Below are positions 1 to 64,000 of a DNA stretch of 64,000 bases, piece by piece. The stretch lies in the NCBI GenBank assembly GCA_964631725.1, contig CAZVYX010000016.1, forward strand, positions 36,773 through 100,772, in the 5' to 3' direction. This DNA comes from an uncultured Rhodospirillaceae bacterium (GTDB lineage Bacteria; Pseudomonadota; Alphaproteobacteria; GCA-2731375). How positions within the stretch are numbered: the first letter of the stretch is position 1; each line of letters begins with the position of its first letter. The notes below the pieces were generated by a model, which did not search any database, was not told the origin of the DNA, and worked only from the letters and a program-made list of their open reading frames with translations. A program made the position numbers and the translations under genes.

Positions 1-1
1 A

Positions 2-466
2 GGTCCGTTCAGCGTCAGCTTCGACGCCTGGAGCCCGTTCAACACCGGCCTGCAGCTCGATTCGGTGATCGATAACGTCGCCGCGCATATCCTTTTTGCC
101 GATGGCGTCGCCGGTGCCGTCGATACCGCCGCCACTTGTACCGCCTTCACCGCCGATCAGGCCGGCAACACCCGCACGCGCCTCTCCAATGGTTTCCAGA
201 TCTTCCCCGGCAGCGTGCCGATCTTCCGCAACAGCACCCTGATCGGCGGCATTGGTGTCTCCGGCGACGGCATCGATCAAGACGACATGGTATCCTTTCT
301 TGGCACCCACGACGCAGGTCAGTCGCTGGGGACCGGTGTCGGCAATGCGCCGACCGGCGTCCGCGCCGATAACCTGGCGCCCCAGGGCGTGCACCTGCGC
401 TATGTCAGTTGTCCTTTCAAACCATTTCTGGGATCCCGTGAGCGCAATGCCTGCCGCAACAAATAG
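2..466 (+). CDS. C-terminal part of a GlcG/DUF336 (HbpS-like heme-binding) family protein; the 5' end lies outside the window
   Basis: The ORF is open from the window edge and reads '...TLIGGIGVSGDGIDQDDMVSF...', which resembles the conserved GxGVSGG..DE core of DUF336/GlcG proteins. Confidence 0.4.
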   Translation, partial: GPFSVSFDAWSPFNTGLQLDSVIDNVAAHILFADGVAGAVDTAATCTAFTADQAGNTRTRLSNGFQIFPGSVPIFRNSTLIGGIGVSGDGIDQDDMVSFLGTHDAGQSLGTGVGNAPTGVRADNLAPQGVHLRYVSCPFKPFLGSRERNACRNK

Positions 467-2378
467 CCGGCCCCTGGCCCTGGCCGCCTGCCTCTGCGCC
501 CTATGGGCGATACCGGGGACGGCACTGGCGGGCAAGGAGCGCATTGAGGCGGCATTGATGCCGGCCAAGCCGACGGCGCCGGCTGCGGTCCTGGCGCCGA
601 CGATGGTGCCGCCGCCACGGCCGGTACTGGTTCAGACCACGGACACGGATGCCGCCGTGGCGCAGCGGATGGCACAGAACAGCCGCCGCGTACCTGGCCG
701 CGCCCCGTCCAGGGAACGCAAACGGGAGCGGCGCTTCGACCCCAACGCTGTCGAGCCGCCGCAGCCCAACGTGCCACGCGAGTTCCTGCCGGTGATGGAC
801 CGCTGGCGCATTGTCGATGCCGTCGGCGTGACGCCGAAATGGTGGGATCCCTATAACCAGAGCTACATAAAGGGCGACCGTCCGGTGTTCGGCAAGGATT
901 GGTTCTTTAACCTAGCGGCAATTTCAGACACGGTGATCGAGCCGCGCCTGCTGCCTACGCCGCTCAGTCCAAGCGGCGCCGTCGGATCGGGCAGGAACGA
1001 TGTCTTTGGCGACGGCGATCAGCTGTTCATGAACCAGAACATCATTCTCGGCTTGTCGCTGATCAAGGGCGACACCGCCTTTCGCCCGCCGGATATCGAG
1101 GCCCGCGTGACGCCGGTCTTCAGCTACAATCGCCTGAAGGTTAAGGAACTGGGTGTCACCCACCGCGACCCGAGGAAAGGCAAGACGCGAAACGACAGTT
1201 TTCTCGGCCTGCAGGAAGCGTTCCTGGACTATCACATCGGCAACCTATCGGACCGCTACGACTTCATTTCGGTTCGCGCCGGCATCCAGCCATTTTCCAC
1301 GGATTTCCGCGGCTTTCTTTTCCAGGACAACCAGTTGGGCGTCCGCCTGTTCGGCAACCACGACAACAACATCTTCCAGTATAACCTGGCCTGGTTCCGG
1401 CGCCTCGAGAAGGACACCAACAGCGGCCTCAACGACGTTGGCAAGAGGCTCCGCGACGACGATATTTTCATCACCAACCTATATATCCAGGACCTGCCGG
1501 TGCGTGGCTTTGTCTCGCAAGCATCCCTGGTGCACAACCGCAACCGCGAAGGCAGCAGAACGTTCTACAACGACAACAAGTTCCTCGAGCGGCCAGCCTC
1601 GTTCGGCGACGAGCGATTCCGGGATTACGATGTGACCTATCTCGGATTTAACGGTGATGGCCATTTCGGCCGCGCCAACCTGACGCTTTCCGCCTACTTC
1701 GCCTGGGGCACGGACGACCACAACCAGATTGCTTCTTCGGCACCGGGGGAGAAGTCGGATATTCGCGCCCAGTTCTTTGCTTTCGAGCCATCGGTTGATT
1801 TCGACTGGATCCGGCTGCGCGGCTCGATACTCTATGCCAGCGGCGACAGCGACCCGTTCGACGACAAGGAGGAGGGGTTCGATGCGATATTCGAGAATCC
1901 GCAGTTTGCCGGCGGCGATACCAGCTATTGGATCCGCCAGGGCATTCCGCTGATCGGCGGCGGCGGCGGCGCGCTGACGCAGCGCAACGGCGTGCTGGCC
2001 AGCCTGCGTTCATCGAAGGAGCACGGCCAGTCGAATTTCAACAATCCCGGCCTGATCCTGTTCGGCGGTGGCGGCGACTTTGATCTGTTGCCGGAATTGC
2101 GAATGTCGTTCAACGTCAACCGGCTGATGTTCGACAATACCTCGAACTTGGAGGCGTTGCGCAACCAAGGCCAGATCGACGAGAGTATCGGCGTCGATGT
2201 TTCGCTGTCGCTGATCTATCGGCCGTTGATGATCCAGAACGTCATCATGCGCCTGTCCGGCGCGGTCCTCTTCGCCGACGACGGCTTCAAGGATTTGTAT
2301 GCCTCCGCTGCCACGCCGGACGGCTCTTCCGATGACCGTTACTATTCGATCCTTGGCAATCTTATCCTGGTCTTTTAG
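447..2378 (+). CDS. Outer-membrane beta-barrel protein (porin-like), putative partner of the downstream decaheme cytochrome
   Basis: Sec signal peptide MPAATNSRPLALAACLCALWAIPGTALA. About 640 aa rich in alternating amphipathic stretches, with aromatic and Gly residues. The C-terminal residue is Phe (...GNLILVF*), typical of Bam-dependent OM barrels. The stop at 2378 abuts the cytochrome start. Confidence 0.6.
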   Translation: MPAATNSRPLALAACLCALWAIPGTALAGKERIEAALMPAKPTAPAAVLAPTMVPPPRPVLVQTTDTDAAVAQRMAQNSRRVPGRAPSRERKRERRFDPNAVEPPQPNVPREFLPVMDRWRIVDAVGVTPKWWDPYNQSYIKGDRPVFGKDWFFNLAAISDTVIEPRLLPTPLSPSGAVGSGRNDVFGDGDQLFMNQNIILGLSLIKGDTAFRPPDIEARVTPVFSYNRLKVKELGVTHRDPRKGKTRNDSFLGLQEAFLDYHIGNLSDRYDFISVRAGIQPFSTDFRGFLFQDNQLGVRLFGNHDNNIFQYNLAWFRRLEKDTNSGLNDVGKRLRDDDIFITNLYIQDLPVRGFVSQASLVHNRNREGSRTFYNDNKFLERPASFGDERFRDYDVTYLGFNGDGHFGRANLTLSAYFAWGTDDHNQIASSAPGEKSDIRAQFFAFEPSVDFDWIRLRGSILYASGDSDPFDDKEEGFDAIFENPQFAGGDTSYWIRQGIPLIGGGGGALTQRNGVLASLRSSKEHGQSNFNNPGLILFGGGGDFDLLPELRMSFNVNRLMFDNTSNLEALRNQGQIDESIGVDVSLSLIYRPLMIQNVIMRLSGAVLFADDGFKDLYASAATPDGSSDDRYYSILGNLILVF

Positions 2379-2390
2379 GTGCCCTTCGAT

Positions 2391-5300
2391 ATGCGCATTC
2401 TATCCATTGTCATCATCATGCTTACGGCGCCATTGCTGTCATTGCAGCCGGCGCTGGCCGCCGGTGGACCCGAGAAACCCAGGCACGTCGAGTTCAGACC
2501 GACCCCCCCGGCGCCGCGGTCCCAATTGCCCGACCAGGCAATGCGCAAGAGCGCCGGCTGCGTTTCGTGCCACACCAAGGTCGACTCGCTGTCGATGCAC
2601 GAAAGCCCCGGCGTCATCCTGGGCTGCACCGATTGCCACGGCGGCAATGCCAACGTTTTCAAGAAGGACTTCGCCACTTACGTGACCGCGAAGCTGGATG
2701 CGCACGTGCAGCCAACCCTGCCGCAAACCTGGGGTCATCCCAGCGCTGCCAATCCGAAGCACAGCTACACGCTGCTGAACCGCGAGGCCCCGGAGTACAT
2801 CCGTTTTGTCAATCCCGGTGACCTGCGGGTCGCGCGCGAGGCCTGCGGCAGCTGCCATCTGCCGATCATCCAGGCCTCCGAACGCAGCCTGATGTCGACG
2901 GGCGCCATGCTGTGGGGCGGCGCCGCATACAACAACAACATCCTGCCGTTCAAGCGCTATATTCTGGGCGAGGGCTATACCCGCGAGGGCGAGGCGGCGG
3001 CGCTGGTCAACCCGGTGGCCCCGGATGCCAAGCTGACCGCGCGCGGCGTGCTGCCGCAGCTATATCCGCTGCCAGCCTGGGAGACAATTCCGCCGGGCGA
3101 CATCTTCCGGGTGTTCGAGCGCGGCGGCCGGAACATCCTTAATCTGTTCCCGGAGATTGGCTTGCCCAATGCCGCCGGCCAGTTGCAGCGGCTGGAAGAG
3201 CCGGGACGCCCGGATATCCGGCAGTCGAACCGCGGCCCCGGTACCGGCCTTAGGATCGCCGTGCCGGTCATCAATATCACCAAGACCCGGCTGAACGACC
3301 CTTTTCTCTGGTTCCTCGGCACCAATGATGGGCCGGGCGACTACCGCTCGTCCGGCTGTTCGGCCTGCCATGTGGTCTACGCCAATGACCGCGACCCGCG
3401 GCACTCCGGTCCGTATGCAAAGTTCGGCCATACCGGCAAGTCGCAGAGCGTCGATCCGACGATTCCGAAGAACGAGGAAGGCCATCCGCTCAAGCATAGC
3501 TTCTCGAACGCCATTCCGACCAGCCAGTGCATGATCTGCCACATGCACCAGCCGAATGTGTTCGTGAACACCTACCTCGGCTACACGATGTGGGATTACG
3601 AATCGGACGCCCCCTTCATGTGGCCGGAAAAGCAGCGCTACCCGACAGCCGCGGAGATGCATAAGATTCTCAGCCGCAACCCGGAGGAGGCGTCGATACG
3701 TGGCAAATGGGGCGACGTCGAATTCCTCAAGGAGGTCAGCAAGCTCAATCCGAAACTGAAGAACACTCAGTTTGCCGACTATCACGGCCATGGCTGGAAC
3801 TTCCGCGCTATCTTCAAGAAGAACCGCAAGGGCGACCTGCTGGATGCCGAGGGCAAGACCGTGGAACCGGACGACCCCGACAAGTTCAAGAAGGCGGTGC
3901 ACATGTCGTCGATCCATCTCGATGTCGGCATGCATTGCGTCGACTGCCATTTCTCACAGGACTCTCATGGCAGCGGACATATCTATGGTGAGGTGCAGGC
4001 GGCGATCGAGATCCGTTGTATTGACTGCCACGGCACCCCGAAAAAGGCGCCGACGCTTCTGACCAGTGGGCCGGCGGCGCCGCCCAACGGCCACGATCTG
4101 GAGCTGCTGCGCACCCCGGATGGACGAAAGCGTTTTAAATGGCGCGGCACCCAATGCGACCGGCCCCTCGAAGAGGCGCGTGACTGCAAGCTCTATCAAC
4201 GCGCCTCGCTCGATCCGGACCTGGAGTGGGAGGTCAGCCTGCTGCGCGACATCGTCGACCCGAAGCACACCGCATTTAACGCCAAGGCGGCGCGCGCCAA
4301 ATTGATGTCCAGCGATCCGCTGGGCCTGAAATGGGGCCCTGGAGTTGATCCCAAGGATCTGGCGCACAAAAGCGACAGCGAATTCGAGTGCTTTACCTGC
4401 CACACGGCCTGGACAACCTCCTGCGCCGGATGTCACCTGCCGATCCAAGCAAATTGGAAGACGGAGCGACATCACTATGAGGGCGGTGAGACCCGCAACT
4501 TCGCTACCTACAACCCGCAGGTGGTGCGCGATCAAATGTTCCAGATCGGCATTCACGGCAGCGTCAAGAACAAGACCATCGCGCCGGTGCGTTCGTCGTC
4601 GGCGCTTATTCTATCATCGCAGAACATCAACCGCGAGCGTATCTACGTTTCGCAGCCGCCGATCGCCGCCAGCGGCTATTCCAGCCAGGCCTTCGCGCCG
4701 CACTTTGCGCACACGGTACGCAAGACGGAAACCAAGACCTGCACCGACTGCCATTTGTCCAAGGAGAACGACAATAACGCGATCATGGCGCAACTGCTGC
4801 TGCATGGCACGAATTTCGTGAATTTCGTTGGGCCGTTTCAGTGGGTCGGCGAAGCCGGTGGCATCGAAGGCGTGAAGGTGGCAGAATTCGATGAGCCACA
4901 GGCGGTGATCGGCAGCTACCTGCACCGCCATGCCTTTCCCGATTGGTACCAAGCCCATCAGGACCGTGGTCAGCAGCTGGAGACCGCGCACGGCCATCGC
5001 GGTGATGAAAGCCGCTGTTTGCAGCACCGTGGCGAGTACCTCTACGTTGCCCAGGGCAAGGACGGAATGCGGGTCTACGATGTCGCCTCGATCGCCAACA
5101 AGGGCATCTCCCAACGTATTATCACCGCGCCATTCTCGCCGTTGGGCCACGACACCCACATCGCCTCGGCCAATGCCACTTGTGTCGTGCTGCCGACCAA
5201 TCAGCCAATTCACCCGGACCGCAACCAGGGTGACCTGATGCGCAAGACCAACGAGGAGCAGCCCTTTCATCCGATCTATGATTACGCTTTCATCACCGAT

Positions 5301-6194
5301 ACCGAGGAAGGCCTGATCCTGACCGACGTCAACACCTTGGCCGACGGCAAGCCGCGCAACAACTACCTGACGCGGGCGCTGACCTGGAACGAGGGCGGCA
5401 TTCTGAACGGTGCCCGCCACCTGACCATCGCCGGCCATTTCTTCTATGTCGCGACTCCGCGCGGCATCGTCGTGCTCGACATGGACGATCCGCTGAAGCC
5501 GAAGGTGCTGGCTTCCATCGAACTGCCGGATGCCCGGGCCAGCGCGCTGCAGTTCCGCTATTTGTTCGTTACCGACGGCGGCGGGTTGTCGGTGGTCGAT
5601 GTCACCAATCCGTCCGAACCGCGCGTCGTACCGGGGGCCAGGATCGCGCTGCAGGATGCCCGGCGCGTCTATTTGGCGCGGACCTTCGCCTATGTCGCAG
5701 CCGGGTCGCAGGGTATCGCCATCGTCGATATCGAGCGGCCGGAGCAGCCGAAGCTTTACCAGCTCTATAACGCCGATGGCAAAATCGCCGACGCCTACGA
5801 TGTTACCGCCGCCTCGACCAACGCCTCGCTGTTCGCCTATGTTGCCGATGGCGCCAACGGCCTGCACGTGGTGCAGTTGACCGCGCCGGACACGCAGCCC
5901 CGGTTCTACGGCTTCAGCCCGGATCCGAAACCTGAGCTGATCGCCACCCGGCGCACCCGGTGGCCGGCGTTATCCCTCTCCAAGGGGTTGGATCGCGATC
6001 GCGCGGTCGACGAGACCGGCCACCAGATCGCCATTTTCGGCCGCATGGGCTCGCGCCCGTTCAACATGCAGGAGATGCAGCAGCTCTACCTCGACAAGGG
6101 CAAGCCGTGGTTTGTCGACGATGAGCCCCGCATGCGGAATTTGCTGCCGGCGCGCCGCCCGGCCGCCGGAAGTCCCAGGGCAAGCCTCGATTGA
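2391..6194 (+). CDS. Secreted decaheme c-type cytochrome with a C-terminal LVIVD-repeat beta-propeller domain
   Basis: Signal peptide MRILSIVIIMLTAPLLSLQPALA. Ten CxxCH motifs (CVSCH, CTDCH, CGSCH, CSACH, CMICH, CVDCH, CIDCH, CFTCH, CAGCH, CTDCH) in the first ~800 aa. The C-terminal ~400 aa carry repeated 'Y/FVAxGxxGxxVxDV(T/S)NPxxP' units typical of LVIVD repeats. An alternative GTG start lies at 2379. Confidence 0.8.
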   Translation: MRILSIVIIMLTAPLLSLQPALAAGGPEKPRHVEFRPTPPAPRSQLPDQAMRKSAGCVSCHTKVDSLSMHESPGVILGCTDCHGGNANVFKKDFATYVTAKLDAHVQPTLPQTWGHPSAANPKHSYTLLNREAPEYIRFVNPGDLRVAREACGSCHLPIIQASERSLMSTGAMLWGGAAYNNNILPFKRYILGEGYTREGEAAALVNPVAPDAKLTARGVLPQLYPLPAWETIPPGDIFRVFERGGRNILNLFPEIGLPNAAGQLQRLEEPGRPDIRQSNRGPGTGLRIAVPVINITKTRLNDPFLWFLGTNDGPGDYRSSGCSACHVVYANDRDPRHSGPYAKFGHTGKSQSVDPTIPKNEEGHPLKHSFSNAIPTSQCMICHMHQPNVFVNTYLGYTMWDYESDAPFMWPEKQRYPTAAEMHKILSRNPEEASIRGKWGDVEFLKEVSKLNPKLKNTQFADYHGHGWNFRAIFKKNRKGDLLDAEGKTVEPDDPDKFKKAVHMSSIHLDVGMHCVDCHFSQDSHGSGHIYGEVQAAIEIRCIDCHGTPKKAPTLLTSGPAAPPNGHDLELLRTPDGRKRFKWRGTQCDRPLEEARDCKLYQRASLDPDLEWEVSLLRDIVDPKHTAFNAKAARAKLMSSDPLGLKWGPGVDPKDLAHKSDSEFECFTCHTAWTTSCAGCHLPIQANWKTERHHYEGGETRNFATYNPQVVRDQMFQIGIHGSVKNKTIAPVRSSSALILSSQNINRERIYVSQPPIAASGYSSQAFAPHFAHTVRKTETKTCTDCHLSKENDNNAIMAQLLLHGTNFVNFVGPFQWVGEAGGIEGVKVAEFDEPQAVIGSYLHRHAFPDWYQAHQDRGQQLETAHGHRGDESRCLQHRGEYLYVAQGKDGMRVYDVASIANKGISQRIITAPFSPLGHDTHIASANATCVVLPTNQPIHPDRNQGDLMRKTNEEQPFHPIYDYAFITDTEEGLILTDVNTLADGKPRNNYLTRALTWNEGGILNGARHLTIAGHFFYVATPRGIVVLDMDDPLKPKVLASIELPDARASALQFRYLFVTDGGGLSVVDVTNPSEPRVVPGARIALQDARRVYLARTFAYVAAGSQGIAIVDIERPEQPKLYQLYNADGKIADAYDVTAASTNASLFAYVADGANGLHVVQLTAPDTQPRFYGFSPDPKPELIATRRTRWPALSLSKGLDRDRAVDETGHQIAIFGRMGSRPFNMQEMQQLYLDKGKPWFVDDEPRMRNLLPARRPAAGSPRASLD

Positions 6195-6201
6195 AGCCGC
6201 G

Positions 6202-6229
6202 CCCGACACGGGCCGCGCGCCGGTGTCGG
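6202..6229. terminator. GC-rich hairpin between the convergent cytochrome genes (putative bidirectional terminator)
   Basis: Inverted repeat CCGACAC(N13)GTGTCGG lies immediately after the 2391-6194 stop and before the 3' end of 6243-7607. Confidence 0.35.
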
Positions 6230-6242
6230 TAGGAATCCGCCG

Positions 6243-7607
6243 CTACGGAATGAGGCTGCCGAACGCCTGCAGGGCGGCGGTGAACTGTTTCGAATCGTAG
6301 TTGTCGTCGCTTTCGAGCGCCTTGTAGCAGGCGTCCAGCGCCTTCTGCAGCGCCGCCCGCTGGGTCTTGTCCAGGGCGCCGATGTTGCCCATCGCCGCCA
6401 TGATGGTACCGAGCGACATGGTCGCCTGTTCGGCACCGGAATAGTCGGTGTACTGGTTGTCCAGGCCATATTTCACCGTGCCCTTGAGCAGCGCGGTCAT
6501 GTCGGCCTTGCCGAACTTGTGCGATGAAAAGCGCTTGATCAGTTGCTCGGCGTTCGCGCGCAGGGCCGTGGCCTCTTTTGTCAGATTGCCCTGGCCCTCG
6601 CGGCTTGCCTTATGCAGGGCGAGACCGCGTTGACGAAGCTCCTTGCCAAGCTGTGGATCAAGGTGATTGGTGATCACCTGCAGCATCAGCAGATTGGCAT
6701 CCTGCAAGCGCGGAATACCTGGCCCGAGGCCAACCGTGGTACGCGGCTGCCAGCGCTGCTTATTCAGGCTGCGATGACAGCTGTGACAGTCGAACAGCAC
6801 CAACTCGGGGAACACGCCATCACGCCCCATCTTTGGGTCGAGCAGCGCGTCCAGCATGGTCTTTAGCGCCATCGCCTGGCCGATCGCCCAGACCTGGACG
6901 CCGTTCCAGTTGCCCTTCCGTTTGCGGTAGTCGGCGTCAACCTTGTAGTGCGCCGGCTGCAGCGCCGTGAAGGTGTCGAGCTCGAAACTCATGCGCGGAT
7001 GGCCCGCGCCCATGATGCGGTGGCTGACGAAACGCATTTGGTCACCGAAATGGCACGACAGACATAGCCGCGCCCGTTCGATCGGTTTGGCTGTGGAATA
7101 AAGACCGTTCGCGACGTTGTTCTTGTGTGAGGCGTTGGCCGCGATATGCGCGCCAATCCAGCGTCCGGCCCCGCCATGGCAGGCTTCGCAGCCGACCCCG
7201 TCGGTTATCTGGAAGGTTCGGTGGCGCAGCTTTTTCGGCACATTGTCGGCGTGACAGTCGAGGCAGATGTCGGCGGTATGGGCGTCGGGCAGTCCCAAAT
7301 TCGCGGCAATCTTCTTGGAACGTTTGTTCAGCAGCATGTCGTAGGCCTTGGCGTGCTTGTCCTTGCTCTGCCAGGTCACGAATTCGTTCTGCAGGATCGG
7401 TGAATTGGGCCAACTCTTCACCGCGCCGTGGCAGGTGCTGCCCGCGCAGGATGCAACACCCATATGAAATTCCTTGTCCGCAAGCGGCAATAGCATCTCC
7501 GCCGCCGAGGCTCCAAAACTCATCAACGCGCTGGAAAAAATCGTAAGCGCGCCTAGCAGAATGATTGAGCGCCGCACCGTCACACCCCCCGTGTTTCCCA
7601 GACCCAA
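6243..7607 (-). CDS. Periplasmic multiheme (penta-heme) cytochrome c
   Basis: N-terminal signal peptide (RRSIILLGALTIFSSALMSFGASAAE). Heme motifs CAGSTCH (CX4CH-like), CLDCH, CEACH, CLSCH and CHSCH. Confidence 0.7.
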   Translation of the reverse strand: MGLGNTGGVTVRRSIILLGALTIFSSALMSFGASAAEMLLPLADKEFHMGVASCAGSTCHGAVKSWPNSPILQNEFVTWQSKDKHAKAYDMLLNKRSKKIAANLGLPDAHTADICLDCHADNVPKKLRHRTFQITDGVGCEACHGGAGRWIGAHIAANASHKNNVANGLYSTAKPIERARLCLSCHFGDQMRFVSHRIMGAGHPRMSFELDTFTALQPAHYKVDADYRKRKGNWNGVQVWAIGQAMALKTMLDALLDPKMGRDGVFPELVLFDCHSCHRSLNKQRWQPRTTVGLGPGIPRLQDANLLMLQVITNHLDPQLGKELRQRGLALHKASREGQGNLTKEATALRANAEQLIKRFSSHKFGKADMTALLKGTVKYGLDNQYTDYSGAEQATMSLGTIMAAMGNIGALDKTQRAALQKALDACYKALESDDNYDSKQFTAALQAFGSLIP

Positions 7608-7780
7608 TATTCTGCACGCGGCCGGTTTGCCCGCTCTGCAGGCACCTGAATTGACCCGACGGTGCAGCTAAGCTTCGCACCAAATCCACTGGCCTGACGC
7701 CGCGATTTCGACACCTTGTTCGCGTCGTCACTTCCCTTACTTCGGAATTATGGCATGGCCGCGATGCCATTGCCACCACG

Positions 7781-8626
7781 ATGCGTTTTCAATGTCCGAG
7801 CTACGATTTAGTATTCGCTTTACCGGCCCCTTACCGCTGCGGCATAGTGGCGGACGCATCAAAAAATGACGGCCGCAATGTGACTTGGGATCTATACGTT
7901 GCCATCGTGCTGGTTCTCGCCGCGCCCTTCGTGGGGCGATTTCTTGCCATGCTGGTGGTGCGGTATCCGAACTGGCGCGGCATTTGGTTCGCCCGCTCGG
8001 CTTGTAGTCGCTGCGCCGTACCGCTATCGGTGCGCGCGCAACTTCCGCTTCTTGGCTGGCTTCTTGATGGTGGCCACTGCCCCGCGTGCGGTCAGCGGAC
8101 ACCCGGTCTGGTGCTCCTTTTCGAGATTGCCGCGCTGGCAATCGCCATATGGTCGCTCGCAGTGTTCGACGGCATCGCGGCGGTTTCCGCCGCCATGCTG
8201 GGCTGGCTGCTGATTGCCGCCGCGGCGATCGATCAGCGCACGATGCTGCTGCCTGACAGCTTGACCGCCGCCGCCCTATTGCTGGGATTTGCTGTTGCCG
8301 CCGCCGCCGGTCCCAATGCGTTGTTGAGTGCTCTTGCCGGGGCCGCCGCCGGCTTTGCCGCCTTCGCCCTGATCGGTGCGTTCTTCAGGCGCTTGCACGG
8401 ACACGACGGCCTTGGCCTCGGTGATGCCAAATTGCTGGCGGCGGCGGGCGCATGGGTCGGCTGGCAGTCGCTGCCGTCGTTGGTTTTGATCGCCGCGAGC
8501 ACGGCCATCGTGGTGATCCTATTGACGGGATTGGTAGGTGATGGCGGCATACGGCGGCGGCTACCATTTGGGCCGCACCTGGGATTGGCGGCCTGGCTTA
8601 CCCTGCTCTACCGGCCGTTGCCATGA
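7781..8626 (+). CDS. gspO: Type IV prepilin leader peptidase (A24 family, GspO/PilD)
   Basis: N-terminal tetra-Cys zinc motif (CSRCAVPL...CPACGQ). Conserved GLGDAKLLAAAGAWVGW motif, multiple TM segments. The exact start is uncertain; a later GTG is possible. Confidence 0.8.
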   Translation: MRFQCPSYDLVFALPAPYRCGIVADASKNDGRNVTWDLYVAIVLVLAAPFVGRFLAMLVVRYPNWRGIWFARSACSRCAVPLSVRAQLPLLGWLLDGGHCPACGQRTPGLVLLFEIAALAIAIWSLAVFDGIAAVSAAMLGWLLIAAAAIDQRTMLLPDSLTAAALLLGFAVAAAAGPNALLSALAGAAAGFAAFALIGAFFRRLHGHDGLGLGDAKLLAAAGAWVGWQSLPSLVLIAASTAIVVILLTGLVGDGGIRRRLPFGPHLGLAAWLTLLYRPLP

Positions 8627-8636
8627 GGAGGTGCCG

Positions 8637-10280
8637 TTGACTGCCTCGGCGGTGAAACAACTGATCGACAGTGGTTTGCTTGCCGAGAGCGACCTGGAGC
8701 GCGCGCGCCTTGCCGCCGAGGCGATGTCAACACCGGTGCACAGCGCGCTTGTCGGGCTTGGCCTGGTTGCCGAGGACGCCATGGCCCGCACCCTGGCCGA
8801 CAGTCAGTCGCTGCCGCTGGTCGCTGACAACGACTATCCCGACGAGGCTGTGCTGCCGGACCTATTGACCGAGTCTTTCCTGCGCACCTGCCAGGTGCTG
8901 CCGTTGTCGGCGAATGAGCACACGGTCACGGTGGCGCTTGCCGACCCGCTTGATCGCGATACCATCCGGGCGCTGGAGATGCGCCTCGACCGCAGTGTGC
9001 GGCCGGCTGTCGCCACACCGTCGCAGTTGCGGCGCCATTTTGATCGAATTTACGGCGAAGCCGCCGGCCGCCAGGGCACGGGACCGGGCGAGGAAGGCCG
9101 CGTCTACATCGAGCGATTGCAGGACCAGGTCAGCGACGCCCCGACCGTCAAGCTCGCTAACCGGCTGATCGAACAGGCGGTGATGCAACGCGCCTCCGAC
9201 ATTCACCTGGAGCCGGATGGCGACGATTTGCGGGTGCGATTCCGGATCGACGGCCTGCTGCGCGAGATCCGACGCCTGCCGCTGAGCGACCATGCACCGC
9301 TGATCAGCCGTATCAAGATCATGTCGGGTCTCGACATTGTCGAGCGGCGGTTGCCGCAGGATGGCCGCACGCAGCAAGTGGTCGAAGGCCGCCGCATTGA
9401 TATGCGGGTCTCCTGCCTGCCGATGATGCACGGCGAAGGCATGGTGATCCGGCTGCTGGACCAGAATCGGGCACCATTGGAGCTGGCCGATCTGGGACTG
9501 GACAGCGATCTGCAGGGGCGCCTGGCGGCCGCCCTGGATGGCGGCAGGGGTATCGTGCTGGTGACCGGCCCAACCGGCAGCGGCAAGACCACCACCCTTT
9601 ATGCCGCGCTGCAGCGCTTTAACGACCCGCAAAACAAAATCATTACCGTCGAGGACCCGGTGGAGTTCCAGTTGCCCGGTATCAGCCAAATTCAGGTTCG
9701 GCCCGAGATCGGCCTCGGCTTCAGCCGCGTCTTGCGCTCGGTGCTGCGGCACGATCCGGATACGTTGATGATCGGCGAAATCCGCGATCTGGAAACGGCC
9801 GAGATCGCGGTACAGGCGGCGCTGACCGGTCACCTGGTGTTGTCGACACTGCATACCAACAGCGCGCCTGACGCGCTTACGCGCTTGGCCGACATGGGCC
9901 TCGATCCCTACCGCATCACCGCCTCTGTCGCGGCGGTCGTGGCACAGCGTCTGGTGCGTACCCTGTGCGAACACTGCCGGACGCCGGCCCCCGACGACGT
10001 CAATGGCACCGACGATGTCGGGGGCGGGGCGACAGTTTACGAGGCGGCCGGATGCGAACGGTGCGGCGGCACCGGTTACAATGGACGCACCTTGATCGCC
10101 GAAGTGATGGTTATTGACGAACCTCTGCGCAGCCTGATCATGCAACGTGGGGAGCCGCGGGCGATTGAAAAGGCGGCGCGTGCCGGAGGCCTGCTGCCGA
10201 TGCGCCAGAACGGTCTCGACAAAGTTGCGCAGGGAAAGACGAGCATCGCCGAATTGATGCGCGTGCTGGGGAGCGGCTAG
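8637..10280 (+). CDS. gspE: Type II secretion ATPase GspE
   Basis: Walker A VTGPTGSGKTTTLYAAL. C-terminal tetra-Cys motif CEHCR...CERCGGTGYNGR. GspE N1 domain. Probable TTG start at 8637 preceded by GAGGAGG; the ORF is open from 8538. Confidence 0.9.
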   Translation: MTASAVKQLIDSGLLAESDLERARLAAEAMSTPVHSALVGLGLVAEDAMARTLADSQSLPLVADNDYPDEAVLPDLLTESFLRTCQVLPLSANEHTVTVALADPLDRDTIRALEMRLDRSVRPAVATPSQLRRHFDRIYGEAAGRQGTGPGEEGRVYIERLQDQVSDAPTVKLANRLIEQAVMQRASDIHLEPDGDDLRVRFRIDGLLREIRRLPLSDHAPLISRIKIMSGLDIVERRLPQDGRTQQVVEGRRIDMRVSCLPMMHGEGMVIRLLDQNRAPLELADLGLDSDLQGRLAAALDGGRGIVLVTGPTGSGKTTTLYAALQRFNDPQNKIITVEDPVEFQLPGISQIQVRPEIGLGFSRVLRSVLRHDPDTLMIGEIRDLETAEIAVQAALTGHLVLSTLHTNSAPDALTRLADMGLDPYRITASVAAVVAQRLVRTLCEHCRTPAPDDVNGTDDVGGGATVYEAAGCERCGGTGYNGRTLIAEVMVIDEPLRSLIMQRGEPRAIEKAARAGGLLPMRQNGLDKVAQGKTSIAELMRVLGSG

Positions 10281-10283
10281 GCG

Positions 10284-11507
10284 ATGCCGTGGTTCCAGTA
10301 CCGTGCGGTGGATGCCGGAGATCACGTGGTGGAGGCCTCGATTGAGGCAGACGACCGCGACACGGCGCTGGCGCGGCTGCGCGGCGAGGGCTTGCTGCCG
10401 CTGCGTCTGGACCCTGTCGGCGACGCCGGGGGCCGGTCCTGGCGTGTGCAACTGCGGCGCTGGCTCAGCTACCTCGACCCTGACGCCGGGCGGTTGCCGC
10501 CGCCGGCGATTACCGCCTTCGTGCGGGAGCTCAGTATGCTGCTTGATGCCGGCATTGGCGCCGACCGGGCCTTGCTGATCATCGCCCGCTCGGCGGAACG
10601 GCCGATACTGGCGCAGCTCGCCACCGACCTGCGCCAGCGTGTCCGCGCCGGCGACAGCCTGGCGGATGCGCTCGACCAGGATTCGGGGCACTTCGATGCG
10701 GTGTTCCGTGCCACGGTTCGCGCCGGCGAAGCCGGCAGCGCCCTGACCGATGCGCTGGCGCGCCTCGCGGATTGGCGGGAGCAGCGCGAATATATGCTGG
10801 CTGCGGTCAGGTCAGCGCTGATCTATCCCTGTTTCCTGATCGTCGCGGCGCTGATGTCCTTCCTGGTGCTGCTGCTGTTCGTGGTGCCGCAATTTGAGGC
10901 GCTGTTCCAGCAGACTGGCGCCGAGGTGTCGCTGTTCACCGGCGCCCTGCTCGCTGTTTCCGGCTTTCTGCGCAGCTACCTACCGGTGATCGTCGTATTG
11001 GCGCTGGTGCTCTGGCTGCTCGCGCGCCGGCGCCGCACCGCATGGACCGGCCTCGCGGCGCGGCTGCCGATCTTGCGCGGTTTCCTGCGGAAGGTGGCGA
11101 TTGAGCGCGCGCTTAGCATTATGGCGATCCTTTTTGCCAGCCGTATGCCGGCACCGGCGGCATTGGATTTGGCGGCGGAGGCGGTCGGCGATCCGGGGTT
11201 GGCATCATCGCTGCGGCAGACGGCGGCGCGGGTTCGTGAAGGCGCCCGCCTAAGCGACAGCCTGCGCCGGACCGGCGACTTGCCGGAGCTGGTGGTCGAG
11301 ATGATCTCGGTCGGTGAGGATGCCGGCTCGCTTCAGGAGATTCTGGAGCGCCTTGGCGAGCGACTGCGGGCCGACGTCGAACAGGGCTTACGCCGGCTGA
11401 TCGCGGTGATCGAGCCGGTGCTGATCATTTTGACGGGAATCCTGGTTGCTTCTATCATTCTGACCCTGTTGTCGGCGATCGCGAGCGTTCATGCCCTGGT
11501 ATACTGA
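10284..11507 (+). CDS. gspF: Type II secretion inner-membrane platform protein GspF
   Basis: Duplicated GspF/PilC domains and three TM segments. Located immediately after gspE. Confidence 0.9.
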   Translation: MPWFQYRAVDAGDHVVEASIEADDRDTALARLRGEGLLPLRLDPVGDAGGRSWRVQLRRWLSYLDPDAGRLPPPAITAFVRELSMLLDAGIGADRALLIIARSAERPILAQLATDLRQRVRAGDSLADALDQDSGHFDAVFRATVRAGEAGSALTDALARLADWREQREYMLAAVRSALIYPCFLIVAALMSFLVLLLFVVPQFEALFQQTGAEVSLFTGALLAVSGFLRSYLPVIVVLALVLWLLARRRRTAWTGLAARLPILRGFLRKVAIERALSIMAILFASRMPAPAALDLAAEAVGDPGLASSLRQTAARVREGARLSDSLRRTGDLPELVVEMISVGEDAGSLQEILERLGERLRADVEQGLRRLIAVIEPVLIILTGILVASIILTLLSAIASVHALVY

Positions 11508-11955
11508 AACCGAAATCAGACAGCCGCAAAGGGCGTGTGGTCAGCAAGGCTTCACGCTCATCGAACTGCTGGTTGTTCTGGTCATTCTCGGCCTGCTGAT
11601 TGGTTTGGTGACGCCGACCGTGATCAGCTATCTCGGTCGCGCCAAGATCGATGTGGCTCGCATCCAAATAGACAGCCTGGCGACGGCGCTGGACCTATAC
11701 CGGTTGGATGTCGGCCGCTATCCCAGGCAGGCCGAAGGCCTTGCCGCGCTTACCAGGCGCCCGGCCGGCGAGGAACACTGGAACGGACCCTATCTGAGGG
11801 GCGATGTGCCGCTGGATCCCTGGCACCACGCCTACCTCTACAAGCGGCCGAAGAGCGGTGCCGGCGGTTACAGCCTGCAGAGCCTCGGCGCCGACGGCAA
11901 GGCGGGCGGCGATGGCGAGGATGCCGACATCATGGTCCAGTCGTCTGCGTTATGA
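11491..11955 (+). CDS. gspG: Major pseudopilin GspG
   Basis: Prepilin signal ...QQG|FTLIELLVVLVILGLL and the GspG core (DxxRYP, NGPYL). Confidence 0.9.
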   Translation: MPWYTETEIRQPQRACGQQGFTLIELLVVLVILGLLIGLVTPTVISYLGRAKIDVARIQIDSLATALDLYRLDVGRYPRQAEGLAALTRRPAGEEHWNGPYLRGDVPLDPWHHAYLYKRPKSGAGGYSLQSLGADGKAGGDGEDADIMVQSSAL

Positions 11956-12398
11956 CCGGCCATGATGGGCAGCGCGGCTTCACGCTAATTGAATTGGTCG
12001 TGGTGATTGCGCTGCTGGCACTGGTGGCCGCCATCGCCGCTCCGGCCGCCGGTCGTCTCTTTGATCTATCGTCGTCGGTTGATGACGCCAAACGCCTGGC
12101 GATGGCGATGCGGCAGGCGCGAATGACGGCGATCAGTGAAGGGCAGCCGCAATCTGTCCACATCGATCCGGTGCGCCGCCGTTGGCGACATGGCGACAGC
12201 GTTGGGACATTTGATGGTGCCGCGTCAATTTCCGCCGTGGTGCCGCCCGCCGGGCGCCGTCTGAACGGAGTGTCCGCAATTGTATTCCTGCCTGACGGTA
12301 GCGCCACCGGCGGACGCATCGTGCTGGGCGAGGGCCATCGCCAACAAAGCGTCGCCGTCGACTGGCTGACCGGGACCGTCTCGATTGCCGGCCCGTAG
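11952..12398 (+). CDS. gspH: Minor pseudopilin GspH
   Basis: Starts ATGA-overlapped with the gspG stop. Leader MTGHDGQRG|FTLIELVVV. Confidence 0.75.
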   Translation: MTGHDGQRGFTLIELVVVIALLALVAAIAAPAAGRLFDLSSSVDDAKRLAMAMRQARMTAISEGQPQSVHIDPVRRRWRHGDSVGTFDGAASISAVVPPAGRRLNGVSAIVFLPDGSATGGRIVLGEGHRQQSVAVDWLTGTVSIAGP

Positions 12399-12786
12399 GC
12401 AAGCCGGCTTCAGCCTGCTGGAGGTCTTGGTCAGCCTGGTTGTGGTGGCACTGACGGTTGGCGCCGCCATTGGCGTGTACGGTCAGGCCGCCGAAAGCGC
12501 CGGGCGTGGCGAGCGGGCGCTGCAGGCCTTGATGACGGCGCAATCGCTCCTGGCCGAGCACGGCACGGCCATCCCACTGAAGAGCGGCACCAATTACGGG
12601 AAAACAGAGGCAGGTCTGCGTTGGCGGAGTATCGTCTCACCCTATGAAGGCCTCGACCGGGACCAGATGCGCCGCCTGCCGGTAAAGCCGTTCACCGTCG
12701 GCGTCACCGTTTCCTGGGGTGATGCAAAGGCCCAGTCACTGACGTTGCGGGCCTTGAAGATCACGGAGCCGGCAGATGCCCGATAG
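12385..12786 (+). CDS. gspI: Minor pseudopilin GspI
   Basis: Leader MPARRQAG|FSLLEVLVSLVV; size ~130 aa. Confidence 0.75.
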   Translation: MPARRQAGFSLLEVLVSLVVVALTVGAAIGVYGQAAESAGRGERALQALMTAQSLLAEHGTAIPLKSGTNYGKTEAGLRWRSIVSPYEGLDRDQMRRLPVKPFTVGVTVSWGDAKAQSLTLRALKITEPADAR

Positions 12787-13384
12787 GCGGCGACAGGCCG
12801 GCTTCACGCTGCTGGAATTGGTTGTCGGCATCGCCCTTCTGGCCCTGATTACCACGCTGCTGGTCAACGTCCTCGGTACCGGTATCGCCGCTACGAAGCA
12901 AGTGGACCGGCGCACCGAGCGGATTGAGCGGGCGCACCACGTACATAGGCTGTTGCGCGAGCGGCTTGAAACGGTGCGTCCCCTGGACTGGGAAATTGGC
13001 GAGGGGCGACAGCAGGTATTCGCGGGCGAGGCTGACACCATGCGGTTCATCACCACGGCGCCGCCCTGGCCCGACCTTGGCGGCCTGGTGCTGGATTGGC
13101 TGCACCTGAGCGGCGGTCGTCTGGTGCTGACGGAACGGCGCTTTATAGGGGCCGACGACGCGCTGAACGGCAATGATGCCGAAAATGGCACGACGCTGGC
13201 GCGCGACATTGGCACGCTGCATATCGACTATTATGGCCAGGTGGAGCGCCGGCGCGCGGCTTGGCACGGCTTCTGGAACCAGCGGGAACTACCGGACCTG
13301 ATCCGCGTACGAATCGCTTGGCGCGATGGCGAAAAATGGCCCGACCTTGTCGTGCATCCCCGGCTCGCACGACAGCCGAGGTGA
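12776..13384 (+). CDS. gspJ: Minor pseudopilin GspJ
   Basis: Leader MPDRRRQAG|FTLLELVVGIALL; size ~200 aa. Confidence 0.75.
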   Translation: MPDRRRQAGFTLLELVVGIALLALITTLLVNVLGTGIAATKQVDRRTERIERAHHVHRLLRERLETVRPLDWEIGEGRQQVFAGEADTMRFITTAPPWPDLGGLVLDWLHLSGGRLVLTERRFIGADDALNGNDAENGTTLARDIGTLHIDYYGQVERRRAAWHGFWNQRELPDLIRVRIAWRDGEKWPDLVVHPRLARQPR

Positions 13385-13390
13385 CGGTGA

Positions 13391-14320
13391 ATGGTTGACA
13401 TGAGCAACATCAGGCAGCGACAAGGTAGCGTGCTTTTGGTGGTGTTGTGGCTGCTGGTGATGCTGGCATTGATTGCCCAAGGCGTGGCGCAACGGTCGCG
13501 CAGCCACCTAACGCTGGCGCGGGCCCAGATCGATCTGGCGCAGGAGCGCCTGCGCGCGCAGGCCGGCGTGTTGCACGGGGCGTTGCTGCTGCTTGATCGG
13601 GGGCGGCCTCTACCGCCACGCCAAAGCCTGACAGGCGGGAATGCGCCAGCCATTATCGGCGCCGCGGTTGATATCGAGATCATTGACGAATGCGGCCGCG
13701 TCGACCTGAACACCGGCCACGCCGACATGATCGCCGCCCTGTTCAACGGTTTTGGGCTGGCCGATCGTTCCAGGCAACAGGCAAACGCGGTCCTCGACTA
13801 CCGCGATCCCGGCAGCCGGCCCCGGCCGCAGGGCGCCGAACATGACGCCTACCGCGCCGCCGGGCGCTTCGACGGCCCCCGCAACGGCCCATTCGAGACG
13901 GTTGCCGAACTGCACCAGGTGTTGGGTCTCGACGCTGAAACCGTGGCGCGGCTGACACCGTACTTTACCGTTGACTGCCTCAATGCTGGCGTCGACCCGA
14001 TGGCCGCCAGCGCGCCGCTGCTGCGGCTGTTGCCCTCGTGGGCCGCGCCTGACTCGCTGCAGAGCTTTCTGCATGCCCGAGATGACGCGTCACGCAACGG
14101 CGGCGGCGGGATGCGTTGGCCGGCCGGACTGGGGAAGTATGCGGAGCCCTCGGACGGTCACGCCTACGGTATCAGGGCGACGACCCGCGGCCCGGCCCCC
14201 GCCGTTAGCTGGTCGGCGGTGGTGTGGCTTGGTGGCGGCGATGGCCGGCCACTTGCATTCCGCACCTGGGAACCGGATAGGACGAATATCCTCGTTGCCA
14301 AGGACGGTGACGATAATTGA
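13391..14320 (+). CDS. gspK: Minor pseudopilin GspK
   Basis: N-terminus QRQGSVLLVVLWLLVMLALIA, typical of GspK. Size ~300 aa; follows gspJ. Confidence 0.7.
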   Translation: MVDMSNIRQRQGSVLLVVLWLLVMLALIAQGVAQRSRSHLTLARAQIDLAQERLRAQAGVLHGALLLLDRGRPLPPRQSLTGGNAPAIIGAAVDIEIIDECGRVDLNTGHADMIAALFNGFGLADRSRQQANAVLDYRDPGSRPRPQGAEHDAYRAAGRFDGPRNGPFETVAELHQVLGLDAETVARLTPYFTVDCLNAGVDPMAASAPLLRLLPSWAAPDSLQSFLHARDDASRNGGGGMRWPAGLGKYAEPSDGHAYGIRATTRGPAPAVSWSAVVWLGGGDGRPLAFRTWEPDRTNILVAKDGDDN

Positions 14321-14395
14321 CGGTGGTGGTTTTAATCTCGCGTCGAATCAAGATAGGATAGTCATTTACTGAACTCGTACGTCTGAGGGGAATAG

Positions 14396-16075
14396 ATGTT
14401 CGTGAACGGTCGGTTGCTGGTATTGGGTATCCTTCTGGGTACGCTATCCGGATGTGCTTCGCTTGATGTCGCCGCTTGGTTCGGCGGTGAAGCTAAAGAC
14501 ACCCCGCGCCCACCGACGCAACAGCAGCAGGCCGCAGCCTCGAACGAAGCGCCAGATGGCTGGATTGTCGACACGGTGAGTGGCTGTGCGACCAGCAACC
14601 CGCAGCCGACGGCAGGCGAAAGCATTCGCTGGTTCGGCGATTGCAGTAACGGCAAACTAAGCGGTCACGGCACCTTGATATGGTACCGGGACGGCCACGA
14701 AACCGAGCGCAACGAAGGCGGCTTCCGGGGCGGAGAACTGCATGGCGAGGTGGTGACGACGTTTGACGATGGCACCTATATCGTCGGCGAATATGTTGAC
14801 GGGCAGCGCAACGGCAATTTCATGATACGCCGGCCTGACGGCTCGCACCTGCACGCGCTCTACGAGGGCGGAGAACTGTCGGCACGGCGCGTCGCCAGCG
14901 CCGGGGAAGTCGATGCCTGGCTGATGGCCCGGGCCCGCCAGGTCGCCGAGGCGGCCGAGGCCGCGCCTGGGCGCGAAGTGCGCCAAGTGGCCGCCGCGCC
15001 GGTATCGCAAACGATTGCGAACAGGCCGCCGCCCGCCGCAAGGGTCGACGCAACGAAGGCCGTGCCGGTTGTGTCAGTGCCACAACAGACGGTAGTAGCC
15101 GTCACGCCAGCGTCCAGCCCCGCTCCAGTATCATCACCCTTGGGCAAAGCTAATGGCGACCGTGGCAATATTGTCGTGTCTTCTGCTTCCGTGGCGAACG
15201 CCTACCAGCCCGCCGCCTACTACCCGCGTGCGATGTACCCGCTCGACAGCGTCACCCAGACCGCCAGGCTATATGCCGGCCGCGATGGTCCGTGGGTTGC
15301 CGGTCCACGCACTGGTGGCGCGTCGCCGGCCGGCGGCGGCACCATCGTCATTTCCTCTGCCTCGGTGACGACCGAGTATGCGAACCGGGGCGGCGCCGTG
15401 CCGCGGTCGTACCATGTGCCGCAACAGCTCGCCATGGCCACCTACCAACCGGTCGCCCGTTCGCCGCGCGCCGTAATCGAACTTGAAAACACCGCTCAGT
15501 CCGCCGTGACATACGCTGGCCGCGCCGCCGGTGCGCCGCCTCGCCGATCCAGGGATCTGACACCGTCGGTATCGCCTGATACGTTGTTCAGCCAGGGTTA
15601 TCGGCTGGAACTCGCCGGTCAACGGCAGGCCGCGGCACGCGTTTATGACGAGGTCCTGCTGCAGCATCCATCGGCACCATCGGCGCTGTTGGCGAATGCC
15701 CGTCTGGTGCAGCTGCGCCAGCCGCAACCGGTACAACGGATGCAAGCCTCGGTGGTCGCGGTCAACTCGCCTACGCCGAACGGCTCACCGCGCCCGGCGT
15801 CATTGGCACCCAGCCGTGCCTCGCCGGCATCGGCGCTACATCGCCAAGTTTGCAGTCGCGGTGGCCTCTATGAAAGTGACAGCGGCTGGTGCGGCACCGT
15901 GACCGGTGAGCAGGGGCCATACTACTGGGTCCGCGTCGACGGGGTTCATTTGCGCGGCTTTGCCACCATCGGCATCACCCGCTCGACCTGCACGGGCAAC
16001 AACTTCCTGAACTGGTTCTCGCTCGGCTCGTCGGTCAAGGTGCCGAAACAGTGCATGACATTTCAGGCGGGCTGA
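14396..16075 (+). CDS. Lipoprotein with MORN repeats, an Ala/Pro-rich linker and a Cys-containing C-terminal domain (candidate T2SS-associated protein or cargo)
   Basis: Lipobox LGTLSGC. Repeated YxDGxxxEGxxxxGxxHG units (GHGTLIWYRDGHETERNEGGFRGGELHGEVV...). Low-complexity A/P/S region. C-terminal Cys residues. Confidence 0.55.
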   Translation: MFVNGRLLVLGILLGTLSGCASLDVAAWFGGEAKDTPRPPTQQQQAAASNEAPDGWIVDTVSGCATSNPQPTAGESIRWFGDCSNGKLSGHGTLIWYRDGHETERNEGGFRGGELHGEVVTTFDDGTYIVGEYVDGQRNGNFMIRRPDGSHLHALYEGGELSARRVASAGEVDAWLMARARQVAEAAEAAPGREVRQVAAAPVSQTIANRPPPAARVDATKAVPVVSVPQQTVVAVTPASSPAPVSSPLGKANGDRGNIVVSSASVANAYQPAAYYPRAMYPLDSVTQTARLYAGRDGPWVAGPRTGGASPAGGGTIVISSASVTTEYANRGGAVPRSYHVPQQLAMATYQPVARSPRAVIELENTAQSAVTYAGRAAGAPPRRSRDLTPSVSPDTLFSQGYRLELAGQRQAAARVYDEVLLQHPSAPSALLANARLVQLRQPQPVQRMQASVVAVNSPTPNGSPRPASLAPSRASPASALHRQVCSRGGLYESDSGWCGTVTGEQGPYYWVRVDGVHLRGFATIGITRSTCTGNNFLNWFSLGSSVKVPKQCMTFQAG

Positions 16076-16081
16076 TAAGTA

Positions 16082-17302
16082 ATGCCCAATCTATTTGCTT
16101 TGCTGAAGATGATGCGCCGGGCCGCGCCAGCCGTGGTGGCCGTCTCGGTCTTGGCCGCGATCATCCAGCAGCCGGTCAACGCGCAGGTGTCCCGGTCCGA
16201 CTACGCGGCCAGGGTCTCCGCCATCACCAATAGCATTGTTGCCGGCGCCGCGGGCGGCACGGGCAGTGGCGACCGTCCAGCTATATTTTTTGACCTTAAC
16301 GGCGCCAGTGGCGTGTCTGCCGGCGACGACGCCGTGATAGCGGGTGCCAGACGTCTCTATGAGATCTATCGCGCCCTCGGCGGCCCGCGGCTCGGCCAGA
16401 ATGCCTTTTACGAACGCAAGGACGGCCGCATCTATATTGGTCTTGAAGGTCAAGGTGGACGCTGGGTCGATGGCGGCGTACAGGCCTTGGAGGTCCTTCG
16501 CGAGCAGTTGGTCGAAGCGGCCGTGGCACAGCAGCCGGTTGCGCCTGCCGAACAGCCGGTTTGTCGAAGCTTTGAGTGCCTGCTCTTGGCCAACTACAAG
16601 GGCGACGCGCCGCTCGCCGGTTTCGTGCCACGGGGTCAGACCCAGGTTCTGGAGCTGTCGGGCAAGGGCTTCAGTGATGCGGGCGGCCCACCTGTCGTGC
16701 TGACCCCGGCGGCGTTTTACGTCGATAGCGTGGCATTTGTAAGCGCCGGGGAAGTTCAGGTTACCCTCTTGGTCGATGAAAGCGCCACGCTGGGCGCCAA
16801 GAGTCTGCTGGTATTCAATCGAGGCCGGGCCTTCCGAAGCGTCGGCCGCTACCAGGTGCATGTTGTCGCCAGCATCGAGGAGCTGGAGGCGATCGCCGCC
16901 GGCACTGTGCCCCTTCCTGGGACCACCATTCCACCAGCCGATAGTGCGTTATATCAGGGCGGTGTCGGACGGGATGACGATTACGGCAACGATGCAAAGA
17001 CGGCCACCGATGTTGCCGATGGCCTCTCTGGTCGACTGGAACGGCCGGGCGATCTGGACGTCTTCCGCCTCGTGGTGCCTCGGAACGCGACGGTCGAAAT
17101 CACTTCAACCGGGCCGTCGGATTTGGCGGCGGAGCTGCGCGACGCCGTCGATACCCTGATCGCCGCTGACGATGACGGCGGCGCGCGCTACAACTTCCGA
17201 ATTTCGCGCCAATTGGCCGCGGGCACCTATTTTGTCACCGTCAGTCATTGCTGTGGCGGTACCGGCAGCTACCGTTTTACGGCGACGCAGAAGCCGCAGT
17301 AG
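16082..17302 (+). CDS. Secreted protein with a C-terminal pre-peptidase (PPC)-like domain (candidate T2SS cargo)
   Basis: Signal peptide ...AVVAVSVLAAIIQQPVNAQV. C-terminal DVFRLVVPRNATVEITSTGPSDL...DDDGGARYNFRISRQLAAGTYFVTVSH matches the PPC/collagenase-type beta-sandwich pattern. Confidence 0.5.
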   Translation: MPNLFALLKMMRRAAPAVVAVSVLAAIIQQPVNAQVSRSDYAARVSAITNSIVAGAAGGTGSGDRPAIFFDLNGASGVSAGDDAVIAGARRLYEIYRALGGPRLGQNAFYERKDGRIYIGLEGQGGRWVDGGVQALEVLREQLVEAAVAQQPVAPAEQPVCRSFECLLLANYKGDAPLAGFVPRGQTQVLELSGKGFSDAGGPPVVLTPAAFYVDSVAFVSAGEVQVTLLVDESATLGAKSLLVFNRGRAFRSVGRYQVHVVASIEELEAIAAGTVPLPGTTIPPADSALYQGGVGRDDDYGNDAKTATDVADGLSGRLERPGDLDVFRLVVPRNATVEITSTGPSDLAAELRDAVDTLIAADDDGGARYNFRISRQLAAGTYFVTVSHCCGGTGSYRFTATQKPQ

Positions 17303-17350
17303 CGGTTATGGGTGTCCCAAATCCTGTAATTTGCCGGTACTAGAAGAGCT

Positions 17351-19519
17351 CTACTGGCTCTTGGTCTCGCGTGACGCTTGCCCAAATAGCGCATCCCCCT
17401 TGGCAATGCGCCGTGGCTGGCGGATGCCGATGCGTTCACGCTGCATCAGGGCAAGGAATTTGTCCTTAAGTGTTGTTGTCACAACCCTCGCGTCGCTGGG
17501 ACTGCTGATGATGATCGGGCGGATCAGCACCACGAGTTCGGTGCGTCTGGTTGCCTTGGCGTTGCTGCCGAACATGGCGCCGATCACCGGTAGTTCGTGA
17601 AGCAGCGGAAGCCCGCTCCTGCCGTCCGACGCCGTTTCGCGGATCAGGCCGCCCAGCATGACCGTCTCGCCGCTCGCGATCGTCACGGTGCTGAGCAGGC
17701 TCCGGTTCTGGATCGTCGGCGAGTCGATGGTCGATGTGGTGGTACCGGTAACGTCGCTGACTTTCTGGACGATGTCCATCGATACCATGCCGGAGGCATT
17801 GATGCGTGGCTTTACCTCCAGGCTAACACCGGTCTGGCGGTATTCGACGGTATTCACGATTAACGGACTATCGGTGACGGCGCTGGTTGTGTTCTGGGTG
17901 ATGATCGGCACCTCATCACCGACATTCAGGTTGGCCACCTTATTGTTGACCACCAGAATATTCGGCGAGGAAATAACGTTTACTTCTGTCAGTTCCGACA
18001 GGGCGTCGATGACCAGCTTGGTACGGGTGAGGCTGTTCAGGATGAAGTTGAATCCCGGCACGATCGGTGACGCCACGGGATCGACGATCGAGCCGCCGGC
18101 AGCCGCCGTCTGTGTGCCACGGGTCAGGGTGAAAAGGCCTTCGTCGGTGATGTTCAGACCACCGTTCGAGACTGCATACTGGATGCCGTAGCGTAGCTGA
18201 TCGCGTAGATTAACCTCGAAAACGCTGGTCTCAATCATCACCTGCAGGGGCGGAATGTCGAGTTGCGCCAGCAGATCCTCGATCATGCGAAACCGTTCCG
18301 GCACGGCCGAAATCAGGAGGGCGTTACGCTCGGCATCGACGGCGATGGTCGGGTTATCATCGCCGGCCCGCGGCGGCGCGGTCGGAGCGTCACCTCCCCC
18401 GGCGCTGGCATTTGCGATGGGGCTGGCACCGCTGGCCGGGGTCGAAGTACCGACGATCTCACGCAACGCCGCGGCAATATTCTGTGCCTCACCGTATTGA
18501 ACGTAGTAGACGAACAATCGCCTTTCGGTTGGACTCAGGTTGCGGTCGAGGCGATAGATCCAATTACGCGCCTCCTCGATGTGGGCGAAATTGCGCGACA
18601 GCACCATGATGGCATTGATCCGGTCAATGGGGATGAACTCGGTGGCGATGCGGGCGCCCGGCGTACGTCCGGATGCACCAAAGATGGCATTGAGCTCCTT
18701 AAGTACATTGCGTGCATCGGCGTTTTGCAGACCCAGCAACAGCACGTGTTTGCCGGCCATTTGATCAACATCGAAGATGTCGACGGTGTCGCGGGCAAGC
18801 TGCAGCGTCGGCCCGTCACCTGCAATCAGAATGACGTTGCGTTTGGTGTCGCTGTAAGCGATCGCACGCTCGGGCAGCAATGGCGTGAGGATCTTGGCCA
18901 TCTCCTCGGCGGCAACGAACCGCATCGGGAAGGCGACAAAGGCGGCCGTGCCCTTTGTCTTATCGGCAGTCGCCGCCCTGCCGCCCAAGCGGTTCGGAGC
19001 GCCGGTATCGCGGGAGACCCGGTAGACGCCCTGGTACATGACGAGCCGAGCGCCAACCGACTTCAAAACCCCTTCGAAGATTGGCAGAACATCGGCGCGA
19101 CGGACCTGCCGGTTGGTAGACAGGGTGATAGTGCCGCTGACGCCCGGGTCGACAAAGAAATTGTGCCCCAACACCTCGCCAATGACGAAGCGGGTGACTT
19201 CCCGGACGTCGGCATTGCGGAAATTTAGAGTGATGTCGGCCGGACCGTCATCCGGGCGTTGCTGCCGGGCTGGCGGCTGCTTGCCCCTGTAAATCTCGTC
19301 AATTCGCGGCTGGCCTTTCGACGCCAGCTGCACGCCCGCCGGTTGCTGTGTCGCCCCCGGAACCGGGGTCATCGGTGGCGTTGCAGTCAAGGCTTGCGGC
19401 GTTGCGGAGACGGCCGGGGCGCTGGCATCGGGTGGTAGCTGCGATGGCTCCCTGACCGGCCGCGCGGTACAGCACGTCACAACGATTGCGATTGACAGCA
19501 CCAAGAGTCTCGTAATCAC
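17351..19519 (-). CDS. gspD: Type II secretion outer-membrane secretin GspD
   Basis: N0 domain (ITLNFRNADVREV...), N1-N3 domains, secretin core (VISSPNILVVNNKVANLNVGDEVPIIT), S-domain tail. Confidence 0.9.
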   Translation of the reverse strand: MITRLLVLSIAIVVTCCTARPVREPSQLPPDASAPAVSATPQALTATPPMTPVPGATQQPAGVQLASKGQPRIDEIYRGKQPPARQQRPDDGPADITLNFRNADVREVTRFVIGEVLGHNFFVDPGVSGTITLSTNRQVRRADVLPIFEGVLKSVGARLVMYQGVYRVSRDTGAPNRLGGRAATADKTKGTAAFVAFPMRFVAAEEMAKILTPLLPERAIAYSDTKRNVILIAGDGPTLQLARDTVDIFDVDQMAGKHVLLLGLQNADARNVLKELNAIFGASGRTPGARIATEFIPIDRINAIMVLSRNFAHIEEARNWIYRLDRNLSPTERRLFVYYVQYGEAQNIAAALREIVGTSTPASGASPIANASAGGGDAPTAPPRAGDDNPTIAVDAERNALLISAVPERFRMIEDLLAQLDIPPLQVMIETSVFEVNLRDQLRYGIQYAVSNGGLNITDEGLFTLTRGTQTAAAGGSIVDPVASPIVPGFNFILNSLTRTKLVIDALSELTEVNVISSPNILVVNNKVANLNVGDEVPIITQNTTSAVTDSPLIVNTVEYRQTGVSLEVKPRINASGMVSMDIVQKVSDVTGTTTSTIDSPTIQNRSLLSTVTIASGETVMLGGLIRETASDGRSGLPLLHELPVIGAMFGSNAKATRRTELVVLIRPIIISSPSDARVVTTTLKDKFLALMQRERIGIRQPRRIAKGDALFGQASRETKSQ

Positions 19520-19629
19520 GCGGCCCTTCCATCGAATTTAGAGCGCTTCAGCGGTAATCGGAAATGCTCTGATTTGTGCAATTTGATAGCCTAGGTGCTA
19601 TCGCGGCGGGGTTCAATGGACAAAGAGGC

Positions 19630-20130
19630 CTAGTTGCCACGGACATTCGCTTTGCCGGGATACGGCGTAAGGGCATGTTCCAGCCGTTCGTCGGCGCGGG
19701 ACAAAACCAGGCGGCGTGGCGAGATGGAAAGCATGCGCCAGCCGTCCAGATCGCCCCCCTCCTCAACCGTGATGTGCCGGCCGTTGGCGTCGACCAGCAG
19801 CGCGAGGCGCTGCTTTGCGGTGACGACGACGCCGCTCAACCGGTAGCGGCCCAACAGCATGCGATCGTCGCCGGCGGACGGTAGTGCGGCGGAGGGACGG
19901 CGCCGGCTGGCATTGAACAGTGGCCGTTCGATTACCGCGGAGAAAGTCTCACGCAGCGGCGGCGAGATAAGTCGGCTCAACGGCGAGCCGAAGGTGGCAT
20001 CTTGAGGCTGCACGACTGGCGACGGCTCCGGCAACCAGCGATCGAACGGCAGCAGCCATGGCGCCGCCGCCAGAAGCAGCAGAGCGGCGACCGCCGCCGC
20101 AACCGTGGTGTTGCTGGCGCGTGCCGTCAT
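19630..20130 (-). CDS. Small single-pass T2SS component, GspC HR-domain/PilP-like (possibly GspN)
   Basis: One N-terminal TM, then a beta-rich domain (RYRLSGVVVTAKQRLALLVDANGRHITVEEGGDLDGWRMLSISPRRLVL) resembling the PilP/GspC-HR fold. ATGA overlap with upstream gspM. Confidence 0.4.
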   Translation of the reverse strand: MTARASNTTVAAAVAALLLLAAAPWLLPFDRWLPEPSPVVQPQDATFGSPLSRLISPPLRETFSAVIERPLFNASRRRPSAALPSAGDDRMLLGRYRLSGVVVTAKQRLALLVDANGRHITVEEGGDLDGWRMLSISPRRLVLSRADERLEHALTPYPGKANVRGN

Positions 20131-20690
20131 GGGCTTGCCCGTTGCTGGAGCGCGACAACGTCGAGGTCGACCGACAGCCGGCGATCGCTGCCGATGCTCC
20201 GGCTTCCCAACGCACGGACGCGCAGGCGTTCGACCGCAATCAGCGGCAAACCGAACTCCAGATTGTGGAGGAGCTTCTGCAAACCGGAAATATCGACCCT
20301 GAGATCGGCGTGTAGCGAGATGCGCCGATAGCCCTGTTCGGCGCTGGTCGGTAACACCTCCAGGCTGGCCAGCTCCGCCGAAGCGGCACGCAACGCCGCG
20401 CTGAGATGCCGCTGCAGGCTGGCTTGGGCTTCGCCCTCGCTGCCTGGGGCAAGGATTGCCGCGGCACCGTCGGCACGGTTCAGCAGCTCGGCCATGTGCT
20501 GGTGCCGCGCCGCCTGCCGCGCCGCCGCTTCGCCGACCTGCCGACGATAATCGCGGGCCTCATCCAGGGCCGCGAAACCATTCCGGTAGGCCAGCGTCAG
20601 CAGCAGAACCACCAACAATAGGGCAATACCCGCTCCGGCGTACCTGCCCAGCCGAACCAGGGTGGCTTTTTGCTCCGCCGTACCCGCCAC
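20127..20690 (-). CDS. gspM: Type II secretion protein GspM
   Basis: ~187 aa, single TM followed by a periplasmic domain. Positioned between gspL and the gspC-like gene. Confidence 0.55.
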   Translation of the reverse strand: MAGTAEQKATLVRLGRYAGAGIALLLVVLLLTLAYRNGFAALDEARDYRRQVGEAAARQAARHQHMAELLNRADGAAAILAPGSEGEAQASLQRHLSAALRAASAELASLEVLPTSAEQGYRRISLHADLRVDISGLQKLLHNLEFGLPLIAVERLRVRALGSRSIGSDRRLSVDLDVVALQQRASP

Positions 20691-20705
20691 GACCCGCCGC
20701 CGCCG

Positions 20706-21758
20706 CTAGCGGCCCACTCTCGCCAGGTTGAAGACGAAGCGTTCGTTGTCGTTGCCTTGGTTGCGCACCACTGGTGCGGCGTAGGTCACCGCACTGAAGC
20801 CAGGCGAGGCCTCCAGTAGCTGCACCAAGCGCACGTTGCTGTCGCTAATGCCTTCGATCACAACGTCACGGCCGTCGATGGTCAGGGCGGTGAGCCAGGT
20901 ACCGTCAGGCAGGGTAGCCGACAGCCGGTTCAGCGTGTCGATCGCCTCGGGGTGGCGGCGCAGGTCGACCAAGGATTTGAACAGGTTGCCTTGCGCCGCT
21001 TGGCCGTCGGCGGTGCCGCTCGCCAGCAACTCGCCGCGTAATTCGTTCGTCGCGTCAGTGATCGCCCCGGCGCGATGCTGCAGCCAGAGTGGCGGCGAGA
21101 TCAGCGCCGCCACGAGGGCCGTCAACAGGGCAAAGCGGTGCCACCGGTACGGTCCTGTCCGCGACCTTGTCAGGTCGTCCGGCAAATCCAGGGCGACCCC
21201 GTTCCCACCGAGATCCGCGGTCAGCCGCACAACATTCAGGTTGTGCGCCCATAGGCCCGCCAGCAGCGGCCGCAGCGCCTGGCGCTGGGTAATCATCACC
21301 TGCGCCGTTATCTCTCTCGTATCGCCGGGGATCGTCTCGAAGCGCCAACCGTAGGTGACATCGTCGGCGCGAAACGGCGTATGACGCTCGATCTCAAAGC
21401 CGATCGCACCCTTGAGGTCGGACTGCGGCGTGGTCCGCGGCAACCGGAAGTCGCGCCGCAGCAGCCGGTCCTCGTCCAGGTGCAACGCAACCGGTAGGCT
21501 ATCTTGGGCAGTCAACCGGGCAAGCGCCTCGTCGCCTTCAATGACCCGTGCCTCGCCCGTGGAATTGAATTGCAGGCGGGCCAGCGGCGCCGATTTCAGC
21601 CGCTCGCTGACCACCGCGATATCGCCCTCCAGGTTGACCAGGATGCGTGGTGGCGACAAGGCATCGAGATTGCCCAACAGACCGCCCAACCAGTTTTGCC
21701 ACTTGTTGCCGCCGCTCGGTAGAGAGGGTGTCGATGCCACTAAAATGCCCTTTAGCAT
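20706..21758 (-). CDS. gspL: Type II secretion protein GspL
   Basis: ~350 aa with a cytoplasmic actin-like domain, one TM (FALLTALVAALISPPLWL) and a periplasmic domain. First gene of the minus-strand gsp operon. Confidence 0.65.
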   Translation of the reverse strand: MLKGILVASTPSLPSGGNKWQNWLGGLLGNLDALSPPRILVNLEGDIAVVSERLKSAPLARLQFNSTGEARVIEGDEALARLTAQDSLPVALHLDEDRLLRRDFRLPRTTPQSDLKGAIGFEIERHTPFRADDVTYGWRFETIPGDTREITAQVMITQRQALRPLLAGLWAHNLNVVRLTADLGGNGVALDLPDDLTRSRTGPYRWHRFALLTALVAALISPPLWLQHRAGAITDATNELRGELLASGTADGQAAQGNLFKSLVDLRRHPEAIDTLNRLSATLPDGTWLTALTIDGRDVVIEGISDSNVRLVQLLEASPGFSAVTYAAPVVRNQGNDNERFVFNLARVGR

Positions 21759-22027
21759 TGTGCGACAATGCCACGAAGAGGGCAGGCCGCATCCCCTTCA
21801 CAACTTAAGCTACATTGTCCGACCGGCGCAAGACCGCTCGACGAAGCGCTTCGGTCCGGCCGGCTGCTTCCACTGGATTGACCAGCGGGCTGGGGTGCCA
21901 GGCAGCCCCGAGGCATCATGGGGCGGTGCCGGCAGACGGCCATTCGGCAAGCGTTCCCGCTAATTTGGCTCGCCTCGAGACTGGTACCATGGCAATCGGC
22001 GCGATGTTCCGCATGTACCCGGCCCTG

Positions 22028-24475
22028 TCATAGCCGTGTCGCGCGAAGCCGCAGGGCGTTGGAGATTACCGAGACCGAGCTCAAACTCATCGCCGCCGCC
22101 GCGATGATCGGGCTTAGCAACAGGCCGAAGAACGGATACAACACGCCCGCCGCCAGCGGTACGCCAAGGGCGTTGTAGAAAAAGGCAAAGAAAAGATTTT
22201 GCCGGATGTTTCCCATGGTCGCCCGGCTGATCCGCCGGGCCCGTACGATGCCGTTAAGATCGCCCTTCACCAGGGTGACGCCGGCGCTCTCGATCGCCAC
22301 GTCGGTGCCGGTGCCCATGGCGATGCCGATATCGGCCTGGGCCAAGGCCGGGGCGTCATTGACGCCATCGCCGGCCATCGCCACCACGTGGCCTTCATCC
22401 TGCAGACGGCGTACCGCCGCGCTCTTTTGGTCGGGCAGGACATCGGCGACGATCTCGTCGATATCAAGCTGTTTCGCCACCGCCTCCGCCGTGGTCCGGT
22501 TATCGCCGGTCAGCATCACGATCCGCAGGCCCTCGGCATGCAGGGCCTGTATCGCACCCGGCGTGGTCTCCTTGATGGGGTCGGCCACGGCGATCAGGCC
22601 GGCGGCGGTGCCGTCAATGGCGGCGAACATGGCGGTCGCGCCCTGGCCGCGCAATTCATCCGCCGGCAGAGCAGAAATATCCGCGCCCTGTTTGGCCATC
22701 ATGGCGGCGTTGCCGAATGCCACCGCGCGGCCATTCACATCACCCGCGACGCCCTTGCCGATGGCCGCCTGGAAGCCTGTCGGTTCGGCCAGTTCAATAC
22801 CGCGTGCCTGGGCGCCGGCGACGACCGCCGCCGCCAACGGATGCTCACTGGCCCGCTCCAGGCTGGCGACCATGGCCAGGACTTCGTTCTCCTTGAAGCC
22901 CGGCGCGGCGACCACCTCGGTCAGGGCCGGCTTTCCAAGGGTCAAGGTGCCGGTCTTGTCGACGATCAGCGTATCGACCTTCTCGAAACGCTCAAGCGCC
23001 TCGGCGCTCTTGATCAAGACCCCGGTTTGGGCGGCCCGTCCGGTGCCGACCATGATCGACATCGGCGTCGCCAGGCCCAGGGCACAGGGACAGGCGATGA
23101 TCAGCACCGAGACGGCGGCGAGCAGGCCGTATGCCAGGGGCGGTGTCGGTCCCCAGATAGCCCAGGCAATGAAGGCGGCGACGGCGCAGGAGACCACGGT
23201 GGGGACAAAGTATCCGGCCACGGTATCGGCGATGCGTTGGATCGGCGCCCGGCTGCGTTGCGCCTCCGCCACCATCTGCACGATGCGGGCCAGCATGGTC
23301 TCCGCACCGACCTTGTCGGCGCGCATGACCAATGCGCCGGTGCCGTTGAGGGTGCCACCGATGACGCCATCGCCGCTCAGTTTTTCCACCGGAATGGACT
23401 CGCCGGTAATCATCGATTCATCGACGGCGCTGTGACCGTCGATAATCTCGCCGTCCACCGGAATGCCTTCGCCGGGGCGGACCCGCAACCTATCGCCCAT
23501 ATGCACCTCGGAGAGAGCGATTTCCTCTTCCCCGCCGTCTTCCAGCAGACGCCGCGCCGTCTTCGGCGCCAAGTCCAGCAAGGCGCGCAAGGCGCCGGAA
23601 GTGCGCTCGCGGGCGCGCAGCTCCATGACCTGCCCCAGAAGCACCAGGGTGATGATCACCGCCGCCGCCTCCAGATAAATCGCGACCCGTCCGCCGGCAT
23701 CGCGGAAGCCTTCCGGGAAGACGCCGGGCAGCAACACGGCGATGATGCTGTAGCCATAGGCGGCGCCGGTGCCGATGGCGATCAGCGTGAACATGTTCAG
23801 CTTCATGGTCAGCAGCGATGTCCAGCCGCGCTGGAAGAACGGCCAGCCGGCCCAAAGAACCACCGGGCTGGCCAGGACAAGCTGGACCCAAGGGTTCCAC
23901 CAACCGCCAACAACACTGCTCAGACCCGGTATCATCTCGCCCATGGCCAGGATCAATACCGGCAAGGTTAGCGCGCCGCCGATCCAGAAGCGGTGGGTCA
24001 TGTCGATCAGTTCCGGGTTTGCTTCGGCCTCGACCGTCACTGTCACCGCCTCCAGCGCCATGCCGCAAATCGGGCAATCGCCCGGCGCGTCCTCGACCAC
24101 CTCCGGGTGCATGGGGCAGGTGTACTTGGTCGCCGTGGCGCCGATGACCATGTCGGCCTCCAGCGCCATGCCGCATTCCGGACAGCTGGCCGGCGTGGCG
24201 CTCCACACGCCGGGGCACATGGGACAGATGTAGCCATCCCGATCGGACGTGCCGGTTGATGTGCTCGTTTTTTCGGCGGCTTTGGCGGTGCCGTCGAGAT
24301 AGCCGCTCGGGTCATTCTCGAACTTGGCGGCGCAGCCCGGGCAGCAGAAATGATAGGTCTCGCCCTCATGGGTAACCGTCGGCTTGCCCGCTGACCCATC
24401 AACCGTCATGCCGCAAACAGGGTCGATGGCCGGCTCGACAGTCCGCTCACCGGAAGCCGCTTGAATTTCCGCCAT
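22028..24475 (-). CDS. copA: Copper-translocating P1B-type ATPase with N-terminal TRASH/YHS-like and CPxC heavy-metal-binding domains
   Basis: N-terminal Cys motifs (HFCCPGC; [15 protein letters not shown]; [15 protein letters not shown]). TM CPC motif ([13 protein letters not shown]), DKTGTLT phosphorylation site, [10 protein letters not shown]. Confidence 0.9.
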
Positions 24476-24629
24476 GGTTTACTCCCAGAGCCTATTTCAT
24501 CGAAATGTGCTCAGTTTCTAAAGAATAGAGCAATTGAACCAATCACTTAGGTCGCGTACGCGACACCAACCGATTGAAAATTGCTCTGGCAACAGTTTTC
24601 CAGGCATTCCCACCCAGAACCATCTACTC

Positions 24630-24662
24630 TTAACATGGGGTTTCCAGTCACTGGAATGTCAA
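24630..24662 (-). promoter_or_regulatory. Candidate CueR/MerR-type operator within the copA promoter
   Basis: On the minus strand: -35 TTGACA followed immediately by the perfect dyad TTCCAGTGACTGGAA (half-sites TTCC/GGAA resemble CueR boxes). This arrangement matches MerR-type promoters, where the operator sits between -35 and -10. It lies in the copA-cueR divergent intergenic region. Confidence 0.35.
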
Positions 24663-24766
24663 GGTGGAACTTGCTAAGCTATGCCAAGTAAGCGCCGCAG
24701 CCACGAACCTGCGTTCGGTTGGTGGTGAAAGGCCACTTCGCGCATGGGACCAAGGGAGAACCGGCC

Positions 24767-25189
24767 ATGAATATCGGAGACGCGGCAAAAGCCACGGGTC
24801 TGCCGCCGAAGACCATTCGTTATTACGAGGACATCAAGCTTGTCATCGCCGACCGCTTGGAAAATGGTTATCGCACCTATTCGGATGCCCATATCCACAA
24901 GCTGCGGTTCGTGCAAAGGGCACGCGGTTTGGGTTTCTCGATCGATGATTGCCGGGCCCTGCTGTCCCTTTATGAAGATCGGAACCGGGCCAGCGCGGAG
25001 GTGAAGGGCATCGCCAGGAAACATCTGCGGGACATCGAAGCAAAGATAAGCGAGTTGCAGAATTTGCAGGAGACGTTGTCCCATCTCGTCGCGCATTGTG
25101 CCGGCGATCATCGCCCCGACTGCCCAATCATTGATGATCTTGCCGGGGAATTCCAAGGAATGCCAAGGGATGATGTGAAGCTGCACTGA
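24767..25189 (+). CDS. cueR: MerR-family Cu(I)-responsive transcriptional regulator
   Basis: N-terminal HTH (MNIGDAAKATGLPPKTIRYYE). C-terminal metal-binding Cys pair (CAGDHRPDCP). Divergent from copA. Confidence 0.8.
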   Translation: MNIGDAAKATGLPPKTIRYYEDIKLVIADRLENGYRTYSDAHIHKLRFVQRARGLGFSIDDCRALLSLYEDRNRASAEVKGIARKHLRDIEAKISELQNLQETLSHLVAHCAGDHRPDCPIIDDLAGEFQGMPRDDVKLH

Positions 25190-25294
25190 TCTGCGCCGAA
25201 GATCCAACGGCATAGAGGAGCCCCATGAATATTGGAGGCGCCGCCGATCCAGCGGGTTTGTCAGCAAAGGCCATTTATGTTGCTGGAAAGATTT

Positions 25295-26530
25295 ATGAAG
25301 ATCATTACGAAGATCAGTTCACCGGGCCTTGGATTCCTGGCGAATGTCGGGATCCTCTTGCTAGCGTCATCACCGGCATTTGCGGAGAAGGAGGTCTATC
25401 TACATCAAATCCAGCGGATCGGCGGCGTCGTCATTTCGGCTGCCGATGGCCGTAGTTTTCTGGTTGGCAGCGATTATGGCGCGCTCTCCGTGGCGCCCGA
25501 TGGCCGTGTCACGCGGCTATCCAAGGACGCCGGTTTCCTGACGGAGCTGATTGCCCACCCAAGGCAGACAGATGTCCTGTTCTCCAGCGGGTACCGCTCT
25601 AAGACCGAGAAGCTGGGCGTGATCCGTTCAGACGATGCGGGCAGGACATGGTCGCGGATATCCGATGCCGCCGGGGGACCGGTCGCGTTCCATGCCATGG
25701 CCATCAGCGCCATTGAGCCATCGATCATCTATGGCGCCGGGAAGACTGTGCAAATCAGTCGTGATGGCGGAAAGAACTGGCGCGCCATGGGCCGTCCGCC
25801 GGGACAGATCTATGGCATCGCGCTCTCTACCAAGAATCCGAAGTCCCTATATGCCGCCACCCATGAAGGTTTATTCGGCAGCATGGATGAAGGTGCCACC
25901 TGGACCAGGATCAACCCCGCTACGCGCCCCGCCACGGCGGTTACCATGGCGTCCAACGGCCAAATATATGCTTTCGTCTATGGTATTGGATTGTTGGTTG
26001 GCTCGGAGCCGGGGACCAACTGGAATCTTGTGTCGAAAGATTTTCAGGACCGGGCCCTCGTCAACATTTCCGTGGACACGACCAATCCAACGCGCCTGCT
26101 TGGAGTCGCGGACACCGGTGCCGTCATGCTCAGCCGGGACGGCGGCAAGAATTGGATCAGTTTCGAGGGGCAACTGGACAGAGCGCCCCAACGAATTTCC
26201 GCAGGAGAGGCGCTGTTCAACGATAATTGTCAGGCTTGTCACGGCGCCAAGGGTATTGGCGAGAAGCCCGATGATCCGCGTGCGGTGGACGAAAATGGCT
26301 TTCCCCTGGCCCCCGCCCTGAACGATGATGCCCATGGCTGGCATCATGGGGACGATCAACTCATGGCTACGATATTGAACGGCTCACCACGCAACAAGCG
26401 GATGGCCGCCTGGAAGGACGGGGGTATGACCAGCGAAGATGCGCGAAACCTGGTCGCCTATATAAAGAGCCTTTGGAATTTCCGCAGCCTTGCCTGCCAG
26501 GGCGGACGCCACATGCGCTGCATGCACTGA
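25295..26530 (+). CDS. Secreted BNR/Ycf48-like beta-propeller protein fused to a C-terminal monoheme cytochrome c domain
   Basis: Signal peptide MKIITKISSPGLGFLANVGILLLASSPAFA. Multiple DxGxTW/DGGKNW BNR-type repeats. C-terminal CQACHG heme motif with a downstream Met ligand region. Confidence 0.6.
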   Translation: MKIITKISSPGLGFLANVGILLLASSPAFAEKEVYLHQIQRIGGVVISAADGRSFLVGSDYGALSVAPDGRVTRLSKDAGFLTELIAHPRQTDVLFSSGYRSKTEKLGVIRSDDAGRTWSRISDAAGGPVAFHAMAISAIEPSIIYGAGKTVQISRDGGKNWRAMGRPPGQIYGIALSTKNPKSLYAATHEGLFGSMDEGATWTRINPATRPATAVTMASNGQIYAFVYGIGLLVGSEPGTNWNLVSKDFQDRALVNISVDTTNPTRLLGVADTGAVMLSRDGGKNWISFEGQLDRAPQRISAGEALFNDNCQACHGAKGIGEKPDDPRAVDENGFPLAPALNDDAHGWHHGDDQLMATILNGSPRNKRMAAWKDGGMTSEDARNLVAYIKSLWNFRSLACQGGRHMRCMH

Positions 26531-26589
26531 TAACGTTCTGCTGTTTGCATGTCGGTCTTGGCGTGACCACGAGGAAGGGAACCGCATTC

Positions 26590-27156
26590 ATGCGCGTTCA
26601 AATAAAATCCGTTTCCGACTATCCCTGGTTCATCCGCGCATTCTTTTGGAAACAGAAAAGGAGCTATGGAACGGTTCTTGAGCCAGGCATGCTTTGGGGC
26701 CGATCGCCTTGGGTCTTCGCCACGCTGGCGCTTCTATATGGCGCCTTGAACCGGAAGCGCTCACCACTCGATCCCGTCCTACGCTCTCTCGTTACCGTCC
26801 GTGTTTCCCAGATCAACCACTGCGCCTTCTGCGTCGACATCAATGCCTCGACGCTATTGAAACGCGGTGCCTCGATGGACAAAATCGAGGCCCTACAGAT
26901 TTGGCGCGACAGCAGCCTTTTCAATGATCTGGAGCGTGATGCGCTCGAATATACCGAGGCCATGACCTATTCGGACAGGGACGTAGATGACGAGCTCATT
27001 GCACGACTGAAGTCACATTTCGACGATGATGCCTTGGTTGAGTTGACCGGTCTCATCGCTTTTCAAAACATGTCGAGCAAGTTCAACAGCGCCCTTGATG
27101 TGCCGGCACAAGGCTTTTGTCAGATTCCGGCGCTCGACCAACAGCTACCTAGGTAA
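26590..27156 (+). CDS. Carboxymuconolactone decarboxylase (AhpD-like) family protein
   Basis: CMD-family core with INHCAFCVD and EALQIWRDSSLF. Confidence 0.65.
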   Translation: MRVQIKSVSDYPWFIRAFFWKQKRSYGTVLEPGMLWGRSPWVFATLALLYGALNRKRSPLDPVLRSLVTVRVSQINHCAFCVDINASTLLKRGASMDKIEALQIWRDSSLFNDLERDALEYTEAMTYSDRDVDDELIARLKSHFDDDALVELTGLIAFQNMSSKFNSALDVPAQGFCQIPALDQQLPR

Positions 27157-27225
27157 ATATTCACCGCTTGCGCCGCATCTTGAAGTCCTAGGCCAGTCTG
27201 TCTCGCAAAAATGGAAATTACTGGC

Positions 27226-28773
27226 TTATGGCCGCATGGCGTGGGTTGATGGGCCGGTGGTCCGCAGGGGCGCGACGGTATTGGCGAAGTCACAGAGCAG
27301 GGCACGGGTGTCCCTTGGGTCGATGATTTCCTCGATCCAGAAGGTTTCGGCCGAGCGGAAGGGCGAGCGCAGCTTTTCCAGCCGTTCGGTGATCTTGTCC
27401 AGCTCCGCCTCCGGATCCTCCGACGCGGCGATATCGGCGCTGTAGGCCGCCTCAATCCCGCCCTCCAGGGGCAACGAGCCCCAGCGGCCCGACGGCCAGG
27501 CATAGCGGGTGGTGTAGCGGCCGCCCACTGTATGGGCCGCGCCGGCCACGCCGAAGACATTGCGGATAATCATCGTGCACCAGGGCACCGTGGTCTGCCA
27601 AATGGCGCTCATGGCGCGCACGCCTTCCTTGATGACGCCGCTTTGCTCCGCCTCGAGGCCGACCTGAAAGCCCGGACAGTCGGACAAATTCACCACCGGC
27701 AGGTGGAAGGTCTGCGCCAGGTCGACGAACTTCTCGACCTTGCGGCAGGTATCCGCCGTCCAGCAGCCGCCATAGGACATTGGGTCCGAGGCCATGAAGG
27801 CGACCGGCCAGCCGTCCAGGCGGGCCAGGCCGGTAATCACCGATTTGCCGTAGTCCCGGCCCATCTCGAAGAATGAGCCTTCATCGACCAGCGCCTTGAT
27901 GATCGGGCGCATCTTGTAGATCTTGCGGATGTCCCGGGGAACGGCGTCGATCAGCCAATCCACGCGCCGGTCCGGGTCGTCCTCCCGGACACCTCGTGGG
28001 GGCAGTTCATGGATCGATTGCGGCAGGTAGGAGAGGAACTGCCGGGCGCATTCAAAGGCCTCTTCCTCTGTGTTCACGGCGTGATCGACGGCGCCGGCGC
28101 GTAGCTGGATCTTGTAGCCGCCCAATTCATTCTTGGTCAGTTTCTGGCCAATGCGCTCCACCACCGGCGGGCCGGCGACGAACATCGCCGATTTTTCCTT
28201 CAACATGACCGAATAGTGCGAGGCCGCCAGATGCGCGGCGCCCAGCCCGGCGACCGAGCCCAGGCCCAGCGCTACACGAGGCACCAGGCCCATGTTGGCC
28301 ACCACCAACTCCCAGCCGGCGACACCGGGCACATTGGCGCGGCCCGTGGTCTCGATGGTTTTGACCGAACCGCCGCCGCCCGAACCTTCCACCAGGCGGA
28401 CGAGGGGTATCTGCAAGCCATTCGCCATGGCCTCGGCGTTCAGATGTTTTTCCTTGATGGTGGCGTCGGCCGAGCCGCCGCGCACGGTGAAATCATCGCC
28501 GGCGATAACCACGCGCCGGCCGTTCAGGCGGGCCCGCCCGAATACGAAGTTGGACGGCGTGAAATCTTCCAGATCGTTGCGGCCGTCATATTCAGCCATG
28601 CCGGCGATCTTGCCGATTTCGTGGAACGAGCCGTCATCGGCAAGCAGTTCGATCCGTTCCCGAATTGTGTAACGGCCGCCGTCCTTCTGCCGTTGGACGC
28701 GCATCTCGCCGCCCAGTTTATCGGCGAACGCCTCGCGCCGTTTCAGTTCATCGAGTTCCGGTTGCCATGACAT
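27226..28773 (-). CDS. pccB: Acyl-CoA carboxylase carboxyltransferase subunit (propionyl-CoA carboxylase beta chain-like)
   Basis: Strong similarity pattern to PccB/AccD5 carboxyltransferases along the full length. ATG at 28773 is preceded by GGAGG; the upstream in-frame extension is unlikely. Confidence 0.85.
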   Translation of the reverse strand: MSWQPELDELKRREAFADKLGGEMRVQRQKDGGRYTIRERIELLADDGSFHEIGKIAGMAEYDGRNDLEDFTPSNFVFGRARLNGRRVVIAGDDFTVRGGSADATIKEKHLNAEAMANGLQIPLVRLVEGSGGGGSVKTIETTGRANVPGVAGWELVVANMGLVPRVALGLGSVAGLGAAHLAASHYSVMLKEKSAMFVAGPPVVERIGQKLTKNELGGYKIQLRAGAVDHAVNTEEEAFECARQFLSYLPQSIHELPPRGVREDDPDRRVDWLIDAVPRDIRKIYKMRPIIKALVDEGSFFEMGRDYGKSVITGLARLDGWPVAFMASDPMSYGGCWTADTCRKVEKFVDLAQTFHLPVVNLSDCPGFQVGLEAEQSGVIKEGVRAMSAIWQTTVPWCTMIIRNVFGVAGAAHTVGGRYTTRYAWPSGRWGSLPLEGGIEAAYSADIAASEDPEAELDKITERLEKLRSPFRSAETFWIEEIIDPRDTRALLCDFANTVAPLRTTGPSTHAMRP

Positions 28774-29117
28774 TGGCGGTTTCCTCCAACGGATCGTTTG
28801 TGAAATGTTATCTGTTGTTGCGGCCAAGATACCAGTTCGGGCGCGCCTTGAACGGCGAAATTCCGAACCGGCCGGTGGATCGGAGCAAGTGGCGGCCAGA
28901 AACCCTGGAAAGCCAACTCCATGCGCCTTTGTCTCCCAACGTGGCGGCAAAGTCAAAACCGTGCCCGCCAATCGCCCCCCAAATCGCCCGGTGAGTGGGG
29001 ATTCTTGTTGAATTTGATGGCGATGCAAGTATTCTCGTCGGCAAGGAATAATCCAGCCGCCGGAACGGACGTCTGTTGGCGGCATGGGCAGGTAATGGTT
29101 TTTGAGAGGACAGGTGC

Positions 29118-29303
29118 ATGGCGCAGACAGGAATTGCCAAATATACGGATACTTCGCAGGCTCGGACCGCGCAGGTCATGCAGGCTGGCCTGGCGGCCTT
29201 ATTGGGACTGGCGCTGTTCATCGGCGTGGCCTTGTCCCATCCCGCGGCTGTCCACAACGCGGCGCATGACTCCCGTCACGGCATTGCGGCGCCCTGTCAC
29301 TAA
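29118..29303 (+). CDS. cbtB: Cobalt transporter small subunit CbtB
   Basis: 61-aa protein with a single TM and a His-rich C-terminus (HNAAHDSRHG), immediately upstream of cbtA. Confidence 0.55.
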   Translation: MAQTGIAKYTDTSQARTAQVMQAGLAALLGLALFIGVALSHPAAVHNAAHDSRHGIAAPCH

Positions 29304-29355
29304 TTGAAATCCGCCTGACGTCGTCACGCTCTCTGGATCACGCGCGAGCGTTCAA

Positions 29356-30123
29356 ATGGCATTTTTCAAATCGATTTTGATCAGCGCCCTGATCGCGGGC
29401 TTTATTGCCGGCGCGGCGTTGACGGGTCTGCAGACATTGAAGGTCTACCCGCTGATTTTCGCGGCGGAGGAAATTGAGAATGCCGCTGGTGCCACGGCGG
29501 CGCATGATCACGGTAGTGCGCCCGTGCAAGGCACTGATACCAAGCATCATTCCGATGGCGAAACATCTCATCAGGACACGGCCCACAGTCATGACGACGG
29601 GGCGTGGATGCCCGCCGATGGCGCCGAAAGACTGTTTTATTCCCTGCTGTCGAATGTGCTTTTGGGCGTTGCTCTGGGCATGATCCTGGCGGCGATTTTC
29701 GCCTTGCGCCACGTTGCCACTTGGCGCCAAGGCGTGATCTGGGGCCTGGGCGGCTTTGTCGCGGTCAATCTGGCGCCGGCCCTGGGGCTGCCGCCGGAAC
29801 TGCCGGGCATGCCGGCGGGGGCATTGCTGGCCCGGCAGACCTGGTGGCTCTCCACGGCGCTGTTCACGGCGGCGGGGATCGCCATGCTGTTCCTGTGTCA
29901 TGGCGTGATTTGGCGCGTTGCCGGCGTTGCCCTGATCGCCCTGCCACATATTTACGGCGCACCGCATCCGGCAAATCTGGACAGCGATGTTCCCGCTGCC
30001 CTGGCGGCGGACTTCACCGCCGCAAGTCTGGCCACAAACCTGGTCTTTTGGGCCATTCTTGGCCTGTTGACGGCGGAGGCCATGGCCCGTATTTCCCGGA
30101 GCCGCGAATCCGAGATCGCCTGA
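29356..30123 (+). CDS. cbtA: Cobalt transporter subunit CbtA
   Basis: ~255 aa, multi-TM, with a His/Asp-rich periplasmic loop (HDHGSAPVQGTDTKHHSDGETSHQDTAHSHDD). Genomic context is a cobalamin locus. Confidence 0.7.
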   Translation: MAFFKSILISALIAGFIAGAALTGLQTLKVYPLIFAAEEIENAAGATAAHDHGSAPVQGTDTKHHSDGETSHQDTAHSHDDGAWMPADGAERLFYSLLSNVLLGVALGMILAAIFALRHVATWRQGVIWGLGGFVAVNLAPALGLPPELPGMPAGALLARQTWWLSTALFTAAGIAMLFLCHGVIWRVAGVALIALPHIYGAPHPANLDSDVPAALAADFTAASLATNLVFWAILGLLTAEAMARISRSRESEIA

Positions 30124-30155
30124 CGGGCCTGTTTGCCGGCCCTAACCTTACATTA

Positions 30156-31169
30156 TTATTCCGATTTTTCCGCCACGCCGGCATCGGCAAAGCTGGCCAT
30201 GCCCGCGTGGGTGGCGAGGGCAGCGCGTAACAACAATATGGCGGTGGCCGCGCCCGAGGCCTCGCCCAGGCGCATGCCCAGATCCAGCAGTGGCGACAGA
30301 CCCATCCGCTGCAACAGACGTACATGCCCCGGTTCGGCGGAAACATGGCCGGCCCAGCAATGTTCCAGGAAACCAGGGGCCGCCGCGTGCCAGGGTGCCA
30401 GTGCGGCGGAGGCCACGTAGCCATCGATTAACAGCGGAATCCGCGCCCGCCGCGCCGCCAGGGCGGCACCGGCCATGGCCGCCAGTTCCCGCCCGCCCAG
30501 ACAACGGGCGATTTCCAGAGGATCATCAAGGATGCCGGCGTGCCGTTCGCGGCCCTTGGCCACGGCCTCCGCCTTGCGGGCCAGACCCGCATCGTCGACA
30601 CCGGTGCCGCGCCCGGTCCAATCCCCCGCCTCGCCCTGATAAAGCGCATGCGCCAGGGCTGCCGCCACCGTGGTATTACCGATCCCCATTTCGCCGATGC
30701 AGACCAGATCGGCATCGTCCGACACCTGGTCCATGCCGCGCCTTACGGCATCGAGAAATTCCGGCCAGCTTAACGCCGGGCCCTCGGTGAAATCGGCCGT
30801 CGGCTGGTCCAGATCAAGGTCAAGGACCGTCAGATCCGCCCCGGCAAGCGCGCATAGCTGATTGATGGCGGCGCCGCCACCGGCGAAATTGGCCACCATC
30901 TGCACCGTGACTTCCGCCGGAAAGGCGGACACGCCCTGGGCGACAACGCCGTGATTGCCGGCGAAGACCAGAACCTGGACCTTATCCAGCCGGGGTACCT
31001 CGCGTCCCTGCCAGGCGGCCAGCCACAGGGTCAGGTCCTCCAGCGTACCCAGCGCCCCTTGCGGCTTGGTCAGCATATCGTTGCGCGCCTTGGCGGCGGC
31101 CCGGGCATCTTCATTGGCTTGCGGCAGGTCGGCCAGCAGGCGTCGTAGCTCTTCTTGGTTCTGCGGCAT
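30156..31169 (-). CDS. cobT: Nicotinate-nucleotide--dimethylbenzimidazole phosphoribosyltransferase
   Basis: CobT family motifs (GEMGIGNTT, LLIDGYVASAA). ATG at 31169; the upstream in-frame extension is Arg/Gly-rich and non-coding-like. Confidence 0.85.
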   Translation of the reverse strand: MPQNQEELRRLLADLPQANEDARAAAKARNDMLTKPQGALGTLEDLTLWLAAWQGREVPRLDKVQVLVFAGNHGVVAQGVSAFPAEVTVQMVANFAGGGAAINQLCALAGADLTVLDLDLDQPTADFTEGPALSWPEFLDAVRRGMDQVSDDADLVCIGEMGIGNTTVAAALAHALYQGEAGDWTGRGTGVDDAGLARKAEAVAKGRERHAGILDDPLEIARCLGGRELAAMAGAALAARRARIPLLIDGYVASAALAPWHAAAPGFLEHCWAGHVSAEPGHVRLLQRMGLSPLLDLGMRLGEASGAATAILLLRAALATHAGMASFADAGVAEKSE

Positions 31170-31186
31170 GGTGATTACTGATACTC

Positions 31187-32515
31187 CTATCTGTCCGCCC
31201 GGTCGTCCCGGTCGATCAAGTGTATAAAGCTGCCCATGACGCTGCCCAGACGCAGGCCGGCCTGGCCTTCCTGCTGGCCCAGGGCGTCCCGGACGGTGAA
31301 TAGAGCCTCGCCTGCTTCCCGGACGATGCTGGCGTAGTGAAATTCGTGACCACGGTAATCCGCGCCCTTGGCGCCCAGGATGCACGCTTCGCGCAATTGC
31401 GCCTGACGATAGCCCAGATGCATCCGGCGCTTGGCAAAGGAAGTCTCCAATCCCAACAAACCGGCCATGGCATGGTGAGCGCCTGCCTGATCGACCACGC
31501 CCTGTCCCAACACCATGTAGCCGCCGCATTCGCCCAGGACGACGGCGCCGCGCGCGGCGGCGTCACGGAGTCCGGACAAAAACGCATGGTTTGCGGCCAG
31601 GGCGCCGGCATGCAGTTCAGGATAGCCGCCCGGCAAATAGATCGCATCGGCATCAGCCCCCGGCGCCTCGTCCGCCAGGGGGGAGAAGAAACTGATTTCC
31701 GCCCCTGCTTGGCGCCAGTCATCAAGGATATGGCGATAACAGAATTCAAAGGCGATGTCCCTGGCGATCGCGATACGCTGGCCCAAGGGCGCCACCGGTG
31801 CAACGGCGCCTGCCGCGGGGAACTCCGGCGCCGAGGCGGCATTCCGCAAGCCAGGCAAATCCAAATCGTCAGCCAGATTATCAGCGGCGCGGTCCAACAA
31901 GGCGTTCAGATCGGCCCGCTCGCTGGCTTGCACCAAACCAAGGTGGCGCGCCTGAAGAACCAGAGAGGGATCGGCGGCGAGGGCGCCAAATACCCGGATA
32001 CCGGCATCGGCGCAGGCGTCGCCCAAAAGCTTGCGGTGGCGTGGGCTGCCGACCTGGGTGAAGATCACGCCGGCCAGATTCACATCCCGGCGATGGTTGG
32101 CGAAACCCCGCGCCAGGGCCGCGACCGAGGCGCCCTGGCCCTTGACGTTGATCACCAGGACCACGGACAGGCGATGCGCCGCCGCCAGATCGGCGGTGGA
32201 GCCATCACCGCTGACCGCGCCGTCGAACAGGCCCATGACGCCTTCGATCAGAAAATGGCCGTCCTGCCGCGCCTGGAGCAATTGCTTGAGCCGCGCCGGC
32301 GCCATGGCCCAGGGATCAAGATTTTGGCAGACCGAACCGGCGGCGGCGGAGAGAAAACCGGGATCAATATAGTCGGGACCAACCTTGAACGGCGTAACCC
32401 GTTCTCCATCGCGGGCAAGCAGGCGCAACAGCGCCGCCGAGACCAGGGTTTTGCCGGAGTTTGAGCTGGGCGCGCCCAAGACCCAGCCGCGCGCGGGCTC
32501 AGTCATCACAGGCAC
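31187..32515 (-). CDS. cobB: Cobyrinic acid a,c-diamide synthase
   Basis: N-terminal P-loop-like GAPSSNSGKT and a C-terminal glutamine amidotransferase domain (GECGGYMVLG). Confidence 0.85.
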   Translation of the reverse strand: MPVMTEPARGWVLGAPSSNSGKTLVSAALLRLLARDGERVTPFKVGPDYIDPGFLSAAAGSVCQNLDPWAMAPARLKQLLQARQDGHFLIEGVMGLFDGAVSGDGSTADLAAAHRLSVVLVINVKGQGASVAALARGFANHRRDVNLAGVIFTQVGSPRHRKLLGDACADAGIRVFGALAADPSLVLQARHLGLVQASERADLNALLDRAADNLADDLDLPGLRNAASAPEFPAAGAVAPVAPLGQRIAIARDIAFEFCYRHILDDWRQAGAEISFFSPLADEAPGADADAIYLPGGYPELHAGALAANHAFLSGLRDAAARGAVVLGECGGYMVLGQGVVDQAGAHHAMAGLLGLETSFAKRRMHLGYRQAQLREACILGAKGADYRGHEFHYASIVREAGEALFTVRDALGQQEGQAGLRLGSVMGSFIHLIDRDDRADR

Positions 32516-32648
32516 TTGATTTTGCCAGGGGCATTGCGGGCGGTATTCGAGTACGCGGGATCACATCCTAGTGCCTTTCCTGGCTTGCGCCAAAGCTCAA
32601 TCCATGCCTATTGCAGGGCACGGGCGCGATCAAGGGATTTTCGGCGGA

Positions 32649-33743
32649 ATGGCGGCGAAAAAGGTCGATAAAGTCGAAGGAAACGCATTGCGGCGTGGCT
32701 GGACAACGGGCGCGTGCGCCACGGCGGCGGCCAAGGCGGCCTATGGCGCCGTTTTGAGCGGCGCCTTTCCCGATCCGGTCGAGATCACCCTGCCGGGCGG
32801 CCGTGCAGTCAGCTTCTGTCTTTGCCACGAGGAACTTGGCGCCGGCTTCGCCCTGGCGGCGGTGGAAAAGGACGCCGGCGATGATCCGGATGTGACCCAT
32901 GGCGCGTTGATCCATGCCCGCGTCAGCCGCCGCCCCGGCGATGGCGCCGGTATCTGTTTCCATGCCGGCGCCGGTGTTGGTACGGTCACCAAGGCGGGTT
33001 TGCCGATCCCGGTGGGCGCGGCGGCGGTTAACCCGGTTCCCCGTGCCATGATCATTGCCGCGCTGAGCGGTCTGGCGGTCAGCGCCGGCGAAGCGCCTGA
33101 TCTGGATGTGGAAATTTCCGTGCCCGGCGGTGAGGCGATGGCGGAGCGCACCATGAACCCACGCCTGGGCATCCTCGGCGGAATATCCATTCTCGGCACG
33201 ACGGGAATTGTAATTCCCTACTCCTGCGCGGCCTGGATCGCCTCAATTCGCCAGGGTATCGATGTGGCGCGGGCCGCCGGCCTGGGCCATCTCGGCGCGG
33301 CGACCGGGCGCACGTCCGAGGCGGCCCTGCAAAAGCATTTTGGATTTTCGGATGGCGCGCTGATCGATATGGGTGATTTCGCTGGCGGCATGTTGAAATA
33401 TCTGCGCCACCATCCGGTGGAGAAGCTGTCCCTGGCGGGCGGCTTCGCGAAGATATCCAAGCTGGCCCAGGGCCATATGGACCTCCATTCCAAACGATCG
33501 CAAGTGGACTTCCAATGGCTGGCGGATGTCGCGGCCGAGGCGCCGGGCATCGCGGCGCTGTGCCGGCACGCGAACACCGCCGCTGAGGTTCTGGCGGCGG
33601 CGCAAGGGGAAGACTTTCCCCTGGCGGACAAGGTTGCCGCGCTGGCCCGCGACCGGGCGCTGGAAATCTGTCAAGGCGCGACATTGGTTGAGGTTCTGAT
33701 CTACGACCGGGCCGGCGATCTGGTGGGCCGCAGCGATGACTGA
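32649..33743 (+). CDS. cbiD: Cobalt-precorrin-5B (C1)-methyltransferase CbiD
   Basis: LRRGWTTGACATAAAKAA N-terminal signature of CbiD. Confidence 0.85.
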   Translation: MAAKKVDKVEGNALRRGWTTGACATAAAKAAYGAVLSGAFPDPVEITLPGGRAVSFCLCHEELGAGFALAAVEKDAGDDPDVTHGALIHARVSRRPGDGAGICFHAGAGVGTVTKAGLPIPVGAAAVNPVPRAMIIAALSGLAVSAGEAPDLDVEISVPGGEAMAERTMNPRLGILGGISILGTTGIVIPYSCAAWIASIRQGIDVARAAGLGHLGAATGRTSEAALQKHFGFSDGALIDMGDFAGGMLKYLRHHPVEKLSLAGGFAKISKLAQGHMDLHSKRSQVDFQWLADVAAEAPGIAALCRHANTAAEVLAAAQGEDFPLADKVAALARDRALEICQGATLVEVLIYDRAGDLVGRSDD

Positions 33744-34482
33744 AGGCAGGATACTTATTCTGGGCGGTACCGCATTGGCGGCCGCCTTGGCCAAGGCCGT
33801 GGCGGAATTACAGATTTCGGCGGTCTATTCCCTGGCCGGCCGCACGGCGGCGAAGCCGCTGCCTGGAATGGAGATGCGCGGCGCCGGTTTCGGCGGCGCG
33901 GAGGCATTGGCGGAATATTTGACGGCGGAGAATATTTCGGCCGTGATCGACGCCACGCATGCCCATGCCGGACAAATTTCAGCCAACGCGGAGGTGGCCT
34001 GCGATGCCGCCAACCTGCCCTTGCTACGCCTGGAAAGCCCACCGTGGCAAGAAGTCGCCGGTGATTGGTGGATTCATGTGCCGGACATCGCCGCCGCAAG
34101 GGATGCCGCCGCCGACATTGCCAAACGGGTTTTCGTCAGCACCGGGCGGCAGGCCATGGCGGAGTTTGCTGAAGATCGGCGCTGCTGGTGGCTGGCCCGG
34201 GTCATCGCACCCGGTGATGATCAGCCCGTGCTGGCCAATGGTTGCTATCGCTTTGCCCGTGGTCCCTTCGCGCTGGCCGATGAACTGGCCCTGCTGGGCA
34301 TCCACGAAATTGGCGCGGTGATATCGAAGAATGCCGGCAACGCGGCGAGTTACGCCAAGATCGCGGCGGCGCGGGAGCGCAAGCTGCCGGTCATCATGAT
34401 CGACCGTCCCGATGGCGGCACGGCGCCACGGGTCGATACCGTCGACGCCGCCATGGCCTGGCTGCAGATCTGTTTGGTTTAA
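33736..34482 (+). CDS. cobK: Precorrin-6A/cobalt-precorrin-6A reductase
   Basis: CobK/CbiJ family ([14 protein letters not shown]...). Overlaps the cbiD stop. Confidence 0.8.
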
Positions 34483-35237
34483 CCGTCGGGCCGCAGAATG
34501 TGGCGGTGATCGGCGGCATAGAGCCGGCTGTCGGTGGCCTGGTCCGTATCCAGCACGCGCCCGACCAGCACCAGGGCCGTGCGGGTCAGCTTGGCGGCCC
34601 GGGTCTTTTCGCGGATATCGGCCAGGGTGCCGCGGATGATCTCCTGGTCAGGCCAACTGGCGCGGTAGACCAGGGCCACGGGACAGTCTTCGCCATAATG
34701 GGGGATCAGGTCGCGGCAAACCTGGCGCAGGTTCCGCGCCGACAGATGGATCGCCAGGGTGGCCCCGGAACGGCCCAGCTCAGCCAATTCCTCCCCCGCC
34801 GGCATGGCGGAGCTTTTCATCGCCGTGCGGGTCAGGATGATCGTCTGGCTGATATCCGGCAGGGTCAACTCCAGCCCCAGGGCGGCGGCGGAGGCGGCGA
34901 AGGCCGGCACGCCGGGCGTAATTGTGTAGTCGATATCAAGGGTTTTCAGCCGCTTGATCTGTTCGCCAATGGCGCCATACAGCGACGGATCGCCGGAATG
35001 CACCCGGGCGACGTCCTGGCCCCGTTCATGGGCGGCTTCGATTTCCGCCATGATCTCGTCCAGATTCAGGGGTGCGGTGTCGATGACACGTGCGCTCTCC
35101 GGCGCGAAGGCCACGACCTCCGCCGGCACCAGCGATCCGGCATAAAGGCAGACCGGACAGGCGGCGATCAGGTCGCGGCCGCGCAGGGTGATCAGGTCCG
35201 GCGCGCCGGGCCCCGCGCCGATGAAGTGGACGGTCAT
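34479..35237 (-). CDS. cobM: Precorrin-4/cobalt-precorrin-4 C11-methyltransferase
   Basis: Tetrapyrrole methylase fold ([18 protein letters not shown]) with CobM/CbiF-specific motifs. Confidence 0.85.
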
Positions 35238-35239
35238 TC

Positions 35240-37048
35240 TTAGGCTTCCTTCGTCAAAGCAGTTTGCTTGGCGGCATAGCCGCGCGGCGTATAGATCGAC
35301 CAGCTGCCGTCGCCGCGCATGCGGGCCCGGGTCTCGGACGATCCGATCATCACCAGGGTCAGCATATCCACGTCATCCACTTGCAAATCAACCAGGGGCA
35401 ATGCGCTCACCTGCTCGCCCTCCCGGCCCAGATTGCGGGCCAGAATAACCGGTGTATCCTCGGGCCGGTGGCGCAGCAGAATATCCCGCGCCAGAACCAG
35501 CAGATCGCGCCGCCGTTTGCTGACCGGGTTATAGAAGGCAATCACGAAATCGGCCGCCGCCGCGGCCACCACCCGGCGCAGAATAACCTCGCGCGGGGTC
35601 AGCAGATCCGAGAGCGAGATGGCGCAGAAATCATGTCCCAACGGCGCGCCGGCCTTCAAAGCCGCTGCCTGCATGGCGGAGATACCGGGCAGCAATTCCA
35701 GCGATATGCGGTCCCAATGCGCCGGCGTGTCTTCACGGTCCAGCAATTCGTGAGCCAGGGCGCCCATGGCGAAAACCCCGGCATCGCCCGATGAGACGAG
35801 GGCAACATTTTCACCCGATGCCGCCATTTCGATCGCGGCGGCAACCCGCGCTTCTTCCTCGCCCAGCTCGTAGGCACGGCAGTCCTTGTCAGGGACAAGA
35901 TCGGCGATCAGTTCCAGATACAGACCATAACCGACGATGATATCGGCCTGGCGCAGGGCGGCCTCCGCCGCGCCGGTGCGCCAATCCGCCCGGCCCGGCC
36001 CGATACCGACAATGGCCAGATGGCCCCGCGGCGACCCCAATGCCGTTGTGTCGATAATGTCATTGGCCCGCGCAATGGCGCAGGTGGCGCGCTGGGCCTT
36101 GCGTTTCTCCACGATCAACTCACCGCTACCGGAACCCATGGCCGCCAGGGCCGCCGCCTCGGACACGCCGCTGACGCCGACCTCCCGCTTGACAACTTCC
36201 GAAGGGTTGGCGAGACGGGCTTCCTGTGCTTGCAGCGCCGCCAGATTGAAAAACCGCGCGGGGATATCAAAATGCGCGGCGGCGGCGTGAATGGCCGCTT
36301 CATCCGTCTTCAAATCCAGTGAAAAGATGCCGGCAAGGGACAGGGGTGACAGCTTCGCCACCGCAAGGGTTTCCGTGATCAACTGGATCAGTTCGTCCGC
36401 CTCCACGCGCCGCTCGCAACCAACGCCCAGGGCCAGATTCTGCCGGTGATAAACCAGATGCTGGTCGCTGCCGTCGGTTGGCGTATCGGTGATGGTGATG
36501 TGCAGGGCGCCGTCATCGGCCAGGGGCAGATCACCGGCGCGCAGCCAATCGGCCTCGCCTTCGATCTTCACCGTGGCACCCGCGCGCAGCTCGGCGACAA
36601 AGGTCTTCATGTCTGACGGATTGGCCAGACGCCAGCCCTGCGGCGGTTCATCCAAGGTGACGGCGTAGGCGGTATCGCTGGCCGTGGTGATGGCCGGCGT
36701 GATTTCCAGGATTTCGCCGACGCGCCGGGCCAGATCATTGGCGCCGTGATGGCCGCCCAGCAAGGGCACGACGGCGCCGCCGTCCTCCGCCAGGGCCAGA
36801 ACCGGTGCATCGTCATGCTTGCTGCCCAGCACCGGGGCCAAATGGCGAATGACGATGCCGGCGGCGCACAGGGCGATCAACGGCTGGCCGGCGGCAAAAC
36901 AATCCCGCAAGGCGGCGGCGACGTCGTCGAACGGCCGGACATCCGTTGCCTCCACCCGCTTGCCATAGCCGTGGATGACGCCGCCCAATACCGCCTGCAC
37001 GCGGCGGGCGGTGGTCAGGCCGGCCTCACTTAGGACCAGATATTTCAT
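35240..37048 (-). CDS. cbiGH: Fused CbiG (cobalt-precorrin-5A hydrolase) / CbiH-CobJ (precorrin-3B C17-methyltransferase)
   Basis: N-terminal ~330 aa CbiG-like. C-terminal tetrapyrrole methylase domain ([16 protein letters not shown]...). Confidence 0.8.
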
Positions 37049-37746
37049 AGGCCCACGCCCTCCTTGCGCACCAGAATCATGGCGAAATAGGGCACTTGGT
37101 CGGGATTGACGTCCGAAAGCTTTTGCACCTGCTGCTCGGGCATGGTGGCGTGAGCCACATAGTGCGCCTGATCCAGCAAATTCAATTCCCGCAGCACGCC
37201 GTAGACCTTCGGCGCATGACGGCCCAGTTTGATGATCGCCGCCGCGTCAGTCTGCAAAAGGCGGGCACACAAATCCTCCGCCGCCATGGGTGCCGGCAGG
37301 ATGCTCAGAACCTCGTTGCGCGCCACCAGGGGCGTCTGCGCGGCGCCGGCACAGGCCATCAGCGAGGATATGCCGGGCACCACCTGTACCGGGAAGTCAT
37401 CGGCCAGGCGATTGAAGAGATACATGAAGCTGCCATAAAAGAACGGATCGCCCTCGCATATCACGGCGACATCCTGTCCGCTGCGTAAGACGGCGGCGAT
37501 TTCCGCCGCGCCCTTGTCGTAGGCGGTGCGGTCGGGGAAACGGTTCGGATCCAGGGGCATGCGGATGATGATTTCCCGCCGGCCTTCCGGTATGTGCGGT
37601 GCGGCGATGCGGCGGGCCAGACTGTCGCCCACTTCAGGCGCCGGATAGGCAATAGCATCCACGGTCTGCAGGATTTTGTGCGCCTTCAGGGTGATCAGAT
37701 CGGGATCGCCGGGGCCAACGCCGAGGCCATAAAGGGTCGCCGTCAT
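37045..37746 (-). CDS. cobI: Precorrin-2/cobalt-precorrin-2 C20-methyltransferase
   Basis: MTATLYGLGVGPGDPDLITLKA methylase N-terminus. ATGA overlap with the cobL stop. Confidence 0.8.
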   Translation of the reverse strand: MTATLYGLGVGPGDPDLITLKAHKILQTVDAIAYPAPEVGDSLARRIAAPHIPEGRREIIIRMPLDPNRFPDRTAYDKGAAEIAAVLRSGQDVAVICEGDPFFYGSFMYLFNRLADDFPVQVVPGISSLMACAGAAQTPLVARNEVLSILPAPMAAEDLCARLLQTDAAAIIKLGRHAPKVYGVLRELNLLDQAHYVAHATMPEQQVQKLSDVNPDQVPYFAMILVRKEGVGL

Positions 37747-38957
37747 GATTTCACGCCCCGGTACTGCGTGACCGGGCGCATGGCGCGCCAGGCATGCAGA
37801 TCGCCCATGCCGTCCATATGGGAAACCGCGATCCGAGTCATCCCGCCGCCGTTGGTCCTCATAAACCTGAACAGTTCGCTCTCTCCTTCGACACTGACCG
37901 CATTGGCGACCAGGCGCCCGCCCTTGGGCAGAGCCCGCCAGCAGGCCTGCAGCAGCTTGCGGTTGCCGGCGCCGCCGCCGACGAAAATTACGTCCGGCTT
38001 GGCCAGACCCTTCAAGGCGGTGGGGGCGGCGCCTTCGACGATCGCCAGATTCTGTACGCCCAGGTTTTGACCATTGGCGCGGATAAATCCTGCTCGTATG
38101 GCATTCTGTTCTATGGCGATGGCCCGTGCGGTGGGTTCGGCGCGCAGGAATTCGATGGCGATGGAGCCGGCACCGGCGCCGACATCCCACAACACATCCC
38201 CCGGGGCGGGCGCCAGGGCGGCCAGGGTGACGGCGCGGACCTCTCGCTTGGTCAATTGACCGTCATGCTGGAACATCTCGTCGGGCAGGCCTGCCGGCCG
38301 CATCAGGCGGGGTGCGTCCGGGTCGGCAATACAATGCAGCGCGATGGTGTTCAAATCGCCGGCCTTGCGCCGCCAGGTCTTGGCCGTGCCGTCGTGGCGC
38401 TTCTCCCGCGGCCCACCCATGTTTTCGAATACGGTCATGGCACTGCCGCCATAGCCGGCTGCCCGCAAGGCGGCGGCGACCTCGCGGGGCGTATTGCCGT
38501 CTCCGCTCAAGATCAGGATCCGTGCGTTGGGCCGCAGGTGCCGGTTCAAAAGGCCCGCGGGGCGGCCATGCAGGGTCATGCCGTCGACCTGGGCCAAGGG
38601 CCAGCCAAGCCGGGCGCAGGCCAGGGAAAAGGCCGATTGGTGCGGGATCACCAGACAGTTTTCGGCGCCGTATTCCCGGCATAAGGTGATGCCGATGCCA
38701 TAAGACATGGGATCGCCGGTGGCCAGCACGCAGACCTGTTGGCCCTTGTATGCCGCCAGCTTGCCCACTGTTTCATGCAGCGCGCCATTCCATGTCAGAC
38801 GGGCGCGCTGGTCATCGCCCAGCATGGCCAGATGCCTCTCGCCGCCGACCAGGATTTCGGCCCCGTCGATGGCGGCGCGGGCGGCTTCGCCAAGTCCGGC
38901 CAGGCCATCTTCGCCAATGCCGATGATGGAAAGCCATTTTGTCATGCCGGCACTCAT
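37743..38957 (-). CDS. cobL: Precorrin-6Y C5,15-methyltransferase (decarboxylating), fused CbiE/CbiT
   Basis: N-terminal methylase domain (LSIIGIGEDG) plus a C-terminal SAM-MTase domain (VLWDVGAGAGSIAIE). Confidence 0.85.
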   Translation of the reverse strand: MSAGMTKWLSIIGIGEDGLAGLGEAARAAIDGAEILVGGERHLAMLGDDQRARLTWNGALHETVGKLAAYKGQQVCVLATGDPMSYGIGITLCREYGAENCLVIPHQSAFSLACARLGWPLAQVDGMTLHGRPAGLLNRHLRPNARILILSGDGNTPREVAAALRAAGYGGSAMTVFENMGGPREKRHDGTAKTWRRKAGDLNTIALHCIADPDAPRLMRPAGLPDEMFQHDGQLTKREVRAVTLAALAPAPGDVLWDVGAGAGSIAIEFLRAEPTARAIAIEQNAIRAGFIRANGQNLGVQNLAIVEGAAPTALKGLAKPDVIFVGGGAGNRKLLQACWRALPKGGRLVANAVSVEGESELFRFMRTNGGGMTRIAVSHMDGMGDLHAWRAMRPVTQYRGVKS

Positions 38958-39595
38958 ACGGGCGTCCGGGCCAGGGCGTTGACGGCGGCGGCGGCGATGG
39001 CGCTGCCGCCCCGGCGGCCGCGAAGGGTCAGATAGGGGATGTTCCCGGCATTGTCGATCAGGGCCTGTTTCGATTCCGCCGCGCCGACGAAGCCGACGGG
39101 AAAGCCCAGAATGACGGCGGGTTTCGGCGCGTCATCGGCCAGCATTTCCAGCAGGCGAAACAGCGCCGTTGGGGCATTGCCGATACAGATCACCGCGCCT
39201 TCCATGTCTTCGCGCCATTTCTCCACTGCAACGGCGGAGCGGGTTTCGCCGCGCGCCTTGGCGGTCTTTTCGACGCCAAAGGTATTCAGGGTGCAGACGA
39301 TCTGGTTCCCCGCCGGCAACAGCCGGTCGATGATGCCGTGGCGCACCATCATGACATCCACCAGGATCGCCGCGCCCCGGCGCAACGCCGCGCTTCCCGC
39401 CGCCACCGGATCACCGCCCCAGGCCAGATCGGCGGGCAGATCGGTCATGCCGCAGGCGTGGATCAGGCGCACGGCGACATCGTGCAGATCCTCCGGCAGG
39501 GCGGAGAAATCCGCTTCCGCCCTGACGATGGCGAAGGATCTGTCGTAGATCGCCTGGGGATCGCGCAGGTAATCGTATGGCGCCTGGGTGCCCAT
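38954..39595 (-). CDS. cobH: Precorrin-8X methylmutase
   Basis: CobH/CbiC family, ~210 aa. Confidence 0.85.
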   Translation of the reverse strand: MGTQAPYDYLRDPQAIYDRSFAIVRAEADFSALPEDLHDVAVRLIHACGMTDLPADLAWGGDPVAAGSAALRRGAAILVDVMMVRHGIIDRLLPAGNQIVCTLNTFGVEKTAKARGETRSAVAVEKWREDMEGAVICIGNAPTALFRLLEMLADDAPKPAVILGFPVGFVGAAESKQALIDNAGNIPYLTLRGRRGGSAIAAAAVNALARTPV

Positions 39596-39602
39596 GTCCG
39601 AC

Positions 39603-40676
39603 CTATTTCTTCACCATGCTGCGCGGGCCCAGGGGATGATCGGCGTGGGGATAGGGGTGGTGGGCGTGATCGTGGCCGCCATCGTGATCATGGTCATGGT
39701 CATGGGAATGGCCGTGATCGTGATCGTGCGCGGGGTCATGGCCCTGATCGTGTCCATGATGGACATGCGCCGTGGGGTCGAAATCCTCGTCCGAGATCTT
39801 GCCCGTGCCGATGCCTTCCACGTGATGGTGGTGACTTTCCTGGGGCAGGCCGACTTCGACCTCGAAGCCCAGCACCTGTTCCCGGTATTTGCAATTCAGG
39901 CAGTTCATGTTGTTGGCGCCTTCCAAGGCCTCGTTGACCCGGTCGGCGAACGCATCCAGCACCAAGGGGTGGTCATTCAGGTACGAGGCCTTGACGAATT
40001 CGATCTCCGGATGATCGGCCGCGACCACATCGGCGTAATGATAGATGCGTCGGACCAGAATGCCGGTGAACAGAAAATACGGAAAAACGATGATCCGTTT
40101 GTAGCCCAGCTTGGCCGCATGCCGCAGGCCCGGCTCCACCAGGGGGAAGGTAACGCCGGAATAGGCGACCTCGGCCCAGCCGAAGCCCAGGCCTTCCCAC
40201 AACAGGCGGCAGACTTTCGAGATATTCGAGTTGGCGTCGGGATCGGAGGCGCCCCGGCCGACCACCACCAGCAGGGTTTCCTCCGGGCTGATGTGATCGC
40301 CGGCGGCATCCATGGCCTCACGCACCCGGTCGCCGGCGGCGCGGATCAGCTTCATGTCCATGCCCAGATCGCGGCCATAGGTGATGTCCAATTCCGGGTG
40401 CTGGGCGGCATAGGTGTTGATCACCGAGGGCAGGTCGTTCTTCACATGGCCGGCGGCGAACAGCATGCCCGGTATGGCGATGATGCGCTTGTTGCCCCGC
40501 TCCCGCAGGGCATCGAGCCGTTCGCGGATGATCGGCGTGGCGAACTCCAGAAAGCCGCTATCCACGTCATATTGCGGCAGGCGGGCGCGGATACCGTCCG
40601 CGACGCTTTGAAATTCTGTAACGGCGTCTTCGTCGCGGCTGCCATGGCCGCAGACCATAATGCCAATATTTGTCAT
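39603..40676 (-). CDS. cbiX: Sirohydrochlorin cobaltochelatase CbiX (long form) with a His-rich C-terminal tail
   Basis: Duplicated CbiX domain (IMVCGHGSRD..., LLVVVGRGASDPDAN). Tail: HHHHVEG...HVHHGHDQGHDPAHDHDHGHSHDHDHDHDGGHDHAHH. Confidence 0.8.
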   Translation of the reverse strand: MTNIGIMVCGHGSRDEDAVTEFQSVADGIRARLPQYDVDSGFLEFATPIIRERLDALRERGNKRIIAIPGMLFAAGHVKNDLPSVINTYAAQHPELDITYGRDLGMDMKLIRAAGDRVREAMDAAGDHISPEETLLVVVGRGASDPDANSNISKVCRLLWEGLGFGWAEVAYSGVTFPLVEPGLRHAAKLGYKRIIVFPYFLFTGILVRRIYHYADVVAADHPEIEFVKASYLNDHPLVLDAFADRVNEALEGANNMNCLNCKYREQVLGFEVEVGLPQESHHHHVEGIGTGKISDEDFDPTAHVHHGHDQGHDPAHDHDHGHSHDHDHDHDGGHDHAHHPYPHADHPLGPRSMVKK

Positions 40677-40768
40677 GATTGCCTCATCCACTCTCGATAC
40701 GCCACGCTTGCTCTCGTTAAGGTAATGCGGCAAACCTGCTGGCTTCGCGGCTTAGCATAGCAGTTTGC

Positions 40769-41722
40769 ATGTTTGAATTTGTTTTTCCCATACAGGCGGT
40801 ATTTCTCGCCCTGGCGCTGGATCTGCTGTTCGGCGAGCCCAAGTGGCTCTACGACCGGGTCGCACATCCCGTTGTCTGGATCGGAAAGCTGATTTCCGCC
40901 CTTGAGGGCCGCCTGTACGGCCCGCAAAACCAGATATTTCAGGGTGCGGTTCTGGTCGCCGTCACGGTCGTTCTGTGCGCGGCCGCCGGCGCTGTTATTT
41001 CGTGGTTGGCGGAACAAACCGGTCTCGACTGGATCCTGACCGGTATCGTCGGCTCGGTGTTTCTTGCGGCCCGCAGCCTGTATGACCATGTGGTCACGGT
41101 GGCGCGGGGTCTGTCCCGGGACCTGGAAGCGGGGCGCGCGGCGGTCAGCCATATCGTTGGCCGGGATGTTTCGGAATTGGACGAGGCCGGCGTCGCCCGC
41201 GCGGCCTTGGAAAGCCTGGCCGAGAATTTTTCCGACGGCGTGGTGGCACCGCTGTTCTGGTTCCTTGTCGCCGGTTTGCCGGGGCTGCTGGCCTACAAGG
41301 CGGTCAATACCCTGGACAGCATGCTCGGCCACCGTAACGAACGCTATCTGTATTTTGGCCGGGTGGCGGCGCGCCTGGACGATGTGGTGAACTGGCCGGC
41401 GGCGCGGATCACCGGTGCCTTGCTGTGTTTCGGCGCGCTGGTGGCGCCCGGCCTGGACGCGGGCAAGGCCTGGCGCACCATGTGGCGGGATGGGGGCAAG
41501 CACATATCGCCCAATGCCGGCTGGCCCGAGGCCGCCATGGCGGGCGCCCTGGGCATCGCCCTGGCCGGACCACGGATCTATGACGGCGCGCGCACCGATG
41601 ATCCTTGGCTCGGCGATGGCGACGGCATGGTGACGGCGGCGGACATTGCGCGGGGCTGCACCTTGTACCGCTGGACCTGCGCCGCGATCCTGCTGGCCCT
41701 GTTGGTGCTCGCCTTGCCCTAG
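40769..41722 (+). CDS. cobD: Adenosylcobinamide-phosphate synthase
   Basis: CobD/CbiB membrane protein family. Confidence 0.85.
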   Translation: MFEFVFPIQAVFLALALDLLFGEPKWLYDRVAHPVVWIGKLISALEGRLYGPQNQIFQGAVLVAVTVVLCAAAGAVISWLAEQTGLDWILTGIVGSVFLAARSLYDHVVTVARGLSRDLEAGRAAVSHIVGRDVSELDEAGVARAALESLAENFSDGVVAPLFWFLVAGLPGLLAYKAVNTLDSMLGHRNERYLYFGRVAARLDDVVNWPAARITGALLCFGALVAPGLDAGKAWRTMWRDGGKHISPNAGWPEAAMAGALGIALAGPRIYDGARTDDPWLGDGDGMVTAADIARGCTLYRWTCAAILLALLVLALP

Positions 41723-41735
41723 TTCAGGCAGCAGT

Positions 41736-43199
41736 TCAGGCCGCATGGGCGATCTCCAACATGCGGTCCAGATCCAGGTTTTCCTCCAGATGCGCGGCCA
41801 GGCCATCAAGGGTCTGGTCAACCAGGGCATCATGATTGACGCCGCTTTGTTGCCGCGCCCGCAGCTTTGACAGATAGGCATGGCGGAAAGCGTCGGCCCG
41901 CATCAGGCCGTGCAGATAGCAGCCCTCGACCCGGCCATCGGCGCTGCGCGCGCCGTCCGTTCCGCCATCGAGTTCAAGGAACGGCCGGGCCTGGTCCGGT
42001 CCGCTCGTGAGACCGAGGTGGATTTCATAACCGTGCAGGGCTTCGCCGCTTTCAATATGAATGCCGGCGCGTTTGCCCAAGCTCTTTTCCGGCGACAGCA
42101 CGGTTTCCATGTCCAATAGACCCAGGCCGTCCGCCCGCGAGATCGGGCCCTCAATGCCTTCGGGATCGGCGATGGTTTTGCCCAATATTTGATAGCCGCC
42201 GCAAATGCCCAGGATATACCCGCCGCGCCGGTGATGGGCCAGGATGTCAATGTCCCAGCCCTGGCGGCGGAGAAAGGCGAGATCGGCGATGGTGGCCTTG
42301 CTTCCGGGCAGCAGGATCAGGTCCGCATCGCCCGGGACTACCTCGCCCGCCGCAACGATCCGCACCTCCACATCCGGTTCGGCATTCAGGGGATCCAGAT
42401 CGTCGAAATTGGCGATGCGGGAAAGCTTCGGCACGGCTATTTTAATGGCGCCGTCACGGCGCGCGGCCGGCTTATCCAGGGCGACGGCGTCTTCCGCCGG
42501 CAGATGCACGGCATCTGGAAAATACGGCGCGATGCCCATGGCGGGCCAGCCGGTGCGGTTGGTGATTTCCGTCAGGCCATCGTCGAACAGGGTCACGTCG
42601 CCACGGAATTTGTTGATGATATAGCCCTTGATGCGCGTCCTGGCGTCGTCATCAATTACCGCATGGGTGCCGACAACGGCGGCGATGACGCCGCCCCGGT
42701 CGATATCCGCCACCAGGATTACCGGTACGTTTGCGGCGGCGGCAAAACCCATGTTGGCGATGTCCCGGCCCGGCAGATTGATCTCCGCCGGGCTGCCCGC
42801 CCCTTCGACCAGGACCAGATCGGCGCCGGATGAATTAATCTCGTAGCTCTCCAATACCTCGGCCATCAAGCCGGCTTTCAGGTGCTGATAGTCCCGCGCA
42901 TTGGCGGCGCCGCGAACCTGGCCGCGCACGATGATCTGTGCGCCGATGTCGGTCTGTGGTTTCAACAGCACTGGGTTCATATGCACACTGGGTTCGGCCC
43001 GGGCGGCGAGCGCCTGCAAATGCTGGGCCCGGCCGATCTCACCGCCGTTGCCGGCGATGGCGGCGTTATTGGACATGTTCTGCGGCTTGAAGGGCCGTAC
43101 CTCTAGGCCCCGGTTGGCATAGGCGCGCGCCAAGCCGGCCACCATGAGCGATTTGCCCACGTCGGATCCGGTGCCTTGGAACATCAGCGCCCTTGCCAT
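41736..43199 (-). CDS. cobQ: Cobyric acid synthase
   Basis: CobQ/CbiP: N-terminal GTGSDVGKS and a C-terminal GATase domain. Confidence 0.9.
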
Positions 43200-43209
43200 C
43201 GTCCGCGGC

Positions 43210-43830
43210 CTAAAACTCGATGCCCTTCTGGGCCTTAACGCCGGAGCGGAAAGGGTGCTTTACCTGGGTCATTTCGGTGACCAGATCGGCGATTTCGATC
43301 AATTCGTCCTTGGCGTTGCGCCCCGTAACGATGACGTGCAGGTCTTCCGGTTTGTTCGACAGGGTCTCGATGATTTCATCCAGGGGCAGGTTGTCGTAGC
43401 GCAGGACGATGTTGAGTTCGTCCAGCAGAATCATGTCGAATTCCGGGTTCGGCCCACGCGACGCTTCGATCATCTCCTTGGATTTATCCCAGGCCTTGCG
43501 CGCGGCGGCGATATCGCGGGCCTTGTCCTGGGTTTCCCAGCTAAAACCTTCGCCCATGGCATGGATTTCGATCTGGTCGGGGAAATGTTCCAGGATATCC
43601 CGCTCCCCGGTTTCCCATTTGCCTTTCACGAACTGGATCACACCGACCCGCATGCCGTTGCCCATGGCGCGCACGACCAGGCCAAATGCGGCGGTTGATT
43701 TACCCTTGCCCTTGCCGGTGTGCACGATCACCAAGCCTTTTTCGATGGTCTTGGTGGCCAGCATTTTTTCCCGGGCGCGCTTTTTGTTAGCGGCCTTTTC
43801 GTTGGCGCGGGCGTATTGGTCGTCACTCAT
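43210..43830 (-). CDS. cobO: Cob(I)yrinic acid a,c-diamide adenosyltransferase
   Basis: CobO/BtuR family ([15 protein letters not shown]). Confidence 0.9.
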
Positions 43831-46800
43831 CCTTGTTCTCCCATGCTCATGCTTTCATTGGCCGCGATCAGATCGCGCAGGGCGTCCGGGGTGGAGTTGG
43901 AAAGGGTCTGCCACAGGCCGCGCTCCAGCGCCTCGGTCAGCCGCTCCGCCATTTCCTTCAGTGCCGCCGGATTGTTTTGACGCAAAAAGTCCAGAACTTC
44001 GTCGTCATTCAGGTACGCTTCGTAGACTGCGTCGAAATGATGGTCCGAGACGACCCGCGCCGTGGCGGCAAAGGCGAACAGGTAATCCACCGTCGCCGCC
44101 ATCTCGAAGGCGCCCTTGTAGCCGTGGCGCATGACGCCGGAAATCCACTTCGGATTGACCACGCGGGCCCGCACGACGCGGCCGATCTCGTCTTCCAGGC
44201 TGCGGATCTTCGGTGCGAAGGGCCGGCTGTGATCATTGTGATAGATGGCGGGCTGGGCGCCTGAATAGTGCCGCACGGCTGCCGTCAAGCCGCCTTCGAA
44301 CTGGTAGTAGTCGTCTGAATCCAGCAGGTCGTGCTCTCGATTGTCCTGGTTTTGTACCACGCCCTGGGTGCTGGACAGGAGGGACTGGAACTGGCCGTGT
44401 GCCGGCCGGCCGGACTTCTTGCCGCCATAGGCATAGCCGCCCCAGGCCAGATAGGCGCGGGCCAGATCGCCGTCGTCCCGCCAGCCACGCTCGTCCATCA
44501 GGGCCTGCAAACCAGCGCCGTAGGCGCCGGGTTTGGAACCGAATACGCGGGCGGCGGCCAGATGGTCCGCGTCTGATGCGTCATGGCCCGCCTGGCGTAA
44601 ACGATGGGCATCGGCACGGGCCCGCGCCGCCAGGGGGTTGTCCCGCTCGGCCTCGTCCAGGGCGGCGACCTCCCGGGCGGCACTGTCGAACAGATCGATC
44701 TGGGTCGGAAAGGCATCGCGGAAAAAGCCGGAAATACGCAAGGTCACATCGACCCGGGGCCGGTCCAGCATATGGATGGGCAGGATGTCGAAGCCGATGA
44801 CCCGGCGCGATGCGGGCTCCCACTTCGGCTGTACGCCCATCAGCGCCAGGGCCTGGGCGATATCATCGCCGCCGGTGCGCATGTTGGCGGTGCCCCAGGC
44901 GCTGATCGCCAGATGTTTCGGCCATTCGCCATGGCTTTGCCGGTATTCATCCAGCAACAGGTTGGCGGATTTCCAGCCCAACTGCCAGGCGGCCGGAGTG
45001 GGTACGGTGCGGCTGTCCACGGAATAGAAATTCCGCCCCGTGGGCAGAACGTCCAGGCGCCCCCGCGTCGGCGCGCCGGACGGTCCCGGTTCGACGAATT
45101 TGCCATCCAGACCCTGGATCAGGGCGGAGATTTCGGCCTCACCGCAGGCATCCACGGTGGGGCCTACATGCCCGGCAATATTGTCCAGCACGGCCCGGGT
45201 CGCCGTCCAGTCCGGCGCTATCGTTGCCGTGCCATCGACCAGGCCGGCGGCCAGTTCCTCCAACCGTTCCACGGTGTCGCCATGGCTGCGCCAGGCTGCG
45301 TCACCCATTCGCAACGGCGCCGGCTTTGGTCCGTGCCAAGTATCTCCCAGGGTGCAATCCAGCGGATCGAAGGCAAGTTCAAGATCCTCGGCCAGGGCTC
45401 GGATCAGGGAGGCATCGCCCGGATTGTCAGCTTCATCGCCCTGGCGCGGCAGACGGGTCAGGGCCACCAACAGATCCCGGCGCAAGCGGCCCTCCAATGG
45501 CTGGCCCAGAACATGCAGGCCGTCGCGGATCTGCATTTCCTTCAGGTCGCACAGGTAATTGTCCAGTTTGGCCAGGGCGGCGGCCTCGTCATCCCCGGCG
45601 TCGATGCCTGCGTCCTTGTCCAGGCCGATATCGCGCGTCAGTTCCAAAATCTGCCCGCGCAAAAGATTAAGGCGGCGCGGATCCAGGCCGGCGGCTTCAT
45701 AGAATTCATCCACCAGCAGTTCCAGCTCCGCCAGGGGGCCGTAGCTTTCCGCCCGCGTTAATGGCGGCGTCAAATGATCGACGATTACCGCCTGGGCCCG
45801 CCGCTTGGCCTGCGTGCCTTCGCCGGGATCATTGACGATGAAGGGATAAAGATGGGGCAGGGGACCCAAGGCGGCTTCCGGATAGCAATTTTCGGAGAGC
45901 GCCAGGGACTTACCCGGCAGCCATTCCAGATTGCCGTGCTTGCCCATATGGATCATGGCCTGGACGCCAAAGCTCCGGCGCAGCCAGGCGTAAAAGGCCA
46001 GATATCCGTGCGGCGGCACCAGGTCCGGGTCGTGGTAGGTCGACTTGGGGTCGATGTTGTAGCCCCGTGCTGGTTGCAGGCCGATCACCACCTTGCCCTG
46101 GATGAAGGCGGGCAAGATGAAGGCATCGCCATCCACGAAGGGATCGTCCCCGGCCGGCCCCCAGCGCTCATTGACTTGTGTCTGTATTGTCTCGGGCAGA
46201 TTGTTGAAGAAATCTTGATAGTCGGCGACGGCGAACTTGATGCCCCCCGCGCGGCCGGCCCGGTTCGTCAGATTGTTGGTCGGTCCGGCGGCGAGTTTTC
46301 TGATCAGATCATCGCCCCGGCCCGGCAGGCTGCCCACGTCATAATCCGCATCCGCCAAGGCGCGCAGCAGGTTCAAGGCGGAGGCAGGCGAGTCCAGACC
46401 GACGCCGTTGCCCATGCGGCCATCCTTGTTGGGGTAGTTGGCGAAAATTAGTGCCAGGCGCCGCTTGGGCGCGGGCGTCTGCGTCAGCGCCAACCAATTG
46501 GCGGCCAGGCGGCAGACAAAATCGATCCGGTCCGGCACCCCTTGGTAGGCGATCACCGGCAACTGCGTGGCTTCGTCAAAACGCGCCTCGGCCTTGAACG
46601 ATACGGCGCGGGAGATGATCCGGCCGTCGACTTCGGGCAAGGCCACGTTCATGGCGATGTCACGGGCGCTCAAGCCGTTCAAATTTTCGCGCCAGTCCTC
46701 TTCGTTGCCGCCGGCGAAGATCATCTGAATAACCGGCACGCCGGGCCGTTCCAGGGGTGAATCCGCCCGCGCGCCGCTGGGTTTGGAAATGGCGAAGCCG

Positions 46801-47591
46801 GTGGCGTTGAGGATCACGCCGGGCGGTTCCTCGGCAAAGATCGCATTCACGGTTTCCGCCGAGACCGCTTCCTTCAGGGAGGCGACAAAGACCGGCAGCG
46901 GGTTCAGGCCGTGATCGCGCAAGGACCGGATCACGCCGTCCACCGGGTCCAGATTGCCCGCCTGATACAGGGCCCGATAGAAGGTGACGGCGGCCACTGC
47001 CGCGCCCGGCGTCCAATGCCGCCGCAGCTCCGCCAGGGTTACGGCGCCCTGGCCGGGCCAATAGATGCCGGCGCGCAGCAACGGCGCGGGCTCCCGCCAA
47101 TCAACCGGTTGGCCCAATAGGCTGGCGGCATAGGCCAGTAGATTGCCGCCGTTTTCCAGGCCGCCATGGACGAAATACTGCCACAGACGGTGGCAAGCCT
47201 CGGCCGGCAGGGTCGATAGGCCATGCAGTTCGGCATCGGGCTGATCATCGCCCGGGATGATGGCCAGGGCGATATCTGACTGGCGGCAGCAGTCCACCAC
47301 CTGTTCCACGCCATAGGGCCAGTAGTTGACGCCGCCCAGCAACCGGATGACCACCAGTTTAGCCGCCCTGACAATGTCGCCGACGTATAGATCGACCGAC
47401 ATGTTGTGGCTTAGGTTCATCAGGTTCGCCAGGCGCAGGCTGGGCGCATCCGAATTCCGCCCCGCCGCCGACAGCATCTGCAAGTCCGTATCCGCCGCCG
47501 ACAGGATAACGATGTCGCCGGGGCTTTGGCCCAGGTCCACCGCCTCCGCTCCATCGGAGATGCCGCCGGGTTTGGCTGCGAGCAGATGCAT
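43827..47591 (-). CDS. cobN: Cobaltochelatase large subunit CobN
   Basis: ~1250 aa CobN/Mg-chelatase H family protein embedded in the cob operon. Confidence 0.85.
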   Translation of the reverse strand: MHLLAAKPGGISDGAEAVDLGQSPGDIVILSAADTDLQMLSAAGRNSDAPSLRLANLMNLSHNMSVDLYVGDIVRAAKLVVIRLLGGVNYWPYGVEQVVDCCRQSDIALAIIPGDDQPDAELHGLSTLPAEACHRLWQYFVHGGLENGGNLLAYAASLLGQPVDWREPAPLLRAGIYWPGQGAVTLAELRRHWTPGAAVAAVTFYRALYQAGNLDPVDGVIRSLRDHGLNPLPVFVASLKEAVSAETVNAIFAEEPPGVILNATGFAISKPSGARADSPLERPGVPVIQMIFAGGNEEDWRENLNGLSARDIAMNVALPEVDGRIISRAVSFKAEARFDEATQLPVIAYQGVPDRIDFVCRLAANWLALTQTPAPKRRLALIFANYPNKDGRMGNGVGLDSPASALNLLRALADADYDVGSLPGRGDDLIRKLAAGPTNNLTNRAGRAGGIKFAVADYQDFFNNLPETIQTQVNERWGPAGDDPFVDGDAFILPAFIQGKVVIGLQPARGYNIDPKSTYHDPDLVPPHGYLAFYAWLRRSFGVQAMIHMGKHGNLEWLPGKSLALSENCYPEAALGPLPHLYPFIVNDPGEGTQAKRRAQAVIVDHLTPPLTRAESYGPLAELELLVDEFYEAAGLDPRRLNLLRGQILELTRDIGLDKDAGIDAGDDEAAALAKLDNYLCDLKEMQIRDGLHVLGQPLEGRLRRDLLVALTRLPRQGDEADNPGDASLIRALAEDLELAFDPLDCTLGDTWHGPKPAPLRMGDAAWRSHGDTVERLEELAAGLVDGTATIAPDWTATRAVLDNIAGHVGPTVDACGEAEISALIQGLDGKFVEPGPSGAPTRGRLDVLPTGRNFYSVDSRTVPTPAAWQLGWKSANLLLDEYRQSHGEWPKHLAISAWGTANMRTGGDDIAQALALMGVQPKWEPASRRVIGFDILPIHMLDRPRVDVTLRISGFFRDAFPTQIDLFDSAAREVAALDEAERDNPLAARARADAHRLRQAGHDASDADHLAAARVFGSKPGAYGAGLQALMDERGWRDDGDLARAYLAWGGYAYGGKKSGRPAHGQFQSLLSSTQGVVQNQDNREHDLLDSDDYYQFEGGLTAAVRHYSGAQPAIYHNDHSRPFAPKIRSLEDEIGRVVRARVVNPKWISGVMRHGYKGAFEMAATVDYLFAFAATARVVSDHHFDAVYEAYLNDDEVLDFLRQNNPAALKEMAERLTEALERGLWQTLSNSTPDALRDLIAANESMSMGEQG

Positions 47592-47598
47592 CCCTGGT

Positions 47599-48642
47599 TC
47601 AGTCCAGGATCATCGCGCGGATGGCGGCTTCGTCCAGGCCATGCAGGCCGATCACCACCAGGCGGCTGGCGCGGTCTTCGTCCGTGCCCCAATCCCGGTC
47701 ATAATAGTGCTGATAACGGTCGCCGACACCCTGTACCAGCAGGCGCATATCCTTGCCCTTGACGGCGATGAAGCCTTTCATGCGCAGCACGTCATGGGCC
47801 GCCGCTGCCTGCCGCAGTTTCGCCACCAGGGCTTCGGGATCGGCCACCGCATCGAAGGCCACGACGAAGCTTTCAAAGTCATCGTGTTCGTGGTCGTCTT
47901 CGTCATCGTGATGGGAGGGACGGTTGTCTAAATCGTCCTCGGCGGCGGCGTCCAGGCCCAGCAAGGTATCGGCATCAATGGCGCCGTGGCGGGCCGGCAC
48001 CACCCGTATCGATTGCCGTAGGGCGGCCCGCAAATCCGCCGTGACGCGGGGTGCTTCCTCTTCCGATATCAGGTCGGCCTTGTTCATCACCACCATATCG
48101 GCGCAGGCCAGTTGATCCGTGAACAGTTCCGCCAGCGGGCTGTCATGATCCAGCGCCTCGTCGGCCTGCCGTTGCGCCATGACCGCGTCCGGGTCATCGG
48201 CGAACAGGCCGGCGGCGAATGCCGGTGCATCGACTACGGTAACCACGCCATCGACGGTGATGCGGGTGCGGATGCCTGGCCAGTTGAAGGCCTTCAGCAG
48301 CGGTTTCGGCAAGGCCAGGCCGGACGTCTCGATAATGATGTGGTCAATGCCCCCGGGCCGGTCCAGCAACGCCTCCATGGTGGGCACGAAATCGTCGGCC
48401 ACGGTGCAACAAATGCAGCCATTGGCCAGTTCGACAATGTCTTCTTCGGCACAATTCTCGGCACCGCAGGCCTTTAGGATATTGCCGTCGACGCCGACGT
48501 CGCCGAATTCGTTGATAATCAGCGCCAGGCGCCTGCCGTTGGCGGTTTGCAAAAGGTGCCGGATCATGGAGGTTTTGCCCGCGCCCAGGAAGCCGGTGAT
48601 GACGGTGGCGGGAATACGTTGCAGATTGCTCATGAACGGCAT
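47599..48642 (-). CDS. cobW: Cobalamin biosynthesis GTPase CobW (COG0523)
   Basis: GFLGAGKT P-loop, CICC motif (GCICCTV), His/Asp-rich stretch HHDDEDDHEHDD. Confidence 0.85.
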   Translation of the reverse strand: MPFMSNLQRIPATVITGFLGAGKTSMIRHLLQTANGRRLALIINEFGDVGVDGNILKACGAENCAEEDIVELANGCICCTVADDFVPTMEALLDRPGGIDHIIIETSGLALPKPLLKAFNWPGIRTRITVDGVVTVVDAPAFAAGLFADDPDAVMAQRQADEALDHDSPLAELFTDQLACADMVVMNKADLISEEEAPRVTADLRAALRQSIRVVPARHGAIDADTLLGLDAAAEDDLDNRPSHHDDEDDHEHDDFESFVVAFDAVADPEALVAKLRQAAAAHDVLRMKGFIAVKGKDMRLLVQGVGDRYQHYYDRDWGTDEDRASRLVVIGLHGLDEAAIRAMILD

Positions 48643-48764
48643 GATCCTAGCTGGTGATAAAGGCGGGAATGTCCGGAATGATTCATGACCTTGCGTCCTC
48701 CCTCCGAGGATCTGTTACTTGGTTTCAACAGGCCGCGCGCGTCTTCTGGCTTAGGATCATCGGT

Positions 48765-48930
48765 TGCGGGACCTTCCCGGCGGCAGCACCGCCAGTGGCA
48801 TTTTCCCGTTTCCTCACCATTCACAGTTGCGGGGGCAGCGCCGGATTTTACGTCCCGAACTGACAGGGACGAAACACCGGCTTCCGCGCCACGGCTGGCG
48901 CAAACTAGCACGCATGACAGGCCCCGGCAA
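48765..48930 (-). ncRNA. Cobalamin (AdoCbl) riboswitch in the 5' leader of the cobW-cobN-cobO-cobQ operon
   Basis: The minus-strand sequence reads ...GCGCGGAAGCCGGTGTTTCGTCCCTGTCAGTTCGGGACGTAAAATCCGGCGCTGCCCCCGCAACTGTGAATGGTGAGGAAACGGGAAAATGCCACTGGCGGTGCTGCCGCCGGGAAGG... It contains the GAAGCCGGTG, AAAATCC, CCCCGCAACTGT, B12-box GCCACTG and GGGAAGG consensus elements in the canonical order. Confidence 0.75.
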
Positions 48931-49014
48931 TCGGCTAGCCGAATTGCCGCTGGCAATGTCTGTCGTGCCAGCGTAAAGCTAGGGGCAACATTGTTAAGCG
49001 TTTTGGATTTCCGA

Positions 49015-49731
49015 ATGTCTACAATTCTCGCCATGGGGTTCCTGTTGGGACTGCAGCACGCCATGGAGGCCGATCACGTTGCCGCCGTCGCGGCCCTGGC
49101 CGCCGGCAAGGGCCGGTTGCGCTGGGTGCTGCGCCACGGCCTGTTCTGGGGTCTGGGCCATGCCCTGGCGCTGGGCGCCTTTGCCGGCGCGGTCTTGTTG
49201 GCGCGGGGCAGCATACCGGAAGGGCTTGGCGCCGGCCTGGAGTTTGCCGTCGCGTGCATGCTGATCGCCCTGGGCACAATGGTGATTTGGCGGGTGGTGC
49301 GGGAACGCCTGCATTTTCATGTCCATCGCCATGCCGATGGCAAGATGCATTTCCACGCCCATAGCCATGCCGGCGAACGCCAGACCCACGATAGCAACCG
49401 CCACGAACATGGACACGGCGGCAGCGGTGTCCGGCGCAGCCTGGCCGTCGGTGTGATGCATGGCCTGGCGGGCTCCGCCGCGCTGATCGCCTTGGCGGGC
49501 CCGACACAGATGTTGGAAGGCATGGGTTTCGTCTTTCTGTTCGGTGCTGGATCCATTGCCGGCATGGTGTTGCTGTCTTCGGTCATTGCCCTGCCGTTAC
49601 TGTTGTCGGGCCGCGTGATGACGGGGCTGAACCGGGGTTTGCAGGCTGGTATCGGCGTTGTTTCAATCGCCATCGGCGGTTTCCACGCCCATGCCGGGGC
49701 GCCAGCGATGTTGGCCCTGCTGCAAGCGTGA
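49015..49731 (+). CDS. NicO-family nickel/cobalt transporter (RcnA-like) with a His-rich loop
   Basis: LQHAMEADHVAAV signature (HxxxxDH) in TM2. Central His-rich loop HFHVHRHADGKMHFHAHSHAGERQTHDSNRHEHGHGG. Six predicted TMs. Confidence 0.7.
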   Translation: MSTILAMGFLLGLQHAMEADHVAAVAALAAGKGRLRWVLRHGLFWGLGHALALGAFAGAVLLARGSIPEGLGAGLEFAVACMLIALGTMVIWRVVRERLHFHVHRHADGKMHFHAHSHAGERQTHDSNRHEHGHGGSGVRRSLAVGVMHGLAGSAALIALAGPTQMLEGMGFVFLFGAGSIAGMVLLSSVIALPLLLSGRVMTGLNRGLQAGIGVVSIAIGGFHAHAGAPAMLALLQA

Positions 49732-50714
49732 CACAGGTGCTGCCACGGCACGGCGGCGAGCCGCCGATCGGCGCGGCGGAGGACGGGTCGGAATGGCTGG
49801 ACCTGTCCACCGGCATCGCGCCGTTCGCCTATCCCTTTGCCCCGCCGCCGGAGCGCGTATGGCGCAATCTGCCCCGCCGGCGGCAGGAACAGGCCGCCCT
49901 ATGGGCGGCGGCGCGTTACTTCGGGCTGACGGGGATGGACGAAATCTGCCTTGGTCCCGGCTCCCAGGCGCTGTTGCAACTGTTGCCGGAGATTCTGCCC
50001 GCTGCTCCCGTCGCGGTCCTGGCGCCAACCTATAATGAGCATGCGCACCGTTGGTCCCACGCCGGCCATGGCGTGGAAGAGATATCGGCCATCGCGGATC
50101 TGCCCCAAACCTGCCGCTATGTCGTGGTGGTCAATCCGAACAATCCCAACGGTGCGGTCCAGGGGCGGCAAGAGTTGTCGCGGCTGGCGGACGAGATGGC
50201 GGCGCGGCAGGGATATCTGATCGTTGACGAAGCATTTTGCGATCTTCGGCCCGACGTCAGCATGGCGTCGGAGGCCGGGCGGCCAGGTCTGTTGGTTCTG
50301 CGCTCGTTCGGTAAGTTTTTCGGCTTGGCGGGCTTGCGTCTGGGCTTTCTGCTGGGACCGGCGCCATTGATTGCCACGGCGCGGGCACGCTTGGGGCCCT
50401 GGCCGGTCAACGGCCCTGCCTTGGATATCGCGGCCCAGGCCTATGGTGATGCGGCCTGGATCGCGGCGCACCGGACGGTCCTGGCCGGGCAGGCCGAGAA
50501 ACTGCGGCGGTTGTTGTCGGAGCATGGCGACATCCTTGGCGGTACGGATCTGTTTGTCCTGCTGCAATCGGATCGAAGCGCGGAGATCAATGCCCGTCTG
50601 GCCGAGGCCCGAATACACGTGCGCGATTTCGCGGAGCAAAAGACCTGGCTGCGTTTTGGCCTGCCCGGCGGTGATGCCGCCTGGGAACGTCTGCAACGGG
50701 CGCTCGGCGCCTGA
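49728..50714 (+). CDS. cobC: L-threonine-O-3-phosphate decarboxylase (class I/II aminotransferase fold), CobC/CobD
   Basis: PLP-enzyme fold with VVVVNPNNPNG...YLIVDEAF and a Lys in SFGKFFGLAGLRLG. GTG start overlapping the upstream stop. Confidence 0.7.
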   Translation: MTQVLPRHGGEPPIGAAEDGSEWLDLSTGIAPFAYPFAPPPERVWRNLPRRRQEQAALWAAARYFGLTGMDEICLGPGSQALLQLLPEILPAAPVAVLAPTYNEHAHRWSHAGHGVEEISAIADLPQTCRYVVVVNPNNPNGAVQGRQELSRLADEMAARQGYLIVDEAFCDLRPDVSMASEAGRPGLLVLRSFGKFFGLAGLRLGFLLGPAPLIATARARLGPWPVNGPALDIAAQAYGDAAWIAAHRTVLAGQAEKLRRLLSEHGDILGGTDLFVLLQSDRSAEINARLAEARIHVRDFAEQKTWLRFGLPGGDAAWERLQRALGA

Positions 50715-50722
50715 GCACCGGC

Positions 50723-51472
50723 ATGGCGGTTTCGGAAAATATTCTGCCGGCGGTTATTGGCCATCGGGGTGCTTGCGGCCATGCGCCGGAAAATACTCTG
50801 GCATCCCTGCGGGCCGCCGCCGCGCTGGGCGCTGGTTGGGTTGAGTTCGACGTCAAGCTGACCGCCGATGACAAGATGATCATACTGCACGACGATGATC
50901 TGGACCGTACCACGACCGGTTCCGGACCGGTGGCGGCGCGGGACCTGGCGGAAATCCGGAAACTCGACGCCGGCGTGTGGTTCGATGAATCCTTCCGGGG
51001 CGAAATGGTGCCGACCCTGGACGACTATCTTTCGGTCCTTCATGAGCTGCGCCTCGGCGCAGTGGTCGAGATTAAGCCGACCCCGGGGCGGGAAGTTGAG
51101 ACCGGACGATTGGTCGCGGCGCATCTGGCGGCGCACTGGCCCGGTGATCTGCCGGCGCCTCTGTTGTGCAGCTTCAAGCCGGCCTCGCTCGTCGCGGCGC
51201 GGGAGGCCGCGCCGGCGCTCGAGAGGGCCATTCTGTTGTCTTCGCCCGGGGACGATTGGCGCCGGATCGCCGAACAGGTCGGGGCGCCTGCCGTCCATTG
51301 CAACCATATGAATTTGACGAGAACCCGCGCGGCGGAGATTATCCAGGCCGGATTTGCCCTTCGCTGCTATACGGTCAACGAAAGGAACCGGGCATCAACC
51401 CTGTTCGACTGGGGCGTCGAAGGCGTTATCACGGACTATCCCGACCGGATGCCAACCCGCTCCAACATATAG
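50723..51472 (+). CDS. ugpQ: Glycerophosphodiester phosphodiesterase
   Basis: GDPD signature VIGHRGACGHAPENTLAS...EFDVKLTADDKMIILHD. Confidence 0.8.
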   Translation: MAVSENILPAVIGHRGACGHAPENTLASLRAAAALGAGWVEFDVKLTADDKMIILHDDDLDRTTTGSGPVAARDLAEIRKLDAGVWFDESFRGEMVPTLDDYLSVLHELRLGAVVEIKPTPGREVETGRLVAAHLAAHWPGDLPAPLLCSFKPASLVAAREAAPALERAILLSSPGDDWRRIAEQVGAPAVHCNHMNLTRTRAAEIIQAGFALRCYTVNERNRASTLFDWGVEGVITDYPDRMPTRSNI

Positions 51473-52965
51473 TCCGCAACCGCCGCCCGCTGCGCTTCAC
51501 TCAAGTGGATACCCGCCTTGCTGCGGCGCCACAGAATATCCTCACCGGTGCGGGCCCATTCCCGGTCGATCATATAGTCGACCTCGCATGCGGTAAGTCC
51601 GGCCCCGAAATCAATGCCAAAATCGGACGGTTGATGGCGGCCCGCCAAAACCTGCTCGCTCAAGCTGCCGTGCCGCCCCACTATCGATCGTAGCAGTGTT
51701 CGATCGAGCTGGGGGTACCGGCCCGCCAGTTGCTCCACAAAGGCCGCAACACCGCCGCCGGGCAGGTCGCCGCCCGGCAGCGGAGTATCTTTCGTCCAGG
51801 GCTCCGCCATGGCGGGAAAGAAGGGTTTCAGATCGGACAGAGCTTCCTCGGCCAGCTTCCGGTAGGTGGTGATCTTGCCGCCGAAAACCGATAGCAACGG
51901 CGCTTCGCCCGCCCCGTGATCCAGGTTGAGAACGTAATCGCGGGTAACGGCCGATGGGTCCTCCGCCTCGTCATCGAACAGCGGTCTGACGCCGGCGTAG
52001 GACCAGATGACATCCGACGGTTCGACCGGCGCCGTGAAATAGCTGCTGACCACGTTGCACAGATAGGCAATCTCATCTTCCGACACGGCAGCTTCACCGG
52101 GCTTGCCGTCGTGCAAGACATCGGTGGTGCCGATCAAGGAAAACTGCGCTTCGAACGGGATAACGAACACCACCCGCCGGTCGGCATGTTGCAGAAGATA
52201 GGCATGGTCGCCCTCCGATAGACGGGGGACGACAATATGGCTGCCTTTGACCAGCCGCACGCCATGATTGCTGGCAAGGCCGAGTTGCTGTTGCAGCAGG
52301 CTTTCAACCCAGGGCCCGGCGGCATTGACCAGGGCGCGCCCGCGCACCACGCTCTCGACGCCGCTGGCTTTCTCCCGCAAGAGCGCCCGCCACAAGCCAT
52401 CCTCCCGCCGGGCTTCGACCAGTTCCGTCCGGGTGCGGATGTCCGCACCCTTGTCGGCGGCCGCCATGGCATTGAAAAGTACCAGCCGCGCATCATCGAC
52501 CCAGCAATCGGAATAGATGAAGCCCTTCCGGAGATCGCTGTTCAGGGGCGCCCCGGCGGCATGACCGCGCAGATTGACGCCATGGGAATTGGCCAGCCGC
52601 GGATGACGCGCCAGATGATCATAGAAAAACAGGCCCATGCGGATCAGCCAGGCCGGGCGCACGGTATGGGTATGCGGCAGGACAAAACGCAAAGGCCGGA
52701 TAATATGCGGCGCCTTCGCCAGCAGCACCTCCCGCTCGATCAACGCCTTGCGCACCAAGCCGAACTCAAAATGTTCCAGATAGCGCAGGCCGCCATGGAT
52801 CATCTTGCTGCTGGCGGATGACGTCGCGCTGGCCAGATCATCCATTTCACAGAGCAATACGGACAGTTGCCGGCCCGCTGCGTCGCAGGCGATGCCAGCG
52901 CCGTTGATGCCGCCGCCAACGACAATCAGATCCCAAATGTGCTCGTTCACGGTCATGTTTTCCAC
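51436..52965 (-). CDS. glpD: FAD-dependent glycerol-3-phosphate dehydrogenase
   Basis: DLIVVGGGINGAGIA FAD-binding motif and a GlpD family C-terminal domain. Confidence 0.85.
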   Translation of the reverse strand: MENMTVNEHIWDLIVVGGGINGAGIACDAAGRQLSVLLCEMDDLASATSSASSKMIHGGLRYLEHFEFGLVRKALIEREVLLAKAPHIIRPLRFVLPHTHTVRPAWLIRMGLFFYDHLARHPRLANSHGVNLRGHAAGAPLNSDLRKGFIYSDCWVDDARLVLFNAMAAADKGADIRTRTELVEARREDGLWRALLREKASGVESVVRGRALVNAAGPWVESLLQQQLGLASNHGVRLVKGSHIVVPRLSEGDHAYLLQHADRRVVFVIPFEAQFSLIGTTDVLHDGKPGEAAVSEDEIAYLCNVVSSYFTAPVEPSDVIWSYAGVRPLFDDEAEDPSAVTRDYVLNLDHGAGEAPLLSVFGGKITTYRKLAEEALSDLKPFFPAMAEPWTKDTPLPGGDLPGGGVAAFVEQLAGRYPQLDRTLLRSIVGRHGSLSEQVLAGRHQPSDFGIDFGAGLTACEVDYMIDREWARTGEDILWRRSKAGIHLSEAQRAAVADYMLERVGIRSG

Positions 52966-53016
52966 CGGCGCCGCCAGGCTGGCATGCGTTTTAGCACGCC
53001 CGCCGTCACATTTGAT

Positions 53017-54027
53017 CTATCGCAGGTGACAGGATACCACGTGGCCGGGACCAAATTCCTTGAGCTGCGGCACGTCAACGGTGCAGTGTGCTTCGGCATA
53101 GGGGCAGCGGGTGTGGAAGTGGCAGCCTGACGGCGGCTTGATCGGGCTGGGAACGTCGCCCTGAAGGATGGTTTTCTTGCGCCTGATTGTCGGATCGGGA
53201 ATGGGTACCGCCGACAGCAGCGCTTCGGTGTAAGGGTGCTGCGGATTGGTAAAAAGGGTCTTCTTATCGGTGTATTCAACAATCCGGCCCAGATACATCA
53301 CCGCGATCCGGTCGCTGATATGCTCGACCACCGCCAGATCATGGGCAATGAACAGGTAGGAGAGGTTGAATTCCGCCTGCAGATCCATCAGCAAATTGAT
53401 CACCTGGGCCTGGATCGAAACATCCAGGGCCGAAACCGGCTCATCGCCAATGATCACTTTAGGATTTAGGGCCAGGGCGCGGGCGATGCCGATGCGTTGG
53501 CGTTGGCCGCCGGAGAATTCGTGCGGGAAACTTTCCAATTGCGCCTGGCGCAGGCCAACCCGTTCGAACAGCTCCGCCGTCTGCTCCTTGCGTTCGGCCG
53601 GCGTGCCGATGCCATGGACCCGCAGCATTTCCTCGACAATGCCGCCCGCCGTCATGCGTGGGTTCAACGAGGAATAGGGATCCTGAAAGATAATCTGCAT
53701 CTCGCGCCGGACCGGGCGCATATCGGTCTTGCTTAGATGCGTGATGTCGCGGCCATTCAGCTTGATGCTGCCATCGGTTGGGTCCAACAGGCGCAGGACG
53801 GTGCGGCCGACGGTCGATTTGCCGCAACCGCTTTCTCCGACCAGGCCCAGGGTTTCGCCCTGGTTGATATGAAAGCTGACGCCATCGACGGCATAAACCT
53901 TGCCGCTGTCCCGCGACAGCAACCCCTTGCTGATGGGGAAGTGTTTCTTCAGATCAATGACGTCCAGCAACGGCGCTTCGTTCCCGTTCCCCGATGCCTG
54001 GGCCGAGGTCTTAGCGGGTTCAGTCAT
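53017..54027 (-). CDS. dppF: Peptide ABC transporter ATP-binding protein
   Basis: Walker [13 protein letters not shown] signature LSGGQRQR, C-terminal oligopeptide-transporter Cys motif. Start ATG at 54027 preceded by GGAGG; overlaps the dppD stop. Confidence 0.85.
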
Positions 54028-55099
54028 TCCCACCTCCATACAAGCGGTCGGAATGCCAGCAGGCGGCCCAATGTCCGGGCCGCTTTTCCTCATAGTTCGG
54101 ATACTCCGCGCGGCACCGCTCATCGGCGAATTTGCAGCGCGGCGCGAAGGCGCAACCGGGCGGCAGATCATTCAGGGGCGGCACGATGCCGGGGATCTCC
54201 TCCAGCCGCTCGGCCAGATGGCTCTGGTCGGCCTGATCCTCGCCGGCCATGATTGCCAGTTGCGGCACCGAGGCCATCAGGCCGCGGGTGTAAGGATGCA
54301 TGGGCTCGGCGAACAGCGGTTCCACGTCCGCCTCTTCAACCTTGCGGCCGGCGTACATCACGACGACCCGCTTGGCGGTTTCCGCAACCACGCCCAGATC
54401 ATGGGTTATCAGGATCACCGCCGTGCCCAGTTCCTGCTGCAGGCGCAGGATCAGATCCAGGATCTGCGCCTGGATGGTCACGTCCAGCGCCGTGGTCGGT
54501 TCGTCCGCGATTAGCACTTTCGGGTTGCAGGCCAAGGCCATGGCGATCATCGCCCGTTGCCGCATGCCGCCCGATAGCTGGTGGGGATACTCCTTGGCAC
54601 GCTGCGCCGGTTCGGGGATCTTGACCAGATCCAACATCTCCACCGCCCGTTCCAAAGCCTGGGCCTTGGAATAGTCCTGATGCAGGATCAGGGCCTCGGC
54701 AATTTGATAGCCGATGGTCAGCACCGGGTTGAGCGAGGTCATCGGCTCCTGAAAAATCATCGAGATGTCGTTGCCGCGGATGTCCCGCATCTCGGCTTCG
54801 CTCAAGGCCAGAAGATCATCGCCATCCAATTTCACCTGGCCGCCGATAATCCGGCCGGGAGGCTCGGGCACCAGACGCATGACCGAGAGGGCGGTGATGG
54901 ACTTGCCGCAACCGGACTCGCCGACGATACCCAGGGTTTCGCCCTTGCGTAGATAGAACGAGACGCCGTCCACAGCCTTCACGACGCCCTGGCGCGTGAA
55001 GAAATAGGTTTGCAGGCCATCCACTTCCAAGGCCAGTTCATCGGCTTGGGGTTCCACTCGCGCGGCAGTATTCAGGTCCTGATTCGCCATGTCTGTCAT
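54020..55099 (-). CDS. dppD: Peptide ABC transporter ATP-binding protein
   Basis: Walker [17 protein letters not shown], OppD/DppD-type C-terminal domain. Confidence 0.85.
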
Positions 55100-55110
55100 G
55101 CTGCCGCCGC

Positions 55111-56004
55111 CTAACTGCGCTGTCTTGGATCAAGGATATCGCGCAGGGCATCGCCAAACAGATTGGCGCCGAACACGGCGAGGGAGATCGCCAGACCGGG
55201 AAAGATCACCAGCCAGGGTGCGACACGGACATACTCGGCGGCAGATTCCGACAACATGCGGCCCCAGGACGGATGCGGTTCCGGTACGCCGAGCCCGAGA
55301 AAGGACAGCGAGGCCTCAACCAGTATCGCGGCGCCAAGCTGCGCCGTGAACAAGACGATCAAGGGCGCCAGTATATTGGGCAAGACATGACGCAGCGCCA
55401 CGCGCATTTCGCTCATCCCCGCCGCCCGCGCCGCCTCGACGAAGGGCATTTCGCGCAATGACAGGGTGGAGGAGCGCACCACACGCGCCACGTTCGGCAC
55501 CAAGGGAATGGAAATGGCGAAAACCGTGTTCTCCAGCGATGGGCCCAACGAGGCCGCCATCACCAGGGCCAGCACCAACAGCGGCAACGCCTGCATGATG
55601 TCGATCAGGCGCTGCATCAGAAGGTCGAACCAACCCATCAGATAGCCCGACATCAAACCAATAAGGACGCCGATGAAGCCGCCCAGCATGATCGAGGCGA
55701 CACCCACTGTCAGGGAAATCCGTGCGCCGTGGATAATCCGGCTCAACATGTCCCGCCCCATCATGTCGGCGCCCATGACGAACTCGGCGTTCGGCGCAAG
55801 GAGGGAAGCGGAAGCCTTGGTTTGCAGCGGATCATGCGGTGCGAGGACGTCGGCGAATATGGCCGAGAATATGAAGATCACCATGATCACGGCGCCGATG
55901 GCACCCAGGGGATAGCGCCGGGCATAGAACATGGTCTTGTCCCAGCGGGTCGAGACATGTGCACCGGCTTTGATCAGTTCGGCCTGATGGTCGATATCAG
56001 CCAT
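55111..56004 (-). CDS. dppC: Peptide ABC transporter permease
   Basis: BPD-transporter permease fold with an EAA-like motif. Follows dppB. Confidence 0.85.
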
Positions 56005-56033
56005 TTCCGCCGTCCTTTGCTAATCTATGTGCG

Positions 56034-56981
56034 CTAGTCGGCATATTTAATCCTCGGGTCCAGCACCGCGTACAGCAGATCGACCAAGAAGTTGATCAAC
56101 ACCGTGACCAAGGCAATCAGCATCACCAGGTTTTGCACGATCGGGTAATCGCGCATCAGGATCGCCTCGACCAGGAAATGCGCCACGCCGGGAATATTGA
56201 AGACGGTCTCGGTTATGATCAGGCCGCCGATCAGGAACGCCGCCTCGATCCCAATAATCGTGGTCACGGGCAGCACCGCGTTCTTTAGGGCATGGTGATA
56301 GTTGACGGAATTGTCCGATGCACCCTTGGAGCGTGCCGTGCGAATATAGTCCTGGCGCATGACCTCCAACATCGATGATCGGGTCAAGCGCATGATCAGG
56401 GCCGAGGAGCGGAAACCCACCGCCGCCGCCGGGATCGAGTACAGCACCAGTTCATCCCACAGGTTTTCCGGCGGATCCATATAAATTGGGATATCGCCCA
56501 GGTAGGTTACGAAGAACATCAGGATCAGCAGCGCCAGCCAGAATGACGGCAGGGACAGACCGCTTAGGGAGATGACCCGAAGGGTGTAATCAAGGGCGGT
56601 ATCCTGCTTGACGGCACAGATAACGCCCAGGGGCAGCCCGAACAGGACGGAAAAGCCCAGGGCCAGGACCGCCAGTTTTGCCGTTATGGGAATACGCGGG
56701 CCGAGTTCGTCGATCGCCGGCATTTCCGAGACATAGGAAAAGCCCAGATCCCAAACCAACAGCCCCTTGATCCAATGGTAATATTGCACCGGTATGGGCA
56801 GATCCAGGCCGAGTTCCTTTTCGATCTGTGCTTTTTCCGCCGGATCAACGAAGCCGGCGGAATCGAACATGATGTCGGCGATATTGCCCGGCATCAGCCG
56901 CAACAGCACGAAGATGATGATGGATATCCCGACCAGGGTCAGGACCATCAAGAGAAAGCGTTTGACTAAGTAAGAGCCCAA
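56034..56981 (-). CDS. dppB: Peptide ABC transporter permease
   Basis: DppB/OppB-type permease (MGSYLVKRFLLMVLTLVGISIIIF...). Confidence 0.85.
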   Translation of the reverse strand: MGSYLVKRFLLMVLTLVGISIIIFVLLRLMPGNIADIMFDSAGFVDPAEKAQIEKELGLDLPIPVQYYHWIKGLLVWDLGFSYVSEMPAIDELGPRIPITAKLAVLALGFSVLFGLPLGVICAVKQDTALDYTLRVISLSGLSLPSFWLALLILMFFVTYLGDIPIYMDPPENLWDELVLYSIPAAAVGFRSSALIMRLTRSSMLEVMRQDYIRTARSKGASDNSVNYHHALKNAVLPVTTIIGIEAAFLIGGLIITETVFNIPGVAHFLVEAILMRDYPIVQNLVMLIALVTVLINFLVDLLYAVLDPRIKYAD

Positions 56982-57009
56982 TTTCTATCCCGCCCACACC
57001 AGGAATTTA

Positions 57010-57064
57010 GCTGTCAAAAAAATACACAAAAAATAAAGGAACTCTGGCCGGTCAAGCCGACCGG
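57010..57064 (-). terminator. Intrinsic terminator/attenuator hairpin between dppA and dppB
   Basis: Minus-strand mRNA: CCGGUCGGCUUGACCGG followed by a U-rich tract (UUCCUUUAUUUUUUGUGUAUUUUUUUG). This is a typical stem-loop after a substrate-binding-protein gene in ABC operons. Confidence 0.4.
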
Positions 57065-57121
57065 GACGACGCCACGAATATCTTCGCGGGCCGCCCCGGC
57101 GATTGGCCAACAGGCTTGGAT

Positions 57122-58720
57122 CTACTTGTCCATCCAGACGTCTTCCATGCGCCAGTTGTTATAAAGACTGTTCACATGGGTGACGAAGCCCTTGACATAA
57201 GGCTGCTTGCACTGCGCCGCCTTGCCGTGGAAAATCATCGGCCGGGCCGCATCCTCTTGCAGCTTTTTGTCAATTTCCCAGACCAGCTTCTTACGTGCTT
57301 CCTGGTCTTCCATCATGGACTGCTTCTTGAACAACGCCTCCATTTCCGGCTTGCAGTAGCCCGTGTAGTTGCGCTGCGAGCCGCAGGAATAGTTCTCGTA
57401 GAAGTTGGCATCCGGATCATCAACACCGATGCCGGTCAGGTTCAGGCCGACCATGTAGTCCTTGCGGGCCACCTTGGCATGCCAGTTGCTGGTTTCAACT
57501 GTATCCAGCGTGGCGTCGATGTAGATCTCCTTCATGTGATCGATCAGGATCACCGCCGCGTCACGGTAAACCGCGATATTGCGGGTCGATACCTTGACCT
57601 CTAGCCGGTTGTTCGAACCATAACCAAGGCCTTCCATGATCTTCCGTGCCTTGGCGCGGTTGCCCGCGACATCCGGGTCATAACCGGCGACAGTCTTCAG
57701 GAACTCGGGCGGCATGCCCCAGACACCTTCCGGCGGCGGCATCATCGCCCCGCCCTGTACGGTCTGACCATGGCCCAAAATATCGATGAAGGCCTGCCGG
57801 TCAATGGAAAACACCATGGCCTTGCGGATTTTGGCATTGTCGAACGGTGGCTTGGCCTGATTGACGATCAGGTTGGTGCTGACATTTGTCGTCACCAGAT
57901 CACAGACCGCGTGCGGTGCCTGCGCCTTCACGTCCTTCAACAGCGGAATGGTCACATCCACATTAAAGGTGAAGTCGAATTTGCCGGCGATAAAGGCCAG
58001 AACCCTGGTCGAACGGCTTTTGATAATGGTCCAGTCGACGCCGTCCAGATGAGGCTTGCCCTTTTTCCAATAGTTCTCGTTCTTCCTGAACTTCACATGT
58101 TCGTTCTGCTTCAGGCTGACGAACTTGAAGGGCCCGGTGCCGATGGGATGGGTTCGCATCTTTTTCGGCGGCACATGGCAGGGATAGACCGGCGAATAGC
58201 CACTCGCCAGCAGTGCCACGAACGCGGGCTGCTTGCGTTTCAGATGGAAGGTCGCCTGGTAGTCGTTATCGGCGGTCACCTTGTCGAGGTTCTTGTACCA
58301 GGCCTTGCGCGGGTTCTTGCGCAGTTTGGCCTTGCCCTTGCCCTGCACCAGATTCCAGGTGCAGACCACATCCTTGGCGGAGAAGGGTTTGCCGTCGTGG
58401 AATTTCACGCCCTTGCGCAGGGTGAAGGTCAGCTTGGTATTATCATCGTTCCAGGCCCACTTGGTGGCCAAGTCGGGAACGATGGTGTCCAGGCTTTCGA
58501 TGGCTATGGCTTGATCATACATGATCAGATTGTTGTACACGCCCATATATGGCGCGACGGTTGAGTTCGTGGCTTCTTCATGGATCGAGCCACTGGGCGG
58601 GGTGCCACGGTGATAGGCCTTTAGAATACCACCGTTCTTTTGCGCCAGGGCCGCTTCGGCGGAGAGCATCAGACCAACCATCGAAACCGCGGACGCAATT
58701 GTAAAGAGTCTACGCTGCAT
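57122..58720 (-). CDS. dppA: Periplasmic peptide-binding protein (SBP family 5)
   Basis: Signal peptide MQRRLFTIASAVSMVGLMLSAEAALA and full-length family 5 SBP. Confidence 0.85.
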   Translation of the reverse strand: MQRRLFTIASAVSMVGLMLSAEAALAQKNGGILKAYHRGTPPSGSIHEEATNSTVAPYMGVYNNLIMYDQAIAIESLDTIVPDLATKWAWNDDNTKLTFTLRKGVKFHDGKPFSAKDVVCTWNLVQGKGKAKLRKNPRKAWYKNLDKVTADNDYQATFHLKRKQPAFVALLASGYSPVYPCHVPPKKMRTHPIGTGPFKFVSLKQNEHVKFRKNENYWKKGKPHLDGVDWTIIKSRSTRVLAFIAGKFDFTFNVDVTIPLLKDVKAQAPHAVCDLVTTNVSTNLIVNQAKPPFDNAKIRKAMVFSIDRQAFIDILGHGQTVQGGAMMPPPEGVWGMPPEFLKTVAGYDPDVAGNRAKARKIMEGLGYGSNNRLEVKVSTRNIAVYRDAAVILIDHMKEIYIDATLDTVETSNWHAKVARKDYMVGLNLTGIGVDDPDANFYENYSCGSQRNYTGYCKPEMEALFKKQSMMEDQEARKKLVWEIDKKLQEDAARPMIFHGKAAQCKQPYVKGFVTHVNSLYNNWRMEDVWMDK

Positions 58721-58814
58721 TACAGTCCTCCCTTATTGGTTTTATGAATTCAGGGAGGAGTATGCGCAAACAATCTGATTATGCCAAGTGATCCTTATTG
58801 TGACGGTGGTGCCG

Positions 58815-59219
58815 CGGCGGTTCTACAAGCCTTTGTCAAGCAGTGCCTTGATCTTCGCCTTGCTCGTCTGCGCGATCAGCCGTCCCGCTTCCCCGCTGCT
58901 TTTCACCATCACCAAGGTGGATTGATAGGTTACCTTGTACTGCGTGGCGATGGCGGCATCCCCGTAGGTGTCCCAGTCCACATAGACGAAGGTGATCTTC
59001 TCGTCATAGCTCTTGTTGGCGGCCCGTAATGCCTTGATCGCACGGATCTGGCTGCGACAGGTGCCTCACCACTCGGCGGCGAATTCCAGCAATACCGCAC
59101 GGCCATCGTCGAGGGCGGATTTCACGGCCTTGGGGCTATAGGGCACGCTGTCGCCAGCGGCATGTGCCGCCAACGGCACCGACAAGGCAGCGACAACGGC
59201 AAACTGTAGAAAACGTCTA
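58815..59219 (-). CDS. Periplasmic thioredoxin-like protein with an in-frame TGA at the first active-site Cys position (candidate selenoprotein, UxxC)
   Basis: The minus-strand ORF encodes MLRRRFLQFAVVAALSVPLAAHA (signal) ...AVLLEFAAEW-[TGA 59060..59058]-GTCRSQIRAIK...VYVDWDT...LVMVKSSGEAG..., 134 codons to TAG. It aligns with the thioredoxin motif DFWAEWCGPCK, and the reading frame and fold conservation continue through the TGA. A 6-bp-stem hairpin (GUCGCA/UGCGAU) starts ~10 nt 3' of the UGA. It lies directly downstream of ccdA. Confidence 0.5.
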
Positions 59220-59246
59220 CGTAACATCAAATCACCTTCAACATGT

Positions 59247-59960
59247 TCAGATCGAAACCGATAGGTCCTGCAGCCATTCGGGGAGAATGTCCAACAGCTG
59301 GCTTTCCAGCCAATGGTCTACCCCGAACAGAATGCCCATGCCCACCAACAAAAACGTGATCCCCAGGATCGTCTTGGCTTTGCCCGCAAGCAGGCGCAGG
59401 GCCCGTTGCCGCTTCGCCACCATTTCGCGGGTTCCAAAGGCCAGCGCCAGCACAACAGTGGACACTCCCAACGCAAACGCTGTCATGATTGCTCCGGCCC
59501 AAATGATATCCTGGCCCTGGGAGGCCAGGGATATGGCACCGCCCAGGGTTGGCCCGATACAAGGCGACCAGACGGCCCCCAACATGGCCCCGCCCAGGAA
59601 CTGCCCACGCAGCCCGGCGCTGTCCATGCCGCGTAGATGGCCATCGGCATTGCCGGCGAAAGCGGCCGTGGCTGTGGCGAAGCGTTCGTTCAGGCGCGGG
59701 ACCAACAGGACCAGGCCAAAGACGACCATCATCCAGGCGCCGATCGTGGTCATCAGCCGCTGATCAAGGCCGATCGAGGATCCCAGCACGATGACGAACA
59801 GGCCAACCAGGACGAAAGACAGGCTCAACCCAGCCGCCAACGCCAGCGGGCCCCGGCGGTCGGCCTGCAGCGAGGCCGCCAGAACGATGGGCAATACGGG
59901 CAATACGCAGGGGTTCAGCAGCGTCAGCAACCCGGCGATGAAAGCGAAAAACAACTCCAC
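59247..59960 (-). CDS. ccdA: Cytochrome c biogenesis / thiol-disulfide electron transporter CcdA (DsbD family)
   Basis: Six TMs with the two conserved Cys (LLNPCVLPVLP and WSPCIGPTLG). Confidence 0.8.
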   Translation of the reverse strand: MELFFAFIAGLLTLLNPCVLPVLPIVLAASLQADRRGPLALAAGLSLSFVLVGLFVIVLGSSIGLDQRLMTTIGAWMMVVFGLVLLVPRLNERFATATAAFAGNADGHLRGMDSAGLRGQFLGGAMLGAVWSPCIGPTLGGAISLASQGQDIIWAGAIMTAFALGVSTVVLALAFGTREMVAKRQRALRLLAGKAKTILGITFLLVGMGILFGVDHWLESQLLDILPEWLQDLSVSI

Positions 59961-60103
59961 GAAGCGAACACTCCATGATCGGGAACTCCAGGGTCGGCGC
60001 TCGATATCATGGATCTCGCATATGGGACAACACGGTCATTGGTCACGTTGCCGTGTGCCGCATGCCGTTGCACGGATGGCGGCCGCGCGACTACAATCAG
60101 GTC

Positions 60104-60748
60104 ATGTCCCCGCCCGACCGCCAACTCGCCGCCATCGTGATCGCCGATGTGGCCGGCTATACGCAAATGATCGATGCGGACGAGGCCGGCAGTCATGAAC
60201 GCTTCGGCGACCTGACGGAGAATATTTTCAAACCCTTGCTAAAACAGCACAACGGCCGCCTGGTCGAGACCAAGGGCGATGCCCTTTTGTCGACCTTTAC
60301 CTCGGCCGTGGCGGCGGTGAACTTCGCGGTCGATGTGCAACGGACCCTGCCAATTCATCAGGGCGACTGGCCGAATGGCCAGCGCATGCGGTTTCGCCTG
60401 GGCATCGGTCTGGGTGAAATCATTATCGAAGGTGACGATGTCCATGGCGACGGCGTCAGGGTGGCGAACCGGTTGCGCGAATTGACGGATCCGGGCGAAA
60501 TCTTGATTGCGGGTAGCGTCCTCGACCAGGTGCGCCGGCGCCTCGACCATGTGGCGTTCGAAGACATGGGGCCCGGGGAGGTGGAAGACATGCCCGATCC
60601 GGTGCCGGCCTATCGCGTGCTGCTGGATCCATCGGTGATCGAAGAGGAGGCCGATGGCGGAAAAGTTTTCACCGGACGCCGGATCGCCCTGGCCTTGCTG
60701 GTCCTGGTGCTGTTTGCGGGCGCGGCGCTGTGGAAGCTGCGGGGATGA
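60104..60748 (+). CDS. Class III adenylate/guanylate cyclase with a C-terminal TM anchor
   Basis: CHD domain motifs (AIVIADVAGYT, ETKGDALL, RFRLGIGLGEIII) and a C-terminal hydrophobic segment. Confidence 0.7.
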   Translation: MSPPDRQLAAIVIADVAGYTQMIDADEAGSHERFGDLTENIFKPLLKQHNGRLVETKGDALLSTFTSAVAAVNFAVDVQRTLPIHQGDWPNGQRMRFRLGIGLGEIIIEGDDVHGDGVRVANRLRELTDPGEILIAGSVLDQVRRRLDHVAFEDMGPGEVEDMPDPVPAYRVLLDPSVIEEEADGGKVFTGRRIALALLVLVLFAGAALWKLRG

Positions 60749-60868
60749 TGCACTACGACATGGCGTGAGGGAAAATTGGGCGCCCGTCGCCGGTTTATCC
60801 TTGCGTGGCCGGGCGTCATCGCTAGATTGGCCGCAAATACCACATAATGTTGTCGTGAGGAAACGCAG

Positions 60869-61543
60869 ATGGATTTCGAGAAGCTTGTTCAGGAACGCAG
60901 AAGTATCCGTGGTTATAAGCCCGACCCGGTGCCGAAAGAGGTGATTGAGGAAATCGTCGACATCGCCAAGGGCGCGCCGTCCTCGATGAATACCCAGCCC
61001 TGGTTCCTGCATGTGATCACCGGCGAGCCGCTGGATCGGATCCGCAAGGGCAATACCGAACGCATGCTGGGTGGTGCCGAGGTCAACCGCGAGATCCCGG
61101 TGCGCGATGGTTACGAAGGCGTCCATCGCCAGCGCCAAATCGAGGTCGCCATTCAGTTGTTCGAGGCCATGGGCATAGAGCGGGACGACAAGGAACGGCG
61201 CCAGGATTGGGTGCTGCGCGGTTTCCGCCAGTTCGACGCGCCGGTCTCAATCGTTGTCACCTACGACAAGAGCCTGGAGCCCGCGACCATCAGCCACTTT
61301 GATTTGGGCGCCATTGTCTACGGCCTGGTGCTGGCCGCATGGACCCGCGGCCTGGGCACGGTGATCAACGGCCAGGGCATCATGCAGTCGGATGTGGTGC
61401 GCGAACATGCCCAGATCCCCGAATGGCAAACCATCATGACGTGTGTCGCCATGGGCTATCCGGATGAAGATTTCTCCGCCAACAAGGTGAAATCCAGACG
61501 CACGCCGAACGACGACATCATATCCTACGTTGGCTTCGACTAA
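60869..61543 (+). CDS. Nitroreductase family protein
   Basis: RRSIRGYKPDPVPKEVIEEIVD...PSSMNTQPW nitroreductase signature. Confidence 0.8.
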   Translation: MDFEKLVQERRSIRGYKPDPVPKEVIEEIVDIAKGAPSSMNTQPWFLHVITGEPLDRIRKGNTERMLGGAEVNREIPVRDGYEGVHRQRQIEVAIQLFEAMGIERDDKERRQDWVLRGFRQFDAPVSIVVTYDKSLEPATISHFDLGAIVYGLVLAAWTRGLGTVINGQGIMQSDVVREHAQIPEWQTIMTCVAMGYPDEDFSANKVKSRRTPNDDIISYVGFD

Positions 61544-61706
61544 GCCGAATAACGTTATTGTCGGACGCACTTAACGCCCCCGGCTGGAAAAGCAGTTTCC
61601 CGGTCGGGGCGCACCGCTGTGCCCCCTGGGCAAGTTCCTGTTTTGGCGTGCTTCGGCGAATCTTGGCGCCAGGTTTGCCATGCCGCTCGAGCGGCCTAGT
61701 TCACTG

Positions 61707-61817
61707 TCAACGACCTGACGCACGTAGACGACAATGGTGTTGTGCTAAGAAAGCCTTTTGCCATCAATGAGTTGACTGGTGCAATCGAACAGCTACAGGG
61801 CGCGGACCCAAAGCCGT
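61707..61817 (+). pseudogene. Remnant of a response-regulator receiver domain C-terminus
   Basis: A short frame translates to ...VDDNGVVLRKPFAINELTGAIEQLQGADPKP*, the LxKPF...L..A motif of REC domains. There is an in-frame stop 8 codons upstream and no intact N-terminus. Confidence 0.3.
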
Positions 61818-61864
61818 AGCCTTGACGACAACCATGGTTCAATTCCGACGGCTAAGTATTCCAC

Positions 61865-63117
61865 TCAGACAATCCGCCCTTCCATCCAGGCGCAGTGTGA
61901 CAGCAGCTTTTCGTCCTGTCCCAGGGCGCCGACCGCCTGTACGCCGACCGGCAGGCCATTGGCGCCCGAATGGCCGGGCAGGTTGACGCAGGGGCTGCCC
62001 AGCAGCGTCCACATGCGGTTGAACACGGGATCGCCGGTGCCGTTGTCCAGACCCTTGGGCGCCTCCCCCGGTGCCGAGGGGCAGAGCAGGACGTCCACCT
62101 GCCCGAATACCGTATCCAATTGGCGCCGGCCTTCCCCGGCGGCAGTCAGGGCGGCCTGATAGACGGTGAAATCGACCCCCTGTCCCTGTTCGATCAGGGC
62201 GATGATATGGCGGCTCATCCGCTCCCGGTGCTGGTTGTATTCAAAGGCCAGGTCGCGGGCCGCGTTTTGCGCCATGACGATCTTCTGATGCGCGACCAAT
62301 GTCGCGAACACCGACGGCAGATCAATATCCACGACCTCGGCCCCTGCGGCTTCGAGGCTTTTGGCGGCGGCCAGCACGGCGCCCTGGCTGTCCCTGTCGG
62401 CCTGATCCCATTCATGGGTGCGGCACAGGCCGATTTTCGGTTTAGCCGCGGCGACGGACGTCGGCGCCCCCCGACCAGGGCGGCGCGCATCAGATGCACA
62501 TCGGCGAGCTCCCGGCAGAACCAGCCCAGGCTGTCCAGGTCATGGCCCAGGGCCTTGACGCCAAACAGGGGCATGGCGCCATAGCTGGCCTTGTAGCCCA
62601 CGACGCCGCAAAAGGCGGCCGGTCGGATGACCGAACCCCCGGTTTGGGTGCCGAACGCCAGCGGCACCATGCAATCCGCCACCGCCGCCGCCGAGCCAGA
62701 GGAGGAGCCGCCCGGCGTATGGCCTGGGTTATGGGGGTTGGCCGTCCCGCCCGGCTGGAAATAGGCGAATTCGGTACTGACCGTCTTGCCCAGAACCGTG
62801 CCACCGGCGGCCCGCACCAGCGCGACACAGGCCGCATCCATGGCCGGCTGATGTTCGGGATAGACCTCTGAGCCATAGGTCGTGGGCATATCGGCGGTAT
62901 CGATGATGTCCTTGATACCGACGGGTATGCCGGCCAGGGGACCCGCAAGATCGCCGCTCTGGACCTGGTCAATTGCAATATGACACCAGGCCCCGACCAC
63001 ACCATCCCGCTCCGCGATACGGGCCAGACAGGCGGCCCACAGGTCAGCCGCGCTGATTTCGCCCCGGTCCAATGCCCCCCGGGCCTGGCTGGCGGATAAT
63101 TCGTTGGCTGGCGTCAT
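61865..63117 (-). pseudogene. Amidase (amidase-signature family) with a frameshift
   Basis: The N-terminal 2/3 (62215-63117 frame) carries the GGSSSGSAAAV AS-signature. The C-terminal third continues in a different frame (61865-62377 ORF; true in-frame continuation ...KPKIGLCRTHEWDQ...). The frame switch maps to the C6 homopolymer at 62467-62472. Confidence 0.6.
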
Positions 63118-63279
63118 GGTAGATCCTCCCCGGAGTTATGTGCCTGACATTGCAGCATGAATGGCCCCATCCGTCAGCCCAAACCTTGCCGTGGCCGCAC
63201 GCAATCGCGGCACTTTGCCGCAGGGCCAGGGGGGCCGCGGCGTGGAGCAGCGCTGACCCCTATGCTAAAATCCTCGGCC

Positions 63280-64000
63280 ATGAATGAATTTCAGGATAGT
63301 GCAGCGCCCGGCGCCGCCGGCTCGGGGCGGAGCGGCATGGTGGCGCCATTCTCGCCCGTGCTGTTGGGCGGTTTGCTATTGTCGCCGTTGCCGCCCGTGG
63401 TGCCGCGTCTGCTTCTGCAACCGCTGTTGCGCGCCGCGATGGCGGCGGTCGCGACGCAGCACACCGGCATGTTCGAACGTCTGGGGCCATATGCGAATAC
63501 GGTCTTTCTGATTGATCCGATTGATCTACCGATCCGTTTCCTGCTGCGGGCGGACGCCAGGCAACCAAGGTTGAGCGTTGCCCGCGAGGCGGACGCCGGC
63601 GAGGTCGGGGCGACCATTCGCGGCTCGCTGCTGGCCCTGATCGATCTGTTGGAAGGCCGGGTCGATGGCGATGCCCTGTTCTTTTCCAGGGCCCTGGTGA
63701 TCGAGGGCGATACGGAGGCCGTGGTGGCGCTGCGCAATGCCGTCGATGGCGAGGAGATCGATATCATCGACGACATCCTCGTCCGCGCCGGCCCATTGGC
63801 ACGGCCCGCCCGGCGCGCTGCCAACCGTCTGCGGCGGCTGGCCCGCCGCGCCGGCAGCGATATGGCCATGCTCCAGGATGCCTTGTTACAGCCGGCCATG
63901 GAGCGGGTGGCGGCGCAAGCGGCCGCCGTCGACCATCTGCGTCAAACCATGTCCCGTGACAAGACATCACGGCGCCGCCGTACCACGAAACCGCCTTCCG
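63280..64000 (+). CDS. SCP2-domain protein resembling ubiquinone biosynthesis accessory factor UbiT (YhbT); 3' end outside the window
   Basis: An open frame from ATG 63280 to the window end encodes ...DALFFSRALVIEGDTEAVVALRNAVDGEEIDI..., closely matching the E. coli YhbT/UbiT core (DTLFFQRRLVIEGDTELGLYVKNLMDAIELEQ). Confidence 0.55.
   Translation, partial: MNEFQDSAAPGAAGSGRSGMVAPFSPVLLGGLLLSPLPPVVPRLLLQPLLRAAMAAVATQHTGMFERLGPYANTVFLIDPIDLPIRFLLRADARQPRLSVAREADAGEVGATIRGSLLALIDLLEGRVDGDALFFSRALVIEGDTEAVVALRNAVDGEEIDIIDDILVRAGPLARPARRAANRLRRLARRAGSDMAMLQDALLQPAMERVAAQAAAVDHLRQTMSRDKTSRRRRTTKPPS

Follow-up and report, generated by a model that had tools for sequence, protein, structure and literature searches.

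The presence of an early cobaltochelatase (CbiX or CbiK) together with CobN, the large subunit of the late one, was reported earlier in Ralstonia, in haloarchaea (PMC8305020), in Chloroflexus (PMC3150298) and in cyanobacteria (PMC9227772). Ralstonia solanacearum, a cultured aerobe, carries cbiX, cobN, a COG0523 GTPase gene, cbiG and cbiD in one megaplasmid cluster without cobG. The haloarchaeal pHV3-type set (Haloferax volcanii cbiX1, cobN and chlID) associates a cobalt-early gene set with a seemingly needless late large subunit, which was called an 'open issue' and for which salvage was suggested (PMC8305020). In Chloroflexus aurantiacus, cbiK (Caur_2572) and cobN (Caur_2579) lie in one operon and dual aerobic/anaerobic use was proposed (PMC3150298), as it was for the CbiX and CobN gene sets of cyanobacteria, whose cob genes are scattered and whose CobN is assumed to be partnered by ChlI/ChlD (PMC9227772).

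Each half of the combination is also described on its own. As far as the work of Leech et al. 2003 is related in PMC7689651, the long-form CbiX-L of Bacillus megaterium has two domains, an N-terminal His pair, an MXCXXC motif and a His-rich tail, and its gene is the first of a corrin-ring operon. Among alphaproteobacteria, the cobalt-late clusters of Azospirillum lipoferum p4, Rhizobium phaseoli, Sinorhizobium meliloti and Brucella melitensis have cobW-cobN(-cobO) at their head. Paracoccus pantotrophus/denitrificans possesses cobN and a class II chelatase annotated 'CbiX', but the latter is the sirohaem ferrochelatase SirB, and its gene is linked to nir/sirohaem genes, not to cob genes (PMC4063343).

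Here we analysed a 64-kb stretch of DNA (hereafter the window) that contains a B12 cluster and comes from an uncultured, Rhodospirillales-like marine alphaproteobacterium. We confirmed that early (CbiX) and late (CobN/CobW) cobalt-inserting systems are both encoded in this one cluster, which is a further case of a combination already known from other microbes. The window shares with B. megaterium the features and operon position of CbiX-L listed above, and two Bacillales orthologs (L011, L012) likewise head cbiX-cbiJ-cbiC-cbiD-... operons; however, these orthologs are only 36-38 % identical to the window CbiX, which has an extra conserved C-terminal motif (PYPHADHPLGPRS), and, unlike in B. megaterium, the window cbiX shares its cluster with cobW-cobN and alphaproteobacterial enzymes of aerobic lineage. 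With the alphaproteobacterial cobalt-late clusters it shares the cobW-cobN(-cobO) head, as well as CobH, CobM and CbiD 60-64 % identical to those of Azospirillum, but it has no cobF and its CobI and CobJ are more divergent (38-47 % identity). Ralstonia has a CbiX::CobH fusion (CbiX 49 % identical) and a chlD-type subunit gene after cobN, and the low identity of its ring enzymes to those of the window (29-50 %) assigns it to a different lineage. The Haloferax system is archaeal, with an adjacent chlID partner and a CobN 34 % identical, and Chloroflexus has CbiK in place of CbiX-L. CbiX of marine Synechococcus and Cyanobium is 54-62 % identical to the window CbiX.

Gene content and order of the cobalamin locus

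The cob cluster is near-complete and spans 29.1-50.7 kb of the window (Table 1). All the elements named in a previous sequence-only reading of this DNA were recovered by family scans and ORF translations where it had placed them or close by: a long-form CbiX and a full-length CobN co-encoded at one locus, the anaerobic-type genes (cbiD, a cbiG::cobJ/cbiH fusion and a His-tailed long cbiX) and cobW. Both chelatase genes are intact, as it had stated, with full domains and conserved motifs.

Table 1. Features of the cobalamin locus, in window coordinates, with the supporting family matches
Feature	Position	Strand	Evidence
cbtB, 61-aa ORF	29118..29303	+	one hydrophobic stretch, His/Cys C-terminus, just upstream of cbtA
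cbtA, predicted cobalt transporter	29356..30123	+	Pfam CbtA 168 bits
cobT/cobU, nicotinate-nucleotide:DMB phosphoribosyltransferase, 337-aa call	30156..31169	-	TIGR03160 371.7 bits
cobB/cbiA, a,c-diamide synthase	31187..32515	-	NF002204 468 bits
cbiD, C1 methyltransferase	32571..33743	+	NF000849 456 bits, TIGR00312 394 bits
cobK/cbiJ, (cobalt-)precorrin-6A reductase	33736..34482	+	NF005968 262.9 bits (cutoff 231)
cobM/cbiF, C11 methyltransferase	34479..35237	-	TIGR01465 328.7 bits
cbiG::cobJ/cbiH, C17 methyltransferase/ring-contraction enzyme	35240..37048	-	CbiG_N 47-125, CbiG_C 205-326, TP_methylase 344-552 (Pfam); TIGR01466 276.9 bits
cobI/cbiL, C20 methyltransferase, 233-aa gene call	37045..37746	-	TIGR01467 217.5 bits
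cobL (cbiE+cbiT fusion)	37743..38957	-	TIGR02467 157.6 bits, TIGR02469 118.8 bits
cobH/cbiC, (cobalt-)precorrin-8 methylmutase	38954..39595	-	NF006136 299.5 bits (cutoff 276)
cbiX long form (CbiX-L type class II sirohydrochlorin cobaltochelatase)	39603..40676	-	Pfam CbiX (PF01903) x2, E 2.8e-50
cbiB/cobD, adenosylcobinamide-phosphate synthase	40769..41722	+	TIGR00380 213 bits
cobQ, cobyric acid synthase	41736..43199	-	NF001989 615 bits
cobO, corrinoid adenosyltransferase	43210..43830	-	NF004637 277 bits; Pfam CobA_CobO_BtuR
cobN, large subunit, class I (ATP-dependent, late) cobaltochelatase, 1254 aa	43827..47591	-	TIGR02257 1637.7 bits (cutoff 822)
cobW, COG0523 GTPase cobalt chaperone	47599..48642	-	TIGR02475 538.8 bits (cutoff 332); Pfam cobW, CobW_C
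Cobalamin (AdoCbl) riboswitch, leads cobW-cobN-cobO-cobQ	48719..48932	-	Rfam RF00174 85.4 bits, gathering score 31.5, full model 1-189
NicO-family Ni/Co permease	49015..49731	+	homologs with PF03824, named Ni/Co permease or RcnA in their sources
cobD, threonine-phosphate decarboxylase	49728..50714	+	TIGR01140 310 bits

The cobW-cobN late chelation module sits under the riboswitch, which heads cobW-cobN-cobO-cobQ only; no second cobalamin riboswitch was detected between 28.5 and 50 kb with RF00174, even at E ≤ 1. The cobW-cobN gap is 7 bp, and the end of cobN and the start of cobO share 4 bp. The NicO permease and cobD pair is divergent from the riboswitch, and cbiB/cobD, on the opposite strand, stands between the cobW-cobQ and cbiX units. 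The cobT/cobU gene is distinct from the chelatase subunit gene cobT, cbtB was named by position and comparison with the annotated cbtB-cbtA pair of Azospirillum, and the true start of cbiD is probably 11-26 codons downstream of the listed one (gene calls of 364-379 aa).

The earlier statement that cobS/cobT chelatase genes, cobG and cobF are missing nearby holds for the whole window: Pfam/NCBIfam scans of large ORFs gave no cobG, cobF, cobZ, cobS/cobT or chlI/chlD in the 64 kb, and CobG (Azospirillum, Rhizobium), CobF (Rhizobium) and ChlD (Ralstonia) queries gave no tblastn match there, CobS, CobT and CobZ being covered by the family scans only. Neither a NIR_SIR nor a CobZ-like domain was found in the window ORFs scanned, nor a precorrin-2 dehydrogenase gene (sirC/cysG) in the 64 kb. 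CobG and CobF were also undetectable by tblastn in every cbiX-type locus compared. In S. meliloti, likewise, neither cobS nor cobT lies within 20 kb of cobW-cobN-cobO, and their absence from the window is therefore normal and means little. The window and related clusters thus contain the cobalt-early set (CbiX, full-length CbiG and CbiD, without CobG/CobZ and CobF); of the cobalt-late markers, the CobW-CobN module is present and CobG/CobZ was not found within the sequences searched.

Gene order was compared with that of aerobic-type clusters, i.e. cobW-cobN-cobG-cobH-cobI-cobJ...cobE-cobM in Azospirillum lipoferum and cobF-cobG-cobH-cobI-cobJ in Rhizobium. In the window, as in at least 10 related loci from alphaproteobacteria, the order is cbiX-cobH-cobL-cobI-cbiG::cobJ-cobM. 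By position, cbiX takes the slot just upstream (5') of cobH that is normally that of cobG, the gene of the O2-dependent precorrin-3B synthase, and a full CbiG::CobJ replaces the short CobE; in the comparison with Azospirillum and Rhizobium, cbiX is present where cobG has been lost and a full-length cbiG gained. The cluster can be described as an alphaproteobacterial cob cluster of the 'aerobic' kind altered in two linked respects. The same order was found in no fewer than 10 independent alphaproteobacterial contigs/genomes at 50-85 % protein identity, so that the arrangement is not due to chance. Association of cbiX with cobH is widespread in cobalt-early clusters, the two being fused in Ralstonia and Deinococcus and adjacent in Acidovorax and SAR324.

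The seven ring enzymes tested group with alphaproteobacterial aerobic clusters (100 % bootstrap) as opposed to Firmicute, betaproteobacterial and Deinococcus types. In quick neighbor-joining trees, in which the cobG type was represented by two sequences only, CobJ and CobM of cbiX-type clusters split from the cobG type with bootstrap values of 75 % and 85 %, respectively, and CobI is 38-40 % identical to the cobG type versus 49-57 % within the cbiX type. No such separation was obtained for CobH, CobL, CbiD and CobK; together with CobB, these are 46-64 % identical to the cobG-type Azospirillum cluster and nested among cobG-type sequences. The best PDB matches of CobH were 3e7d and 1f2v (230 bits), which we take to be the Brucella and P. 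denitrificans CobH, aerobic enzymes acting on cobalt-free precorrin-8X, versus about 100 bits for chains that we assume to be anaerobic-type CbiC.

CbiX, CobN and CobW

The window CbiX has the sequence features of CbiX-L as defined in PMC7689651 (reference His pair, B. megaterium His14/His79), i.e. tandem CbiX domains, an N-terminal His pair, MXCXXC and a His-rich tail. The pair consists of His11 (GHGS) and His77 (AAGHVKND), the equivalent positions of the C-terminal domain (GRGAS, PYFLFTG) being devoid of His, and this N-terminal-only arrangement holds in 12 of 12 aligned relatives. MXCXXC reads MNCLNC (residues 257-262), and the tail (residues 276-357) contains 23 His and 13 Asp in 82 residues, with HHHH at 282-285. 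In the alignment, the motif PYPHADHPLGPRS is common to alphaproteobacterial and cyanobacterial CbiX. Residues 5-253 align to two-domain chains deposited as sirohydrochlorin ferrochelatase, the best solved relatives being 6jv6 and 5zt7 (about 100-107 bits), presumably B. subtilis SirB. With a dN/dS of 0.067 against the ortholog of a related locus (L001), CbiX is under strong purifying selection, and an identical protein was found in at least 30 metagenome blocks. The possibility raised beforehand that cbiX might be a sirB paralog is unlikely, given these B. megaterium CbiX-long hallmarks and no match to any alphaproteobacterial (Paracoccus-type) CbiX structure at E ≤ 0.01. The Paracoccus ferrochelatase has its essential His127/His187 in the C-terminal half (PMC4063343; PMC7689651), whereas the window His pair is N-terminal and the neighbours of its gene are cob genes.

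CobN scored 1274 bits against NF008973 (cutoff 1235) and only 623 bits against the BchH model TIGR02025, below its cutoff of 829. Its best structural match was PDB 9uk9 (1596.6 bits over residues 1-1241), which we take to be Brucella CobN; among structures, Brucella melitensis CobN thus reached about 1596 bits versus 378 for ChlH and 342 for HmuS. The Brucella melitensis CobS-CobT-CobN complex is a solved structure. The proposed Brucella active-site residues H554/E593/D1100 are kept as H552/E591/D1093, within the conserved blocks HMGKHGNLEW, NDPGEGTQAK and DLLDSDDYYQFEGG, respectively, and CobN is 59 % identical to that of S. meliloti versus about 41 % to the ChlD-partnered one of Ralstonia. 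Judged from these comparisons, CobN is a close ortholog of the CobST-dependent Brucella/Sinorhizobium enzyme and not a BchH, contrary to one outcome that the sequence-only reading had envisaged. CobW displays GFLGAGKTS (Walker A), GCICCT (CxCC) and a His/Asp stretch, and scored 154 bits against the ZigA model, far under the cutoff of 600. Relative to the same L001 locus, dN/dS was 0.134 for cobN and 0.080 for cobW, and both proteins look functional by every sequence test used.

Possible roles of the two chelatases

From gene identities, motifs, synteny, selection and lineage, which the analysis established directly, we infer what the enzymes act on, which way cobalt flows and what CobN does. 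With a probability of about 0.5, cobalt is inserted early, ring contraction is O2-independent and CobW-CobN is retained as a second, energy-driven late chelatase. CbiX would put Co(II) into sirohydrochlorin, and cobalt-bound intermediates would be converted by CobI/CbiL, CbiG::CobJ(CbiH), CobM, CbiD, CobK, CobL and CobH into cobyrinic acid, CobB, CobO and CobQ completing the common late steps. CobW-CobN, expressed under AdoCbl feedback along with cobO and cobQ, would act as a GTP/ATP-driven chelatase partnered by CobS/CobT encoded elsewhere, as in Sinorhizobium. Most likely, it would metalate cobalt-free corrinoids (e.g. hydrogenobyrinic acid a,c-diamide) that might originate from salvage, leakage or an O2-dependent branch outside the window.

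Several observations count for early insertion: (i) the CbiX-L hallmarks and low dN/dS of CbiX; (ii) the position of cbiX in the cobG slot in at least 10 loci, with CobG/CobF undetectable in the loci compared; (iii) the nature of the swapped functions, since CbiX and CbiG concern exactly the steps in which the two routes differ chemically, i.e. ring-contraction priming and lactone opening/deacylation (PMC7242693); (iv) the separation of CobJ and CobM in trees and the CobI identities; and (v) the adjacency or fusion of cbiX and cobH in cobalt-early clusters. The functional appearance of CobN and CobW argues for a retained second chelatase. On the other hand, type-specific hints in ring enzymes are limited to CobJ, CobM and CobI, and the nesting of downstream enzymes among those of cobG-type Azospirillum counts against early insertion, as does the resemblance of CobH to aerobic CobH; with early insertion, these enzymes would have to accept cobalt-bound substrates. 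The lack of sirC/cysG in the window weighs in the same direction, and, with 64 kb of the genome visible, cobG/cobZ could lie outside it. Moreover, the riboswitch control of CobW-CobN and its conservation, equal to that of the core enzymes, are more in keeping with a main than with an accessory role.

Two complete routes sharing ring enzymes, with cobalt inserted at two stages depending on O2 or cobalt availability as the sequence-only reading had proposed, and with an unlinked cobG/cobZ and CobW-CobNST for the O2-dependent late route and CbiX and CbiG for the O2-independent early one, are conceivable but unlikely. In their favour, the genes of both chelatase systems are intact and evolve under selection, the downstream enzymes are inseparable from aerobic-type ones, as expected of metal-agnostic enzymes, and CobB-type amidases are reported to take both cobyrinate and hydrogenobyrinate (PMC8123684). 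Thermodynamics indicate that CbiK-type chelatases obtain cobalt unaided and that CobNST needs CobW and GTP, which suggests complementary cobalt regimes (PMC10206600), and the same idea was proposed for Chloroflexus (PMC3150298), cyanobacteria and others (PMC9227772). Such two-stage insertion nevertheless requires cobalt-free ring contraction, and cobG, cobZ and cobF are absent from the window and from related, otherwise nearly complete clusters, whereas cobG-type alphaproteobacteria keep cobG inside the cluster beside cobH; precorrin-3B and cobalt-factor III would also both have to be substrates for contraction by a single CobJ/CbiH. It is distinctly doubtful that one assembly line with two cobalt entry points operates instead, the same ring enzymes processing cobalt-bound and cobalt-free intermediates, with CbiX acting early when cobalt is available and CobW-CobNST late when it is scarce, as this requires a CobG/CobZ-independent cobalt-free ring contraction or an unrecognised oxygenase. 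An ordinary aerobic pathway with cobG/cobZ elsewhere and late insertion only, the CbiX-like protein being a SirB-like ferrochelatase or a cobalt store/buffer, is improbable. In vitro, class II chelatases discriminate poorly between metals (PMC7689651), and it is the genomic context only, cbiX being the first gene of the corrin-ring operon, that speaks for Co(II) rather than Fe(II); the Paracoccus precedent, the ferrochelatase deposits 6jv6 and 5zt7, a cbiX operon without riboswitch and the aerobic lineage of CobH, CobN and CobW would agree with late insertion only. Against this reading stand the non-Paracoccus His pair, the presence of MXCXXC and of a His-rich tail as in the cobalt enzyme, the fusion of cbiX to cobH in Ralstonia and Deinococcus, and the link of cbiX to cobG loss and cbiG gain.

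The suggestion that CobN is a relic or a moonlighting protein, with BchI/BchD-type partners, another metal or an HmuS-like dechelatase activity, is already disfavoured and very improbable. Other roles do exist among CobN homologs (HmuS haem dechelatase, PDB 9d26), and CobN is of unclear function in cobalt-early haloarchaea (PMC8305020). A relic is hard to reconcile with the dN/dS values, the conserved proposed triad and a gene lying 7 bp after a bona fide cobW, overlapping cobO, behind the only B12 riboswitch and in the cobW-cobN-cobO order of S. meliloti; the Brucella score, far above those of ChlH and HmuS, and the higher identity to S. meliloti than to Ralstonia CobN speak against BchI/BchD-like partners or an HmuS-like role. 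Just as improbable is a single delivery chain, in which CobW, perhaps with CobN, might hand cobalt to CbiX with the His-rich tail as putative acceptor. In Ralstonia and Deinococcus, the cbiX::cobH operon has a COG0523 GTPase gene as its last gene, Deinococcus cobN lies on a different plasmid from that operon, and the C-terminal motif is conserved between alphaproteobacterial and cyanobacterial CbiX, but these GTPases are 31-33 % identical to the window CobW, cobW is coupled here to cobN and not to cbiX, and deletion of the C-terminal extension of B. megaterium CbiX-L leaves cobalt insertion unaffected (PMC7689651).

Under early insertion with a retained CobW-CobN, the cobG-to-cbiX swap would lift a B12 requirement such as that of Paracoccus (cobG-type route), which needs exogenous B12 in anaerobic growth (PMC4063343). 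The cluster type is also found in the cultured Kiloniella (K. majae) and Pelagibius (P. litoralis), which makes the combination of CbiX and CobN open to experimental test.

Organization of the B12 locus

The B12 locus is dense, occupying 29.1-50.7 kb of the window (G+C about 64%), and was mapped using Pfam, NCBIfam, Rfam and the gene calls on identical metagenome contigs. All the elements listed by a sequence-only reading of this DNA (cbiX, cobN, cobW, cbiG::cobJ and cbiD) were recovered by family scans, and its observation that an early (CbiX) and a late (CobN) cobaltochelatase are encoded in one locus is therefore confirmed.

Features of the window and of related loci, from low to high coordinates
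Feature	Position	Strand	Remarks
Two large ORFs (left end)	252-6194		708 aa without family match; 1271 aa with LVIVD repeats only
Type II secretion / type IV pilus-like set	7781-21758		Includes 14396-16075 and 16082-17302, without family match
P-type ATPase	22028-24475		Likely copper exporter; carries YHS and HMBD metal-binding domains
cbtB (probable)	29118-29303	+	61 aa; directly upstream of cbtA
cbtA		+
cobT-cobB		-	cobT: DMB phosphoribosyltransferase, not chelatase subunit
cbiD-cobK		+
cobM, cbiG::cobJ, cobI, cobL, cobH, cbiX		-	Transcribed from the cbiX side; genes separated or overlapping by 2-7 bp
C-terminal CbiX motif (H)PYPHADHPLGPRS	39606-39650		Also in L001-L009
cbiB		+	Between cbiX unit and cobQ
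cobQ, cobO, cobN, cobW		-	Transcription from cobW, behind riboswitch
Cobalamin riboswitch	48719-48932	-	Rfam, 85 bits; precedes cobW
NicO-family Ni/Co permease	49015-49731	+	238 aa; divergent from riboswitch/cobW; overlaps cobD start by 4 bp
cobD		+
L002 (related MAG), YfbK-like protein	2679-4919		746 aa
L018 (Ralstonia), CbiX::CobH/CbiC fusion	19965-21569		About 535 aa, in frame
L019 (Deinococcus taeanensis), same fusion	14953-16569		About 535 aa, in frame
L022/L023 (Kiloniella majae), Flavin_Reduct (PF01613)	7401-8035		Between cobO and cbiB; no equivalent in window

Family scans of the large ORFs detected none of cobG, cobF, cobZ, the chelatase subunit genes cobS/cobT or chlI/chlD in the 64 kb, and tblastn with real CobG, CobF and ChlD proteins gave no match there; for CobS, CobT and CobZ, the absence is that of family scans only. 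The gaps of four related loci (L002, L003, L004 and L010) were also considered as places for chlI/chlD, cobS/cobT or cobG and held unrelated genes only (a YfbK-like vWA protein, an MCP, transporters and an FGGY kinase). In L002, a 4.3-kb insert separates cobN from cobO, and the von Willebrand A protein that it encodes is not a ChlD-type chelatase subunit.

A single riboswitch-controlled operon uniting cbiX and cobN was rejected, since the opposite-strand cbiB separates the two units and no second cobalamin riboswitch was found in the cob region using Rfam, even at E ≤ 1. As cobO and cobQ belong to the riboswitch-led unit, the riboswitch cannot distinguish the two routes. The conserved ORF between riboswitch and cobD, which encodes a membrane protein, was considered as a missing B12 enzyme (BluE-like threonine kinase or CobG substitute) and discarded, its homologs being NicO-family proteins (PF03824) named Ni/Co permease or RcnA at their source; the longer ORF had no match in Pfam or NCBIfam. 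By homology, it is likely a second cobalt transporter here, in addition to cbtAB. The ORF called cbtB, on account of its position and of the annotated Azospirillum cbtB-cbtA pair, has one hydrophobic segment and a C-terminus rich in His and Cys (…HDSRHGIAAPCH); Rfam placed no riboswitch before it.

The early and late chelatases

CbiX (357 aa counted from the Met start) comprises two CbiX domains, with its catalytic histidines (His11 and His77) confined to the N-terminal one, an MNCLNC sequence (i.e. an MXCXXC motif) at residues 257-262 and an 82-residue tail containing 23 His and 13 Asp. An N-terminal His pair, MXCXXC and a His-rich tail are the defining features of CbiX-L, the cobalt enzyme of Bacillus megaterium (PMC7689651). 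In contrast, the Paracoccus-type alphaproteobacterial 'CbiX' carries its essential His pair in the C-terminal half and functions as a sirohaem ferrochelatase (PMC4063343).

The C-terminal motif of CbiX is kept in alphaproteobacterial and cyanobacterial orthologs and absent from Bacillales CbiX-L orthologs; QESHHHHVEG, right after MXCXXC, is conserved to the same degree. Additionally, a CbiX subgroup carries a four-cysteine insertion, C-[TA]-L-C-x3-C-T-G-x-C, about 300 residues in, after the HHHH block and before the His-rich tail (L005, L006 and L009 from Synechococcus/Cyanobium, the SAR116-like L007 and L008 from Limimaricola). This insertion, which groups two alphaproteobacteria with picocyanobacteria, could signal a second Fe-S site as well as horizontal transfer.

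CobN scored above the CobN equivalog thresholds and below that of BchH, and matched PDB 9uk9 (presumably Brucella melitensis CobN from the CobS-CobT-CobN holoenzyme) over its full length with 1596 bits, versus 378 bits for ChlH, so that a placement in the BchH clade is not supported. The structure of the B. melitensis holoenzyme has been solved (bioRxiv 10.64898/2026.07.21.739949). H554, E593 and D1100, which are proposed to form the active site, are conserved in the window CobN as H552, E591 and D1093. CobW qualifies as a genuine CobW equivalog and has both Walker A and CxCC motifs. Compared with orthologs in L001, a deep-sea alphaproteobacterial MAG, dN/dS was 0.067 for cbiX, 0.134 for cobN and 0.080 for cobW, in the range of other cob genes, with synonymous sites near saturation (dS about 0.9-1.2); neither chelatase is decaying.

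Regarding partners, the window CobN is 59% identical to that of Sinorhizobium meliloti and about 41% to the ChlD-partnered CobN of Ralstonia. Its sequence places it in the CobST-dependent clade of S. meliloti CobN, from which we infer that cobS/cobT lie elsewhere in the genome. In S. meliloti, too, cobS/cobT are missing from within 20 kb of the same cobU-cobW-cobN-cobO string, so that their lack near the window cobN carries no meaning.

Comparison with aerobic-type clusters

The comparison with Azospirillum and Rhizobium is the most informative result. The gene order is cbtB-cbtA-cobW-cobN-cobG-cobH-cobI-cobJ-(cobK)-cobL-cobE-cobM-(cbiD)-cobA-cobB-bluB on Azospirillum lipoferum plasmid p4 and cobF-cobG-cobH-cobI-cobJ-(cobK)-cobL-cobM in Rhizobium phaseoli. 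Relative to both, window-type cbiX takes the exact position of cobG, immediately 5' of cobH, and, relative to Azospirillum, the 147-aa CobE, which matches the CbiG C-terminal domain only, gives way to a CobJ fusion with full-length CbiG, N and C domains included. The cluster is orthologous to the well-studied alphaproteobacterial aerobic one, differing essentially by the replacement of cobG by cbiX and of cobE by cbiG::cobJ, with cobW-cobN kept under B12 control. The two exchanges match the two points at which the chemistry of the routes diverges, i.e. oxygen-dependent versus cobalt-assisted priming of ring contraction, and lactone opening with loss of the extruded carbon (PMC7242693).

CobH, CobL, CobM, CobK, CbiD and CobB of the window are 46-64% identical to those of Azospirillum, about as much as to cbiX-type alphaproteobacteria (cbiX upstream of cobH) at comparable distance, but only 27-50% identical to their counterparts from Ralstonia, Deinococcus, Acidovorax or Bacillales. 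CobI identity is 38-40% to cobG-type sequences versus 49-57% among cbiX-type ones. The best solved relatives of CobH, 3e7d and 1f2v (230 bits), are presumably the aerobic CobH of Brucella and P. denitrificans, and chains presumed to be anaerobic-type CbiC reach about 100 bits. On sequence, the remaining enzymes are not Salmonella- or Bacillus-like.

In neighbor-joining trees (500 bootstraps), each of the seven genes separated both alphaproteobacterial types and SAR324 from the Ralstonia/Deinococcus/Acidovorax/Bacillales outgroups with 100% support. Support for a cbiX-type clade excluding cobG-type sequences was 75% for the CobJ domain and 85% for CobM, but only 25% for CobI, 13% for CobH, 12% for CobL, 8% for CbiD and 0% for CobK. 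As these are distance trees with only two cobG-type sequences, it is suggestive rather than proven that the types differ solely in steps at or near cobalt insertion and ring contraction.

Interpretation, precedents and distribution

In the best-supported reading (probability about 0.5), CbiX would insert cobalt early, ring contraction would be O2-independent, and CobW-CobN, with unlinked CobS/CobT, would be retained as a working late chelatase. The latter may metalate cobalt-free corrinoids from salvage or leakage or, alternatively, work in an O2-dependent branch that is hidden from view. What chiefly speaks against this reading is the resemblance of the downstream enzymes to those handling cobalt-free substrates, and of CobW-CobN to core rather than accessory equipment. 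Two complete routes, with cobG/cobZ elsewhere in the genome, seem unlikely to us.

Late insertion only, CbiX being a ferrochelatase or a metal store, would agree with its closest solved structures (about 100-107 bits), which were deposited as sirohydrochlorin ferrochelatase and are presumably Bacillus subtilis SirB; to our knowledge, there is no CbiX-L structure to compare with. The CbiX-L features, together with the lack of any match to Paracoccus-type structures at E ≤ 0.01 in a search of solved structures, count against cbiX as a SirB paralog, and make this explanation quite doubtful. A relic or moonlighting CobN, as proposed in the sequence-only reading, is at odds with its dN/dS and conserved active-site residues and seems highly improbable, as does a CobW that feeds CbiX. 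Regarding early insertion by CbiX, Paracoccus, with a cobG-type route, requires exogenous B12 for anaerobic growth (PMC4063343); lifting this dependence is a possible physiological rationale for the cobG-to-cbiX swap.

The co-occurrence of CbiX/CbiK with CobN is not new in itself. In Chloroflexus aurantiacus, a single operon contains cbiK and cobN, for which dual use was proposed (PMC3150298); haloarchaea combine a cobalt-early set with cobN-chlID, a pairing that has been named an open issue and for which salvage was suggested (PMC8305020); and cyanobacteria are described as carrying both chelatase types (PMC9227772). The Ralstonia solanacearum megaplasmid shows the same combination, with a CbiX::CobH fusion beside cobN-chlD and a COG0523 GTPase, and in Deinococcus taeanensis the two systems lie on separate plasmids, cobN being on a different one from the CbiX::CobH operon. 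Both fusions are annotated merely 'precorrin-8X methylmutase', and their operons end in a COG0523 GTPase 31-33% identical to the window CobW.

To these precedents the locus adds one from alphaproteobacteria, with cultured carriers, where the swap can be followed one gene at a time alongside the classical aerobic cluster. At least 30 blocks of marine metagenome assemblies encode a CbiX identical to that of the window, JGI 3300007509 being one sample with the identical cluster, and the order cobW-cobN-cobO-cobQ-(cbiB)-cbiX-cobH-cobL-cobI-cbiG::cobJ-cobM, or close variants, recurs in many alphaproteobacterial MAGs. The cobW-to-cobM string is also found in cultured Kiloniella majae (GCA_002118285.1) and Pelagibius litoralis (GCA_011683915.1), being entirely co-directional in Pelagibius; the 5.3-Mb ENA contig ERZ25074506 is a further carrier. 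Denitrobaculum (D. tricleocarpae, GCA_007004665.1) and SAR324 have the cbiX-to-cobM module but no cobN within 10 kb. CbiX of marine Synechococcus/Cyanobium is 54-62% identical to that of the window. Sample names place one relative at 150 m in the Black Sea and another at 3000 m depth, which gives context to the rationale above but does not count as evidence for it.

That cobalt-early organisms keep a late chelatase despite its cost is an acknowledged puzzle (haloarchaea, Chloroflexus, cyanobacteria, Ralstonia), on which this locus offers a clean natural experiment: as the swap is essentially limited to cbiX/cbiG::cobJ and cultured carriers exist, the role of CobN is experimentally resolvable, as is the metal specificity of the late ring enzymes. 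Ocean B12 supply rests on few producer lineages, and marine cobalt is very scarce. The locus also cautions against 'aerobic' or 'anaerobic' pathway calls from metagenome marker genes, as Shelton et al. reportedly did earlier.

Elsewhere in the window, the secretion/pilus-like set comprises a prepilin peptidase, GspE-/GspF-like proteins, pseudopilins, GspK, a secretin, GspM/PilN-like proteins and several ORFs without family match. G+C is 0.56-0.60 at 24001-28000 and 56001-60000, versus about 0.65 in the rest of the window.

Follow-up and report, generated by a model that had tools for sequence, protein, structure and literature searches.

Locus and gene arrangement

We analyzed a 64-kb stretch of DNA, referred to here as the window. 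Its minus strand carries a thioredoxin-like gene, which we call trxU (product TrxU), with an in-frame TGA codon near the middle and a ccdA gene immediately upstream. The features of this locus, all on the minus strand, are as follows.

59247..59960, minus: ccdA, 237 amino acids, membrane thiol-disulfide electron transporter, assigned from Pfam matches and synteny
59232..59238, minus: Shine-Dalgarno-like sequence AAGGTGA, 4 nt 5' of the trxU ATG, from reading the sequence
58823..59227, minus: full trxU coding sequence from the open reading frame and its translation, ATG at 59227, 134 codons including the putative Sec54, and then TAG (58825..58823)
59159..59227, minus: putative signal peptide MLRRRFLQFAVVAALSVPLAAHA, by inspection, with an A-H-A cleavage motif followed by AG
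59066..59068, minus: UGA codon very probably read as selenocysteine, residue 54, aligned with the nucleophilic N-terminal Cys of WCxTC homologues
59057..59068, minus: putative active-site motif U-G-T-C (UxxC), with an invariant Trp codon just before it (59071..59069)
59036..59048, minus: candidate apical SECIS hairpin, stem GAUC (59048..59045) with GAUC (59039..59036), loop CGUGC (59044..59040)
59023..59061, minus: candidate extended SECIS stem-loop, made of a basal helix, a middle helix, and the apical hairpin

An alternative in-frame start codon for trxU, TTG, is at 59230. The initial annotation of this DNA had put the TGA at 59060..59058. That was an error: the position ruler and the end of the open reading frame place it at 59068..59066, and the annotated site is roughly that of the TGT codon for the second active-site cysteine (59059..59057).

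The same annotation had trxU following ccdA, and here it was right. The upstream gene product matches DsbD_TM (PF02683; E = 2e-12) and DsbD_2 (PF13386; E = 4.9e-9), and it has two conserved cysteines, in the motifs LNPC and WSPC. This 237-residue ccdA is called in four independent assemblies. It terminates at a TGA that serves as an ordinary stop, so the genetic code is not reassigned. The gap from the ccdA stop codon to the trxU ATG is only 19 nt; therefore, the two genes probably form one operon. A scan for promoters and terminators between them found nothing above chance. Elsewhere in the window, an amidase gene contains at least one assembly or population indel.

TrxU is a predicted exported member of the thioredoxin family

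Translation through the TGA reads ...LLEFAAEW-*-GTCRSQ..., and thioredoxin-like sequence continues for the 80 codons between the TGA and the TAG, as had been described. With cysteine placed at the stop codon, residues 36 to 131 of TrxU matched Pfam Thioredoxin (PF00085) with an E value of 9.4e-12 and a score of 45.3 bits, against a cut-off of 23.5. This agrees with the thioredoxin fold proposed initially, and a profile of the TrxU family matched many solved thioredoxins. The TGA was also said to replace the first Cys of the active-site motif. The alignments bear this out because it coincides with the first Cys of WC[GSTI]TC in the full-length homologues P0001 to P0003 and in 21 genomic orthologues. 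The full-length Cys homologues are 43 to 52% identical to TrxU. W32, C33 (the U position), T35, and C36 do not vary across a 36-sequence alignment of the family. The counterpart of this motif in 5ZPV, a solved thioredoxin-like protein, is its CxxC, and WUGTC stands where solved structures have WCGHC and WCPVC.

TrxU fell below the cut-offs of the TrxA and TrxC equivalog models (TIGR01068, 45.2 versus 96.8 bits; NF006898, 31.1 versus 138; NF008229, 30.9 versus 125). The same was true of Redoxin (PF08534, 22.5 versus 26.6), AhpC-TSA (PF00578, 16.9 versus 26), DsbE (TIGR00385, 17.8 versus 123), and TlpA (NF047696, 23.3 versus 230). As judged from these profile scores, TrxU is in the thioredoxin family and is not an orthologue of TrxA or TrxC. 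We also compared it with selenoprotein-specific NCBIfam models, including SaoT, TsoB, the HUIPC-motif thioredoxin-like model, VPGUxxT, and others (PMC13188914). None scored above its cut-off. The sole match was a partial one, to the C-terminal thioredoxin domain of TsoB (25.8 bits versus 805).

The x-P-T-L of the cis-proline loop was not found in the family. Instead, the HMM sequence alignment has a near-invariant S-T-L, which aligns with P-T-L of TXNDC5 domains and Q-S-T-L of the Edwardsiella piscicida protein Trxlp. Of 69 members, 56 have STL as the triplet at this position and another 9 have S/A-T-x; in 4, a regular expression had no match.

The N terminus of TrxU has, by inspection, a positively charged n-region and a hydrophobic core ahead of its A-H-A motif. 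Cleavage there would leave a mature protein of ~111 residues from the 134-residue precursor. The predicted signal peptide contains RR-x-F-L, so that either the Sec or the Tat pathway may export the protein. The looser pattern RR-x-[FLIVMA][LIVFMA] occurs in 7/14 members of clade A, 16/17 of clade B, and 0/17 of clade C (the clades are described below), and in 19/20 Cys forms. TAT HMMs did not match the TrxU of the window, and they gave only a subthreshold match to one clade B member. The signal peptide of the initial annotation looks cleavable on inspection, and the TAT models did not recognize it.

A widespread family with selenocysteine and cysteine forms, usually linked to ccdA

We searched metagenomes with a Sec-specific DNA pattern, W-TGA-x-T-C...VDWD. 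There are ~63 homologous metagenomic loci, versus 0 matches in 100 shuffles of the window. The set of metagenomic loci, with the window and locus L001 included, comprises 56 distinct Sec-form sequences. Each Sec-form locus encodes a predicted signal peptide, WU[GSPT]TC, and ~80 conserved in-frame codons, at identities down to ~37%. The 56 distinct sequences span 37 to 87% identity, and the frame downstream of the TGA is intact in all of them. A further 21 orthologues carry Cys at the UGA position. The comparison of orthologues suggested at the outset yielded both states, and trxU has a Sec/Cys pair. In a sampled tree, the Cys forms are one clade nested among Sec clades. The hosts are mostly free-living marine or soil bacteria, and one family locus, L085 (AACY02...), is a GOS contig.

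In most Sec-form loci, a ccdA homologue adjoins the trxU-family gene on the same strand. The side depends on the clade: ccdA precedes the gene in clades A and C, whereas in clade B it follows it. A linkage that survives such a change of gene order is a signature of functional coupling. A cyclase gene seemed to be a conserved neighbor at 36 loci, but this was an artefact that arose when antisense shadow open reading frames were clustered; true homologues are present in 6 close relatives only.

TrxU could be a selenoprotein and yet not be a CcdA-dependent periplasmic reductase. It might be an oxidase or isomerase, or a secreted effector like Trxlp, or it might have another electron donor, and the neighboring ccdA would then be mere synteny. 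Several loci with adequate flanking sequence have no ccdA nearby. The nearest solved relative, Trxlp, has been described as a translocated virulence effector (PMC6636751), and chemistry in a family that lacks the usual cis-proline may be atypical. However, most loci have ccdA directly beside the gene and in the same orientation, in spite of the rearrangement between clades. The only known role of CcdA is to export reducing equivalents to thioredoxin-fold proteins outside the cytoplasm (PMC3322552, PMC3914529), and the hosts are for the most part not pathogens. We consider a role unconnected with CcdA to be unlikely.

A conserved hairpin follows the UGA

The initial annotation had proposed a SECIS-like hairpin shortly after the UGA, formed by GUCGCA (59058..59053) and UGCGAU (59042..59037). 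A hairpin exists, but it is not this one. The proposed stem can be drawn, but its pairing of 73% equals that of shuffles, and of its six pairs, three are disrupted in 6 to 10 of 16 relatives. We therefore rejected it in favor of an overlapping hairpin, GAUC-CGUGC-GAUC. The loop of this element has G-U at 59043..59042, and the spacing from the UGA to the apical loop is 21 nt. In the extended structure, the basal helix pairs CCUGU (59061..59057) with ACGGG (59027..59023), and the middle helix pairs GCC (59052..59050) with GGC (59033..59031). Folding of the 51 nt from the UGA gives this as the minimum free energy (MFE) structure, with -16.5 kcal/mol and a 72% share of the ensemble. The sequence is GC rich, and its fold energy is indistinguishable from that of shuffles (z = -0.78).

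Published criteria for bacterial SECIS (bSECIS) elements are a loop of 3 to 9 nt, an upper stem of 4 to 16 bp, a UGA-to-loop distance of 16 to 37 nt, a G in the first two loop positions that is usually followed by G or U, and an MFE of -7.5 kcal/mol or lower (PMC13188914). The window element agrees with every one of these, with its 5-nt loop, 4-bp upper stem, G-U at loop positions 2 and 3, 21-nt spacing, and energy of -16.5 kcal/mol.

All 56 distinct Sec forms, and none of 24 Cys forms, have a hairpin with a CGUGN loop and a stem of 4 bp or more. In 500 resamples of synonymous codons, it appeared in a mean of 4.7 of the 56 sequences and in 11 at most. The stems are 81% paired versus 58%, covariation is 0.46 versus 0.12, and none of 500 shuffles reached the observed score. 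When the hairpin alignment was slid to other registers, the signal of pairing and covariation collapsed in all of them. The hairpin is thus conserved and covarying. The covariation comes mainly from the other two clades, and changes to the apical stem within the window's own clade are one-sided only. In that clade, GAUC-CGUGC-GAUC reaches 94% pairing, with the four apical pairs present in 16/16 relatives. The middle helix is paired in 12 to 16 of the 16. The basal helix is 76% paired among them, with two-sided changes at two pairs.

Conservation over the element is also visible at the nucleotide level. The SECIS stretch has no differences from L001, versus ~24 in the 90 nt upstream, and pS is 0.00 to 0.31 over the SECIS versus 0.27 to 0.90 in the flanks. 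Synonymous sites are frozen over the SECIS.

The position of the hairpin differs among the clades. It is at +25, +30, or +43 nt, and this offset tracks the protein clade exactly. The corresponding distances from UGA to loop are 21 nt in clade A, which includes the window, 26 nt in clade B, and 39 nt in clade C. In clade C, which is slightly outside the 16- to 37-nt rule, another conserved hairpin intervenes. The upper stem is 4 bp in the window element and 4 to 7 bp in the other clades. An invariant apex, C-CGUG-N-G, is kept across the three offsets, and all 44 distinct hairpins have G-U at loop positions 2 and 3. When the 56 Sec forms were given to RNAalifold together, no structure emerged, since their hairpins lie at three different distances from the UGA. 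Analyses by clade, and others anchored on the loop, overcame this, and RNAalifold recovered the same CGUGN hairpin within each clade.

We also searched more broadly. Rfam, at gathering and at permissive thresholds, gave no match to a curated SECIS family. In a scan for the SECIS signature, trxU was the only gene found in the window, and only noise was found outside the family. At the 63% GC of this window, a scan based on GC3 had no power to single out other genes interrupted by TGA.

Genes for the selenocysteine machinery (selA, selB, selD, and tRNA-Sec) were found neither in the window nor in the flanks of ~100 loci. A tblastn search with E. coli SelA, SelB, and SelD gave no true match in the window or the loci, and the only SelB-like match, at locus L161, is LepA. 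A tRNA search found none in the window, and tRNA-Sec was not found in 60 loci. In Alphaproteobacteria, selC may lie within selB (PMC13188914, ref. 34 therein). These results could fit a read-through of the UGA that does not use selenocysteine, with a near-cognate tRNA supplying Trp or Cys and with a hairpin that only stimulates read-through or pausing. Cys at this position is, moreover, fully functional in the 21 orthologues. However, the hairpin has the hallmarks of a SelB element, namely the small loop, the G-U, the stem of at least 4 bp, and the 21-nt spacing. An apex that is invariant at differing offsets points to a sequence-specific trans-acting factor, not to a generic roadblock. Furthermore, UGA at the catalytic cysteine of a UxxC motif is the classic signature of a selenoprotein (PMC1088965, PMC2398784). 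Read-through to insert Cys would be costly if it were inefficient, and a single mutation to TGC or TGT removes that cost. Read-through of this kind is very unlikely. From the comparative evidence, in which dozens of relatives retain both the UGA and an RNA hairpin to match, we conclude that the UGA of trxU very probably inserts selenocysteine in the active site.

Comparative evidence for translation and selection past the UGA

On comparative evidence, the trxU reading frame is translated past its UGA, and purifying selection acts on it there. Over codons +17 to +80, dN/dS is 0.11 to 0.25, which is similar to the value upstream. Two family copies, L104 and L175, are decaying. They have an extra nonsense codon and changes at invariant sites, and such lesions are absent in trxU. 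Wherever we looked, trxU was misannotated: on ~20 contigs, public gene calls split it into unnamed products of 53 and 52 residues, and the two together align end to end with full-length Cys-form thioredoxins.

The initial annotation had raised a sequencing or point-mutation artefact as a possibility. The TGA is identical in four independent assemblies from different samples, with no mismatches over the trxU gene. It is also kept in L001, a locus of an Alphaproteobacteria metagenome-assembled genome whose protein is 81% identical to TrxU, and in the ~63 metagenomic loci. Therefore, the UGA is not a sequencing or assembly error.

The split gene calls, the amidase indel, and the lack of observed Sec machinery in the window and fetched flanks might be taken to favor a genuine stop (a pseudogene, an assembly error, or two small proteins), but this is scarcely credible given the agreement of the four assemblies, the TGA and intact frames of the 56 distinct sequences, the low dN/dS past it, the joint alignment of the two fragments with complete thioredoxins, and the freedom of trxU from the lesions of decaying copies.

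Discussion

We propose, with a probability of about 0.85, that trxU encodes an exported thioredoxin-fold oxidoreductase, that its UGA is recoded as selenocysteine, and that the protein is reduced by CcdA. The initial annotation had suggested an exported, selenocysteine-containing thioredoxin partner of CcdA, and it is supported by the Sec/Cys pair, the conservation of the TGA, the selection past it, the covarying SECIS, and the adjacency of ccdA.

By analogy with established selenocysteine decoding and with what is known of CcdA and DsbD, TrxU might work as follows. We assume that the host makes Sec-tRNA. SelB would bind the SECIS hairpin of the trxU mRNA, and a ribosome reaching the UGA (59068..59066) would insert selenocysteine, rather than terminate, and translate the remaining 80 codons. 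The N-terminal signal peptide would direct TrxU out of the cytoplasm. In the periplasm, the selenolate of Sec54 may attack disulfides or sulfenic acids of target proteins, and Cys57 may resolve the intermediate to leave a selenylsulfide. CcdA would re-reduce this selenylsulfide with electrons that cross the membrane from cytoplasmic thioredoxin. For the signal peptide, the electron transfer from CcdA, and the reductive direction of the reaction, we infer this much from sequence and synteny.

The trxU hairpin resembles the consensus bSECIS (bSECISearch; E. coli fdhF and fdnG; Fig. 2 of PMC13188914). Both are stem-loops within the open reading frame, directly 3' of the UGA, with a small apical loop, G-U at positions 2 and 3, an upper stem of at least 4 bp, and a 21-nt spacing. 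However, the trxU family has its own apex, C-CGUG-N-G, and three registers (21, 26, and 39 nt), and its element has no Rfam match.

Experimental precedent comes from the Sec-thioredoxin of Treponema denticola, in which Sec is catalytically advantageous (PMC13188914, ref. 84 therein). It also matches PF00085 and also has Sec in the UxxC position. It differs in being cytoplasmic and reduced by thioredoxin reductase, whereas TrxU is predicted to be exported and paired with CcdA.

The reductases of the TlpA, ResA, and CcmG type are likewise exported thioredoxin-fold proteins, encoded beside a CcdA/DsbD-type transporter that keeps them reduced. Sec-containing members have already been predicted among extracytoplasmic thioredoxin-fold reductases linked to CcdA or DsbD. 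In contrast to the TlpA/ResA/CcmG type, TrxU gets its best score as a classical thioredoxin (PF00085), lacks both a membrane anchor and a lipobox, and carries UxxC instead of UGC and Ser at the cis-proline position.

Among solved single-domain proteins, Trxlp of E. piscicida (ETAE_2186; 5ZF2/5ZPV; PMC6636751) is the one that the family profile matches best (E = 1.7e-19). It shares with the TrxU family WCxxC-K/R-x-Q-E-R, an xDxD strand, Q-S-T-L for the cis-proline loop, and the canonical thioredoxin fold. However, it has Cys, not Sec, its motif is WCPVC as opposed to the WUGTC of TrxU, and no link to ccdA is reported. Trxlp is described as an effector that is translocated into the host and inhibits ASK1 (PMC6636751).

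Could TrxU define a distinct, previously undescribed family, a widespread exported "selenothioredoxin" that is coupled to CcdA, lacks the cis-proline, and has a SECIS that moved between three registers? We regard this as doubtful. If it were so, selenocysteine would be either the ancestral or the prevailing form in the family, and a SECIS would be able to shift its place within an open reading frame. Clade C, with its 39-nt spacing and intervening hairpin, would extend the spacing that is accepted for decoding by SelB. Neither the TrxU protein nor its SECIS is covered by a model in NCBIfam or Rfam, and building one for the family would put many metagenome annotations right.

In this family, a small, presumably exported reductase occurs naturally in many Sec/Cys pairs, and its proposed electron donor, CcdA, is defined and genetically linked to it. 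The family is thus tractable for asking what selenocysteine gains in the oxidizing periplasm and whether a CcdA-type transporter can reduce a selenylsulfide. The three registers of a SECIS with an invariant loop offer, in turn, a natural test of where a SECIS can be placed and how SelB recognizes it in proteobacteria.

Another close known group is Trx-like 1 of the GOS survey (COG0526, UxxC; PMC2398784). Like TrxU, it combines a thioredoxin fold with Sec at the first Cys position of CxxC, has homologues with Cys, and is abundant in marine metagenomes. IMG names the Cys orthologues of TrxU "thiol-disulfide isomerase/thioredoxin," and it is by this COG0526 name that Trx-like 1 is defined. The difference is that the GOS thioredoxin-like bins are broad and defined by COG or CDD, and the papers on them make no mention of a signal peptide, a linkage to ccdA, or the trxU SECIS. 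We found no TrxU-family member in the portion of the published GOS selenoprotein sequences that was compared. The initial annotation had called a Sec-containing partner of CcdA notable. It is less so because UxxC thioredoxin-like proteins are among the commonest selenoproteins of marine bacteria (PMC1088965, PMC2398784), and other extracytoplasmic selenoproteins with a thioredoxin fold, namely DsbA-like, DsbG-like, and TlpA-family proteins, are already listed (PMC13188914). Our findings overturn nothing in the current understanding: trxU is a fresh, well-supported, and unsurprising example of a long-known type, the UxxC thioredoxin-like selenoprotein.

trx is a UGA-containing thioredoxin gene next to ccdA

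We find that trx is very probably a genuine, widespread selenoprotein gene missed by current annotation. The selenocysteine interpretation made in the initial annotation is supported, with its SECIS element reassigned, by the Sec/Cys pair at the TGA, dN/dS, a covarying hairpin, and linkage to ccdA. The two genes read as follows.

59960..59247, minus strand: ccdA, upstream of trx (CcdA/DsbD transmembrane domain match, E 2e-12)
59227 (ATG) to 58825..58823 (TAG), minus strand: trx open reading frame, with one in-frame TGA only (direct sequence reading)
59068..59066, minus strand: the in-frame TGA of trx (direct sequence reading)

AAGGTGA precedes the trx ATG, which is 19 nt from the ccdA TGA stop. 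Because ccdA itself ends at UGA as an ordinary stop, the genetic code is not reassigned. The trx translation is ...GRAVLLEFAAEW-*-GTCRSQIRAIKALRAANKSYDEKITFVYVDWDTY...KALLDKGL (* is the TGA), with 80 codons 3′ of the TGA, as originally described. With Cys put at the stop, it matches Pfam Thioredoxin (E 9.4e-12, 45.3 bits versus a cutoff of 23.5). Its N terminus, MLRRRFLQFAVVAALSVPLAAHA before AG, has the look of a cleavable signal peptide by inspection. The initial annotation had recognized the fold, the signal peptide, the position after ccdA, and a TGA at the first active-site Cys. Its coordinates for the TGA, 59060..59058, miss by 8 nt and correspond roughly to the TGT of the second Cys; all other features that it described are present.

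The TGA replaces an active-site Cys and is read through

Full-length homologues with WCGTC or WCITC (43 to 52% identity) align their first Cys with the trx TGA. A scan of species-representative genomes returned 22 orthologous loci. Cys (WC[SGT]TC) is present in 21 of them, from Rhodobacterales, Rhizobiales, and one Granulosicoccaceae MAG. The other, L001 from an Arabian Sea Alphaproteobacteria MAG, has TGA (EFAAEW*GTCRSQ, 81% identity). Sequencing error had been raised as an alternative, but four contigs, assembled independently and drawn from different samples, carry the trx locus and its TGA with 0 mismatches. Gene callers cut trx into 53-aa and 52-aa products in these contigs, and its fragments are unnamed on ~20 public contigs.

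Metagenomes were searched with a Sec-only DNA pattern (TGG-TGA-NNN-ACN-TGY, 69 to 81 nt, GTN-GAY-TGG-GAY), which had 0 matches in 100 window shuffles. It returned 103 stretches, ~63 of which were true family members; these have a signal peptide, WU[GSPT]TC, and ~80 in-frame codons that are conserved, and a GOS contig is among them. With the window and L001 counted in, the distinct Sec-form sequences number 56, and their identity to the window protein is 37 to 87%. Within the window's clade, dN/dS is 0.11 to 0.25 at codons +17 to +80 past the TGA (Nei-Gojobori), comparable to the upstream part. Therefore, the part 3′ of the TGA is translated. Compared with locus L141, the gene copies in L104 (around 2875, minus strand) and L175 (around 1479, minus strand) are decaying. 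Their lesions include a conserved Arg changed from CGA to TGA 14 codons past the Sec codon, as well as Y-to-H and L-to-R changes at invariant sites, in contrast to the intact window gene.

A frame disruption elsewhere in the window affects an amidase gene (PF01425; 61865..63117, minus strand), which is in two overlapping frames through a 2-nt indel near 62474. The indel is relative to L187 and L188, where the gene is intact (416 aa); at this position, L186, a third assembly, carries 67 inserted nt. Such differences are heterogeneity of the local assembly or of the population and have no bearing on the trx TGA. An uncultured Rhodobacterales MAG (L007) has three Cys-form paralogues (WCSTC, WCSTC, and WCPTC) inside one 12-kb locus.

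A conserved SECIS hairpin follows the UGA

Upstream of the TGA, ~24 of 90 nt differ between the window and L001, whereas the stretch that begins 5 nt before the TGA and ends 57 nt past it has no differences. In clade-A pairs (clade A being the window's Sec-form clade), synonymous divergence is 0.00 to 0.31 over the 16 codons after the UGA, versus 0.27 to 0.90 in the flanks. This indicates RNA-level constraint. RNAalifold gave no structure on all Sec forms together, because the element is at three offsets. All 56 Sec forms have a CGUGN pentaloop on a stem of at least 4 bp, starting 25, 30, or 43 nt from the U of UGA, versus 0 of 24 Cys-form genes in an identical search. When the codons of the Sec forms were resampled synonymously 500 times, it occurred in a mean of 4.7 of 56 and a maximum of 11.

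Aligning the 44 distinct hairpins on their loops showed C-CGUG-N-G to be invariant. All four apical pairs form in every hairpin, and three of them change on both sides; stem variants include AGCGCAC/GUGCGCU, AGCGUGC/GCACGCU, GGCUC/GAGCC, and GAACUC/GAGUUC. The apical stem of clade A has one-sided changes only. Paired cells amount to 81% versus 58% in shuffles and covariation to 0.46 versus 0.12, with 0 of 500 shuffles as high, and all slid registers collapse. Per-clade RNAalifold recovered the hairpin independently. Its parts in the window are as follows.

59048..59045 with 59039..59036, minus strand: apical stem, GAUC with GAUC
59044..59040, minus strand: loop, CGUGC
59052..59050 with 59033..59031, minus strand: middle helix, GCC/GGC
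59061..59057 with 59027..59023, minus strand: basal helix, moderately supported (76% paired, two pairs change on both sides)

The 51 nt that start at the UGA take this shape as their minimum free energy (MFE) fold (-16.5 kcal/mol, 72% of the ensemble), with an energy that cannot be distinguished from that of shuffles of the sequence, which is GC rich (z = -0.78). In the bacterial SECIS model as published, the loop has 3 to 9 nt and the upper stem at least 4 bp, the first loop positions are G then G/U, the spacing is 16 to 37 nt, and the MFE is -7.5 or lower (PMC13188914). The window element agrees with it throughout, at a spacing of 21 nt. No Rfam family matches the element, and a scan of the window for its signature found no second candidate selenoprotein gene. 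The initial annotation was right to expect a SECIS element but chose an overlapping hairpin, GUCGCA/UGCGAU, which lacks conservation: its 73% pairing is no more than shuffles give, and in 6 to 10 of 16 relatives three of the six pairs are broken.

The 64-kb window has no tRNA genes. There were no SelA, SelB, or SelD homologues in the window or any fetched flank and no tRNA-Sec in 60 loci; the sole SelB-like match was LepA. We assume that the Sec machinery is in the host genome. The window also has a cobalamin riboswitch (48719..48932, minus strand; Rfam RF00174, 85 bits) upstream of a large cobalamin biosynthesis cluster (about 33000..48650: cobW, cobN, cobO, cbiA, cobD, cbiX, cbiC, and several TP_methylase genes).

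SECIS position tracks the protein clades

In a neighbor-joining tree, the offsets +25, +30, and +43 track Sec-form clades A, B, and C exactly, one-to-one, with C-CGUG-N-G constant. This suggests that the SECIS element was relocated or gained repeatedly. The sampled Cys forms fall into one clade, itself nested among those of the Sec forms, which suggests a Sec-to-Cys switch in Rhodobacterales, in a sample biased by the search patterns used. The clade C loop (as in L081, L084, L098, L117, L122, and L134) is 39 nt past the UGA, just beyond the 16- to 37-nt rule. RNAalifold found a second conserved clade C hairpin at +13..+31, between the UGA and the CGUGN hairpin, which could shorten the effective UGA-loop distance.

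Near its clade C gene, L134 has a permuted (two-piece) tmRNA (5026..5382, minus strand; ARAGORN), consistent with an alphaproteobacterial host of that contig. A clade A subclade (L089, L111, L128, L171, L108, L143, L160, and L183) has a 10- to 16-residue C-terminal extension ending in C-[SAT]-[GST] and an extra Cys in KGC[SA]V before the active site; the window protein lacks both additional Cys. A twin-arginine-like RR-x-F-L motif is at the N termini of clades A (window 59159..59227, minus strand) and B and the Cys forms, and in 0 of 17 clade C members. Curated TAT models did not match the window protein, and one clade B sequence was a subthreshold match only.

Linkage to ccdA and proposed function

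At most Sec-form loci, a CcdA homologue directly adjoins trx on the same strand. In clades A and C it lies upstream of trx; in clade B it lies downstream. Cys-form loci likewise have the pairing. The linkage outlasts the change in gene order, which argues for functional coupling. No other neighbor is family wide. A cyclase-domain neighbor appeared to be, but antisense ORFs had created that impression, and the arrangement is local synteny only. That gene (59975..60748, plus strand), divergent from ccdA, encodes a cyclase-homology-domain protein (weak PF00211 match) with a C-terminal transmembrane helix and is conserved beside ccdA-trx in just six close relatives (L001, L090, L123, L133, L128, and L111).

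Most likely, the UGA would be recoded by SelB and the SECIS element to yield an exported UxxC thioredoxin. The Sec54 selenolate would reduce periplasmic disulfides or sulfenic acids, with Cys57 resolving, and CcdA would re-reduce the selenylsulfide with electrons from cytoplasmic thioredoxin. Comparative sequence data strongly support the predicted recoding. Export, the direction of electron flow, and the substrates are inferred by analogy with known CcdA/DsbD biology (PMC3322552, PMC3914529).

The window encodes two very large proteins that look secreted and faintly match multihaem cytochromes and LVIVD (252..6194), a cytochrome c554-like protein (6243..7607, minus strand), a complete type II secretion cluster (about 7.8 to 21.8 kb), and a copper-type P1B ATPase (22028..24475, minus strand) with an adjoining MerR regulator. 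In its periplasm, the organism thus has many c-type cytochromes and proteins that handle metals, and these could be clients of a periplasmic reductase.

Comparison with known thioredoxins and selenoproteins

The TrxU protein is below the cutoffs of all TrxA/TrxC equivalog and TlpA/DsbE/Redoxin models, and none of the NCBIfam models specific to selenoproteins fits it. Solved thioredoxins match the family profile; of the single-domain ones, Edwardsiella piscicida Trxlp (5ZPV/5ZF2, E ~2e-19) scores best, and its Trx fold is canonical, with CxxC (PMC6636751). At the thioredoxin cis-proline position (x-P-T-L), nearly all family members have Ser, rarely Ala (STL in 56 of 69, HMM alignment), a residue choice that, judged from the alignment, is unusual for a Trx-fold oxidoreductase. 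Trxlp is likewise Q-S-T-L here, as is the window protein (codons about 102 to 105, near 58924..58913).

Full-text literature searches found no paper tying selenoproteins to CcdA or DsbD. UxxC Trx-like selenoproteins are well known: catalogues from marine metagenomes, dating from 2005 and 2008 onward, include them and UxxC thioredoxins, in bins named Trx, Trx-like 1 (COG0526, 321 sequences), Trx-like 2, and Trx-like 3 (PMC1088965, PMC2398784). A 2026 review lists extracytoplasmic Trx-fold selenoproteins that are DsbA-like, DsbG-like, or of a UGC-containing TlpA family (PMC13188914). We found no trx family members in the searched part of a published selenoprotein sequence supplement. Names given to the Cys orthologues of cultured strains go no further than "thioredoxin family protein" or "thiol-disulfide isomerase/thioredoxin," the COG0526 label, so the family most plausibly falls in the broad Trx-like 1 bin. 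TrxU is very probably a selenoprotein of a well-known kind; the tracking of SECIS offset with clade, the 39-nt spacing of clade C, and Ser/Ala at the cis-proline position may be new.
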